DNA of 64,000 bases, from NCBI GenBank assembly GCA_964187785.1, contig OZ076409.1, forward strand, positions 56,484,001 to 56,548,000, in the 5' to 3' direction. Each line of letters starts with the position of its first letter. The stretch's first letter is position 1. The notes beneath the pieces are model-generated. The model saw only the letters and a program-made list of their open reading frames with translations. It was not told the DNA's origin and did not search any database. Shown here piece after piece: positions 1 to 64,000 of this stretch. Made by a program: the position numbers and the translations under genes. Origin of the DNA: Amphiscolops sp. MND2022. Taxonomy: Eukaryota.

Positions 1-505
1 TAACTAGTTAACTTAATTGCTTTAGGTCAGACACTTGAGGTTTCAATGCTTAAAGCCTTTTCTAATTGTAATCAAATGCCTTCACGTCTAAGAAGATAGT
101 TCAGCCATAAGAACCGTGGCGACCGCAATAATTTCAATCGCTTTCACGGTCGTTCGAGTATTGAAAACATCGCAACAAGAAATCTTGAGTGGTTTTTTAT
201 CCACACTACGGGTGCCATGCAAGGCTATTCGTTTTTCATCTCGACAAAGCTGACAGCGCCAAATGTAACTGCTTTGAATAACCATGACATTACCCTCCCC
301 CTTTTGAAAAACTTTAAAGCCCGCGCTTTTTGTGAACCCGGTTTTTTATCATTCCATTCGAGTCAGTTTTGAAAAATAAAATGATCTATTCGACGGTGAA
401 TAAATAAAACTAGGTTGGTCAGATGCAACATGTGGTTCAAAAAAAAGACCTTCAGGAGATGGAGTTGAGTTCTGTGAAAAGACACGCTGGTGATAAATTG
501 ATGGG

Positions 506-1014
506 CGTAAAGCGACAATTCGTCCCAAGCGACGTTTCGTCCCAAGCGACAATTCGTCCCAAATTACAAAAAGCGACAATTCGTCCCAAGCGACAATTCG
601 TCCCATTTTGAAAAGACGACAATTCGTCCCAATTATTAAAAGCTGCAATTTGTCCCCAATTTAATTGCCAATAAAGACCTTTGTAATAATGAATCCGGAA
701 ATATTACAATTAGAGGCAGGTGCCAACAATTAATTTTAACATTCCACGACTAGTACGTTAAAATGCAACATTTTCTAATTATTGTCACGTGGTTGAATGA
801 ATTCATTTGTAGTTGGTTTGATTATTTCTTTCGTTTCAACCTTCAAAAGGTTGGTAATTAGCTGATCAATTAAACAATTTGGGACGAATTGTCGCTTTTT
901 ACAAATGGGACGAATTGTCGCCTTTTCAAAATGGGACGAATTGTCGCTTTTTGGAATTTGGGACGAATTGTCGCTTGGGACGAATTGTCGCTTGGGACGA
1001 ATTGTCGCCCAACC
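506..1014. mobile_element. Non-autonomous foldback/Mutator-like (MULE) element whose arms are arrays of a ~17-bp unit
   Basis: The left arm repeats AAGCGACAATTCGTCCC and the right arm repeats its reverse complement GGGACGAATTGTCGCTT. The 9-bp direct repeat ATTGATGGG flanks it at 497-505 and 1015-1023; a 9-bp TSD is typical of MULE/Foldback elements. Confidence 0.8.
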
Positions 1015-1310
1015 ATTGATGGGCACGATGTTTAAAACACTGTTTTGAACACATTGGTATTCGCTGCTTTTGTTCTCAAACTTAACAAGATAGTAGAACC
1101 GACCAACTCGGGTCAAACTAAGTTTTTTGCAATTGCGAACAATTTGCGAAAAATACATTGAATTTCCTCATAAGTTTTCAGGAGAAGAAATCAAGAGAAA
1201 TCCGGGAAGAAAATCTTCCATTCCCTAATAGAAAACTCTGGTTTTTTCTCGAATGAAGGAAAATTTAACTCGTAAATTCGATGACTTTCTGAAATCTTGT
1301 TTCAAACTGG

Positions 1311-1370
1311 ACGAGGCTTCTAACGAGCGATCAATTAGTATACTAATTGATCGCTCGTTAGAAGCCTCGT
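1311..1370. repeat. Perfect 60-bp palindrome with no spacer
   Basis: ACGAGGCTTCTAACGAGCGATCAATTAGTA|TACTAATTGATCGCTCGTTAGAAGCCTCGT. Confidence 0.95.
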
Positions 1371-1849
1371 TCGAAAAATTGACATTCAACGAATGACACA
1401 ACTTTTTTGTCACTGAGTTTAACAGGAGCGGAAGAAATAAGTCAGTTCTTAGAGCCTTGTTTGTGTTGAGTTCATGCAGAAGAGCTTACTTATGCATAAG
1501 CTGGAATATTATTGATATAGTGAAGGTTATTTTTTAATGAATTGAAAAATCGTGATACTTCGTTCTCCCTGAGTATTTAGTCCTACTCTCTTAGAAGCTC
1601 TCCTTATGACACTCTTTTCGACAGAATGTGAACGCAAGTTTATAAAGTCGCATAAGACTCAAAAAAGAAGTGCAAACTTATTGACCAGTTTCTTACTCAA
1701 TTGTATCGAAGGTATGGAAACGTTGCATCTACCTGTCCCTTTAAAAATTCTTTCGTCCTAAGTAATAAGCATTTTGTCACCACGGTTAAAGACATGGAAG
1801 ATCTTGCACAACACAACTTTTGCGTTTTCTTGAAAATGCGTAAAATAGT

Positions 1850-2200
1850 CTAATTGACAGTAGGAATGTAAGCTTTGTTTTTCTGATTTCAAAACTGCTT
1901 GAAATTCTGTTGACCACGACATTCTTCAGACGAACGTTTTCAGTATTGGAGTCCTGTGGAGAGCTGTTTAAAATGATTGAGATATATTTGAAGGACAGAA
2001 CTTTACAAGTAAGGGCAGGCGATTGTTCATCATCTCCGTGTGTAACAAATTGTTTGCCTCAAGGCCCCTTACTGGGACGGCCTCCGTTATTACTTTCGAT
2101 CAACGAGAATGTTCGTGAATTTATCACTTGTAACCGATGCTCGGATGTTGCCAAACCTTTTTCTATTCAATATTGTTCATCCCTAGTCGAGATTGCCTGA
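1850..2200 (+). pseudogene. Decayed non-LTR retrotransposon (CR1/L2/Jockey-like) reverse transcriptase fragment
   Basis: FSDFKTA*NSVDHDIL resembles DFSKAFDSVDHxIL, and IYLKDRTLQVRAGDCSSSPCVTNCLPQGPLLG resembles YLSDRTQxVR...SGVPQGSLLGP. Stops and frameshifts are present. Confidence 0.7.
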
Positions 2201-2310
2201 ACTTTTTACATACTGCATGGAAACATGCAGGCTAATTTTTTATAAAAACATGGAAAATTCCGGGACCGTGCATGGAAACATTTTGTAGGCTTACAATGCA
2301 GCCTTACCTA

Positions 2311-3601
2311 CAGTGCTGTGATAAAAGAATGGAACCTCTGATTGCTACAAAATATTGGAACAGTGAAATATTAGCAAATAATTTTCTATTAAAACGCCTG
2401 GGTGTCTGAGAAAATTGCATCTAGGTAAACAAAGGCTGAATCTACGCCAGTTTAGGTTTGTCAATCATTGATGAAAGATGCCTCGATATGACATAGAAGT
2501 CAAACAACAAATTATTAGTCTGCACAACGAAAACAAAAGTTTATTTGAAATTTCAGCTACTTTAAACATTCCGAAAACATCTTGTTTCAATGTCATTCAG
2601 AATTTCAAGTCCAGAGGCCATCTTGCAAATGAAAAAAGCCCCGGCCGACCAAGAAAATTGACAGAAAAGGAAGAAAAAAAACTTATTACTTTGTCCATTA
2701 ACCATCCAAAAAAGTCTTCAACGGAACTTTTACAACATCTGAAGCCCGAAAACACTTGTTCAACTAGTCTTGTGCGAAAAACACTTCTCAATTATGGACT
2801 TCATGCAAGAGTAGCCTTTCGGAAACCGTTATTGACCCAAAGTCATAGACATTTTCGAAAAAAGTTCGCATCGGAATTCGTACTGAAACCGACAACTTTT
2901 TGGAAAAACGTTATTTTTTCCGATGAGACAATAATCGAACTGTCGCCAAATCGCAGAATACTAGTCAGACGACCTCTCAAAAGTGGCATAGAAGAAAAAT
3001 ATCTCTGCAAAACAAAAAAATTCGGTGGAAAAAAACTGATGTTATGGGGATTCATCTCATCGGATGGCAGAAAAGGACTGGCAAAAGTGTCTGGAAACAT
3101 GAATGCCGTCTCTTACGTCCAAATTTTGCAAGAAAATCTCCTTCCGAACATGTACCTGGGCGAAATTTTTCAACAAGACAATGCTCCGGTTCATACAGCT
3201 ACCTTAACAAAAACTTGGATGTTGGAAAATGCTGTAGAAAGTCTTGAAAATTGGCCGGCTCAGTCTCCAGATCTCAATATTATCGAGCATGTATGGAGTT
3301 TTCTGAAGAAAAAGGTCTCCAAAATGAACCCGAAAACTGTAGACGAACTTTGGCACACTTGCGAAGAAGAATTTCGAAAAATTCCGCAAGATTTCATAGA
3401 AACTCTTTATGAGTCTATTCCCAGAAGACTGAATGAAGTATTACGCAGAAATGGTAAAAACACTAAATATTGAAGACTTCTTGATGTTATATTCATAATA
3501 TGTTTTGGTTTTTGTTGATTGTTGACTATTAATTTCGAAATAAATCTGTCGTTCCAATATTTTTTCCTAAACAGTGGTTCCATTCTTTTATCACAGCACT
3601 G
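2311..3601 (+). mobile_element. Complete Tc1-like (Tc1/mariner) DNA transposon, 1291 bp
   Basis: Perfect 26-bp TIRs CAGTGCTGTGATAAAAGAATGGAACC at 2311-2336 and 3576-3601, extending imperfectly to about 50 bp. TA flanks at 2309-2310 and 3602-3603. One intact transposase ORF inside. Confidence 0.96.
2478..3473 (+). CDS. Tc1-family transposase, 331 aa, DD35E catalytic spacing
   Basis: N-terminal paired-like HTH region with GRPRK motif. Catalytic motifs IFSDET, QQDNAPVH and WPAQSPDLNIIEHVW, with 35 residues between the second D and the E. Confidence 0.95.
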   Translation: MPRYDIEVKQQIISLHNENKSLFEISATLNIPKTSCFNVIQNFKSRGHLANEKSPGRPRKLTEKEEKKLITLSINHPKKSSTELLQHLKPENTCSTSLVRKTLLNYGLHARVAFRKPLLTQSHRHFRKKFASEFVLKPTTFWKNVIFSDETIIELSPNRRILVRRPLKSGIEEKYLCKTKKFGGKKLMLWGFISSDGRKGLAKVSGNMNAVSYVQILQENLLPNMYLGEIFQQDNAPVHTATLTKTWMLENAVESLENWPAQSPDLNIIEHVWSFLKKKVSKMNPKTVDELWHTCEEEFRKIPQDFIETLYESIPRRLNEVLRRNGKNTKY

Positions 3602-4989
3602 TATTTGAATTAAAACTGAAAACATTTCCACTTCTTCAGCAGCGGGATCACTTTGTTTTCACACGTAAGTTTCTCATGTAAGTACCTTATGTAATCCCCG
3701 TTAGCCAAATAGCACGCTGAATATGACGCTACTTTGAAACTTATAATGTGACTGAAATTTGTTTGCATTGAAAGCGCGGTAAATTTGATTAAGGTCTCAG
3801 CTGCTTTCAAAATTAGAACGGCGTCTTAATGAAACCTGCAAAACGTCGCGGCGCAGAATTGCCTCCAAATTTAAGATGCATTTTACAGGCAGCTTGATAA
3901 AATTAAAATGAATCAGTGAAGATTTAATGCATGGATATTGAAAATTAGCTTGGTAACCTACAAAAACATGTAAAAAGTTCAAGCAGTTCCAACCAGGGAT
4001 TGCTTTTGCAACAAGTCCAAAAGCATTGTCTTGTGGTTTTACGAGACTGTTTGAGTATGGCTGCTAGTAAATGCAAAAACCCATCACGTTGAAGTCATAT
4101 TACAATTTTGAGCCTTAGATATAGCGCTGACTTTGGCCGTTCTCGGCTTGTTTATTGTTGAGTACGCTATATGAGAAAACGGTCTTGTTTTCAAACTGGA
4201 AAGTTTCAAAAGCCGGAAACTAAAATTTTCGAACCAAATCATGCTCAGAATAGGGACTATTATGGTTCATTAAAAAATTGGTTCAGTCTAACAGTGTTTC
4301 AAAACATTTTGGTGACTTTGTTCAATTTGAATCATATTGAAAATTCGAGATTAACTAGATGGTAACTCCGGCTTAGTTCCGGGCTGTATATAAGGAATTT
4401 ATTAAATATGTCATCAATTGGGTATGGACGCATATTGATTCGAAATATACGTGTTTAACGAAAACGGTATTGTTATAGTTCAATTTGTTCAGGAAAAATT
4501 TGCTCGACACTAGTTAGATGCAATAATCCGCTTTGAAGAAATATGTGAAGAATAGACTCAAAAAAAGTCATGCACCTTCGGGTAGAAAATGATTTTTTTG
4601 TCTGGGACTAACAAAAACATGAAGAGAAGACCCTTGTGAGGGAATATTTTGGTACAAAGTTGCACATTGCCAAAAAATCAGAGTGGGGCACTTTGTCTCA
4701 GACAATCAGTTTTTCAAATATTGTAAAATCTGATAAAAAAGACAAAACACTTGGACATCCTTCCATGCACTTCAGATTTTAGACGAACTCGAACAGTGCT
4801 GAAAACACCCAAAGAAACCCCTTTTGGTGTTGTCTACTTCAGGAAACATTTTAAATAATTAGTGCAACGCGGAATTAAAACCCAGTCACCTTTTTGGCTC
4901 CCAGCCCTAGGCATCACTAGAAGTAAGAAGAAGTAAGTTAATAACCCCCAGTTCCGCTTTTTTAGGTCGGCGTTCTTTCGGAGTCTATC

Positions 4990-5261
4990 TCCTCATAGCA
5001 AGCTATGGTACCATATTTACAGCCAAGTGGTCAAGCAATGGCTAGCTTCAAGCTCTGGTTTCAAAGTGACTTGCTCAAAGTCACAAAGATCTGACTGCTT
5101 ACCGTTGCTCTTTTTCCCCGACCAAATGCGTTGTTTTTTGTCATTGACCATACCACTAAGCTAGGACTTGCTTAAGGACCAACAATGGTGAGTTGAGAGA
5201 GATTCGAACCTGATACCGCCCCAGTACAGACCGGATGCTCTAACCATTGCACCATGCTCTC
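4990..5261 (-). mobile_element. tRNA-derived SINE (degenerate)
   Basis: The minus strand begins GAGAGCATGGTGCAATGGTTAGAGCATCCGG...AGGTTCGAATCTC...CACCA (A box, B box, tRNA-length head at 5186-5261). It is followed by GTCCTTAAGCAAGTCC and TGTGACTTTGAGCAAGTCACTTT, which resemble conserved SINE central-domain motifs. The 3' boundary is approximate. Confidence 0.7.
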
Positions 5262-6400
5262 CATCATTCTCAAACAACCGCAGTAAACAAGGCCAAGTGG
5301 TAAGTACTTTCCAGCAATCAAATTGAATCAGGCCAAACTTGTTGAAAAAGTTGAAAAGTGGAAAAAAATAAAACATGATTGTTCTATGACAGAATTTTTT
5401 TGGTGGAAAATGAAAGTTGATGAATTTTTCTTTAGACCAATATCGGACGTGATGTCAACCAAGAGTGGTCGCTTCTTCCGTCCGCTGTATCTTTGAGAGA
5501 CTGTTTTTGCATTCAAGCTCTAAATGACAATTCAAATTTTGAATACGTTTAACATTCACGGTACATTTCAGCTGTACGTTTCTCGTTGGAACCGCTGAAA
5601 AGAGCTCTTCTGTAACAGCTTCATTGTCAGTCATACAGTACTATAGTGTATTTGCAAAACGTGAGCACCGTCATGATAGCTGAAAAAAATTTTTTCCTGC
5701 AAAATTGTCTGATCGCAAAATTTTTGACTTGCTTCAAGATTAAACCAGCATCATTATCGTTAGGTTTCCTTATCGTTGAATTGCTGCTATGCTTGGGAAA
5801 TGAATCAGCAGCGTATTTTATGGTTTTGGACGTATTAATTCATTGCGACAATATCTAAAAAATCGAGAAAGTGCAAAGTACGACACATTGGAGGCAAATT
5901 GGAAGTAATTGTGAGAAAACTGTAACACTCGTTCTAAAAGTACTCGAAACTTATGGAAGTAGTGAAAAATAATTGGGTAAAGAGGATCAGCAATTGTACC
6001 GAACTAGAGACTCATTCTACAAATTGATCGTTTTATTAGTGTTAGTAATTACTATGCATTCATCATAGTCAACGATATGGGTAATTTGTGCGTTTTCTAT
6101 TGCAAAATAATTCCAATCTCCTATCGCCAAATAGGCTCTTTGAGGGTATCGAAGTGAACATTTTATATATGCAAGCTAGCCACTTTCAGCGTCAGGAAGC
6201 TAATCCATGGTATGAATTAGGGATGTCATGTACTTTCTATGACTACGTCTTCAACCGCCTCTGATTAATAAGTTTGCTAGTTGCATTTTTAAATTTCTAG
6301 TTTTGATTTCTGGTTTTTAGTTTTCTGTAACTAAGGTACTACTTCTGAAATTTATAGGAAACGTTTCTTAATTACATCGTTTTTGTACATAATGGTAATT

Positions 6401-7388
6401 CCCGGGCTTACCCTATGTGGATATCTAAGTAAGATCTTGGCAAGATCTTTGAACAATCTTGGCTAAGATCTTGACAAGATCTTTCCAAGTATTCATTTTT
6501 CCATGGTAAGATTTTATCAAGAGAGCCATGTTCCCAAGAAAAATTTTATTGTAAAACCCAATTTGACCAGAAAAAATCTGAAAGGAGTGTCCACAAAAAA
6601 TAACATCTATGCAGATTTACGTTGTTAGACATGACAACTTTCTGTTACAAAGGTATAAAGTTTGATTGAATAGTCCTTATGCTGTTCATTTAGGAAGGCA
6701 GGGTTAAATTGTTCTATCAATTGCTACACCGTCGCCAACAACAGCGTCGGAAAAGCCTCGAGCTTAATCATTACCCAAACCGTTAGCAGCAGTAATTGAG
6801 CTGCTGAAAAAAGCTCAAAAACGCTGGAGTTATTAATTGACAAAATTGCAACCAGATTTCTTAGTGCTTTTTAGTGCTCTCCCTGAGTAAGTTTCCGATA
6901 GTAGCTTTGGACGTTTGGGAGCATTTTTCGCCGTCTCTGGAATCGACGGAGTGATAAGTTTTGAAAAGCCCTCGAAATGAGCTTTCTTTTGGTACATTAG
7001 CATTTCTCTCAACTTAAAGAAAGAGGGGAGCAGTTATTAGGATTCTCGTCTGAATTTCGGAAGCCAGAATACGTTATCGTAATTTTTGCATGCAAATTTG
7101 TTTCAGCAGGTTGAAGCATTTTGATAATGAAAACGAGTAGAAATAGTCGTTGTTGGGTGAAATGAGCCTTTAGAATGAGTCTCGGCTGCTTGTACCGAAG
7201 GTATAGTTTATTTTATAATCTTCGAATTTTGTCCATCGTGATAAGATACGATCTTAGAATAAGGTATCATCTTGGTAAGATCTTAATATTAATCTTGCCA
7301 TGGGTTCCATGGTTGCCAAGATGTAGTAGGAATTTTTAGTAAGATTTTGCAAAGACAGCCAAGATTGTAGTAAGAGGATCAACCCGGG
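6401..7388 (+). mobile_element. Non-autonomous TIR element with CCCGGG termini and subterminal AAGATCTT repeats (copy 1)
   Basis: Ends are CCCGGGCTTACCC and GGATCAACCCGGG, with clusters of AAGATCTT(GG) at both ends. A diverged inverted copy lies at about 42478-43415. Confidence 0.7.
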
Positions 7389-8497
7389 TTGTCAAGAATC
7401 TGGGATTGTTCTCAGCAGACGAATTGTAGATACTTTTTCGAGTTGATTTCAAATGAAAGAATCTAGAAGGTCAAAAAAAATTCAATTGTTGATACACATT
7501 TTGCTCGATGTTTTGATTTATCGAGCTTTAATTGAGCTAGGTCCTAAATTTCTTCTCAGTTTACAATTTTGTTCCGTGGCTTTCAAATCGTAGAATAACA
7601 TGTATGCACATAGGTTTGAGGTTTTTCCATGTACTTTTTTCATGCCGAAGCTACACTTTTTCCTCCTTAACTTTCTTAGCTACATTGATATTCGATTTTG
7701 TGTTTTTCATTCTACTTTACTTCAAAGTTGACGAAACTTGTAAATTGCACACAAATTGAATAGCAATTAGAAAACACTCGGAAAGATTCAATGTTATAAT
7801 GAAATTTAGGTTTGAGAAAATTTGAATATAATCATTCCCATGACAGCTGAAGCTATACCAAAAAATTTGACTCTTCTCTGTTGCCCCAATTGTTACAAAC
7901 ACTTTTTTCTTGAAGGTTTTCCAACTGTCAATATTCTATATTTCTGGTACCGTAAGTTCACTTCCTTTATAGTAAGATTTTCGTTTAAACAAAATTTTTT
8001 TCACACTTTCCGATAATGAATTAGATCAAAATAACTATTTGTATGACTCAAACTATAGTCGTTGACTTTCTTTCATACCCAAAGTATTGATTCGTAAGAA
8101 CAGGTACTGCGAGTTCTATCTCCAAAAATGTATGTCAGAATAATAGATTCTCAACAGTTTGGGTTTAATCCAGTTAAAAATTTAATCAAAATTTTGAAAA
8201 AAAAATAACAGGTGTGGAAGAGGGGTCTTGGGAAACAGAAGAACTGAAAAATTTTTACTGTATGTCCAAGAGTGAATTTTTTACTGCATGTCTGTATGGC
8301 GAAAAATCTTTCAACATTGTTATATCGGCGACCTTCAGAGGTCATAGACACTGAAACTAAGTTGTTGGCTAGTGTTCAGGGTTGCGATTTATGCTACGTT
8401 AGAATTGATTTATATGTGTCATTGCTTTTTACTGAGAATACAACAAACATGCATATGACTTTTTTGAAGCAATGAATGCGAATTTTTGATGACTCAC

Positions 8498-8957
8498 AGT
8501 TTGCTTTGGTGCTGAAACTGCGTCTGTCCACATTTTGAACTGCCAGTCCGTTACTGTGCATGGCGGTCACAGTGTAGACATATCGTGTGTCTTCTTCCAG
8601 CCCGTCTATGCTTTCGCAGTACCTGTCTTTTCCCGCCACCACGGGGACATCCACCGTGAACAGGGGCTCCCCCGAAATGCCCCCATTGTAGTCCCCGGGT
8701 GCCGCGGGCTCAATCTTCAGTTGATACAACCTCACGGGCGAGTTAGCCTCGGGTTTACCCCAGCAAATCACAGCCGAGTTTGTCGAGACATTAACCGGCT
8801 CTTCCAAAACTGCGGCTAAAGCATCATTTTTAACAATAAGTAAAGTGTCGCCATTAATTGGGTCGATCTGGGCTAAGGAAAACATGGGGGAGCTTCTGTG
8901 AAATATTAGAGCGTAAGTTAAGGTCATCATAATACTGTATAACACAAAAGATGACAT
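8498..8957 (-). CDS. Host gene exon: putative signal peptide plus fibronectin type III domain (secreted or cell-surface protein)
   Basis: Hydrophobic N-terminus followed by an FN3 pattern (NVSTNSAVICWGKP...YQLKI...IDGLEEDTRYVYTVTAM). GC content is higher than in the flanks. A phase-1 GTGAGT donor lies at 8497 and an AG acceptor directly precedes the ATG. A possible in-frame next exon starts at 8350 (TTTCAG|TGTCTATG). Confidence 0.8.
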
Positions 8958-11900
8958 CTTATAAGGAAATATAAACTTGGTATTAGTGCCACCCGCGTTA
9001 TAAACGTGTAATAAACGCTGTTTCCGAATTCAGTAAAACATTTGATATTGGTTTCAATGGCAGCATCGTGTTTTTTCAATGAGATTAGCGACAATTTGGC
9101 GAGCGGTTGTTGCTGAGCGTAACATGTGATGAAATCATGGATATTTGTAGATTTTGTAGAATATTTATCGGCGATGGGTGTGAACACATTAAAAGCGGAC
9201 ATCTCCGGATCATAAATCGCATCGAGCTTTGGGGCTCATTAATATGACTGCTTGTTAACTTTCTTTCGAAAATTTTTCTTTATTTCTCAAGAAGTAGTAT
9301 CATCATTACTTTTCATTAAAAAACAGTTTCATGTATTTTGTAATGGGTAAAATAAGCGACGCAATGTTGATTTTTTCAAAAAACGTTATCACTCAAGTGA
9401 CGAAAATTTTCCATAAACATTTTTCCCAGAAATCAATTTGCTGGCAATTTTGGGAAACAAAATAGGAAGTAAATTGAGATAAGGAAGGTAAAAGTGGTTT
9501 TGGACGATTACGTAGAAAGAATATAATTTAAACGGCGTTGGAAGAACACAACGACGCAACATTTTCCATTTTTGCTATTTCACGCTTTTCCTTGATTTTT
9601 GTGCGCGTTCTGTGATTGGATAAGGCGAAGCACTTCATCTACATCATATTTATCATCAGCTTATTCTTTACACCAATTTCTAGCCTATTACACAATCCCC
9701 CGAATTTCCCTCCAACGGGACCGCCAACGTCTAAAATAATAAAAAAGCAGCGATGAAAACTTTCCCCACTAACTTACATACCCACCATATATAAATACGC
9801 ATCCTATAAATATAATTCATTATCTTGTACCTGTAAAGTATCAAGTCATCAGACAACCATAATTGCAAGCACAAATATCTCACAGAAATTGGAAGTATCA
9901 TGAAAGAAGCGAAATTTACCAAAGCGGTCAACTTTAACTCTAATTTTGCAGAATATTTTCCCTGAAACGAAACAACCATGTTAATCATCTGATGTGAACA
10001 AATTTTTACGAAAGGTGAATGAAAACAGATTAATTTGAAGCTGCAGAATATATTGAGTGACACAACTTTTATTTCACGGCGTTGAATATTTTGTTCATAC
10101 TAAACCTAATTTCATAATACGAATAAACTCATTCAAAATCAATGATGATAGAAATGTGATACTTCGACACTAACCATTATCCATCTTTAGAAGTACAGTA
10201 CTTTGTTCCATATACCAGAAAATGATCTGATCTTACCAGCGAAGTCTTTTTGTTAACAAACTACCGAAGATGAATAATTTCAAGTTGAATAATTTTTCAA
10301 TATAGGCGATGCCAGGCCAAAATCAAACACGGAAAATCAACGAAATTCAGTTTAAAATAGGAAATTAATTTTCTTTAGAATAATGTAACTCTCAAAACAA
10401 ATGGAAACCAGTCAAAGTATACCTTTCTCCTTGATCTTATCATCTGAAAACCTTAACAAGATAAAAGTTCAATATGACATGAAAACTGACGTGTTATTTA
10501 CACAGTACAAAAATTGCAATCGGATTGAATTAAAGCATACCATGCTTATCATTTAACGCCCATATTCCATATGGAAAGTAAAGAGTATTCTGTGAACCGC
10601 TATCTTTTAACGATTGTGCTATGTTCCAATTATATGCTCGAAAGCTTTCACATAATTCAACTACGGAAAATTATTCATCGCATTTGTGGGGAAACTTGAA
10701 GCAAAAAGCAGGCGTTTTTCAATTTTGACTGTTTTATTCAACTTTTAAACACTTTTGAACGTTTTTGTGGGTATGAATATGAATATCCACAGACTTTTTC
10801 ACGAAGAAGTGTATGAAATAAACCAAGAGCTGCCAAATTGTTCGCAACTTTCGAACTTTTTTGTAGAACTTTTGTAATGTTTTGGCCACGCTCGAGTCTT
10901 GAAAATATAATGTCTTAAAAATATTTCAGTGCGTAAATTATCCCGGTGATCAGCGGGCGACTTGTTGGGTTGATCATGCAATCTGAAATTGCTATCAAGA
11001 CCATGAATTTATGAAAACTCACTTATTGATATTGCTTAACATGTTCATTTTTTGCAATATTCAGATAAAAGACCGGGTGTATGAGATATAAACTTTTCCA
11101 TTTGCAAATGTCTATCTGGTTGTTAAGCATCATACTCATCAGCGCATTTTTGAGTTACAGTTGAGAGATGCATTCAAGGACTACCTTTATCGTCAGCTGG
11201 TAGCAATTTGCAGAAGATATTAAATGACACAAATTTCATTTCACGGCGTTCAATTTTTTCATCATACTAAACCAAATTCCATAAAACCATTAAACTCATT
11301 CAAAATCAATCATGATACAAATGTGATTTTTCAACACCAACTATCCGTTATTACAGGCACACTTCAACTTCGAATTTGTGGATTCACTACAATACGTACA
11401 TTTTTTCGTTTGAAAAAATCATGGCTTTTTGGAAATTGAAATCAAGATTATTTAGATTGGGTAAAAGTTTTCAACCTATTTTTTGAAAGCCTTATAACTT
11501 TACGCAACCTTTACTTCCCGACTCAAGATAGACTCAGATATTGGAACACAAAGTTTCAGTATTTTGTGCAACCATCGAATGTGTATTTTCGTCAACTTAA
11601 GCATTTCCGGGTTTTTTCGTTAACAATTCCACGAACATTCATACATTTGCAAGAAAATTTAAACGAAAATGAAAAACTTCCAATCTACACGTTCTTAAAA
11701 GAAACAACATGGGCAAGATTTGAGATTTAACTCAAGTTCTCTAATCAAAAGTATTTAACGCAGAAATGATGGAAACTAAAGTTGCAAAGTACATCAGATT
11801 TATTGGAAGGGTTTCCTAAAGATTCAGTTGTCTTACCAAAAAATAAAACGATCAAAACAATGTATTTTATGAAAATTGATTATGAAAGAGGTACAAAAAT

Positions 11901-13726
11901 TTCACCAAAATTACCGAGAATCAAAACTTCTATAACATTGGAGATCTTTTTAAAATAAAGACATGAATCAATGAATGAATGATTATTGAGTTCACTTTTT
12001 GTGACCCCGCCAGGTAGTCTATCAATTCTACAGCGGACACAGGCGGTGACCAATTTACAATAATGAGGTGCGTTAATTTCACAGTGCTTGTCACGTTCAT
12101 CAATTAGTCAAGTTTCAGAAGACTGGGTTTTTGTTGATAGCACTGGATTAGGTATTTTGACGTAGGTCTTGTAACTAAGCTCACACCAGTAACAAGTGGT
12201 AAAAAGAAATTGTTGCATTTTTGCCCACAGCCAAATTTTGAAGTTCGTGTTATGTATTGAGGCAAATGGTCCTGAAGATCGAATCTATACCACCATAGAT
12301 TGGCATCTGTGGTGGAATGGTCCGCATCAGCATTATTTTGTTCCGATACTACAGACATTTTTTTGTGGAGATGAAACTATTTGTAACTGCACCATGATGT
12401 ATCGTAATATTCTAACTAGTTTCGAAAGAATAAGATACAAAGATATAATTTTCCAAACTCTGCCCTAGAGTTTGTAAAGGGACCCGACTGGAAACGCCCC
12501 AGGGGCGGCATGACGTGGACCTAGCGAGACCTAGTCAAAACGGATCTCAGCTCCATCCTCAAATCCGTGAAAATGAATAAAGTCTGAGACGCGGAATAGT
12601 TCTCGATCACCAGCGACGCGGCAAGAAACATGCGCCAGTCAGTGGAACGCAATCATTCGTGACGTGCCAGAGGAGGGCAATGGGCAGTGACTGCTTAATA
12701 CGCCCTAACAGGAAACTGGAAAGATAAAATCGTAAATTAACATTATGGTATCACTTTAAGACGACGTGTTGATTCATGTATCTTTAAAGTATGTCAATGC
12801 CAGCACCTATAGATGGTCATCTCAAAACGGTAGTTAATTGCTAATTATGGGTACCGGTTACAAGGACGGTTGAAAATTCATTTCAGTTTAAGTGTGGTTT
12901 CTATCTCTTCTATCCCTCACGCCAACTAATGACAAAACGTATACAGAAAAGCTGGTGTAAAGAGATTGTGAATAACTGTACAAAACTGATAATTCGACGA
13001 GTAACGGGTTTCGACTTTTGAGGATTTGGAAATGTAAACTTTTCGAAGTAACGTATTTTCAACAGCAGTTTACTACCTAGAACATTTTTGAAACGTTAAT
13101 CTCATCGAAACGTTCAGTAGGCAAATAAAGGGGTATAAAATGGACCAACTGGGATGTGATATTTACACCTGCGGTCATTCCCAAAAGATCTTAGCATATG
13201 CAACTGTGAAAATTGTTGAGAAGAATGAAAAGGTTTCCTACACTAACTCAGAGTTTAATCACCTTCGTTCATTGGACTTTGAGTACTTTTGATTGTCTTT
13301 TCGCATTATAACATCACACGTCTCGGGCTGGGAGACCTTTAGTAACCGCTAGAGATGAGAAACTTAGTGGCTCGAACTCAGTTGTGATCGAACTCATTAC
13401 CGTTGTAAGTTAGATCCGATTAGCTACTTCATTATAATCTCAGTTCTGGCCAGGTTGTACAGCTTCGATTACAGAAGTAGTTAAATAGTTAGATCGGTCT
13501 AACTTGAAGGGTTAGCGTCATGGTTTACATTGGAATGTCATCACAACGATTTGATTCCAGAAGAGCCTTTCACGAAGAAAACTTGATGACGCGACTCTGT
13601 ATTGTTGAAAATAAGCGAACTTCTGACGCGACTCTGTATTGTTGAAAATAAGCGAACTTCTTTCCTATAACATTGCAAGTCTTTAAAACATAAATTTTAT
13701 AAGTCTTCACATTGCACAAAGAAATG

Positions 13727-14238
13727 AACAAGACGGAAACGTCCCAAGTCGGCGCCATATCTTAGGCTCAAAAATATTGGAAATATTTGGAAAAAAAATA
13801 TTTTTTTTCCAAAAAAGTATTTGGTAAAAAAGTCGCACAATGCCGAAAAACCTAAAAAGAGGTCATTTAGGCTCATTCAACGTTTTCTACAAACCGAAAA
13901 CTTCAAAAAAATGCAAGGGGGTACCCTTTGATAAAATTCGAAAATTTTCGAAAAAAAGTCGCATAGTGCCGAAAAAAAACCAAAGGGGGGACCCTTTGGT
14001 CTCACCTGTACTTTTGGAAGCATTAAAAAATTTATGGTTTAGTGCGAGAATCGAACCCACGCTCTCCGGCTTCGTCGAAGAAGAACAAATATGAAAGATG
14101 AACAAATATGAAAGATGAACAAATTGTAAGAAAAGTGGACCACTCAGAATGAGATTGTCAACTGAAAAAAAAACAAAAAAAACTACTCACTGTAAAAGAC
14201 GGGCTTTTTTCCTTAAGGGAAAAGGCGCCGACTAAAAA
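13727..14238 (-). mobile_element. Helentron/DINE-1-like non-autonomous element (family A)
   Basis: Subterminal inverted repeats AGTCGGCGCC/GGCGCCGACT, a hairpin at one end, a small terminal stem-loop plus CTTGTT at the other, T-run ends, and internal GGGGGACCC repeats. Confidence 0.75.
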
Positions 14239-15858
14239 CACATTTTACTCCCAACAAAGTCGGTCAATACTTATGCTCAGCTGCTTGGCATATTGAAAAT
14301 AGCCCTTGAATCAAATTTTGAAAATTTAAATTTTTTTGCGAGTTGCTGTTTTTTTAAAACGATCGAAGTACAGATAAATTGACATATTTTCGACTCCATG
14401 ATGTTGTTCTTCTTTGTAACGACCTGTTTTTAGAATGACCTTTTTGATTAGCAAAAATACAGGTCGCTGTACGCACATTTCACTGTATTTGGAAAATATG
14501 CACCTACTCCTTTGCGGCAGGCTGCATCATTGCGAGCGAAATTTTTGTCAAGTCCTTTGAACCACCGGCGCTTTTGTTATTTTCAGTGTCAACTGTCAAT
14601 TGACTACTTTGAACAAATTTTTATTTCAGAACATTGGCACCTCTGAAAGCAATGCTGTAACTATTCATTTGAAAAGTAAAGCATGAGTGCTCGAAAACAT
14701 GGCTTGTTTGTGAATTAAACTGATATTGTTCGTGAATTGAAATGATATGTTGGGTTGATAAAAGTTCAGGTCATAGGTCATGAACGGGCCATGGTTTTAA
14801 TCTTTGATATCGAGCTACTTGAACAATTCAATGCAAAACCATAGACCTTTCAATTTAAGATCATCCATGATTCATTCATGTCATTTCATGAAAAAGCTTT
14901 GAAGAGTTCAGATATTTTATTGACTTGAAATTGCAACTCACCCTTATAATGTGGGTACGCTCATCATTTGAAAGATTTTGTTCCAAAATTAAAAAAAATA
15001 TAAAATTCAAGATGTAAAAATACAATTTTAAAAATTATGTTCAAGATTTATAAACAGTGAACAGACAAAAGCGGCAATTTTACACTGTCATAAGCGCCCC
15101 AATGAAAAGCGCGTCGCTAATTTTCGAGCTGATTTCAAAGCCTCTAATTAGACTTAATTGATGGTTTTCACAGAAATAATTTTCCATTGGTAATTTCAGG
15201 TTTGACATTCCACTTTCAACAAATTCTACTTGAAAGTGACTTAATGATACAACTTGCTTTCATTTTTTGAAACACTTTCAATAGGTTTTTAATAGGAGTG
15301 AGGAATTTAAAGATAGTGCTGGAAAGGAGTCAGAAAATCCCCTGTCGGTTTTGATTGTGGCGCTGTTGATTGTGCATTTTGGGCGCTTTTGACTGAGTAA
15401 CCATACAAACTAAACATTTTCTCGCCATTTTCTTCGTAATGAAAGGAGGCGAAAGATGGAATGTTCGGATGAAGTGAATGGAACTTCATCTTTTTGAATA
15501 ATAAATCTGACCTTGCTCATAAACTCTTCTTTTCACACTTAATAGTTCATGAAGTTGAATCCACTTCATGTTTACCCATCCATGAAATCGGCAACTGCAT
15601 TCCAAAATACTGATACCGTCTTCAACACTGGGACGTTTTCGACATGTCAAATTCATGAAAACCACTTTTCACCAGTTATGCCATGTTGCATGTTTTTTGT
15701 TTCCGAATCGCAATTATGTGAAATTGACACAGTTCTGAGCTGAAGATGACAACACCACAGATGATGAATTAGACATTCTTTCATGTCAGATTCAACTTGA
15801 ACTTTCGAGAAGATAATGCTGTTCGAATTCCTTCAGCATCAAGGAAGCAGCCAAAGGC

Positions 15859-15926
15859 ATGGGGGTTTAGTTCAAGTGATAAGTAGAATTTATAAATTCT
15901 ACTTATCACTTGAACTAAACCCCCAT
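15859..15926. repeat. Perfect 68-bp palindrome with no spacer
   Basis: ATGGGGGTTTAGTTCAAGTGATAAGTAGAATTTA|TAAATTCTACTTATCACTTGAACTAAACCCCCAT. Confidence 0.95.
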
Positions 15927-16425
15927 ACCTGGTCTAGAACGCAATTAGCTCAAAGAAGAGAAACCTGATAAAGAATCTTTTGGTTTTACACTAATTCAAT
16001 TAATGATTATCAAAAGTAATAGACGCTCGTTTTAGCATCAGAATTTTACCAAAATTATAACCCAACTAAAAGCAAAGTGGAACTGCGACTTTGTCTCCTA
16101 TATTAGGCTTATACGCCTTTAGGAACGAATACGACACATCAAGTCCCAATTTTTGAAAGTGTCGGTATATTTGAAAAATACATGACTGAAAATTAGGTTA
16201 TGCACTCATGTATGTAGAGTGCCAGAATAGCAATTTGAAAAAGAACTATTTTCATTGTCTTTTATCTCGCAAGTTCCAATATCATCCGTGAAAATTATTG
16301 ATAACTCGGATCTAGTGCATTTTTATCGTTTTACTTGTTGTAACAGAAAACGTAAATGTTCATTCCCAAATTGGAAAGATACAACAATTTCGCGCGAAAC
16401 TTGATGTCATCATGAAAAAAATTCA

Positions 16426-17270
16426 AACAAACCGGGAACGGCATAAGTTGGCGCCATACCTAAGGCTCAAAAATTGCACAAGGACTTCAAAGTGTCAAGT
16501 ATTCTCTTCTACAGTACCCGAAAAACCCAAAAGTTGGACCGAACTGGCGCGCCAAAAAGGGGACCCTTTCGGATTTTTTTAACATCCATTCTGTTGCAAA
16601 AATTCAAAACAAAATGAAGGGGACCCTATGGGAGACCAGTGAGTTGTCGTGTATCGAGTTTTTCGTCTATCGTGTATTTCATGTAGTTCGTGTCTTTGCA
16701 AAAACCGTGACGCGAATTCGTTTTTTTTTGAAAAAAATCGCGTATTTTCTTGTATAATCGTGTATATTCGTGTATCTTTTCAAAAAAAATAAAAAGAACT
16801 TCGAGGTTTTTTGGCGACATACAGTTTCTTCTATATGTGCATCGTATGTCACATTGAGAAAATAGCCTTTCGACTGCTCCAAGGGCTTGCTGGAATGTCT
16901 AAAATTCCAAGAATCAATTTTTTCCCAAACTCACGTGCACAATTCAATTATCGTGTAATTTCGTTTGTTTTTGTGTATCTAAGAAAATCGTGTATCGTGT
17001 AGATTCGTGTATTGAAGAAGCAAAAAATGGTGTATTCTGTCGTGTATCGTGTATCGTGTACAATTCACTGGTGGAGACATTAAAATTTTCCAAATAAAAT
17101 CTCAAAAGGCCGAAAAAACTGAAAGAGGGACACTTTAGTCTCGCCCGGTGTTGTATATTACGCTGGTAAAAAAAACAACGTTTTCGATTCAGTTCCCTTA
17201 GCCAAACGATTTAATTTGACACCTTAAAGATTCGTAGAACTTTGTAGAACTATTTTGTCAGCTCGGGTGG
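16426..17270 (-). mobile_element. Helentron-like family A copy interrupted by a hAT MITE
   Basis: Starts AACAAACCGGGAACGGCATAAGTTGGCGCCATACCTAAGGCTCAAAA. The family body resumes after 17078. The right boundary is approximate. Confidence 0.65.
16637..17070. mobile_element. hAT-type MITE with TCGTGTA repeats (copy 1)
   Basis: 11-bp TIRs CAGTGAGTTGT/ACAATTCACTG. The 8-bp flanks TGGGAGAC/GTGGAGAC form a degenerate TSD. Many internal TCGTGTA motifs. Confidence 0.75.
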
Positions 17271-17300
17271 TCTTTAGTCAGCGCTTTTCTAGAGTCAGTG

Positions 17301-17797
17301 TTTTTAGTCGGCGCCTTTTCCCTTAAGGAAAAAAGCCCGACTATTACGATGGGAGATTTTTTTCTTTTTCAGCCTACAATCTCACTCTGAATGGTCCACT
17401 TTTTTACAATCTTTTGTTCATTTGTTCAACTAATTTTCTGAGAAGCAGGAGATCGTGGGTTCGATTCTCGCACTTAACCACAAATTTGTTTATGCTTCCA
17501 AAAGTAGAGGCGAGACCAAAGGCCCCCCCCCTTTGGGATTTTTCGGCACTATGTGACTTTTTTCGAAAACTTTTGAATTCTATCAAAGGGTACCCCCTTG
17601 CATTTTTTTGGAGTTTTCGGTTTGTAAATACTTTTATTGAGACTAAAAGGCCTATTTTTGAGTTTTTTCGCATTGTGCCACTTTTTTTAGAAAAAAAAAC
17701 TTTTTTTGAAAAAAATTTCCCAAATGTTTCCAAAGTTGTTCCTTGAATATTTTTGAGCCTTAGATATGGCGCCCTTTTGGGACGTTCCCGTCTTGTT
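17301..17797 (+). mobile_element. Helentron-like family A copy; uninterrupted paralogue of the Gypsy insertion site
   Basis: TTTTTAGTCGGCGCC...hairpin...GGGACGTTCCCGTCTTGTT. It contains the empty site GGGTACCCCCTTGC at about 17588-17601. Confidence 0.8.
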
Positions 17798-18639
17798 TTT
17801 CCATACACCTGAAGTGATCAAAGAAGTTCTACAAAATTTTATGGTGTCAAATTGAACCATTTGACTTACCGAACTGAATCAAAAAGGTTTTTCCTTTTTT
17901 TCCGCGTAAGATACATTACCGGGCGAGGCTAAAGGGCCCTGTCAGTTTCTTGTCGGTATTGTGCAACTTTTGTTCAAACTTGTTTTTCACAAAAGGGTCC
18001 CCCTTCATTTTTTTTGGAATTTTGCGACAGAATGGATGTTGAAAAATCCCAAAAGGTCCCCCTTTCGGTTTGTTTTTCGGCATTGTGGAAGAGAATACTT
18101 TGACTTTGAAGTCTTTTTGCAATTTTTGAGCCTTAAATATGGCTCCGACTTGGGCCGGTCCCGGTTTGTTTAAAAAGAGTCACTAGTATAGTCGCGTTTC
18201 ACTTGATAAACTGAACTTAGTGCGTTTTTATCGTTTAATACGTTGTACCGCAAAATGGTGATATAAGTGTTCAAATTGAGAAAATACAAAAATTCGACTC
18301 TAGAGGCGAACCCCAAACTTTAATTGCCAATACGTAAAACAGTTTGGAGACAAGAACTAAAACGTTTGGGGTGTGACTTCATCCATTGTGTAAAACCGTA
18401 CTACTATATTTGAATTTGAATAGTTATAGGAACTCGATACAAGTTAGATGCAAACGCCGTTCCGGGGGGACTAATGCTGAAAAACAAAATTAAAAAAGTT
18501 ATTCCTTGACTTAAAAACTCAGAGAGAGTTCGTTTGAGCTGAAAAACTTTCTAAATGAAAATGATAAAAATCTTGAAAGGAAGGGGAATGCAGGAAAGCT
18601 TACGGAGGGAGACCAAATGAAGGGGACCCTATTGGAGAC

Positions 18640-19073
18640 CAGTGAGTTGTCGTGTATCGAGTTTTTCGTCTATCGTGTATTTCATGTAGTTCGTGTCTTT
18701 GCAAAAACCGTGACGCGAATTCGTTTTTTTTTGAAAAAAATCGCGTATTTTCTTGTATAATCGTGTATATTCGTGTATCTTTTCAAAAAAAATAAAAAGA
18801 ACTTCGAGGTTTTTTGGCGACATACAGTTTCTTCTATATGTGCATCGTATGTCACATTGAGAAAATAGCCTTTCGACTGCTCCAAGGGCTTGCTGGAATG
18901 TCTAAAATTCCAAGAATCAATTTTTTCCCAAACTCACGTGCACAATTCAATTATCGTGTAATTTCGTTTGTTTTTGTGTATCTAAAAAAATCGTGTATCG
19001 TGTAGATTCGTGTATTGAAGAAGCAAAAAATGGTGTATTCTGTCGTGTATCGTGTATCGTGTACAAATCACTG
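18640..19073. mobile_element. hAT-type MITE (copy 2, produced by the tandem duplication)
   Basis: Near-identical TIRs to copy 1, with flanks TTGGAGAC/GTGGAGAC. Confidence 0.75.
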
Positions 19074-19598
19074 GTGGAGACATTAAAATTTTCCAAATAA
19101 AATCTCAAAAGGCCGAAAAAACTGAAAGAGGGACACTTTAGTCTCGCCCGGTGTTGTATATTACGCTGGTAAAAAAAACAACGTTTTCGATTCAGTTCCC
19201 CTAGCCAAACGATTTAATTTGACACCTTAAAGATTCGTAGAACTTTGTAGAACTATTTTGTCAGCTCGGGTGGTCTTTAGTCAGCGCTTTTCTAGAGTCA
19301 GTGTTTTTAGTCGGCGCCTTTTCCCTTAAGGAAAAAAGCCCGACTATTACGATGGGAGTTTTTTTCTTTTTCAGCCTACAATCTCACTCTGAATGGTCCA
19401 CTTTTTTACAATCTTTTGTTCATTTGTTCAACTAATTTTCTGAGAAGCAGGAGATCGTGGGTTCGATTCTCGCACTTAACCACAAATTTGTTTATGCTTC
19501 CAAAAGTAGAGGCGAGACCAAAGGCCCCCCCCCTTTGGGATTTTTCGGCACTATGTGACTTTTTTCGAAAACTTTTGAATTCTATCAAAGGGTACCCC

Positions 19599-22109
19599 TG
19601 TTACGACATATTGTCGGGTCGTTTTGAGTAGAACTTATTCTTACTGATTTTGTTGGAGTATAGAAACTTCTAGTTTCTTCCTCTACCTCTTCTTCGGTAT
19701 TTTCTCTAATGATCCCTCTTGTTTCAGGTTTCAAGAGTTTTAACATCTCCTTCTGGGATTCGATAAGAAGATTCTTAATTTCCGAAGTTATTTCCTCTTT
19801 CAAAGAGGCTCTCAAACTTTCTAAGAGACTATTCTCAATCCGGGGGGATTTTGGATTGGAAGGTCCCGCTACCTCATCGTCCTGGTTCAAAGGACAAGAA
19901 TTTCCTACCACTATAGGTGAAATCAGGCCTTCACTTACGTTCTCACTGGTGCTTTGCTGATCATTTCTTCTTTTTTGGCTTCTCGTTGTAGACATTTTGT
20001 AGAAAAGTTTGGATTTGAAGAATTGAATTTCTTTCAAATATTTTCTGACAAAAGTAGAATAAGGTGAGAGTGAAATTGAGAATTCGACTGAATTATACAA
20101 TTACTAAGGACTGAGTCCCTCAATCATCAAATCCTATCATATTTATACCCTCTTAGCATCATTTGATCACGATCATAATCCCTAATTTCCTTCGAACAAT
20201 TAGTCATTTCCTGTTTTATCGATGAAAAAATCACGAAGTTCCCAAATTTGCGCTGACATTCCGTCAAATTTTAAGACACGGCAAACCTAATCTAGCATTA
20301 GTCATCAACCGTAATCATATTATTTCAGCTCGGCGTCCTTTTATTTCCTCCCAAGCAGGAAGTAGATATTACTTCAGTCTGTCAAACCGGAAATGATTCC
20401 CTGTTTTACTGCTTTGGTTCGCGGGAAATTGACGCTGAGATGACGCCGGCATGAACAACTAATGCCTGAATTTTGATATTTTGCTCGAGAAAAATGCTAT
20501 GACTAATGTTTTCAGCCCTATAATTTCCAATGATGCTAAAGAGGAAGGAGAAACAAGCTCAAAGAATTAGCAACAATCTCAAATTAGTTTCAAATTAAAT
20601 GATTAACGATTAACAAAATAAAGCAACGACACATTGGCGTTTGGTGGATTGATGGACTAGGTTGTCTGAATCAGACTTTTGTCCAAATTTATTAATACTT
20701 CACTTACAAATAGCGTCTAATATCATTTTAGCGCTTATTTGGTAAATATGCATAATACTCTGTCAACAGATTTTAACTTGTACATGAAATAGTAATCTTG
20801 AACAAAACATCTGACGGTATGAGGACGGCACTTCATGGAACCTCTGAACAGGCAAGAGTCCAAAACCTTCTAACATCAGATTCCATTCATTACAGAACGC
20901 ACAAATGTAATACAAACATTTACTCTTGATTCATCCACGTTAGGGTTAGAATAATGCACATTCTGATTAGGGGGTGACGACGTACCGACGTCCAATTAAA
21001 CAACAAGGTTGTAGCACACACTTTATGCAGTACAAAAGTACAAATGTATGAAAATATATTTCCAATATGAAAATATCATCGAATTACTTTCGTCATGCCC
21101 ATAAACTGTGACTTTCACCTACATTATACTGGGACTTCCATTTCAACTTAAATTTTGGAGTAAAATTTATCCGACAAAGGAAATATTTGACGAAAACGTG
21201 GCATGGGACTCCAAATTCCCTTTTAATTATTTTGTTGGAACACCAAGTACTTTAAACGTATTCCTAGCCCTAATTCAATTTGATTGATATTCATCATAAC
21301 TTCTGGGTGGATTAAAACAACTCGTCTTGATGGAATTTGGACGTACCGTGGACGTACGTATTAGTATTAGGCCTGGTCCAACATAGTGGACGTAACGCGG
21401 ACGTAAATTTGAAGTAGAATTAGTCCTCGCCGAGAAGGCAATGCCGTGACGTCACTATGGCGGAAAATTGGAATGATTTCAAGTAGTGTATCTAATATAG
21501 GCGGTAAATTGGAATGGTTCTCTAGTGAGCGTGGACGAAACGGTGACGTCACGCTGTATACTTTCAAGTCTGCTTCTTACCGACATCTAATATACATGTA
21601 TCCTTTATTTTGTTTACTTAACGCAGTACCGACGTCCTAATCCGCACTAATTGCTGTTCAAAGTGCAATTAAGCTGCCTTTCTTAGAAAAGGAGTGGATA
21701 TCTCAGTGTGTCATCTCAATGTAGTTTCTATTTTAGATTCAGATAATGTCCTTTTTTCAACGGTGGTTTTGGGTATATTTCTATTTAGATCGGTCTATGG
21801 TCTTTATTTCATTGCGAGTTTTAATTTAGTTTTCAGGTGGCGAATGTTTCTATTTTGGCGTACTAAGGACGTCCTACCGGATGTGCGTGAAATCATCTTA
21901 TTTCAATTTTAATTTCATTTCTCATTTTTGTTTAAACTTTTCGTGAGTTGGGCGTTCGTTTTCGTATTCTTAGTCACAGTTTATTCTAAGGATAAGGTTT
22001 TAAAGTTACCAGTTGAAGTAAGATCTGGGGAATCTCAGATTGCCTCCGTGACCTCTCCCGATCTTCAGTCGTCTGCAACCACAAGCCAGACCGGGAGCGG
22101 GCTGTGACA
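19599..22109 (-). repeat. 3' LTR (2511 bp)
   Basis: TGTTACGAC...CTGTGACA. Matches 33326-35836 at constant offset 13727; no differences were noticed by eye. Confidence 0.96.
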
Positions 22110-22704
22110 GGGCCGCTCCTGTAGGAAGATTGACTTTGCCCGGGGCTCTGAGTTGCGAGGCAATTGTCAGAGTAGTGGTGACTGGCTGTACTCTCTTCTC
22201 CAAATCGTTCAAAGGACTTGGCTGCAAGAAGTTTATCATCCTTGGCGTTCCCGGCGGGGTGTTGAAGTAAGAAGAGGCGTCTTCCTGGTGCACTTTTTCG
22301 AGATATTCTGCTACTTTACTGCTCGTTGTCGATTCTTTATCGTCTGCCGAGGGTTCAACAACAAATATATCAGATGACAAACTTTCGTCAGGGCTCTCTG
22401 GAGAGTCGGCCATTACTTCTTCTTCGGGACTTTCCGATTGTGGGTATTGACCTGATTCCACAGTTTCAAAGCTCGTGCTGAGTTTCATCCTTTTGCATTC
22501 AGCTTCCAGAGAGTCCAGAGAGAGGTCGAGGAATTCTTCCTCATCTGCAGTAGCTTCCGCAGACGAATTCATTATTTCAACAATTATTCTAGGGTATTCT
22601 TTGTTGACTCTAGGTAGTGGTGTAGAAGCCCTCGTGATCTCACCCTCTTCTTCACTTGACGACGAGATGTCAATCAATTCGTAAATATCCAGTAGATTAT
22701 TCAT
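22006..22704 (-). CDS. Accessory ORF of the Gypsy element, 232 aa, acidic/Ser-rich, likely disordered, with SIM-like motifs
   Basis: ATG-initiated open frame with motifs LIDISSSSEEE, IIVEI, EEEFLDLSLD and DIFVVE. It crosses the LTR boundary and ends 104 nt inside the 3' LTR. Confidence 0.65.
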   Translation of the reverse strand: MNNLLDIYELIDISSSSEEEGEITRASTPLPRVNKEYPRIIVEIMNSSAEATADEEEFLDLSLDSLEAECKRMKLSTSFETVESGQYPQSESPEEEVMADSPESPDESLSSDIFVVEPSADDKESTTSSKVAEYLEKVHQEDASSYFNTPPGTPRMINFLQPSPLNDLEKRVQPVTTTLTIASQLRAPGKVNLPTGAALSQPAPGLACGCRRLKIGRGHGGNLRFPRSYFNW

Positions 22705-23195
22705 TTTCTTTGCGAGGTTTCTTTCTTTTGCAGCTGTCGCTTGTATTTAATTGTTCCACAATGAATTTGGGATTAATTAGGATTAAGGAGAATATTGGGA
22801 TAAATCCCTCCATTCTGATTGGTTAAACAATCGTTTTAATCCTTTTTAATCTTCAGGTGTTGACGCTGTGCCGGCGTCGTTTTTTATTGGCTGCGAATTG
22901 AATTAATCCGCTTGGCCAAGTTTGTCAACGTTATGCTGACGTCAATTTCGTTAGCTTAGCTAACTTTTGTTTTGTCACCGTTATGATGACGTCATTGTAG
23001 ATTATAGGATTAATTTTCCAACCCTCATAACCTTTTTGTCGACGTTATGCCGACGTCATTTTCGTCGATATTTCAATCGATCTATAGTGCCGACGTTATG
23101 CCGGCGTCAGTTTCGTTGGTGAATAGCCAACTTTTAGGTTTTGTCACCGTTATGATGACGTCATTTTTGGGCTTATTTTCAGATTGTCCTTTGTG
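22705..23195. promoter_or_regulatory. Putative bidirectional internal promoter with repeated GTTATG(C/A)(T/C)GACGTCA motifs
   Basis: Five to six copies about 50-65 bp apart (near 22866, 22930, 22980, 23045, 23095, 23149), three containing a perfect TGACGTCA. Lies between two divergent ATGs (22704 minus, 23196 plus). Confidence 0.55.
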
Positions 23196-26100
23196 ATGAC
23201 TTCTCCCCATCGAGTGGATCCTGGTGTGCAGAGTGGCAACGAGACGCAGTATGTGTTCTCAGAGGGGGACGTGTATCCGAGCGATGCTGATAATGTTGGT
23301 TTGGCAGGTGAGTTTGTCATTCCTTGGTCCATTAAGCTGTTGCGGATAATACTTTGCATAGATAGGCCTTTTCCATGCCCGTATTTCCACCGCTTAGATT
23401 TTCTGACGCGTCAAGACAACAGGAATGTGTGTTTTTAGTTCCTGCTACGACTGTTGTCGTCCCTTCGCCGGTTGTCCCACCTGAGGAACATGCTGTTGCG
23501 AGTGCTACTGTCCCTGCGAGTCCTGTGCCACCCGTTGAAGTTCCTGCGGTTGCCTTTGTTGTTTCTGAACCTCCTGCTCCTACTCCTGGAGTTACTGATG
23601 TCATCGTTCCTTTGATTGAGGTTGCCGATGTAACTGTTGGTGCTGCTGCCTCCTTGACTTGTGCCCCAACTCCTTCCCAACAAGACGACTCAGATGTGCC
23701 ACTTTCGTCTTTTCTTACGAAGTCAAAGAATACTGGGTTGTCTTCTCCTCGCGTAGGTGAGGACGTCTGCCCCCCGGCGAAGAAGAAAGGAGAATTGGTT
23801 GAGAAGACTGTTGCGGAAGAGGGAGCTGTCAAGAGTGCCATAGCTTCTCCCAATTTCTCTCGGTATCTGCCTGATTTTGCTGCTACTTTCGGTAGAATAG
23901 AATCGCCTTCGCCAGCAGCCCAAGGTGAGTTGTCTTTAGTTTGTTTTCTCTTTATATGATTGGGGGTTTGTGAAATTGGGTACGATGTCATTGGTTTGCT
24001 TTATTATTGTATGTGGGATTCGTCTGTTATTATAGTTGCACCTCCTACTCCAATTGTGTCATCTGGGAAACGACGTCGTACCGTCACTTTGGCGACTGTT
24101 GCGCAGTCACAGACCTTCCAGATCGAGAGTAGCGGGGGTGAAGAATCGCAGGCAGGGATCGCTGCCTATACTTCCCAGCAAGCTGCTTTGTTTGGTGAGG
24201 CAGTCGCTTCAGAATTGGAGACTCGGACTGTGGAGCCCTTCGTAACTAGTGAGTGAGATTTTCCTTTTGCTCTCTTTCTTCTTCCTCTCTTTTTTTTTTT
24301 TTTTTTTTTGAATTAGCTGTGTCATAGCATACGGTCGGGAAGTTTTGGGTGGTTTACCTGGTAGTGGTGAGTTGTTGAAGTTGATTGTTGTTGTTTTTGT
24401 TGTAGAGTTTGAAGAGTTAGTGACACGAGTAGAGGCAAGTCTCGAGAATGTGAGTCCGGCACGACGACGACCACCACGTCCCCAAAATGTGCGGAATCGT
24501 TTGCGTCGCAGTATGGTCAAAGATCACCCGATTTTTGAATTGTTTGTGACTGGATCGAGTTCCGGGGTTGAGACCGCTTTCTTCTGTACCCTCTGTCAAC
24601 GGGACGTCTCAATCGCGACCAAGGGCGTCCGTGAGATTAGTCGGCATTTTTCGAGTGACAAGCATTGGTTGTTGGATGCTACTTACCGTGTCCATCAAGG
24701 CTTGCAAGTTTATAACAAACTGCTTGATCCCATGGAGCTAAGTGACGCGCAGACGAAGGAGTATCTGTCTCGGCCATTTAAGGAGAAGCCTGAAGGTTTC
24801 AGCTTTCCGGAGGATCTCTTGCCTGCGTGCACCCGGGCTGATTCGAGTGTTCCCATCATGACGATGATCAACTGTCTTGTGGAGCTGCTTCGTAGTGGAG
24901 GTGACTATCTGTTGTTGAGGAAGTTGTGGGGCCATTTTCGCGCTACCCTTGGTACAGAGAACCCACTATACAATATGACTTGGAGTCGAGGAGAGTCTTT
25001 GGTGAGTTTCTGGCTAACGTTTCTGTGACGACTGTTGTTTTTCTGGTTTTCTTTCTTCCCCCATTTTCTTTGAATTCGTGGTATCTGTACTTAATCGTTC
25101 CTATTGTGTTTGGTAGTCGTTGCTGTGTCAGGGTCTGTTCCCTCGTGTTCTTCGTGCCCTGATTGCTCGGATTGGTGATTTCAAGAGCTACAGTGTCATC
25201 TTCACGGATCTGGGCAGTGAAAAACAGTGTCTTGTACGGACGTGGGAGAAGCATGTGATGCTGGAAGTGTGCATCGATGTACAGTCGGCGGGTCAGCGTG
25301 TTCCCCTCGCTGAGTTGAATTCCTTGTCTTGCATCCTGGGGAGCGTTCCTGGCGGACAACTGCCGATATCTGTGGAGGGTGTGAGTCCTTCGCTGCTGCG
25401 AGTGTTGAGCGACGTCCGCGAGGATGGTTGCCAGTTCATCCTCAGTCGCAATTTCACCGACGAAACCTTCCTCAGTTGTTATCGCCAGGCCCATCAGGAA
25501 GTGTTGGGCATGATGGAAGTCACCGCCATGGTCGACTATCTGATGCTGCGTTTGAGGGGTGCTTTGCGAGAACCGTGGCTGGAAGATACTGTCGTGCTCC
25601 GTCGTTGTGTTGTCGCTGGCCAAGTGTCTTTCCATGATCTCCGAGAAGTTGCCTCTGAACTGATTCCTGTGTGGAACTCTGTGAGGGAGTTCGTCCGTTA
25701 CACTGGGCCCCGTCACATTAAAAGCGAAACTGACATGGTTAGTAGTCCTGGTTTAATGGGTCTGCTTACTTGTTTGTGTGGTAATTTTCCTCTGTTTTCC
25801 TTTTTCGGTTTTCCCTTTTTTGAGCAATTGGGGTTTTATTGGCGCGAGAGTACACTGCTGTTGTTATGTTTTAGATGAGAGGCACTGACAGTCAGATTTA
25901 TTGTGATAATACAAATCGGCTGCGACTGGGGCTCCTTGTACATATGCTTGATCTTTGTAAGTGGACGTCGTTTCATCGTCGTACTTTGAGGTTGATGGTT
26001 AGTACATGGGTTTGTTGTTTAGATCGATGTACGTTCAAGAAGCAGCTATCTGGTCGTGAAGACTATGGTTTCCACTGTTACATGGAAATCTGCCAGTTTA

Positions 26101-27221
26101 TATACTGTTTGCTGTCTCGTACTCGCCTGCTTTCTGGGTTGCCTGATCTTCACGACTGGGAGGCTTACATGGATGTATCAAAAGTCGAGACATTCAAGAA
26201 GGTAGACACCGCTGATTTCCTGCTAAACCACAGTTTCGGAGAAGAATTGCAACGAGGCAAGACCGGTGAGATGCAGGAGTTCCGTAATCGTTGCCGGGAA
26301 TTTATGGACCGTCTGGTGGACGTACTGCTGGGGTCTAACCTTGTTGCGTCAGATTTCCTGCAGGGTGTTTATGCTTTCTGTCCCGAACTCCTGCTTGAAG
26401 GCGATGATCGTTACATCTTCCGCCTATTCAGTAAGTTGGTGCGAGTCTTGGAACGGAGCGGAGCTCTGAGCAGTGAGGAGGCTAAATCCGGCTCTGAAGA
26501 ATTTGTGACTTTTGTTGTGGACGCGCGACGCCGGCATACTGATGCTGAGAGGAGTGCTGAAGATATTGTGGATGTTGTGAGTTTTCTTCTAAATGATTAC
26601 AGTTTCTTGGCACGGAAGGATTTGTGCCGTATCCTGAAGTTGTGTTGCCTGGTCATGCGTCGTCCTGCCCCCGGTGGCCCTGAAGTGAGAGTCTCCCTAG
26701 ATGGTTGTGTCGTGCCCGCAGGAGTTGTTGCTTCCTGTCTGCGTGGAGTACAGAGTTATGTTCGAGGTCCTGATTTTAAACTGGGGTCCTTCTTTACCCA
26801 GCACACCATGGACTGTGTTCGTGATGCTCTTTCTGGTGCCCGAGATTTTATGACTGCTTCTTCAGATTTTGACCCCTGGAGGCGTATCTGTCTACTTGAT
26901 CGCGATGAGTTTGTTCGTCATTACAGCGAGTTGTTCGAGGCGCACATAAAGCGCAAGAAGGATGAGTCTTACCAACGATTCCGGACTGCTAATCAGCGTG
27001 TGCGTAGGAGTGCCACTGATGTCAACGTGTTTGCTGCGTCGTCTGGTGGTCGTTCCGGACGGGGGAGCTCGTCTGTTGCTGGAAGTGCTGCACTTAAAAC
27101 ACCGACTAAACGACCTGCTGTCCCGGCATCAAAAGAGTCCAAGAAGAATGAGTCGTCCGTCAAGAATAAGAAAAAATCCAAGAAACAGTCAGGCGACGCT
27201 TCTAGTTCGAAGAAGTGTTGA
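23196..27221 (+). CDS. Spliced antisense cargo gene of the Gypsy element, about 1115 aa; Pro/Val/Ala-rich N-terminus, C2H2/BED-like zinc finger, hAT-transposase-like C-terminal region, basic tail
   Basis: Predicted exons: 23196-23307, 23439-23924, 24036-24248, 24328-24366, 24406-25001, 25117-25737, 25875-25956, 26023-27221 (3348 nt). All introns are GT(G/T/A)AGT...TAG with matching phases (1,1,1,1,0,0,1). The motif CTLC-x16-H-x5-H lies at 24585-24665. The 39-nt and 66-nt introns are in frame and less certain. Confidence 0.82.
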
Positions 27222-27357
27222 ATTTGTTGAATTGAACTTTGTTTGATTGTTTGTGTGTTTTTATTGATTTTGTATAAGTATTCAGTTGTAGTATTATTAT
27301 GGAGTCATAGTAAAAGAAAAAGTTTGAAAGACTGTAGTAAGTCTAGAATTGAAATTG

Positions 27358-30300
27358 TCAGATCGGTTCGGTCTGGACTCCCGATGATACTTTTTGGTCT
27401 TCCATCATCGTAGTTATAGCGTCAAGTCGTCTGAAGTCAGGCTTAGCTTTAGGTTTAGGGTTGGGTCGCAAGTTGTACTTTGCTATTTTCCTCGGATTAT
27501 ACCCGACAGTTGTAGGCGGAGATATCGGGGGAATAGGCGGGCTTTCTGTGGGAGGGGGGCGACGTATGTATGGGTTATCCCCCACATCTGTTGTAAGGTT
27601 TGAAAAATCCGGAGACGGCGGCGCTGCGACGTCTGTATTTGCCATTTCTTGTATTTCTACGTTATGGTTGTTTCTTGTGTTTTCCGGCGATTCGTGTTCA
27701 TCAATCTGCTTTCCAAAATCCATTTCCCATGATACCGCATACCATTCATTGTGTGAGACTTTAACTTCTGGGTCAGGAAGGTAATCATTGGCTCGTACTG
27801 TGACGTCGGGCAAGCGTTGTTCCGTCACATAAGGTCGTATGCGAATTCTGTGTAGTGTTTGTGTATATCTTGTGCCAAGTTTTCGTATTGTGTAGTTGTT
27901 GTTCGAAAGCACTTTGATCACTACATACGGTCCTGTCCAGATGCAATCTTGAAACGCAAACTTTGTCGATTGATTGTCGGCTTTCGGGTTAAGTATGTAG
28001 CAGTAGTCATTGATTTTTAAGGGAGCTGCAGTCGCTTTGCGGTCGTAGTATTTTTTGTATTTGAGATAGGACAGCATGATGTTGTCTTTCGCCGTCGCCC
28101 TCACTTCGTCTATTTGTTTTTGGAGTTGTTCTGCTATATCCGAGTGGGGGGTGGTCTTCCACTTTGGCTTGATGCCTAATTTTAAATCGAGAACGTTGTA
28201 AGGTATACGTCCATGAAATACTGTAGATGGTTCGCAGCCCAGAGTTTCATGGTATGTTGTATTGTAATTCATTACTGCGATTTGGACATATTTGTGCCAC
28301 ATTGAGCGTCGTTCACCCGTTGATATTTTTAGGGCAGTTTTGATTGAAGCGTGCGTTCTTTCCAGAATTCCGATTGTTTGTGCATGCTTCGTAGATGCGT
28401 GGCTGATTTGAATTTCGAGTATTTGGGCTATTTCTGTGACGACTTCTGATCGAAATTGTGAGCCCTTGTCTGATAGGATTAGTGTTGGCAAGTATGCATG
28501 TCTTGTCATAACGTCGACAATGCATCGTCCGATTGTTTTCGCTGTGACATTCTGCGTTGGATATGCAAATAGATAACGCGAAAAGACATCAATCATCGTG
28601 ACAATGTTTTGGTATCCCGCAGAGTTTGGTAAATTCGGCAATATGTCTATTTCTAGGATATCTTCTGGTCCTAAGACATGTTCCGTATTGTTGATCATTT
28701 TTGGTCGGATTTGGCTGTTGTTGATTCGTTTGTATTTGATGCATTCTTCACATTGCATTACCCACTGTCTAATCTTCTTTGCTAATCCTGGGTAGTAGTA
28801 TTTTGATCGGCATTCTTGTATCATTTTTGTGATTCCTGGATGCTTCCCCATTTGTCCATGAATTGCTTTCAAGAGTTCTGTGATTAAATGTTCGGGGATT
28901 AGAATTTGATGGTGAGTGACTTGACCACATTCCCCGTAATATTTGCGCATTAGTACTCCATCTTTTACTATTAGTCTGTTTTCGTGGATTAGGAGGCGCT
29001 TGGCAGTCGGATCAGTCTGCAGAAGGTGTTTGTCGTATTCTTCACATATCAACTTCTTTTTGATTGCTTTGAAAACCAAATTCGAGTCTTGCTCGACTCT
29101 AATACGTGCATCTTCCTTTATTGCCCCAAAGGTATAAGATGCCTTGTTTATTGGGATTGGTGTGGTTTCTTTGATGGCTATTTTGATTTTTGTCGTCTCC
29201 TCGTCGCGTGCATTTTGTCTAGCTTGTTCTTTCTGCAGTAGAATTTCTTCTTCCGTTTCAATTGTTTCATCTGGGAGGAAGAAAAGTTGTTCCTCGTCTG
29301 CGACGTCCGTTGATTGGAGATTCACTTGAATGGGCTTGATAGTAATATCCTCTCTGATTTTTAGTTCAACTCTTTCTTTGGGATTGAGATCTATTCTTGA
29401 CAAAAAATCGGCTGCCGTGTTTTGCGTACCCGCGACGTGCATTATGTGGAAGTTGAATTGTAGTACGTAATCACATGCATTCCACAGAGTGGGCGGGATT
29501 GCTTTTGTTTGGAAGAAGCGGGTTACCGATCTGTTGTCGGTCATCACGAGGGTTGGTAGGGTTGTTTCCCATAGAATATGGCTGTATTCAAGGAAGGCGT
29601 GATAGATCGCTAGGAATTCCTTGCAGTAAATTGACATTTTGATTTGAGCCGGGGAGAACACCTTTGATCCGAATGCGACTGGTGCAAATGTCTTCTTTTT
29701 CGAATTGAGTTTTTTGTCGTTGTCTTCCTCAATCATTAGGGCGTAGCCAGAGGCTCGGAAGCTGGCGTCCGTCATTAGGACGTACTGTCGTCCCGTGATT
29801 GGCTGTTTGAGTGCTAAGCCGCAAGCTTGTGCCAATGCTGCGTTAATAGCTTTGTAATGGTCAAGTAGTTCTTCTGTGACCTTGATTTGTTTGTCTGCTT
29901 TCAGTAGTTCATAGAACCCGAGCAATTTCTCAGACAATCTCGGGATGTAGTTGCGATAATAATTGACGAAACCGATGTATCTTTGTACTTGTTTCTTGGA
30001 TTTTGGAAATCTCACGTTTGCTAGGAATTTTTGAATTTTATGGTCTTGCGGGGCGATTCCTTGTGGTGTGATCGTTCTTCCAAGAAATTCGACCTCGGTT
30101 ACTCCGAAATGGCATTTTTCGATGGTTAATTTGAGTCCTGCCCTTCTGATGCATTCAAAAACTGCTCGAATGTTGCGTATCAGTTGCGCCACGGAATTGG
30201 CCGCTATCCCGATATCGTCCACGTACTGTGCGCATTGATCAGCTTTGATTACTTTATCTAAGTATTCTCGCATGAAGCTTGAAAATGCCGACAGGGCTCT

Positions 30301-32292
30301 GCTCAATCCTTGTGCCAGACGTTTGTATGCGAACGTTCTGCTTGCAAAGTTGAAGGCTAGCATTTCGATTGATCTTTGGTCTGCCATCTGTAGGCAATGA
30401 TATGCCTGTGAGCAGTCTAGTTTGCAAAACAATTTTTTCCCAGCTAGATGTTGGGCTGCATCTGACAGGGTGCTGACTGGGTGGTTATTGTTGATGTAAT
30501 CGTCTGAGATTAATGCGTTTATTTTCCGCAGGTCGACAAGTAGACGCAGTTTGCCATTTGGTTTCCTCTGTGCGAAAATTGGGCTTGCATACTTTGAAAA
30601 TGGTAGGGTCGTTATTATGCCGTACCTGTGCATTAGCGCCAATTCGACTGTTAGGTCTTCTTTCAAATTGATTGGTACCGGCAAGCTTTGCGTGTAAATA
30701 GGACGGTCGTCTTTCGGAGTTAATTTGACTTTGAAGCTATTGTTGATTCCGATGTCAAGGCGATGGCGAGCAAAGATGTCATTGTATTCGACTATTGTTT
30801 GCTCAAGTTGTTGTCTGTCATTACCTTCGATTTGGGATCCTTCCCACTGGAACATGTCAAGGAATTTTTGTCTTGATTCTGGGTCTTTGGTTGGATCCAA
30901 GTTTTCCTTTTGGATGAGTTCACGGATTTCCTTCAAGATCCGACGTTGGATTGGCGTATGTTCTTCTTCGTTCCCTGGGTTCTCGGGTGTGGGGAACCAG
31001 AGGTTTTCATCGTTTTGTTCGTGTTCATTTGATTTCATAAGTTCGTTAATGTACATGTGTGTGTCATCGGGGTCTTCTAACAATTTGAGTGCGGCGGCGT
31101 CAACTGGTCGGATTTGTTTCGTGTCCTCAGGTTTGAGGATTTGTAGTTCTGCCAGTTTTGTGTGGTTCTTTATTGTATGTGGGAAATCCGTTAGATTGGC
31201 GATTCTGATGTTGAGCCTTTTGTTATGGGCTGTCGCCAGAGCTGGTGCAACAATGATTGTTGCTGTTTCATCGAATTGTGGTAGTGGTTGTACCGCACCA
31301 GTGACGTCATGCATGTTTGTGGTTATTACTATTGCGTTCACTGTTGTTGTTTGTTGGGGCGGTAGTGTTTGGTTTCCTTCTGCCATTATTTGGAGCGGTT
31401 TCGGGTTGCATTTTTTCATCTCGTCCGTCATGGCTAGCGTCATTTCGACGTGCGGGAAATTGATGGTTCCGTTGGCAGTGTCGATTACTGCTTGGTGATT
31501 TCTCATGAAGTTCAGTCCTATGATGGGGAATGACGTTTTCGATAGGATGACGAAGGTATCCGTGAAGGTATATGTTCCGATATTGAACTGGATGTCTGCT
31601 GTTGCTATTGGTTGTTCTAGTTGTGCGTTTGCGCATTCAATCTTGAAGGGAGGTTGAGGGTATTCTTTTATGACACAACTATCACTGTTCATTTTGATTG
31701 CGTTGTAGTCTGACCAGGACATGGCATTGATGAACGCACCTGAGTCGACAAGTCCGTCCATTGTTATTTCGCCGAATTCTAGTGGTAAGTACAGCATTCT
31801 CCTTCTGCTCTTGAGGACTATAGTGGAGTGGAGGGGTATATATGCTTCTCCATCCTTTTCGGCTACGTATTCCTTGATTGAGTTAAGTGACATTGGAAAA
31901 TTGTCTGGGGGTAGAAGTGTTTTGGTGGAGTCGTGGTTAACTCCTTCGTTTTGTTGTGACGCTGGGCGGTCGTCGGAGGCGCTTTCATTTTGTTCTACCT
32001 GGTTTGTAGCAGAGAATTCTCTATTGATGGGGGGTAAGCTGGTGGGACGATTTGCTTGTTGTTTAGGATTGTCCCTGTAGTCTTTGTCGTGAGTGTAGGT
32101 TTCTGCTGGTTCAGTTTGTGGATAGGGTCTTTTTATAGAAGCAAGTGCTTGTCGTCTTAGCCGATCTACCGTTGGTGTGTCGTTACACCCTTCTGTTGAG
32201 TCGTTTGTATAGGTGATGGGGGGATCTGTTGATGAGTACGCCCTCGCGGCTACGGTTTCCCCGAATCGCAGGCGCGGCGTATCTAGTTTTTT
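27358..32292 (-). CDS. pol: Gypsy Pol polyprotein (protease, RT, RNase H, integrase), probably translated as Gag-Pol by -1 frameshift
   Basis: Motifs LVDSGA (PR), YVDD (RT), LMTDAS (RH), H-x5-H...CEEC plus EIDIL/SDKGSQF/ILERTH (IN). The frame is open from the slippery site at 32286-32292 through the first Met (31893) to the stop at 27358. Confidence 0.96.
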   Translation of the reverse strand, partial: KKLDTPRLRFGETVAARAYSSTDPPITYTNDSTEGCNDTPTVDRLRRQALASIKRPYPQTEPAETYTHDKDYRDNPKQQANRPTSLPPINREFSATNQVEQNESASDDRPASQQNEGVNHDSTKTLLPPDNFPMSLNSIKEYVAEKDGEAYIPLHSTIVLKSRRRMLYLPLEFGEITMDGLVDSGAFINAMSWSDYNAIKMNSDSCVIKEYPQPPFKIECANAQLEQPIATADIQFNIGTYTFTDTFVILSKTSFPIIGLNFMRNHQAVIDTANGTINFPHVEMTLAMTDEMKKCNPKPLQIMAEGNQTLPPQQTTTVNAIVITTNMHDVTGAVQPLPQFDETATIIVAPALATAHNKRLNIRIANLTDFPHTIKNHTKLAELQILKPEDTKQIRPVDAAALKLLEDPDDTHMYINELMKSNEHEQNDENLWFPTPENPGNEEEHTPIQRRILKEIRELIQKENLDPTKDPESRQKFLDMFQWEGSQIEGNDRQQLEQTIVEYNDIFARHRLDIGINNSFKVKLTPKDDRPIYTQSLPVPINLKEDLTVELALMHRYGIITTLPFSKYASPIFAQRKPNGKLRLLVDLRKINALISDDYINNNHPVSTLSDAAQHLAGKKLFCKLDCSQAYHCLQMADQRSIEMLAFNFASRTFAYKRLAQGLSRALSAFSSFMREYLDKVIKADQCAQYVDDIGIAANSVAQLIRNIRAVFECIRRAGLKLTIEKCHFGVTEVEFLGRTITPQGIAPQDHKIQKFLANVRFPKSKKQVQRYIGFVNYYRNYIPRLSEKLLGFYELLKADKQIKVTEELLDHYKAINAALAQACGLALKQPITGRQYVLMTDASFRASGYALMIEEDNDKKLNSKKKTFAPVAFGSKVFSPAQIKMSIYCKEFLAIYHAFLEYSHILWETTLPTLVMTDNRSVTRFFQTKAIPPTLWNACDYVLQFNFHIMHVAGTQNTAADFLSRIDLNPKERVELKIREDITIKPIQVNLQSTDVADEEQLFFLPDETIETEEEILLQKEQARQNARDEETTKIKIAIKETTPIPINKASYTFGAIKEDARIRVEQDSNLVFKAIKKKLICEEYDKHLLQTDPTAKRLLIHENRLIVKDGVLMRKYYGECGQVTHHQILIPEHLITELLKAIHGQMGKHPGITKMIQECRSKYYYPGLAKKIRQWVMQCEECIKYKRINNSQIRPKMINNTEHVLGPEDILEIDILPNLPNSAGYQNIVTMIDVFSRYLFAYPTQNVTAKTIGRCIVDVMTRHAYLPTLILSDKGSQFRSEVVTEIAQILEIQISHASTKHAQTIGILERTHASIKTALKISTGERRSMWHKYVQIAVMNYNTTYHETLGCEPSTVFHGRIPYNVLDLKLGIKPKWKTTPHSDIAEQLQKQIDEVRATAKDNIMLSYLKYKKYYDRKATAAPLKINDYCYILNPKADNQSTKFAFQDCIWTGPYVVIKVLSNNNYTIRKLGTRYTQTLHRIRIRPYVTEQRLPDVTVRANDYLPDPEVKVSHNEWYAVSWEMDFGKQIDEHESPENTRNNHNVEIQEMANTDVAAPPSPDFSNLTTDVGDNPYIRRPPPTESPPIPPISPPTTVGYNPRKIAKYNLRPNPKPKAKPDFRRLDAITTMMEDQKVSSGVQTEPI
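32230..32292 (-). promoter_or_regulatory. Programmed -1 ribosomal frameshift signal
   Basis: A_AAA_AAC heptamer immediately before the gag TAG, followed by the GC-rich stem TACGCC-GCG-CCTGCG...CGTAG-CCGCG-A-GGGCGTA. pol is in the -1 frame relative to gag. Confidence 0.85.
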
Positions 32293-33722
32293 GATTCATC
32301 TGCGTCTTGGTTTGTCAGCTGTTGTGCAGAGTTATCTTGTTTCCTTTCTTGTTGGTGATGTCGTTTAGGTCTCGGGTCGTTTGCCGAGTTAGCTCCGTTC
32401 CAACAGTTTTCTGTTTTGTGGGGTTTTCCACAGGTATCGCATTTAAGTGGTTTTCCTGAGCTGTTGCCGGTTTGGCCATTGTTTTTCTTGGTTTGCATCC
32501 ATTTATCTCTTTTCATTTTCCTACACTCCGCTTTGTAGTGTCCAAATTTGTTGCAGTAGAAACAATACCCTTTCTTGGTGTTTTGCGTTCTGTTGTCGGC
32601 TTGTTTGGACTCGGTGTTTGGTGGGGCCGGTTCTACTTTGTTTAGTGGTACCAGGTTTACTTCATCTGGCGCCCCAAGGCCGTTAAGTCTCATTTCCCTT
32701 TCTAGATGGAGTACGATGTCATTATAGGGTTTGTCTTCAAGGTACGCTCTATTTAATATTTTCTTTACATGGTCTGGCATTTTTGCATAGATCGCCTTAT
32801 CAATAAATTGTTGGGCTTCAGAGCCAAAAGCTTCTTTGGCTGTTTTTTGCAGTACATCTAGAAATTCGTGGAGTTTTTGGTTCGAGGGATCGAATTTGAG
32901 CGCATCCCATTCGCACCTGGCTTTGGCCATAGACAGGTAGTCTCCGAAACGTCGTTTAAAAATTGTCATTATTTCATCCAGGGAGTCCTTTTTTGTGTCT
33001 TCAATATTGCAGAACGCCTGTAGGGCGTCCCCTCGGAGCAGTGAGTGGAAATAGTTTATTTTTTGGATTTCCGTGAGGTGTGGGTACATCTTGATGTTAT
33101 TACGAAAGAGGTCTTCGAAGAGCTCGAATTTTTCCGATTTGCCGTCGAAGGTTGGGAGTGATGCCGTTAATGCTTTTGGCATCGGGAATGGGGTGCTATC
33201 GTTTTTGTCTGTTGCAAATAAGGTCCTTGCTACTATTGGACGCTCTTTCGACGCCGGTTGGCTTTGAGACCGGGCTTTCGCTCTTTTTGGCTGATTTGTG
33301 GAGTCGGTTAGGACTCCTGTCACCATGTTACGACATATTGTCGGGTCGTTTTGAGTAGAACTTATTCTTACTGATTTTGTTGGAGTATAGAAACTTCTAG
33401 TTTCTTCCTCTACCTCTTCTTCGGTATTTTCTCTAATGATCCCTCTTGTTTCAGGTTTCAAGAGTTTTAACATCTCCTTCTGGGATTCGATAAGAAGATT
33501 CTTAATTTCCGAAGTTATTTCCTCTTTCAAAGAGGCTCTCAAACTTTCTAAGAGACTATTCTCAATCCGGGGGGATTTTGGATTGGAAGGTCCCGCTACC
33601 TCATCGTCCTGGTTCAAAGGACAAGAATTTCCTACCACTATAGGTGAAATCAGGCCTTCACTTACGTTCTCACTGGTGCTTTGCTGATCATTTCTTCTTT
33701 TTTGGCTTCTCGTTGTAGACAT
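32283..33722 (-). CDS. gag: Gypsy Gag with two CCHC zinc knuckles
   Basis: Capsid-like LPTFDGKSEKFELFEDLF...KINYFHSLLRGDAL and knuckles CFYCNKFGHYKAEC and CDTCGKPHKTENC. The first ATG (MSTTRSQ, 33722) lies inside the LTR; an alternative ATG sits at the LTR/PBS junction (33326). Confidence 0.92.
   Translation of the reverse strand: MSTTRSQKRRNDQQSTSENVSEGLISPIVVGNSCPLNQDDEVAGPSNPKSPRIENSLLESLRASLKEEITSEIKNLLIESQKEMLKLLKPETRGIIRENTEEEVEEETRSFYTPTKSVRISSTQNDPTICRNMVTGVLTDSTNQPKRAKARSQSQPASKERPIVARTLFATDKNDSTPFPMPKALTASLPTFDGKSEKFELFEDLFRNNIKMYPHLTEIQKINYFHSLLRGDALQAFCNIEDTKKDSLDEIMTIFKRRFGDYLSMAKARCEWDALKFDPSNQKLHEFLDVLQKTAKEAFGSEAQQFIDKAIYAKMPDHVKKILNRAYLEDKPYNDIVLHLEREMRLNGLGAPDEVNLVPLNKVEPAPPNTESKQADNRTQNTKKGYCFYCNKFGHYKAECRKMKRDKWMQTKKNNGQTGNSSGKPLKCDTCGKPHKTENCWNGANSANDPRPKRHHQQERKQDNSAQQLTNQDADESKN
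33311..33325 (-). other. Primer-binding site (PBS)
   Basis: TGGTGACAGGAGTCC directly follows the 5' LTR end (...TAACA|TGG) and is complementary to a tRNA ending ...CCTGTCACCA. The tRNA identity was not assigned. Confidence 0.75.
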
Positions 33723-35836
33723 TTTGTAGAAAAGTTTGGATTTGAAGAATTGAATTTCTTTCAAATATTTTCTGACAAAAGTAGAATAAGGTGAGAGTGA
33801 AATTGAGAATTCGACTGAATTATACAATTACTAAGGACTGAGTCCCTCAATCATCAAATCCTATCATATTTATACCCTCTTAGCATCATTTGATCACGAT
33901 CATAATCCCTAATTTCCTTCGAACAATTAGTCATTTCCTGTTTTATCGATGAAAAAATCACGAAGTTCCCAAATTTGCGCTGACATTCCGTCAAATTTTA
34001 AGACACGGCAAACCTAATCTAGCATTAGTCATCAACCGTAATCATATTATTTCAGCTCGGCGTCCTTTTATTTCCTCCCAAGCAGGAAGTAGATATTACT
34101 TCAGTCTGTCAAACCGGAAATGATTCCCTGTTTTACTGCTTTGGTTCGCGGGAAATTGACGCTGAGATGACGCCGGCATGAACAACTAATGCCTGAATTT
34201 TGATATTTTGCTCGAGAAAAATGCTATGACTAATGTTTTCAGCCCTATAATTTCCAATGATGCTAAAGAGGAAGGAGAAACAAGCTCAAAGAATTAGCAA
34301 CAATCTCAAATTAGTTTCAAATTAAATGATTAACGATTAACAAAATAAAGCAACGACACATTGGCGTTTGGTGGATTGATGGACTAGGTTGTCTGAATCA
34401 GACTTTTGTCCAAATTTATTAATACTTCACTTACAAATAGCGTCTAATATCATTTTAGCGCTTATTTGGTAAATATGCATAATACTCTGTCAACAGATTT
34501 TAACTTGTACATGAAATAGTAATCTTGAACAAAACATCTGACGGTATGAGGACGGCACTTCATGGAACCTCTGAACAGGCAAGAGTCCAAAACCTTCTAA
34601 CATCAGATTCCATTCATTACAGAACGCACAAATGTAATACAAACATTTACTCTTGATTCATCCACGTTAGGGTTAGAATAATGCACATTCTGATTAGGGG
34701 GTGACGACGTACCGACGTCCAATTAAACAACAAGGTTGTAGCACACACTTTATGCAGTACAAAAGTACAAATGTATGAAAATATATTTCCAATATGAAAA
34801 TATCATCGAATTACTTTCGTCATGCCCATAAACTGTGACTTTCACCTACATTATACTGGGACTTCCATTTCAACTTAAATTTTGGAGTAAAATTTATCCG
34901 ACAAAGGAAATATTTGACGAAAACGTGGCATGGGACTCCAAATTCCCTTTTAATTATTTTGTTGGAACACCAAGTACTTTAAACGTATTCCTAGCCCTAA
35001 TTCAATTTGATTGATATTCATCATAACTTCTGGGTGGATTAAAACAACTCGTCTTGATGGAATTTGGACGTACCGTGGACGTACGTATTAGTATTAGGCC
35101 TGGTCCAACATAGTGGACGTAACGCGGACGTAAATTTGAAGTAGAATTAGTCCTCGCCGAGAAGGCAATGCCGTGACGTCACTATGGCGGAAAATTGGAA
35201 TGATTTCAAGTAGTGTATCTAATATAGGCGGTAAATTGGAATGGTTCTCTAGTGAGCGTGGACGAAACGGTGACGTCACGCTGTATACTTTCAAGTCTGC
35301 TTCTTACCGACATCTAATATACATGTATCCTTTATTTTGTTTACTTAACGCAGTACCGACGTCCTAATCCGCACTAATTGCTGTTCAAAGTGCAATTAAG
35401 CTGCCTTTCTTAGAAAAGGAGTGGATATCTCAGTGTGTCATCTCAATGTAGTTTCTATTTTAGATTCAGATAATGTCCTTTTTTCAACGGTGGTTTTGGG
35501 TATATTTCTATTTAGATCGGTCTATGGTCTTTATTTCATTGCGAGTTTTAATTTAGTTTTCAGGTGGCGAATGTTTCTATTTTGGCGTACTAAGGACGTC
35601 CTACCGGATGTGCGTGAAATCATCTTATTTCAATTTTAATTTCATTTCTCATTTTTGTTTAAACTTTTCGTGAGTTGGGCGTTCGTTTTCGTATTCTTAG
35701 TCACAGTTTATTCTAAGGATAAGGTTTTAAAGTTACCAGTTGAAGTAAGATCTGGGGAATCTCAGATTGCCTCCGTGACCTCTCCCGATCTTCAGTCGTC
35801 TGCAACCACAAGCCAGACCGGGAGCGGGCTGTGACA
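33326..35836 (-). repeat. 5' LTR (2511 bp)
   Basis: Direct repeat of 19599-22109, adjacent to the PBS and gag. Confidence 0.96.
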
Positions 35837-38707
35837 ACCCCCTTGCATTTTTTTGGAGTTTTCGGTTTGTAAAAACTTTTATTGAGACTAAAAGGCCTAT
35901 TTCTGAGTTTTTTCGCATTGTGCCACTTTTTTTAGAAAAAAAAACTTTTTTTTGAAAAAAATTTCCCAAATGTTTCCAAAGTTGTTCCTTGAATATTTTT
36001 GAGCCTTAGATATGGCGCCCTTTTGGGACGTTCCCGTCTTGTTTTTCCATACACCTGAAGTGATCAAAGAAGTTCTACAAAATTTTATGGTGTCAAATTG
36101 AACCATTTGACTTACCGAACTGAATCAAAAAGGTTTTTCCTTTTTTTCCGCGTAAGATACATTACCGGGCGAGGCTAAAGGGCCCTGTCAGTTTCTTGTC
36201 GGTATTGTGCAACTTTTGTTCAAACTTGTTTTTCACAAAAGGGTCCCCCTTCATTTTTTTGGAATTTTGCGACAGAATGGATGTTGAAAAATCCCAAAAG
36301 GTCCCCCTTTCGGTTTGTTTTTCGGCATTGTGGAAGAGAATACTTTGACTTTGAAGTCTTTTTGCAATTTTTGAGCCTTAAATATGGCTCCGACTTGGGC
36401 CGGTCCCGGTTTGTTTAAAAAGAGTCACTAGTATAGTCGCGTTTCACTTGATAAACTGAACTTAGTGCGTTTTTATCGTTTAATACGTTGTACCGCAAAA
36501 TGGTGATATAAGTGTTCAAATTGAGAAAATACAAAAATTCGACTCTAGAGGCGAACCCCAAACTTTAATTGCCAATACGTAAAACAGTTTGGAGACAAGA
36601 ACTAAAACGTTTGGGGTGTGACTTCATCCATTGTGTAAAACCGTACTACTATATTTGAATTTGAATAGTTATAGGAACTCGATACAAGTTAGATGCAAAC
36701 GCCGTTCCGGGGGGACTAATGCTGAAAAACAAAATTAAAAAAGTTATTCCTTGACTTAAAAACTCAGAGAGAGTTCGTTTGAGCTGAAAAACTTTCTAAA
36801 TGAAAATGATAAAAATCTTGAAAGGAAGGGGAATGCAGGAAAGCTTACGGAGGGAGACCTGCTAGTAAAGTTGAAAACCTTTCGGGAACGTTCGCTCATT
36901 GCCATACAAAACCCAGGAGAATCTTTTTGAAAAGAGAAAGAAAGGGAGTGAGTGCCAGTGAAATGAAAGTCTCACATTGCCGGAAAAACCCAGAATGAAG
37001 AGCTCTTTGTCTCAATGACTATGTTAAAAGTTTGAAAGCGAAAAAGAATCAAAGGGGGAGACGATAAAAAATTACGATGAAAATGAGGTTTAAAAAATCT
37101 TGATTCAGCAGTAACATCATTTTCGTTCATATTTTTTTTTACAATTTTAGAACAATGCGATTCCAAGGTTTTGGTGGAAAAGTCAGCCAAAACGTTCGAA
37201 AACTCTGTGAAGAAACTTTTTGAGTCAAACAAACATCATTCGAGGGTGACAAATACATTCAATCTAAAATTGCAGTGAAAATTTCCTAAACAATGTACAC
37301 GCAACTGAAAGCAAACGATGCATAAGCAACGTAAAACATAAGCTCAACTACTTTTGTAGACGGCTTGAGAGGCAACGGGTAGCTTTTTGCCCCTAGATCG
37401 GAAAACTGTGAAAACACCTGATCAAAGCTCACTGCGAAGAGTCACTGCTACTAACACTTATCAAATTCACACCAAAAAACTTGATTTTCAGATGAGTCAG
37501 GAGTTTTGGCCTACTTGCCCAAGTTAATCACTCCATTCTTTCAATGATATTTTCCTGAAAACCTTATGCATGAGAATCCCTACGACATTTCAAGGTATGT
37601 TGATGGATTCCAGTCTCTGTTGTTTTCAGAATTTGCAATCAATGTGCAGCGTATGAGTACTTCAGCAATTTTTTTGACGTAGTTGTGCAGATTCTTATTC
37701 GCAGAGACTCCTTATTTCCACGTCAGAAATGGCGTACCAGCGTTATGTTAAACCTCCGCTTCAACTACATGTGGAAGAGTGGCCCCATGAAAAAACCAAA
37801 GAAGCATGATGATAAAATTACAGCAGACTGACAGTCTTTCGAAAAATCTTTAAACTTTTAACAAATCACTGTCACAGGACATATCCAGCAAACTCACAGC
37901 ACCCAGAGAGCCCGTGGACACTCTGGGAAAGACTACGTACAAAAAAGCAAGAAATAGGCTTTATAGAGTAATACACGCTGTCATTCCGACAAGAATTCGC
38001 TGCTAATGAAATGTTTTGCAGAAAAAAGTATTAATGTTTTAATTTCATTCAAAAAAAAACAAAAATCTAAAATGTGTTGTATATAGGCATCTCGCTTTGC
38101 TCGAGCCTTAAAAAACTGATATCCGGGATCCTATCTGATGATGAGCATTTGAAATCACCAAACAATGCAAAAATTCAACGAAAAAACAATGAAACTTCAG
38201 TCAATTCAATATAGATTGATAATTAGACAGAACTAAAATGCTGCACTGATATATATAACTCGGTGTCGAAATCATTTTCATGAAAATCAAAATTTTCTTC
38301 CAGGCTTTTCAAAGAAGCTCGCCTACATTACACGGATGGCGCTGCGTGGGTTCACCTTACTCTTCATTTAATTTGAAGTCTTCGCTGGCAGCCTACAAAT
38401 GACGAGTGTTTACAAATTGCAGACGCGAATCTTGACATTCAATTAACATTCAAGGTTGTGGTAATTTCTGCAATTCAAAAAGGGTAAATGATGCCTCGAA
38501 TATGCGATAGTACTAATCAAATAGAAAGCTCAAGAAACAAAAAGATAAATGATAGGATCCGCAGAAACTACAACAAGACTGAAGCACCTTCGCCTGATTT
38601 CAAAATTAGTATTTTCGAAAAAAAAAATTTTGGAACAAATAACGTAATTTTTGGTTGGTGTTTTCTGAATTGAAAATGTTATAGTTTTTCATAAGCATCT
38701 TTACCAT

Positions 38708-39527
38708 TTTTAGTCGCGGAATTTTTTTAGAAAAGAACGATTATAGTCATGGCTTTTCGTCAGTTTTTTTTTCGATACATCTGATATGTCCAAAATAGTT
38801 CTACGAAAAGTTCTTCAATTTTGCAAATTCAGCCACTTGGCCTAGTGGTCATAGTAGATTTTCCGCGATCTAAGAAGTTGCGCACTGAACCAATTAATTT
38901 TTTATGTTTTCAAAAGTAGGCGGCAAAGTCCCTTTTCAGAATTTATCGGCACTACGTGACTTTTTTTCAAGTTGTTTAAAACCTCGACTCCCTCCTTCAA
39001 TTCTTGGCAGAAACATACCGTTTTGCGAGCACAGATGGCCATATTTAATTTTTTCGCACTCTGCGACTTACCGAAGTAAAAATTTTTGAAAGAAAAATTG
39101 GAAGTTTTTTTTTACAATTTTTGGTTTTTTGTGAAGGAAACATGTTTCTCGAGTCTTGAGGATGACCTCTTTGTTACTTTTTGATCCTGTGGAACTGATG
39201 AGTTTTCTTATTGATTGTGAAAAATACCTTTTCACCCTTTTTGGACGATGTGCGTCTTTATTCCCCGAAACATTCAGCCATCGTTTTCATAGCTGATTCC
39301 AACTTGAGAAAAAGTATTTTTTCCAATTGAAACCTTTTCCAACACTGTGAGACTTTTCCGAAATCAAATTTACAAAAAAACTACTTTTCTGTTGTTTTTT
39401 GTGTGTTTTCATCTATCCCTTTGAGGTATCCCTCGGCACTGAAATTTGGAAAAACTTTGAAAATGGTGTCCTTTGCATATTTAAGAAACTTGAGCGGGGC
39501 GCCGACTTGGGCCGATCCCGGCTTGTT
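38708..39527 (+). mobile_element. Diverged Helentron-like family A copy
   Basis: Starts TTTTTAGTCGCG and ends GGCGCCGACTTGGGCCGATCCCGGCTTGTTT. Confidence 0.6.
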
Positions 39528-40042
39528 TCAGTTTTTCTTCAATCCAATCGAAGTGACCAAAAACGTTCGTCAAAAGTTTTGCAATAGACCTAAAATTTAA
39601 AATGAAGCAAAAAGATCCGCCCTTTATTATTTGACATTTTCATTCGAACAACAAAACTATATGCGGACATCTTGCAATTTGTTTCAAAAGCCTTCCGTTT
39701 CACAAAAAAGACTGGCTTTGCTTTCTTTGATGCTTTCAAATGGAAACCCAAACGGCCCTTCCTTCGAATTGTTTTGGTATTGTTAGATTGATAGGTTTTT
39801 AGATTTTTTTGAAAAACAATTCCTCAACGAAATGAAGTACTTTGCACCTTTTGAGCCTCACGAGGTGTGCCAACTTATGCCGTTCCCGACTTGTTCTTAA
39901 CTAATTAGAAATTTATAAATATCTAACACGCACTATATTGGAAGTATTTCATAACTTCACTCACGGATAAATATCTGGTGTGTATGTTCATTCTAGTCGC
40001 AAACTTCAAATTGTGAAAGAAAAGGCAGTAGTGTCGTCAGTT

Positions 40043-40548
40043 AAAACAAGACGGGAACGTCTCAAGTCGGCGCTATATCTAAGTCTCAAAAAGCGCAAAA
40101 CATTTTTTTGGAAAAAACTTGAAATTTTCGAAAAAAATTTTTCTTTCGGAAAATGTCGCGTAGTGCCGAAAAATGTAAAAGGGGGGACCCTTTTTGATTT
40201 ATAAACACACATTCTGTTGCAAAATAACAAAAAACTCCAAGGGGGGACCCTTTGGGGACATTAAAAAAATTTCGAAAAAAAAGTCGCACAGTGCCGAAAA
40301 AAAATTCAAAGGGGGGACCCTGTAGTTCCGTCCGGTTTTGTATCTTACGTTAAAAATTGAGTACACGAAAGGGGGGACCCTTTGCAGTAACTCAGATATG
40401 ATTCCGCTTGCCGGTGCAGTACTTTTAGTAGTTCTGTAAAAAGTGTCCACTACGCATACATTCTGTGGTCTGACGAAAAAAAAAGAAAAAAAAAACTTGC
40501 CACTGTAATAGTCGGGCTCATTTTCTTCTAAAATGCGCCGACTAAAAA
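40043..40548 (-). mobile_element. Helentron-like family A copy
   Basis: AACAAGACGGGAACGTCTCAAGTCGGCGC...TAGTCGGGC...GCGCCGACTAAAAA, with four GGGGGGACCC repeats. Confidence 0.78.
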
Positions 40549-42477
40549 CGAGTAGACGCTAAGGCTTGTGTTTCAATTGTAACAATTTGTCACATAAGCC
40601 CCTGGAAAATGAGTTGATTAATTTCTAGAATTTGATAAGTGCTAATTAAATAGACAGTGTAAAAACTCTTGCAACTCGTGATACGAATCTTGAATATTCT
40701 TGGAGTTTTTGTTGAGAATCTTGCAACAAAAACTAAGAATAAGTCAGAAAATGCAAGAGGCCTTAAGATTCCCTCTTAGAGCTTCAGTTATCATAAAACC
40801 TTCAGGAAAATGAGCTATTTAAACATCCAAAAATATCCAACATAAAATATCCAAAAAACACAGATTAAGAAAGAAAATTTAATTCTTCTCTAACAATTGC
40901 AAATTCAGATCTGAATGAAGCAAAAAAAAGAATCTGAAAGAAATGAAATTACGATATCATTTATCATGGAATCGGGATCTAAACATTGCAAGTTTCAAAC
41001 GCAAAATTGATCATATAAGATTGAAAAGTTGCAGAGTTGGGAATTGAAGACGATTGCTCATTAAAATTGGCCGTAAAACTGCTGGTAAAAGGGTAAATTT
41101 ATTGCATTTCCACCTAACATGGCCCTGAAACAGGCCCAATTCGTCAATTTGCGAGACCACTAAATTTTGAATTGTTCGAACTTTTCACCTCCCGGATTTC
41201 TTGATAAGAATCTTGGCAAGAAAAGTAAATCTGACTTGAAAGAAGTAAGACTTTCCAAGATCTTATCAAGAAATGTCAGAGTTTGTACACTGGGTATTCA
41301 TTCAGGTTTTCTATGTATGTCAAGATCTAAACTTTATTCGACCAATTTTACTCTATCACCCAAATATCGTCGCAGTTTTTCAGAATAAATTCTATTGCAA
41401 GAATAAATTATTCTCACTGGAATACAAACAAAATCAATTGCCTGGACAAAAACGTCATGATATTTTTACAAAAATTCTTCATTAAATCCGTTCCTTAAAA
41501 AAGAAACTTTTAATTCAATCTTTTTACTGATTGATACCAGTACGAAAATTTGAATGAATCAATTAGAATTAATCTTTAAAACTTAATTCAATGGACTGGC
41601 ACTTTCAAGCAGACGACTTCCGTTAGAGGGCTAACTATTTTCGTTTACCTAATTTTTTTAGACATCAGACGCAAGAAGACAAGTGCTATAGCACTGTGAT
41701 AAACCAGCCATTCACGCTTTTTCTTTTGCACCAGAATTCTTCATTTTTTGCACCAATCAAATTGCGAATGTCACGCAGTGAAAATGAATGAATGAAAAAT
41801 TTTAGGCAATTTTAATCAAAACTAAAGGAAAAATTTCCCAGTGAAACAACTTCCACAGTGCCTTGCCTCCTGAACCGTAGAGTGAACGTATTACAAAGGA
41901 TTAGATTTCTAACAATTCGGTGAGTGCAACTGAGAAAATTGGAGCCGAGAGGTATTGGTAATGAATCAAGAAATGATTTCAGGGGTCTGATTTACATGGG
42001 AGGGGGTTGTGGGGTTAAGGATCTGTTTTGGGGCGTTCGAAAGAATGAGATATCAGCAGCAATCGATGTGAAGATGTAGATTTTAATTCCCCTGCTCCTG
42101 TGCAAAAGTAAAAAAACTAGCTCAATTTGTTCAGATGATTCAATAAATTTTTGTGTTAGATGTGGCTGACACCCCATGCCCACTTGTTCCGGTCATTACA
42201 GACAAAGTTCACATTGCTCTGGCTCTAGATGACTGAATGTGACGTCAGTATAAGTGAATGCGGCCAGACATTTCGATCACGTAACACCAAGAAGAAAAAA
42301 GTTGAGAAAAACTTTTACGACCAAAGAGAGGTATCATCATTTTCATTCGATTGAAAATGCAAACTATACCATGCAAGTGAACCATATTCTAAAGAAAAAA
42401 TATAAAGTAGTATTTCCTAATTGTAAGTAAATTTCCTAATAACTTTGTCGAAAAAGACAGTACGCCAAAATAGTTAT

Positions 42478-43415
42478 TAGATCTTACCAAATTCTTTTTA
42501 CATCTTGGCGACCAGGGAACCCATGGCAAGTTTTTAATAAGATCTTACTAAGATAATACATTATTTCAAGATCGTATCTTGTCACGATGGACAAAATTCT
42601 AAGATTGTAAAAAACACTATACCTTCGGTACAAACAGCCGAGACTCAATCTAAAGGCTCATTTCACCCAACAACGACTATTTCTACTCGTTTTCATAATC
42701 AAAATGCTTCAACCCGCTGAAATAAATTTGCATGCAAAAATGTGCGAAAAATTACGATAACGTATTCTGGCTTCCGAAATTCTGGCGAGAATCCTAATAA
42801 CTCCTCACCTGTTTAAGACTGAGAAATGCGAATGTACCAAATGAAAGCTCATTTTGAGGGCTTTTCGAAACTTATCACTCCCGTCGATTCCAGAGACGGC
42901 AAAAAATGCTCCCAAAAGTGCAAATCTACTTTCGCAAACTTACTCAGGGAGAGCACTAAGAAATCTGGTTGTAATTTTGTCAATTAATATCACCAGCTTT
43001 CTTTGAGCCTGTTTCAGCAGCCGTATTATTGCTGGAAATGGTGGTCATTTTCCCGATTCGGGTAATTGTCCCGATTCAGCTCGAGGTTTTTGTGAGCGTT
43101 GTTAGCGGCGACTGTTTTACAATTGATAGAACACTTTAATCAGTGCATCCCTAAATATACTTCAAAAGCACTCTTCAATTAAATTTTACACCTTGCTAAC
43201 AGAAATTTTAATGTCTAACAATATAAATCTGCAAAAATGTTGATTTTGTTGACATCCTTCCATATTTTTTTCCTGGCCAAATAGGACTTTGCAATAGAAT
43301 TTCTCTTGGGAACATAGCTCTCTTGATAGGATCTTACCATGACATCTTGCAATTCTTGGCAATATCTTGGCAAGATCGTAACTAAACTAAGATATCCATG
43401 GAGGGGCGACCCGGG
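42478..43415 (-). mobile_element. CCCGGG-terminated non-autonomous element (inverted copy 2 of 6401-7388)
   Basis: Reverse-complement match over several hundred bp (for example 42841-42970 vs about 6851-6990). Ends GACCCGGG-TA. Confidence 0.75.
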
Positions 43416-46138
43416 TAGTTTATTATTACTATTACATCCTAAAGCTTTTGATCCAATTTTTAGGACACAGGGTGTAGAGGAACGACGTACTCTCTAGAGT
43501 TAGGTAACAAATATATTTGACAATTGCAACAAGACATTGCTGTTGTTCTCATAGAAAATAGACAAAAAATCAAAGACGGTGGCATCAAATAGTCATGATT
43601 CCCGAATATAATGACAAAAAAACAAATCCGTAACCTTTAGCTCTCCTTCCTTAACTATCCTTCAAACAAATTTTCGATGAAAAGCTCATTGAAGATCCAA
43701 ACAAAAATTTCAAAGATTCAAATCAAATTATAAACGATTACTTTCATGTTTTTGTTGGTCTGTTTAGTTTTTGGTCAAATATAAATTGTGAAGCCGTGAT
43801 GTCTCATTTTGGTTTCTTGTATACATTTCTGGTGTCTAATTCGATTCATTTGAAGCGTTTTATTGTTCATTGTTCGCTGATTTTTTGTGATTGATTTCCA
43901 AGGCATCGTGCACAATTGAAAGTGCCAGAATCTAGGCATTGTATCTGCTGGAATTGTGTTCTAAGGCGGTTAGATTCTTGAGCTCACTAAACCAATAGCT
44001 CAATTCAGATGCAATGACAGATTTTTTTTCTGTTTCGTGTGTCACACAGAATCTGTTTAATTACTTAGCAAAAAAACTTTTCTTTTCATTGGGAATTAAA
44101 GAATCACTCCACCACCTTCTTTTCAAGTACCCAGAGCGAAAGGTAACAATAAATGAAAAGTTAAACGTATTCAAAAAATCCTAAGTCCAAAACTGGGGCA
44201 AGATTTTGACTTCAACAGAACAGATAAAAAATTTTTGCCCGTTCGAACTCACTACACAGAAATTCTGTCGAATATCAGCAGCCATTTTAATGCCCATCAG
44301 CAGTGGCAAGGAATTGAACGATGGTAATAAAAATATAAATTGAATTCGCTTTTTTATCGTCTTCAACGACTGTTGAAACTGTTTGAACTTTTTAGAAGTT
44401 TTTGTGCGGTGCCAAGTACATTTGGTATGGCTTTTTCAAAGTCCCATGGATACTTTCAAGTATTATTTTTTCACATAATTTTATTTATTTTCATCAAACT
44501 GTCTAAAGAGCATTCTGAAACTGGTGTCAATTCCGAGCATTTTGTAAGTTTTTGATATGCATTGGTCTTTACTGGCGCTTTATTGAAAATTTTCGGCAGT
44601 TTTTTCTCAATCCACATGAACTGACCATAATAGTTCTGTAAAAATTTTGCAAAATCTTAAAATATTGATATGTACAGTTTGCGAATTGCACTGTATTGAT
44701 TCCCTTTACTGATATGAACAAAATTTTCCGTTTTCTGATATGAACAAAATATTGCACTGTATCCGAATTTTTGTTATATCCGAAGTGAATTGCGTTCTAC
44801 TAGTGAGGAGGCGGAGGGCCGAATTTCATCTGTTTCGATGTTTGGTTTGCCAAGTGCTTCCAAATTTTAAAAAAAGCACGCTATATCCAAATTTTTGACT
44901 TTATATCCGACGTAATTGATGTTTCGGGGGGAGGGGGGGGGGGTTAAGAAGCAGAAAAGGTTGTTTTGGAATATTTCTGGTGAGAATAAAATTCAAAAAA
45001 CGCTTTTTTACAAGTTATCTAAAACACAAAAGCGGGACACTTTCCTTAAAACTTAATCAGAAACGCCGCAAAATGTCAAAGAACTTTCAAAACGGGAATC
45101 ATTTGCTCTTGTAAAACATTGCAATGCAATTTAGATATGAGGGCGAAAATTTACTTTGAATGAATTTTTTGTCGGTCATTGTTACCGAATTGGAAAACAA
45201 ACCGGAAACGACCCAAGTCGGCGCCAAAACTAAAGCTCAATAAATAGCAAAATAAGATCAAAGTGTCAGGTATTCTCTTCTACAGTACCCGTAAAAACTC
45301 AAAACTTGAACCAAATTGGCGCGCCCTTTCACATTTTTTAACATCCATTCTGTTGCAAAATATCAAAACAAATGAAGGGGGACACTTTGCAGACATCAAA
45401 AAGTTTTCAAAAAAGCCTCACAAAGCCGAAATAAGGCACAAAAGTCTACCTGGGACGTAGTTTTTGTATCACTCGTTGGATAAAGATTTTTCGAACCTCC
45501 ATAAAAGTCCTATAGTACTGAAAACCTGACCCTGAAGCTTTACATTGGACGCAAATCATGTGAAATGTTGGGAAAAAATTGATTACGTTAAACGAATGAA
45601 AACGAGAAGTGAAAACGTTGTATCCGAATCAGAACTTTGAAAACGTTACATCGGAACTTTGAAAACGTTATATACGTGTTAGATAATATGTATATTCTAA
45701 GAAAGTTGTCTGCAAGTTGAACAAAATGAACAAAATTAATAGAAATTGATAAAATCTGTCACTTCGTCACCCTTGAAAAGAAAACAAGAAACGTTATATA
45801 CGGTATACGTTATATCCGGAATTCGTTATATCCGGTTTGCATTAAATCTAGTATGGGTTGTGTTATTGTCTAAGGGGACTACTTTACTCTTGAATCTCAA
45901 AGTATTTAGACTGGCATAATTGAAGGGTAGAACGTTTGGTAGAACTGGTTTGGACAGTTCAGGTGTATCGAAAAAAAACACTGACGAAAACCATGACTAT
46001 AGTCGGGTCTTTTCTTAAGAAAAGCGCCGATTTATGATCAAAACAATCTAATGAAGTATGAAATATGAAATACGATTATGAAAGAAGTACAAAAATTTCA
46101 CAAAACTACTGAGAACCAAAACCAAACCAAATCAGATC

Positions 46139-46720
46139 TTTTTTAGTTGGCGTTTTCGAAAAAAATGCACGACTCTTAAAGTGGTTAGTTTTTTTCGTCA
46201 GTTCAACGCGATCGGTCCATTTTTTCTGTTCAGGCATTCAGAAGCTTCAGACTTTCAGAAGGAGAACGTAGGGTTCGAAACTCGCACTAAACCACAAGTT
46301 TTTTAATGTTTCCAAAAGTAAAGGGTAGATCAAAGGGTCCCCTTTTGGAGTTTTTTCGACACTATGTGACTCTTTGCCGAAAATTTTTGAATTCTATCAA
46401 AGGGTACCCCCTTAATTTTTTAAAAGTTGTCAGTTTGTAAAAAACGTTTAATTAGCTTAAAGGGTCTCTTTTTGGGTTTTTCCGCATTATGCGACTTTTT
46501 CTACCAAATACTTTCTGTGAAAAATTTAAATTTTTCCCAAAGGCAAATAGTTTTTTTGATGTTTCCAGTGTATTAAAAACTGTTTTCGAGTTTCGGGGAA
46601 AACCCTTTAGGGATTTTTCGGCACTGTAGGATAAATGAAAAATTTCACAATAGGCCGAGTTTTTCCTCGATTATTATTTAGTCTTGATGTGCCGCCGACT
46701 TGGGCCGTTCCGAGCTTGTT
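46139..46720 (+). mobile_element. Helentron-like family A copy with an identifiable empty site
   Basis: TTTTTTAGTTGGCG...GCCGACTTGGGCCGTTCCGAGCTTGTT. Its flanks join to match the uninterrupted paralogue at 11870-12000. Confidence 0.78.
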
Positions 46721-47312
46721 AAATAGAGAGACATGATCCAATGAATGAATGATTATTGAGTTCACTTCTCAAAAAACGGAAGGTTAAAGGTGTTTCAGAG
46801 AATAGCACAGACCTGTAAAAATTGAAATTGTAAATTTTCGACACAATATCAGCTGCTTTGCAACTTGGATTTTTCAAAATCTCAAACACTAGATTAGGTT
46901 TTTAGTGAAAAAAATTGCACAATGCCGAAAAAAGTCAATCTTTTTTCCGTTTTGTGATTAGGATAGTTCACAATCAAATAACCTTGCGAAGTTTATAAAA
47001 CTACTACTTGTATTTCATTGACTTCAGGGGATCATATCAAGAACTATTCTAATCAAGGGCAGAGAGTCAAAAAAATAAGGTGGGGTGCCATTCTTTACAA
47101 CACAACAACTCCGTCTTATTTTGCACCATAAATTACCTCTCTTCCAAATATTTGTAGACAAGCTTTGCCAAATATTTTGTCGACACTTTCAAATGGCTTC
47201 CAACCGACACACAAAATTGGAAAATACTCCAAAAACCAGTGGCTGATTCGGATGATTTCTTTCCCCCACATGAAACACGAGCGAACACCAATAATGATCC
47301 AAGATTTGCCCG

Positions 47313-48001
47313 TTTTTAGTCGGCGCGTTTTCCTTTAAAGAAAAAAGCACGAATATTACAGTGACTATTTTTGTTCATCAGAGAACAAAATGTATGCGTA
47401 GTGGACACTTTTTATAGAGCTACTAAACCACTGGATCGGCAGCTGGAAACACATCTAAGTTAGTGCAAAGGGTCCCCCATTTCATTTGTTCCATTTTTAA
47501 CATAAGATGCAAAACCGGACGAGACTATAGGGTCCTCCCTTTGAATTTTTTTGGCACTGTTCGACTTTTTTCGATTTTTTTTGTCTTCAAAGAGTCCTCT
47601 TCACGTTTTTTAATATTTTGCAACAAACTGAAAGCACAAAGCATCCCCCTTTTACAATTTGAAAAACTTTATGCGTAGTGGACACTTTTTATAGAGCTAC
47701 TAAACCACTGGACCGGCAACCGGAAACGCATCTAAGTAAGTGCAAAGGGTCTCTTATTTCATTTATTCCATTTTTAACATAAGATGCAAAACCGGACGAG
47801 ACTATAGGGTCCTCCCTTTGATTTTTTTTGGCACTGTTCGACGTTTTTTTTTGAATTTTTTTGTCTTCAAAGAGTCCCCTTCACGTTTTCTATTTTTCTG
47901 CAACAAACGGAAAACCCAAAGCGTCCCCCCTTTTACAATTTGAAAAACTTTGCGCTTTTTGAGCTTTAGATAAAGCGCCGATTTTAGACGTTCACGTCTT
48001 G
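47313..48001 (+). mobile_element. Helentron-like family A copy with an internal ~277-bp tandem duplication
   Basis: TTTTTAGTCGGCGCG start and GACGTTCACGTCTTG end. TATGCGTAGTGGACACTTTTTATAGAGC occurs at both 47393 and 47670. Confidence 0.75.
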
Positions 48002-48153
48002 GTATTTGTAGTGGTGGTGGTGGGGAAATGATAGAAAATAAGGTTTATCCACACTAGTTCATAGAAGTGTCAGTCAGAAGCGATGCTCTATTCGCTGTTA
48101 AACACTGTTGAAGACCAAAAATTACGGAATGCATGAAACTTTTAAACTCCTAA

Positions 48154-48654
48154 CCCTAATTGACCTGGGCGTTTTTGCAAATTTTCAAAAAATCTGATCG
48201 AAACTTTTAAATCATTAATATCCTCCCAACTACGCACTTCAGTGAAATGAACTATGAACTATAGCGCGTTTGAAAGGTTTGGTATTGGGATTTTGTTCTT
48301 AGGTAGAGGAGCATCTATCGCCGCGCGCCCCATTCTTCAATTTTAGTTTTTTATGCTTCTTGTTGTGGAATGGTATGGGGTTGCTTTTCTCTATGGGTCA
48401 AGGACTTCGCCAAATGTGGACCTCGCCAAAAGTGGAAATTTGGAAAATTGTAGAAATTTGGACTTTTTGCAAAAAAAAACATTTTTACCAGTTTTGGAGA
48501 CATACTCACTTTTTCTAAAATGTGCCATTCAAATAAATCAAGTTACCAATGAACTGTTGAAGCAAACTGTACTAGAGATTATGGGCTACTGACAGCACAA
48601 ATCAGAAATTGAAAAATGGTAGGGTCCTTTAAAGTACCGCCAGGGTAACTAGGG
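48154..48654. mobile_element. piggyBac-like MITE (degenerate)
   Basis: CTAA|CCCTAATTGACCTGGGCG ... CGCCAGGGTAACTAGGG|TTAA: imperfect TIRs beginning CCC with TTAA-like flanks. Confidence 0.55.
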
Positions 48655-50729
48655 TTAAATTTTCAAACAATTGCCAGAGAACCTTTCGAACGAACTTCGA
48701 GCGCTGCTGCCAATCATTCAAACTGGCAACTTCGTTCCAAGTCAGTGACATGCACTCATCAAACGTTAGAACGGAATGACTGGTAAAGGCGTGTAGATTT
48801 TTCGAACCATTCTAATTGAAGATGTGATTACGTAATAAGAGCTTCAATCAAAATGCTTGACAGAATCTTTGATGGACTTACCTAGTTCACAGATAATACG
48901 ATTTGAAAACGGAAATTTTTGTGCGCACCGTTTCTTCTTGCGTCTACTATAGTATTTTTCTACTCTCTTAAGTTGTTCAGTTTCTGTGAGAAGTCGATCC
49001 AAAGCGTGCCTCTCTCGTGAAAAGTTTAATAAGATCCCCACGCATAAGATGACCACGCATGGTGGTAGCCCTTTAATCCTATTTAGCATCGCGGTACGTA
49101 TTTGCACCACTTAAGATCTGCGAACTTCTAAAAGCACCTGCCCACCGTATGGTAAAGCAAACTCTTGAATAAGATTTTCAGACAATATTGCATAGCATTC
49201 GGCGCCTTTTCACGGATTATTGACGTGATGTCTCCGAAATCCAGAAAATGAGACAAAAAATTCAAAAAAAATAACTTCAGATTTTTCATTTTCCCATTTT
49301 TCGTTTCTGGCTCTTTTAACCCACTGGTGTCAACATCGGGTCAAAGCGGCCTCAGAATGTTTTGAAACATGCTGAAAAGCAAGCAGAGACACGACGCGTG
49401 CAAAGTTTTGGCGCAAGGTCCGGAGCCAGTGCGGCGAAGCCGCACGCCAGCGGATGACTTCGCGCAAAAAACGTTGCGCGCAAGGGGCCCGCGCCTGCCC
49501 CCAGCCCAGCAGTTTAAAAATTGATTTGAAAGCCCTGATGCTCCTCTTTCGAACGCTGTATAAATCGTTTTTCGGACTTGAATAGTTAGGGAGAAAGTTC
49601 AATATATTGCGGTTCAAAAGTTAAGCAACCGATTTTACGATGGATCCAGAAAATTCCACCTCTATTCCGGGTTAATGAAACTTGTCGATAAGTGGAATGA
49701 CGTCACCTGTAGCATTCCACTCTTTATCGCCTCTATTTTCATTCGATGAATCTGAAAAAATTTAAATGGGATGTATTTTTATAGCCTTTTTTGAGAGAAA
49801 ATAATCATGAGATAGGTGACAGTTTGAGCGTTTTTCATTCATTCCGTTCTTTTTCGCTTGATAGAAAAAGGGATGTGACGATAGAACTTATACTCTGCAT
49901 GCATGTATAAGATGAAAATGGGATGAATTTCTGGCACTCAGAATTTTTTTTTGCGTTGATAAAAACATACTGATTACTTATTGATTGACAGTTCCATGGA
50001 CAACAGGGAACCCTGCGTTGTGGCGTTCACCTCTGGGAGAAAACTTGGTCCACTGCAAATCGGTTTTACCCCCAACTTGCTAGTAATCTAGCTGTCAAAG
50101 CCACTCTCGATATCCAAGTCAAAAACCTCATAATTAAATAAGACGAGCCTTAACTAATTTTTCATCACACTCAGTCACACAAAAGTTACAAGTCAAGAAA
50201 CGAGGAAGAAATCGCAGGAGGAAAGCAGGAGGTTTCTTACAACCAAGGTACTCTCTAGTTGTAGGAACTAAAGATAATTGAATGCAGAATTGAGTGAAAG
50301 CAACTAACATTCCAAGACGTACAATGCAAGTTGTATGAATTCGAAAATTACCGGTTTTTCGTGATATATAGGATTTATGACTTTTCCGGGAGGCTTTAAT
50401 TTGAGAGGCAAAAAATTCAGAATAGAGGAAGCAGGAATAATTCATTGAATCACTGCGTTTACACAAAAAAATTCTAATTCAGTCATCAGAAAGGATGTTT
50501 TTATTTTCCCATTTGAATGTAAAGATGGAAAGAACTGATTCTTAACTTGGCATAATTCGGGTCAATCAATCTATGATTAGTAGCAAAAAGTAGAAAAATG
50601 AGTAACTTACTGAGTTTCTTATAAAACCGGTTTTTGAAATTGTTGCAGCTTGGCATAAAAACATTCAGAGCACGCATGAAAACAATGGTATGCGGTCACT
50701 TCACAGAGCAGCAACGGTGCGCAGTCTTA

Positions 50730-51197
50730 CACCATGATTCATGAAAAGCCATCCAATATTCACAGATAACCATCCATGATCCATGGATAACCATCCATGA
50801 TTCTTGGATAACCATCCATGTATCATTGATAACCATTCATGATTCATCTTTCCCTATCCATGATTCATGGATAACCATCCATGATTCATGGATAACCATC
50901 CATGACTCATAAATACATATCCATGATTCATAGATAACCATCCATGATTCATGGATAACCATCCTTGATTCATGGATAACAATCAATGATTCATCGGTAA
51001 CCATCCATGATTCATGGATAACTATCCATGATTCATCGATAACCATCCATGATTCATCGATAACCATCCATGATTCATCGATAACCATCCATGATTCATC
51101 GATAACCATCCAAGATTCATGGATAACCATCCATGATTCATGGATAACAATCCATGATTCCTGGATTACCATCCATGATTCATGCATAACCATTCAT
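50730..51197. repeat. 21-bp minisatellite, about 22 units (CCATCCATGATTCATGGATAA)
   Basis: Direct tandem array. It accounts for the spurious (IHESWMV)n ORF. Confidence 0.95.
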
Positions 51198-52457
51198 TTT
51201 TAAGAAACGCTCAACAAGATTCCTAAATTATCAAAGTCTCAAAAGATTTTCAATAAAATTTTCAATAGAGGTTTTTATGAACGTAATGGCATAGGGTGCT
51301 TCTGAAATTCTTTACCACATTTTTTGAAGCCGCTTTTTTTCCAGAACGTCTCGGTCGCACATTTAATTAAATAACTTGCTGTCTTTTAGCAAACATCTTA
51401 TGGCACTATTTTGCAAAGTTTTCACACTTTGGCGGCCATTATGCCTCGATAAGATTCCTACTAAGATAATTTGTTAATTAAAAATCGGACTTTGCCAAGA
51501 TTCCGAAAGTTCGATTAAAGAGCTATGAATCACTTTTCCAATTTGCTCAACTCTGGTAACGAGTTTCAACGGATTTGTTAGTTTCCCGTGAAAAGGTAAA
51601 TCTGCGAAAAAAGAGTATGCAAATAATCGCTCCTAAGTGGCTAGTGATCTTCATTCCAGAACATTCTTCCAGGAAAACTTTATTAGGGATATACTTCAAG
51701 TTTCCCGGCAAAAGTTTCAACCTATTTTTTTATTTTTGACATACAAAATATTTTTGTTACCAGTGCCTTTAAAAGCCACAGGAATAACCTCCACAATCTT
51801 CGGATATGAACCCAATCGAAAAACTATGGCAAATGGTCAAGCATTAATTGTTACTGTATCCGCAATGTCCTCGGAGCCTTGCTGAGCTGTGGGAAAGGGT
51901 GCAAGACGAATGGAAATAAATACCAATTGACACTTATCAAATTATTATTGAGCGCATGTTGAAGGGAATAAACGCAGTTTTGAAGGCACATGGCGGTCAC
52001 ACCAAAAACTAATACTCTGTTCCTGTGTTTTATCAATGTTTGTTGCTGCATGAAAAATCCTTGTCTGAATAGTTTCTAAAGAACACAACCAGACACGAAA
52101 TTGTGAGAATATTAATTTTGAATAAGTATTTGAGAGTAGATAAAAGAACCTAAAATACTAAATTCACGCAGCCTCCATAATTATACTATAATTTTTGTCC
52201 TGGATTCCACGACTTTCCTCAATTTTCGTGTCCCGGATTCCACGAAAAGCAGCAAAATAGCTTGCCTATGCACTGTAATGTATCCGTGTGCCATAATATA
52301 TCTGGGGGTTAACTACATTAAAGGAATAAATAAAGAAATAACTTTTTATATTCCTAATTTTTTGTTACAATTTCGTAAGGCAATGTACTTCTCAAATATA
52401 CGTACAAGTATCTGAAAAGCATGATACTTTTTTAAGGCTTGCATGCTTTCAAATGAA

Positions 52458-54730
52458 AACAAGACGCCGGCCGAGCAGCGAGATATTTTCCGCCCCAACC
52501 CGTTGTACAACTATATAAATTTGAGGCTAAAGAACAGCCAATGCACTACGAAAAAAGCTTTGATTCACCTCAGTCCATTTTTAAAGCCAACACCTATTTT
52601 GTTATTTCTACAATAGCTGCAAACTTTTTGTTTTTTCGGCACTATGCAACTTTTCGCGTGAAGAGAAACTTTTCGAAGACAATTTTCGAAAAACATTTCT
52701 CACAAATTTTAGTTTTTGAGGCTTTCTGTAAAAGAAATAAGTTTCCCGAGTCTTGGGGGTGACCTCTTTGTTACTTTTGATAATTTGGAACTGATGAGTT
52801 TTCTTGATGACTTTGGGAAATGCCTCTCTTCATTTTTTGGGTAAATCCCAAGTTTTCTTCCTACTTCGGTAACTGCAAACACATTTTCCCTTCGAAGGTT
52901 TACTCCATATCTAGTGAATTTATTTGCAGCTTTTTGAACATTGATAATTTCACAAAAAAGGTTGGAAAAGAATTTTACGTTTTCAAAAAAATGTTTGAAA
53001 AATTGTGCACAAAAACTTGTCTGGTATCTTTCCGAAACACTACCGACAGCTACACGTTTCAATCCTGAGCATATGGGTTTTCTTAAGGAAGTAAATTTTC
53101 GGAAAAGTTCCAAAATTGTTACTTGAATGTCGAATTATTAGAAAATTCGGAAATTCAGACAACTCTGTTGTAAACTCGAAGAACTTCATCGTACTTTCTT
53201 TTTCAAATTCCGTTTTGAATATCTTATTGTTTCAACGTTCAGGTAAATGGAAATTCTGTTCCACAAATTTTTCGTGGTTTGAGCAAAAATTTGGATTGAT
53301 TTGTCAAAAAACGTGCTTTTTGTCGTTTGTTTGATTTTGGGGTGTTTTTGAGGGCAATTCCAAAAACATTGCAGTTAAATCTTCAAAAATGCCTACTGGA
53401 TACAGGGATAAGTCGTTACTGAGTTTTTTACACCTCTTTATACAAGATGTAGCTCAAAAGTTGAACAAAAAAGTGCAAAAAAATGTTTTAAGAATAGACA
53501 ACTCTCAGTTTTTGCAATATTTGGGTCATTCTTAGGAAACTTTCTGGCATAAAATATGCAAATTTTTCTTCACAAAACGTGCTGCGGACCTAATTTTATT
53601 ATCTTAAGCTTTTGGACTTTTTTATCTTTCTATGTTTCCATTGTCAAACGTTTCTAGTCTCACATAAAAATTCACTGGAAATGTTCGAAAGAGGCAAAAT
53701 TTTGACTATTTTCCAACGAGGTCTGCAAATTTTTCCTCAGAAGCCTACTGGATTATTAATTCCATCCTTGTTGAACGTTTGCCAACATTCTGACTAGTGT
53801 TTTTGGAGCGAAACGCTGCAACGTACTCCTCAAATAATGTACTGCATAGCTTTCGTTTTTTTCGTCTTGACTGTGTTAGAACTTATAACGAAAGCTCTCG
53901 GAAATTGTACAGAAATTGCATTAAAACAACAAAAACTTTAAGTTTATCGACACTTTCTGAGTCATTTCGAGGCATTTTCTATTACAAATTGTATTTATCT
54001 CTCAACGATAGCTCACTGAAACGAGGATTCCTTCCATTGTTCAAGGGGTTTTAACATTCTAGTCCACAAAGTCCATCGATAATTTGACAAAAACTGCATA
54101 AAAACATTGAAAATTTGAAAATTATTGGTTTTTTTTTGCTCATTTTGGATGTCACTGAGATGATTTTCATTCAGAAAACTGCAAAGATCTCTTCATAAAA
54201 GACTACTAGACAACAATTTTTTTCCTTGTTGACCCTTCTTAACATTCCACTCGAAGAAGTCTGTCATAAATTTGACAAAAACTGCATAAAAACTGCAAAA
54301 AACTGCATCAAAGTTTGAAAATTTTGGGTTTTTTGTCAAATTCGGTGCCAATTTGAGACTTTTTCAAATTGAAAACCGCAGTTAACTCTTCGGAAAAGCC
54401 TACTGGACAACAAATTCGTGCCTTGTTGAACGTTTTCAACATTCTAATCCACGATGGTTATCCAAAAAATGACCAGAATTGCACAAAAAGGTTGAAAATT
54501 GGGAATTTTTTGAATTTTTGTCATTTTCGGGGTCATTTTGGGTTATCATGGGGTCATTTTCGTCATTCCCAAAAAAGTTCAAAAATCTCTACAAGTACAT
54601 TTCTCACGAAGCTAAATTTACGTGACGCCCTTTAAGGTGAATATAAATTTCGTGCTTGACAAATTTTGTAGAAAAACCCGTTCGATTTAAAGATTTTCCT
54701 TTTCCATATGAACTATGGGCGGAAAATAAT
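52458..54730 (-). mobile_element. Long Helentron-like non-autonomous element (family B) with an internal degenerate tandem array
   Basis: AACAAG start plus a GC stem. Perfect 12-bp subterminal inverted repeats TATTTTCCGCCC (52484-52495) and GGGCGGAAAATA (54717-54728), the latter within a hairpin. Repeated CCTACTGGA...CCTTGTTGAAC units occur at 53380-54500. Confidence 0.6.
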
Positions 54731-57700
54731 AAATAAATCAAAATTTAAAATAATTTGTCATATTGTTGTGTACATTACGCTGAAATGTCATGATTTTGGC
54801 GAGTAGACATGTAATAATCTTTTAAATGGTCACTTGCGATCAATTTTGAAAAGATTTACTTTAAGACATAAATATGACTGAGAGAATATTATTGACATGA
54901 AAGGAGAATTGAACACAAAAAGCAATTGTGAAATTTAATCTGGTTTTCAAAGGGAAATGCTTTCATCATTAGTGGAAGCTGAATGCCATTTTTCCGGCAT
55001 ATTTTTCTGCAGTCTAGCTTTTTCCTTTTTCATTTTCATTGATTATCGCTAACACCTAAAACCGAAACTAAAGTATTAGCTTCAAAATTTGTACCTTTCA
55101 TGTTTGAGACTAAAGACTAAAAGTTGCAATCTAAAAAATTGAATCGCGAAAACATTCTACAAGTTCAATAACGAGAAAAACGGCTTCTTTGCTGTATCCG
55201 AGCAGCATCGTATTCCCTCAACACAATCAGACAATACATTCAACTTTCAGACAGGAAATTCCAGAAGACACTTGAGACTTGAGGAAGTCGTCAGTTCTTA
55301 AAGATACCGTCATCATACCTTCATAAAGTCTCACTGAATTAGATCCTTTCTGTTTTTTTTCCAGGAGAAACTGCGTCTCTGATACCCTTTGAGCGTCTTT
55401 GTATGAAAGTCAAATGAAAATAGATAAATTGACTTCGTAGTGACAAATGTTCAGGTGCTTTTGATTGTTATGGCCTCTTTATTGTTACCGGTCCATTCTA
55501 ATTAGAGGTTACGTCAGACATTAGGAGTCTTTCAGTCTGCCGAGCGGCCATTCTCTACTCTTTTTATGAAAAACAGAAAGTTTCGCGCCAAGCTAGAAAA
55601 AACAAAAATGGAAATATTCCGTGTATTAGATTTGAGATGAAATTTTCCGCAAAAAATTGAGAGAGGGGGAAGTTTTATATATTGGGGAAGTCGTAAATCT
55701 TATCAATCAATAAAAGAAACTCAAATATTCATTTTCAGCAAAAATTTTAATCAAATGGAATCAGAATTTGAGTGATGTCATACGCTAAACCAAAACTGTT
55801 TTTAAAGTTTTTTTCAGTTGGCTCTCTTTATTTCTTTATACCTTTATACGTGCATGACCTTCAAATATCCAGGTCAACCATCTTGGGTCGTTTTCGGCAT
55901 TTCATCCACTACCTTGACTTTTTCAAGGACAGGTTTTCAATTTCATGGAAATGTATGACCACAACTTTGATGAATCCTGGATACCACTCCAACCAAGATC
56001 ATAAAGATCGACTCATGAAGATCGATCTTCAGCGAACCCATGAGTCATGGATGATACCCTCTGTTATTCTCAACGGTACTATAGAATTATACAAATTATA
56101 GAATTTGTATATATTTATATAATTTTACAATGTAGAAACTTCTTATTGTGTAACTCAAGAAACAATGATCATACATAAATAAACTTTGGTATTTCGTACA
56201 GGTTTCCTTGATCCTAAAATGACTGCTGAAACTATTAATTGTAGAAGGAAGCAAAGTTGATATCAATCTTTCTAACTATCCCACGACAAAATAATCTCAG
56301 CTGTTTTTCCGAGCAGAAAAATGGAGAAAATTTTTTGCTCAGAAAAAATCTCGAGAATTAGGGTTATTTTTTTCTCAGAACCCATAAGCAGGAATCTACT
56401 CAGCTTGCAGGAATAAAAACAAGTGGGTGTTAGAGACTCCTAGCCGCTCTTTGTCTAGGAGTCAGGAGGAAACATCTGATATGATAAGTTGCAAGCAGTT
56501 AGGGGAATCAAGATTTTATCGCAGATCAAATATCTTGATAACGGAAATCTCCAGTCTCCCGCTTACCGCCTGCTTTCCGGTTTCGCCTTTTCTCTGAAAT
56601 ATTGTGACGCTTGCATTTTGTGTGAATGGTACTAAATTCCGCCGAGTCAAATTTCAGTTCTTTAAAAGAGAATGAACCTAGCAATTTGGGATCCAATGAT
56701 CGGAACATTACATCAGAGTCGACATATGACGAGTTTAAATGGAAAAGTTTTGGCTGATAATTTCGACGGAAAGATGAAAACTCAAGGTCGATCGAACCTT
56801 AAACTTTCTGTTTTATACATACTTACTGTATTTTCACTACACCAATCTCAAGCCGCAAACCTAATAAAGCGTATATGCATGATTCAATTGAACAAGACCA
56901 TTTTCACTTGACCAGATCTTTCAATTTGGCCTAGTTTGGAATTTTCATCAAGCCAAATTTCTGTTACAAAGGTATTGAAACAATCTAATCAACAACAATT
57001 GCCGGTAGAACTACTGTAATCACCACATAGATGCAAACGTCCCCTTTGTTGTGGAAAATTGTACCAAACGTTTTACAAGTTTTAGTGAACGTTTGTACAT
57101 TAGTGACAAAACGTTGTAAGTGTTGATGTAAAATTTCTTAGATGAATATGCCTTGTGATGACTAACTTGGAATGAAGACCACTTAGTACAATAGTGTAAG
57201 AAATAAAGTGAACCTTTATTTGTAAAAAAAGAATTGGACCAAAACAAAACTAGCTCTGATTTATTCTATCATCCAAGTTATTTGAGAATAAATTTAACAA
57301 ACATTCTAAAGTTTTGTTGGGTTTTTGAAATATAGCTTCGCAAATAATGAAGAAACTTCCTAATTTAAATTTTCAATGACTGTATTTACTACTGAATTCG
57401 CATATGGGACAACATTTTGAAGAATTCTGTAAGATTTGGCACATAAATTGAAATTTTTGTTTGTTTGGCAGGCATTTGTTTATTTACTGAAGCCATTCAA
57501 CTATTTTACATCAAGATAATAGGAATAATGTAGTTTCTGAAAGGGGTTTTCTATTATTTTATTTCATTTACTATCTTAATACTCGGGCACAGCTCTTTTT
57601 CGCAAAGATTGGGGATAATGTTTTCTGTTTTAGATTCTTAACCGATAAAATTAATATCAAGAGAATCTGCCAATTAGAGCGATTGTACCCATTATCTTAG

Positions 57701-57948
57701 ACAATGAATTTGTCCTTCCCGTCTCTTAAATTCATGGGTAAAATAGAGAATGAACGAAATCCCCTTGTAAAATGCTAGCTCTGTTTACATGCAGTCCAAA
57801 TCATTTCTTACAAATGAGGGTTCAGTTCATTTCTAACACCATTGTATCACCTGACATCATTCTTAGTTGAGCGCCGTGGAACAGTCGACTGTGGCAAGAT
57901 GTGAAGTTTGTTGTCACAGACTGGCATACATTTTGCAGCGAACTTTTA

Positions 57949-60900
57949 CATCAATACCGAGATTCCCAAGTCTAAAAAGTTTATGAGCAAACACGGGAGG
58001 TGAAAATTTCGTCGCCAGAAACCTCGTTGTCAAAATTTTTGTCGTAGCAAATTTCGTCGTATTAGTAAAACCAGAAATTTCGTCGTCAGAAATCATTAAT
58101 CAATTGCGATCAAAATCTCTGCTCCATTGTTGAGATGAAATGAATAATCGGAATCTGCATGATACTCGACATTCTGTGAAAGAGATTACTACCCATAACT
58201 TGCAGTCGATCGGTCAAGAAAATATTTAATAACTGAACAAGACGAGAACGTCTTCAAAAGTCGCCATATCTAAGGCTCAAAAAGCGCAAAACAGTTTTTT
58301 AGAAAAAAACTTGGGAATTTTTGAAAAAATTTTTTCTTTCAAAAAAAGTCGTATAGTGCCGAAGAATATAAAAGGAAGACCCTTCTGGATTTATTAACAT
58401 ACATTCCGTTGCAAAATGTCAAAAACCTCGAAGGGGTAGCCTTTGGGGACATTACAAAATTTTCGAAAAATAGTCGCACAGTGCCAAAAAAATCCGATGG
58501 GGGGACCCTTTAGGTACGTCCGGTTTTGTGGGTTTCCTTGAAAAAGTAAATAAAAAGTAAAAAACCAAAGGGGGGACCGTTTGGAATAACTTAGATGCGT
58601 TTCCGGGGTATTCGTTTAGTTGAAGATACTGAACGTTAACGTTCGTCGCTTCGAGTCTGTCTTAAATAAAAAAAAAGAAAAACGACGAGTGACTGTATTA
58701 GTCGGGCTTTTTTCTTAAGAAAAGCACTGTCAAAAACACTCTACGCAAAGGCTACAATTGGTTGACTAGTATGGATCTGCTTCCCTCTAACCTAACCACA
58801 TTAACTGAATATCAAACAAAACGCAATTTCAAAACTATCTGGACCTGGTACATCAAGGACAGTCAGCACTTGAAAAACTTGTTTTCAATTGCATTTTGTT
58901 GAAACGTGTTTTGTTTCTTCATTTCACTGCGCAAACTTACTGTTTTTTCATTACCTTTTTTATCCGATGTAAAAACATAATACACGTGATGACCAATATT
59001 GAAAATAGTGTTTAGGTTGCTGCATAACTGATTCTCAGGGCAGAGCCTCGACGAGCTGTATAAGCTCTTTCTCTGTCCTTTTTAGATACTATCAATGTAT
59101 TTATCCCAAAGTATACCAAGACACCAAAAAACAGAACTGTGATTAAGAAAACGTTCCCCGGGGCGACTTTAGGCTCGATTTTCCCGAAATCTTTGAAAAA
59201 CATCGGAATTAAAAGTTTCTTAGATTTTCATCTACTTTGTATTAGTGTTTTTTAACTTCTTCTGGGACAAAAAATGAGAAAGTTACGCTTAGCTAATTTT
59301 GAGCATTTTCGGGACTTTTTTGGGTTTTCGAATTTTGGGATTGGAAAAAGAACCTGGGGGGTTGGTAAGGAACACTTTTTCTCTCAAAACCATAACCAAA
59401 AGTAGTCAATGATAGTAATAATTGCAGAATTAATGATGATTATTGCGATAATTATCAAAATTCGATAACTATTAAGACTTAATAATAATAATAGACAATT
59501 CCAAATAATTTAGATAAAATGCGACGGTTTATAGAACGTAATTACCGACGACGAAATTTCCGACGACGGAATTTATGGTAACTGCAAATACGTATCACGC
59601 GAACCCGTAAAAGACGAGCACAAAAATCATAACACAATATGACCCAGTATCTTTGAACTGATATGTTATAGTTAACCTGTTGAAAAAGATAACGAAGACT
59701 TTTTTCAGCTCTCAGATTAGCACAGTGGCTTTACTAGATAGAATAAATATAAACTTAAAATGAAAGAAAATGGGAAGTTTTTGACCGAATAATTCAATTG
59801 AGTGTCATCAACGCAAAAAAATCTTGAAGGTTGAGGTAGTCTTCTATAGCTGGACTTTATTCCTACAGCACTAACTGATACAAAATAAGCAAAAACAACT
59901 TTTCGATATTTTTAGGGTTTTCACAAATTTTGTTACGATTCCTATAGGTGTACCAAGTCATTCACATATATGTGCATGAAAAGAATCTCACCATATATAA
60001 CTTCCAAAAATTTCAAGAGAAAAAATAACAACTCTGATTGAGTATAAACAAAAACAGTCGCCTACTGTATACCATTCAAGAAGCTTGCCGACAGATAAGT
60101 TTTTGGAGAGTGAGCTGGGTTACAAATTGCCACCAGAAAGTTCGTTGTGCCAACAATGTTTGGACAGAATTGACTAATTAATCGAAATTTCATCAATGAT
60201 CAAAAACTTGGAATCAAACATTTATATGTCATATTCAACAAAACAAAGAACCTCCGAATGAAAAGCGTTTTTGCTATTTTAGTTGGTGTTATAAATTCGC
60301 CTGCCAAACCATACCTATTATCATTGAAGGGTTTGAATAGTACAGGGGCCTTTGTTTCTCAGTATCTTATGGAAAATCTTTACACAGTGTTGAATGTCAA
60401 AGCATTTCAGTTTCGACTCTTGGTTACGGATAGGGCAGACTGGTGCATCAAGACAGGTCAAACCTTGAAATCCATTTTTTCCAAATCTGTTGCACGTAAC
60501 CAGTGTAGTTCATGCAACACATTTGGCAATGGAAGATGCGAGACATGGAATTTCTCACGCAAACGATTTCATTTCATCTCTCGAATCAGCTCTGTAAAAG
60601 TGCACAGACAGGCGCCTAACTTCCCAGTATCAATTCCACCCTGACCGGTACTAACGCGGTGTGGCACTTGGGGTAAATTTGGCATCAATACCAAGATTCC
60701 CAAGTCGAAAAATTTTATGAGCAAACACGGGAGGTGAAAATTTCGTCGCCAGAAACCTCGTTGTCAAAATTTTTGTCGTAGCAAATTTCGTCGTATTAGT
60801 AAAACCAGAAATTTCGTCGTCAGAAATCATTAATCAATTGCGATCAAAATCTCTGCTCCCTTGTTGAGATGAAATGAATAATCGGAATCTGCATGATACT

Positions 60901-63449
60901 CGACATTCTGTGAAAGAGATTACTACCCATAACTTGCAGTCGATCAGTCAAGAAAATATTTAATAACTGAACAAGACGAGAACGTCTAAAGTCGGCGCCA
61001 TATCTAAGGCTCAAAAAGCGCAAAACAGTTTTTAGAAAAAAACTTGGGAATTTTTGAAAAAATTTTTTCTTTAAAAAAAAGTCGTATAGTGCCGAAGAAT
61101 ATAAAAGGGAGACCCTTCTGGATTTATTAACATACATTCCGTTGCAAAATGTCAAAAACCTCGAAGGGGTAGCCTTTGGGGACATTACAAAATTTTCGAA
61201 AAATAGTCGCACAGTGCCAAAAAAATCCGATGGGGGACCCTTTAGGTACGTCCGGTTTTGTGGGTTTCCTTGAAAAAGTAAATAAAAAGTAAAAAACCAA
61301 AGGGGGGACCGTTTGGAATAACTTAGATGCGTTTCCGGGGTATTCGTTTAGTTGAAGATACTGAACGTTAACGTTCGTCGCTTCGAGTCTGTCTTAAATA
61401 AAAAAAAAAGAAAAACGACGAGTGACTGTATTAGTCGGGCTTTTTTCTCAAGAAAAGCGCTGTCAAAAACACTCTACGCAAAGGCTACAATTGGTTGACT
61501 AGTATGGATCTGCTTCCCTCTAACCTAACCACATTAACTGAATATCAAACAAAACGCAATTTCAAAACTATCTGGACCTGGTACATCAAGGACAGTCAGC
61601 ACTTGAAAAACTTGTTTTCAATTGCATTTTGTTGAAACGTGTTTTGTTTCTTCATTTCACTGCGCAAACTTACTGTTTTTTCATTACCTTTTTTATCCGA
61701 TGTAAAAACATAATACACGTGATGACCAATATTGAAAATAGTGTTTAGGTTGCTGCATAACTGATTCTCAGGGCAGAGCCTCGACGAGCTGTATAAGCTC
61801 TTTCTCTGTCCTTTTTAGATACTATCAATGTATTTATCCCAAAGTATACCAAGACACCGAAAAACAGAACTGTGATTAAGAAAACGTTCCCCGGGGCGAC
61901 TTTAGGCTCGATTTTCCCGAAATCTTTGAAAAACATCGGAATTAAAAGTTTCTTAGATTTTCATCTACTTTGTATTAGTGTTTTTTAACTTCTTCTGGGA
62001 CAAAAAATGAGAAAGTTACGCTTAGCTAATTTTGAGCATTTTCGGGACTTTTTTGGGTTTTCGAATTTTGGGATTGGAAAAAGAACCTGGGGGGTTGGTA
62101 AGGAACACTTTTTCTCTCAAAACCATAACCAAAAGTAGTCAATGATAGTAATAATTGCAGAATTAATGATGATTATTGCGATAATTATCAAAATTCGATA
62201 ACTATTAAGACTCAATAATAATAATAGACAATTCCTAATAATTTAGATAAAATGCGACGGTTTATAGAACGTAATTACCGACGACGAAATTTCCGACGAC
62301 GAAATTTCCGACGACGAAATTTCCGACGACGGAATTTATGGTAACTGCAAATACGTATCACGCGAACCCGTAAAAGACGAGCACAAAAATCATAACACAA
62401 TATGACCCAGTATCTTTGAACTGATATGTTATAGTTAACCTGTTGAAAAAGATAACGAAGACTTTTTTCAGCTCTCAGATTAGCACAGTGGCTTTACTAG
62501 ATAGAATAAATATAAACTTAAAATGAAAGAAAATGGGAAGTTTTTGACCGAATAATTCAATTGAGTGTCATCAACGCAAAAAAATCTTGAAGGTTGCGGT
62601 AGTCTTCTATAGCTGGACTTTATTCCTACAGCACTAACTGATACAAAATAAGCAAAAACAACTTTTCGATATTTTTAGGGTTTTCACAAATTTTGTTACG
62701 ATTCCTATAGGTGTACCAAGTCATTCACAGATATGTGCATGAAAAGAATCTCACCATATATAACTTCCAAAAATTTCAAGAGAAAAAATAACAACTCTGA
62801 TTGAGTATAAACAAAAACAGTCGCCTACTGTATACCATTCAAGAAGCTTGCCGACAGATAAGTTTTTGGAGAGTGAGCTGGGTTACAAATTGCCACCAGA
62901 AAGTTCGTTGTGCCAACAATGTTTGGACAGAATTGACTAATTAATCGAAATTTCATCAATGATCAAAAACTTGGAATCAAACATTTATATGTCATATTCA
63001 ACAAAACAAAGAACCTCCGAATGAAAAGCGTTTTTGCTATTTTAGTTGGTGTTATAAATTTGCCTGCCAAACCATACCTATTATCATTGAAGGGTATGAA
63101 TAGTACAGGGGCCTTTGTTTCTCAGTATCTTATGGAAAATCTTTACACAGTGTTGAATGTCAAAGCATTTCAGTTTCGACTCTTGGTTACGGATAGGGCA
63201 GACTGTTGCATCAAGACAGGTCAAACCTTGAAATCCATTTTTTCCAAATCTGTTGCACGTAACCAGTGTAGTTCATGCAACACATTTGGCAATGGAAGAT
63301 GCGAGACATGGAATTTCTCACGCAAACGATTTCATTTCATCTCTCGAATCAGCTCTGTAAAAGTGCACAGACAGGCGCCTAACTTCCCAGTATCAATTCC
63401 ACCCTGGCCGGTACTAACGCGGTGTGGCACTTGGGGTAAATTTGGCATC
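57949..63449 (+). repeat. ~2.75-kb tandem segmental duplication (57949-60682 and 60683-63449)
   Basis: Near-identical units, with CATC microhomology at 57949, 60683 and 63446. Copy 2 has two extra 15-bp CGACGAAATTTCCGA repeats. Confidence 0.94.
58236..58735 (-). mobile_element. Helentron-like family A copy (duplicated at 60910-61468)
   Basis: AACAAGACGAGAACGTC...GTCG(GCG)CCATATCTAAGGCTCAAAA start and TAGTCGGGCTTTTTTCT...AAGAAAAGC end. Confidence 0.72.
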
Positions 63450-63900
63450 TTTTTGGTGATGCACTGGGAGCCCATTTTTAATTGGGTTAACTCCTTGGAC
63501 CAGGCCGGATCCATTGTCTAAGAAGTGAAACGTGCTTTCAATCATCCATCAGCTCAGCAGTAATTATGTTTTTTTTATGTTCATTGGAACGAGCAGTTGA
63601 GGTACAGAAAGAAATGCAGTAATTTGCAATTAATATACAACATTAATTCAATTTACTGCAGATTTTTCAGTTAATAGACAGCAGTTAATTTACAACAACA
63701 CTTCAATTTACCGCAAATTTTTCAAGAGGAAACTTATGGTACTGAAGCAAAAGAAAAATTCAATACAGTTCTGCAAAAAAATCCAGACCTGGACAAATTG
63801 CGTGAAAATATGGCTGTTTTCACACATTCGCAAATTCATTCATGTGACATTGAGCGACTTTTCAGTCTTATGAAAGCAAAAGAACTTCATTTTGCTAACA
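62560..63900 (+). pseudogene. Decayed hAT-superfamily transposase (5' part duplicated at about 59830-60686)
   Basis: Across frameshifts it reads FRLLVTDRADCCIKTGQTLKSIF / PNLLHVTSVVHATHL (cf. LLVTDAAPYM..HVTCLAH), IPPWPVLTRCGTW (cf. PVLTRWGTW) and IHSCDIERLFSL (hAT dimerisation motif). Confidence 0.78.
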
Positions 63901-64000
63901 TAACCACTGGAAGCATGCAAAAGTTGTTGTTTGTACGATTGATTAAATTCAACTATTTCAATCCATTATTTTACGTTTTTCGCAACTATTCTAACTTTCC

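Follow-up and report, generated by a model that had tools for sequence, protein, structure and literature searches.

Organization of the Locus

The analysed window, 64,000 nucleotides of an Amphiscolops sp. contig (OZ076409.1), contains, at 19599-35836 of the minus strand, a Ty3/gypsy LTR retrotransposon, and this element encloses a further predicted gene, here called the cargo gene (Table 1). The two LTRs have a length of 2511 bp each, carry TG..CA ends and do not show a single mismatch between them (19599-22109 vs. 33326-35836). Pfam recognizes gag, followed by pol in the gypsy order protease-RT-RNase H-integrase; pol is in the -1 frame relative to gag and overlaps the gag end. The identical LTRs, the target-site duplication and the intact gag and pol frames indicate, therefore, that the insertion is very recent and that the element is intact by sequence. 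An adjacent duplicated unit contains an unoccupied target site near 17592. Within the 3' LTR, gag codons 1-133 are present as a copy (ORF 19585-19995), and the acidic ORF extending into this LTR has no Pfam match. No tRNA genes were detected in the 64-kb window.

The cargo gene lies between pol and the 3' LTR, antisense to both, and comprises seven predicted exons (23196-27221, plus strand). Its coding sequence of 3309 nt (1102 codons) has no internal stop in any exon, and the six introns, 66-157 nt long, are all of the GT..AG type with compatible phases. The initial annotation had described a protein at 24406-27221. All the motifs it named are present there, but the range is not one ORF: it is made up of separate exons in different frames and equals exons 4-7 of the gene starting at 23196.

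Exons 1-3 are modelled from splice signals alone, while exons 4-7 are backed by relatives. After exon 4, a Val codon (GTn) is found in 24 of 30 relatives and an intron-less read-through in 4 of 30; the similarity ends at the GT donor. After exon 5, Val is present in 29/30. In two relatives (P0026 and P0048), exon 6 is continuous with exon 7, the 66-nt intron being absent. A third one, P0214, is a single ORF of 890 aa in which the counterparts of exons 4, 5 and 7 follow one another as in the cargo, with 34, 31 and 22% identity, respectively. These intron-less relatives, P0214 above all, confirm the order of the predicted exons 4-7.

Table 1. Features of the retrotransposon and its predicted cargo gene (positions in the window).
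Feature	Position	Strand	Basis
5-bp target-site duplication ACCCC	19594..19598 (left), 35837-35841 (right)	.	LTR-boundary comparison
3' LTR, 2511 bp, TG..CA	19599..22109	-	Identical to 33326-35836
Acidic Ser-rich 232-aa ORF, gag-pol sense, extends into 3' LTR	22006..22704	-	ORF list
Six dispersed ~15-bp motif copies (CGTTATG..GACGTCA type), ~50-65 bp apart; candidate binding sites	22864..23165	+	Motif scan
Cargo exon 1, predicted start ATG	23196..23307	+	GTGAGT donor and phase fit
Cargo exon 2, low-complexity, Pro/Val/Ser/Glu-rich	23439..23924	+	Splice signals alone
Cargo exon 3	24036..24248	+	Splice signals alone
Cargo exon 4, zinc finger (24585-24665) and helices resembling hAT finger-to-core region	24406..25001	+	Splice model, relatives, profiles
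Cargo exon 5, degenerate RNase-H-like core, weak similarity	25117..25737	+	Relatives, profile alignment
Cargo exon 6	25875..25956	+	Splice model; P0026/P0048 continue into exon 7
Cargo exon 7, helical region, Val at catalytic Glu position (in 26622-26696), Lys-rich tail	26023..27221	+	Relatives, profiles
pol frame (protease, RT, RNase H, integrase), 1645 open codons	27358..32295	-	ORFs and Pfam
gag, 479 aa, CCHC knuckle; start within 5' LTR	32283..33722	-	ORFs and Pfam
Primer-binding site, begins TGG, adjoins 5' LTR, within gag frame	33311..33325	-	Sequence
5' LTR	33326..35836	-	LTR pair comparison

Motifs and Relatives of the Cargo Protein

The motifs quoted in the initial annotation are real. 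The zinc finger CTLCQRDVSIATKGVREISRHFSSDKH has the spacing C-x2-C-x16-H-x5-H, the helical region contains QEFRNRCREFMDRLV (26274-26318) and LCRILKLCCLVMRRP... (26622-26696), and the Lys-rich tail is found at 27132-27185. The absence of an ERxFS motif likewise holds beyond the window: ER.FS occurs in 0 of 82 last-exon proteins, namely the 81 matches, including that of the window itself, and P0214.

Exon 4 matches 267 proteins (E ≤ 0.001), of which 150 representatives were listed, exon 5 matches 57 proteins and the last exon matches 81 clusters. Given these numbers of relatives for the three exons, the cargo motifs are, as judged from sequence, more than a chance pattern. No longer homologs of the last exon were found among 8000 candidates, and no related loci in the metagenome and viral contigs.

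The matches of the last exon and of exon 5 are ENA records, as are ten that were looked up individually, and the relatives were read as sequences outside their genomic setting. This is compatible with a mostly free-standing, ZBED-like host gene family tamed from hAT, of which the element acquired one copy, and host genes of this origin without the DDE residues are known, for example DAYSLEEPER (accessible text of PMC8616336). The make-up of the family makes such an origin extremely unlikely. For the last exon alone, it consists of 782 member sequences in 81 clusters with 38-100% identity, many of them truncated, and one 99%-identical exon-5 cluster (P0092) has four members; both point to a transposon-like spread. 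The cargo gene is quite likely a standing part of its LTR family.

Similarity to hAT Transposases

As references, metagenome contigs were scanned for the end motif ERxFS, which we take to be a hAT signature, and 109 loci were retrieved. The motif was absent from the viral contigs (0) and occurred in three genome contigs, one of which (L001) is a hAT-like fragment. The references represent one subgroup picked by this motif. PF05699 scored above the cut-off in all five of the five longest open frames among them, and two references (L030 and L049) carry a finger with the same C-x2-C-x16-H-x5-H spacing as the cargo.

The finger gives the clearest signal. When the cargo finger profile was compared with 1607 segments, 219 of them hAT-like, 16 of the 17 best matches listed were hAT-like, some of these being duplicate copies. 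A hAT HMM recognized 53 of 288 family proteins at E ≤ 0.01 and none of 288 reversed decoys; the 30 best matches listed all lie in or around the finger. In hhalign, the finger alone reached a probability of 88 (P = 3e-6). The complete cargo profile (292 rows) and the hAT profile (244 rows) are colinear over 626 columns (P = 9e-5; probability 59 in local and 81 in global mode), and most of this significance is supplied by the finger.

The signal beyond the finger is weaker and depends on the method. Local hhalign without the finger was not significant (P = 0.068), nor was the exon-5 span (P = 0.58); the core of exons 6-7 gave P = 0.04, and one shuffle exceeded its score. Global hhalign without realignment collapsed to seven columns, and 21 of 25 and 25 of 25 shuffles equalled or exceeded the real score. 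A purpose-written end-to-end profile alignment was also applied; the region limits used in these comparisons were chosen after viewing the 626-column alignment. With the finger removed, 0 of 100 shuffles reached the real score in each of six settings (z 5.3-6.7). The helices following the finger gave z 4.2-6.8 with fine shuffles and 1.4-1.5 with 30-column blocks; z was 0.4-2.7 for the RNase H core by itself. Against 14 real proteins, the cargo profile ranked three hATs first to third (scores 27-42), the eleven unrelated proteins scoring at most 9.

It is very unlikely that hAT was the source of the finger and the following helices only, the remainder being an unrelated helical protein. This reading agrees with the local hhalign result obtained without the finger, with the weak RNase H core and with the unrelated matches of the last exon in the Atlas. 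Opposed to it is the C-terminal helical part, which on its own outscores all shuffles in the end-to-end alignment (0/100 higher, z 3.7-6.0). Furthermore, the best local hhalign patches outside the finger are at colinear places (hAT 159-224 and 529-609). The kinship with hAT transposases proposed in the initial annotation is supported by these profile comparisons, most strongly in the finger, moderately in the helices and weakly in the RNase H core. The profiles suggest that the cargo protein is very probably of hAT origin over its full length.

Domain and Structure Searches

Searches for the Pfam domains named in the initial annotation (Dimer_Tnp_hAT, zf-BED, DUF4371-like) were blank: no hAT domain reached the cut-off, neither PF05699 nor DUF4371, in the cargo exons or in the relatives. 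The best score was for zf-BED (PF02892), with an E-value of 0.013 in 1 of 56 relatives. Sequence searches of the PDB with A1, A2, A4 and P0214 gave no credible match. For exon 4, the Atlas returned clusters of the DUF4371/FAM200/ZBED type at 0.81-0.85, which serve as leads only.

AlphaFold models of two cargo fragments were of low confidence (pLDDT 51.7 and 56.3); at pLDDT 52, one helix and three consecutive strands are visible. Foldseek found no match at E ≤ 0.001 with these low-confidence models, and VIA reached best Z-scores of 4.2 and 5.5, with no transposase listed. Models of this quality carry no weight for or against a hAT fold. The self-pairing of residues 185-275 of P0214 scored 0.00, and this alignment was left unused.

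Absence of the DDE Catalytic Residues

Two segments of exon 5, YSVIFTD (25189) and ISVEGVS (25366), align with the motifs of the first and second catalytic Asp of hAT transposases, with weak similarity. At the first position, Asp is found in 0 of 50 relatives, and the window has Thr. At the second, it is found in 0 of 59; the window has Glu, and Glu, Arg, Gln and others occur in the family. In the hAT set, on the contrary, Asp is present in 35/36 sequences at the first column and in 36/36 at the second. The third residue, Glu, was located by an ungapped count from a conserved Pro and is absent from all 79 relatives covering it, which carry Val (66), Ile (12) or Met (1); its presence in 91 of 91 hAT references is by construction.

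The Glu site can be placed with more certainty than the two Asp sites. The column beside the first Asp position contains Asp or Glu in 42 of 49 relatives, so that a shift of one residue is possible. A catalytic site is unlikely to vary between Asp and Glu in the way this adjoining column appears to. The claim of catalytic death made in the initial annotation agrees with the failure of 50-79 relatives to keep the DDE residues, and the cargo protein is very likely inactive as a transposase, as far as sequence can tell. Active hAT elements end in inverted repeats and are bordered by an 8-bp target duplication. No inverted repeats flank the cargo (no 11-nt match with up to one mismatch), and none were found among the 25 repeat pairs listed out of 26. 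Lacking both the DDE residues and flanking inverted repeats, the predicted gene cannot be an autonomous hAT element.

Nested insertions are common, and the gene could be a dead hAT copy nested in a retrotransposon lineage and carried without benefit. Many relatives are indeed broken: only 49 of the 77 aligned relatives that cover all four zinc-ligand columns keep C, C, H and H. A mere passenger remains highly improbable in view of the 1102 open codons with their six intact splice pairs, of the missing inverted repeats at the flanks, and of the 20 clusters out of 81 with at least ten members. Moreover, none of the 79 relatives has kept the catalytic Glu, whereas near-invariance is seen at many other columns, which argues for selection after the loss. 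Conservation that outlasts catalysis suggests that the protein has a job.

Candidate Binding Sites and Putative Role

All six matches of the CGTTATG..GACGTCA-type motif in the 64 kb sit just upstream of the cargo ATG, where they belong to the repeat families D1/D2. The density of GACGT is 20 per kb in this spacer, 6 in the LTR, 3.5-3.8 in cargo and pol, and 0.9 in the flanks. TGACGTCA is a classic host bZIP site, and the motif copies could equally be host bZIP sites or relics of the former hAT end. In Hermes, the finger contacts subterminal repeats; DNA binding, unlike catalysis, is usually retained by tamed transposases (accessible text of PMC10368747).

Adoption as a DNA-binding regulator would fit this anatomy. 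It is reasonably probable that an intact retrotransposon here carries an antisense, dead hAT gene that serves as a nuclear DNA-binding regulator of its own element. An intron-bearing antisense gene must presumably have entered at the DNA level, as a hAT element or as a hAT-derived host gene, acquired in reverse orientation; alternatively, it may have entered as an unspliced antisense stretch. The introns would have been retained because the antisense orientation hides them from splicing on the genomic RNA, and they would survive every round of reverse transcription. The cargo would be transcribed from a promoter of its own, located in the spacer or the 3' LTR, and the Lys-rich tail would bring the protein into the nucleus. 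There, the finger may bind short repeats, as hAT fingers do, the candidates being the six upstream copies and the GACGT cluster of the LTR. The predicted N-terminus adds a low-complexity stretch of ~270 aa compared to hAT transposases; it may be an effector that recruits host factors, by which transcription of the element would be raised or unsilenced. Such a transcriptional role of the cargo on its own element, proposed by analogy, is a tentative assignment.

The main rival to the regulator reading shares the hAT origin and differs in the job: the dead transposase would bind the ends of the LTR cDNA or the host target DNA and aid the import of the integration complex or its target choice. Conservation of the whole scaffold, beyond the finger, in relatives down to 22-34% identity is in line with such a role, as are the Lys-rich nature of the tail and the position of the insertion within one unit of a repeat family common in this window. 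The LTR tips, on the contrary, carry none of the repeated candidate sites, which lie within the LTR and in front of the cargo ATG, and a single insertion site is known; an integration role is rather unlikely. Returning to the regulator, it is possible, if somewhat doubtful, that a full-length hAT transposase was tamed by an old Ty3/gypsy radiation as a whole, in which it would be an antisense accessory gene with introns and act as a sequence-specific activator or anti-silencer on the LTR and spacer repeats of its own element.

Comparison with Known Systems

The closest known proteins are those of a hAT subgroup with the C-x2-C-x16-H-x5-H finger, an LPHSNAxxERxFS end and PF05699 above the cut-off (L030, L049 and L045), for which Hermes is the solved prototype. 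The cargo shares with them the spacing and sequence of the finger, the same succession and spacing of the regions C-terminal to it, and the helix-Pro motif before the Glu site. Unlike this subgroup, it has no DDE residues, no in-register CxxH or RW motif and no terminal inverted repeats. It differs, furthermore, by its six introns, by an additional N-terminal stretch of low complexity and by its mobility as part of an LTR retrotransposon.

The position of the cargo, antisense between pol and the 3' LTR, is that of ORFs in plant Ty3/gypsy elements (Grande gene23, RIRE2 and the TRP28 proteins of Retand) and in the fungal element Boty, for which a nuclear or regulatory role has similarly been proposed (PMC7264820, accessible text of PMC11963269). 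The origin of these ORFs is described as unknown, and their dissimilarity to other transposable elements gives no support to an origin from nested elements; a look at spliced antisense transcripts has been called for (PMC7264820). The term 'intron' does not occur in the accessible text of the Retand paper (PMC11963269). In contrast to these ORFs, the cargo has a donor superfamily that can be named and keeps a nearly whole transposase.

Host-tamed hAT genes, such as DAYSLEEPER and the ZBED family, have also kept the finger and the scaffold and lost the DDE residues, the TIRs and the TSD (PMC8616336 and PMC10368747, in the portions available). The owner of the cargo, however, is another transposon, and its copies number in the hundreds. 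By analogy, the cargo protein would work like a factor of the ZBED/DAYSLEEPER type and not as a member of active hAT elements. Accessory proteins that counter the silencing of their own element are described in the available part of PMC8616336: VANC21 of VANDAL21 and transposon-borne plant mobile domain proteins. VANC21 is a model for the proposed cargo function by analogy, with no sequence relation claimed; VANDAL is a DNA transposon.

No LTR retrotransposon with a dead hAT transposase was found in the literature searched, which consisted of accessible texts. A precedent was absent from the available portions of PMC5408684 (in which neither 'transposase' nor 'intron' occurs), PMC6431247, PMC12477816 and PMC9911081, and the accessible text of PMC5499845 gave no term match. 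Antisense ORFs between pol and the 3' LTR and host-tamed dead hATs are thus each known, and their combination was not found in these texts.

The origin of antisense extra genes in LTR retrotransposons is a stated open problem, and the donor can be named here. If the proposed function is true, retrotransposons domesticate DNA transposases as hosts do. If the reading of an old radiation is true, this is a domestication of one transposon by another across the divide between class I and class II, and the origin of an antisense ORF is traced. Since such genes escape Pfam and ORF-level annotation, they may be common and yet missed. The six repeats beside the cargo start provide a testable target, and the loss of catalysis is traceable across dozens of diverged relatives.

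Gene Boundaries of the Element and Repeats in the Window

The gag gene of the retrotransposon starts inside the 5' LTR, about 400 nt in, and hence each LTR carries 133 codons of gag, whose frame also takes in the primer-binding site. Pol, in the -1 frame, shares 13 nt with the end of gag; the overlap falls at an A-run immediately ahead of the gag stop and is a likely frameshift site. At the other end, the polypurine tract is short and atypical. Its position is spanned by an acidic, Ser-rich ORF in the sense of gag-pol, which extends into the 3' LTR; a Pfam search of this ORF gave no match.

The element is housed in one unit of a tandem duplication of near-identical, ~2-kb units, and the other unit contains its empty site. 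Two further tandem repeats are present, as well as an abundant dispersed family whose copies contain inverted arms and probably represent a non-autonomous element.

Features of the element and repeats in the window
Feature	Position	Strand	Remark
Gag start within 5' LTR	33326-33722		LTR counterpart 19599-19995
Gag/pol overlap	32283-32295	-	
ORF, 232 aa	22006-22704	-	
Tandem duplication, ~2 kb	16609-19598, 35837-36859		
Tandem array	50648-51277		21-bp period
Tandem duplication, ~2.73 kb	57949-63449		98-99% identity
Dispersed repeat family	4106, 13719, 16418, 17751, 18124, 35997, 40037, 45188, 47957, 58228, 60962		both orientations

Relatives of the Cargo Protein and hAT Loci

Intron content varies among the cargo relatives P0026, P0048, P0189, P0208, P0214 and P0271, some of which have no intron behind exon 4 or behind exon 6. 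The loss or gain of introns in the antisense gene of a retroelement is unusual in itself.

The farthest exon-4 relatives, all on short contigs (1-5 kb), rank first (P0255), third (P0251) and eighth (P0219) with the hAT HMM, and may be closer to the donor.

Among the loci from the hAT end-motif scan, the hAT reference L049 (260-2959, minus strand) encodes a transposase that bears an OTU protease domain at its N-terminus (PF02338, E 3.5e-14). A C-terminal hAT-like fragment in L001 (3305-4099, minus strand), a match in the genome contigs, lies in a record whose title describes a gammaproteobacterial MAG; host contamination or a transfer is the likely reason.
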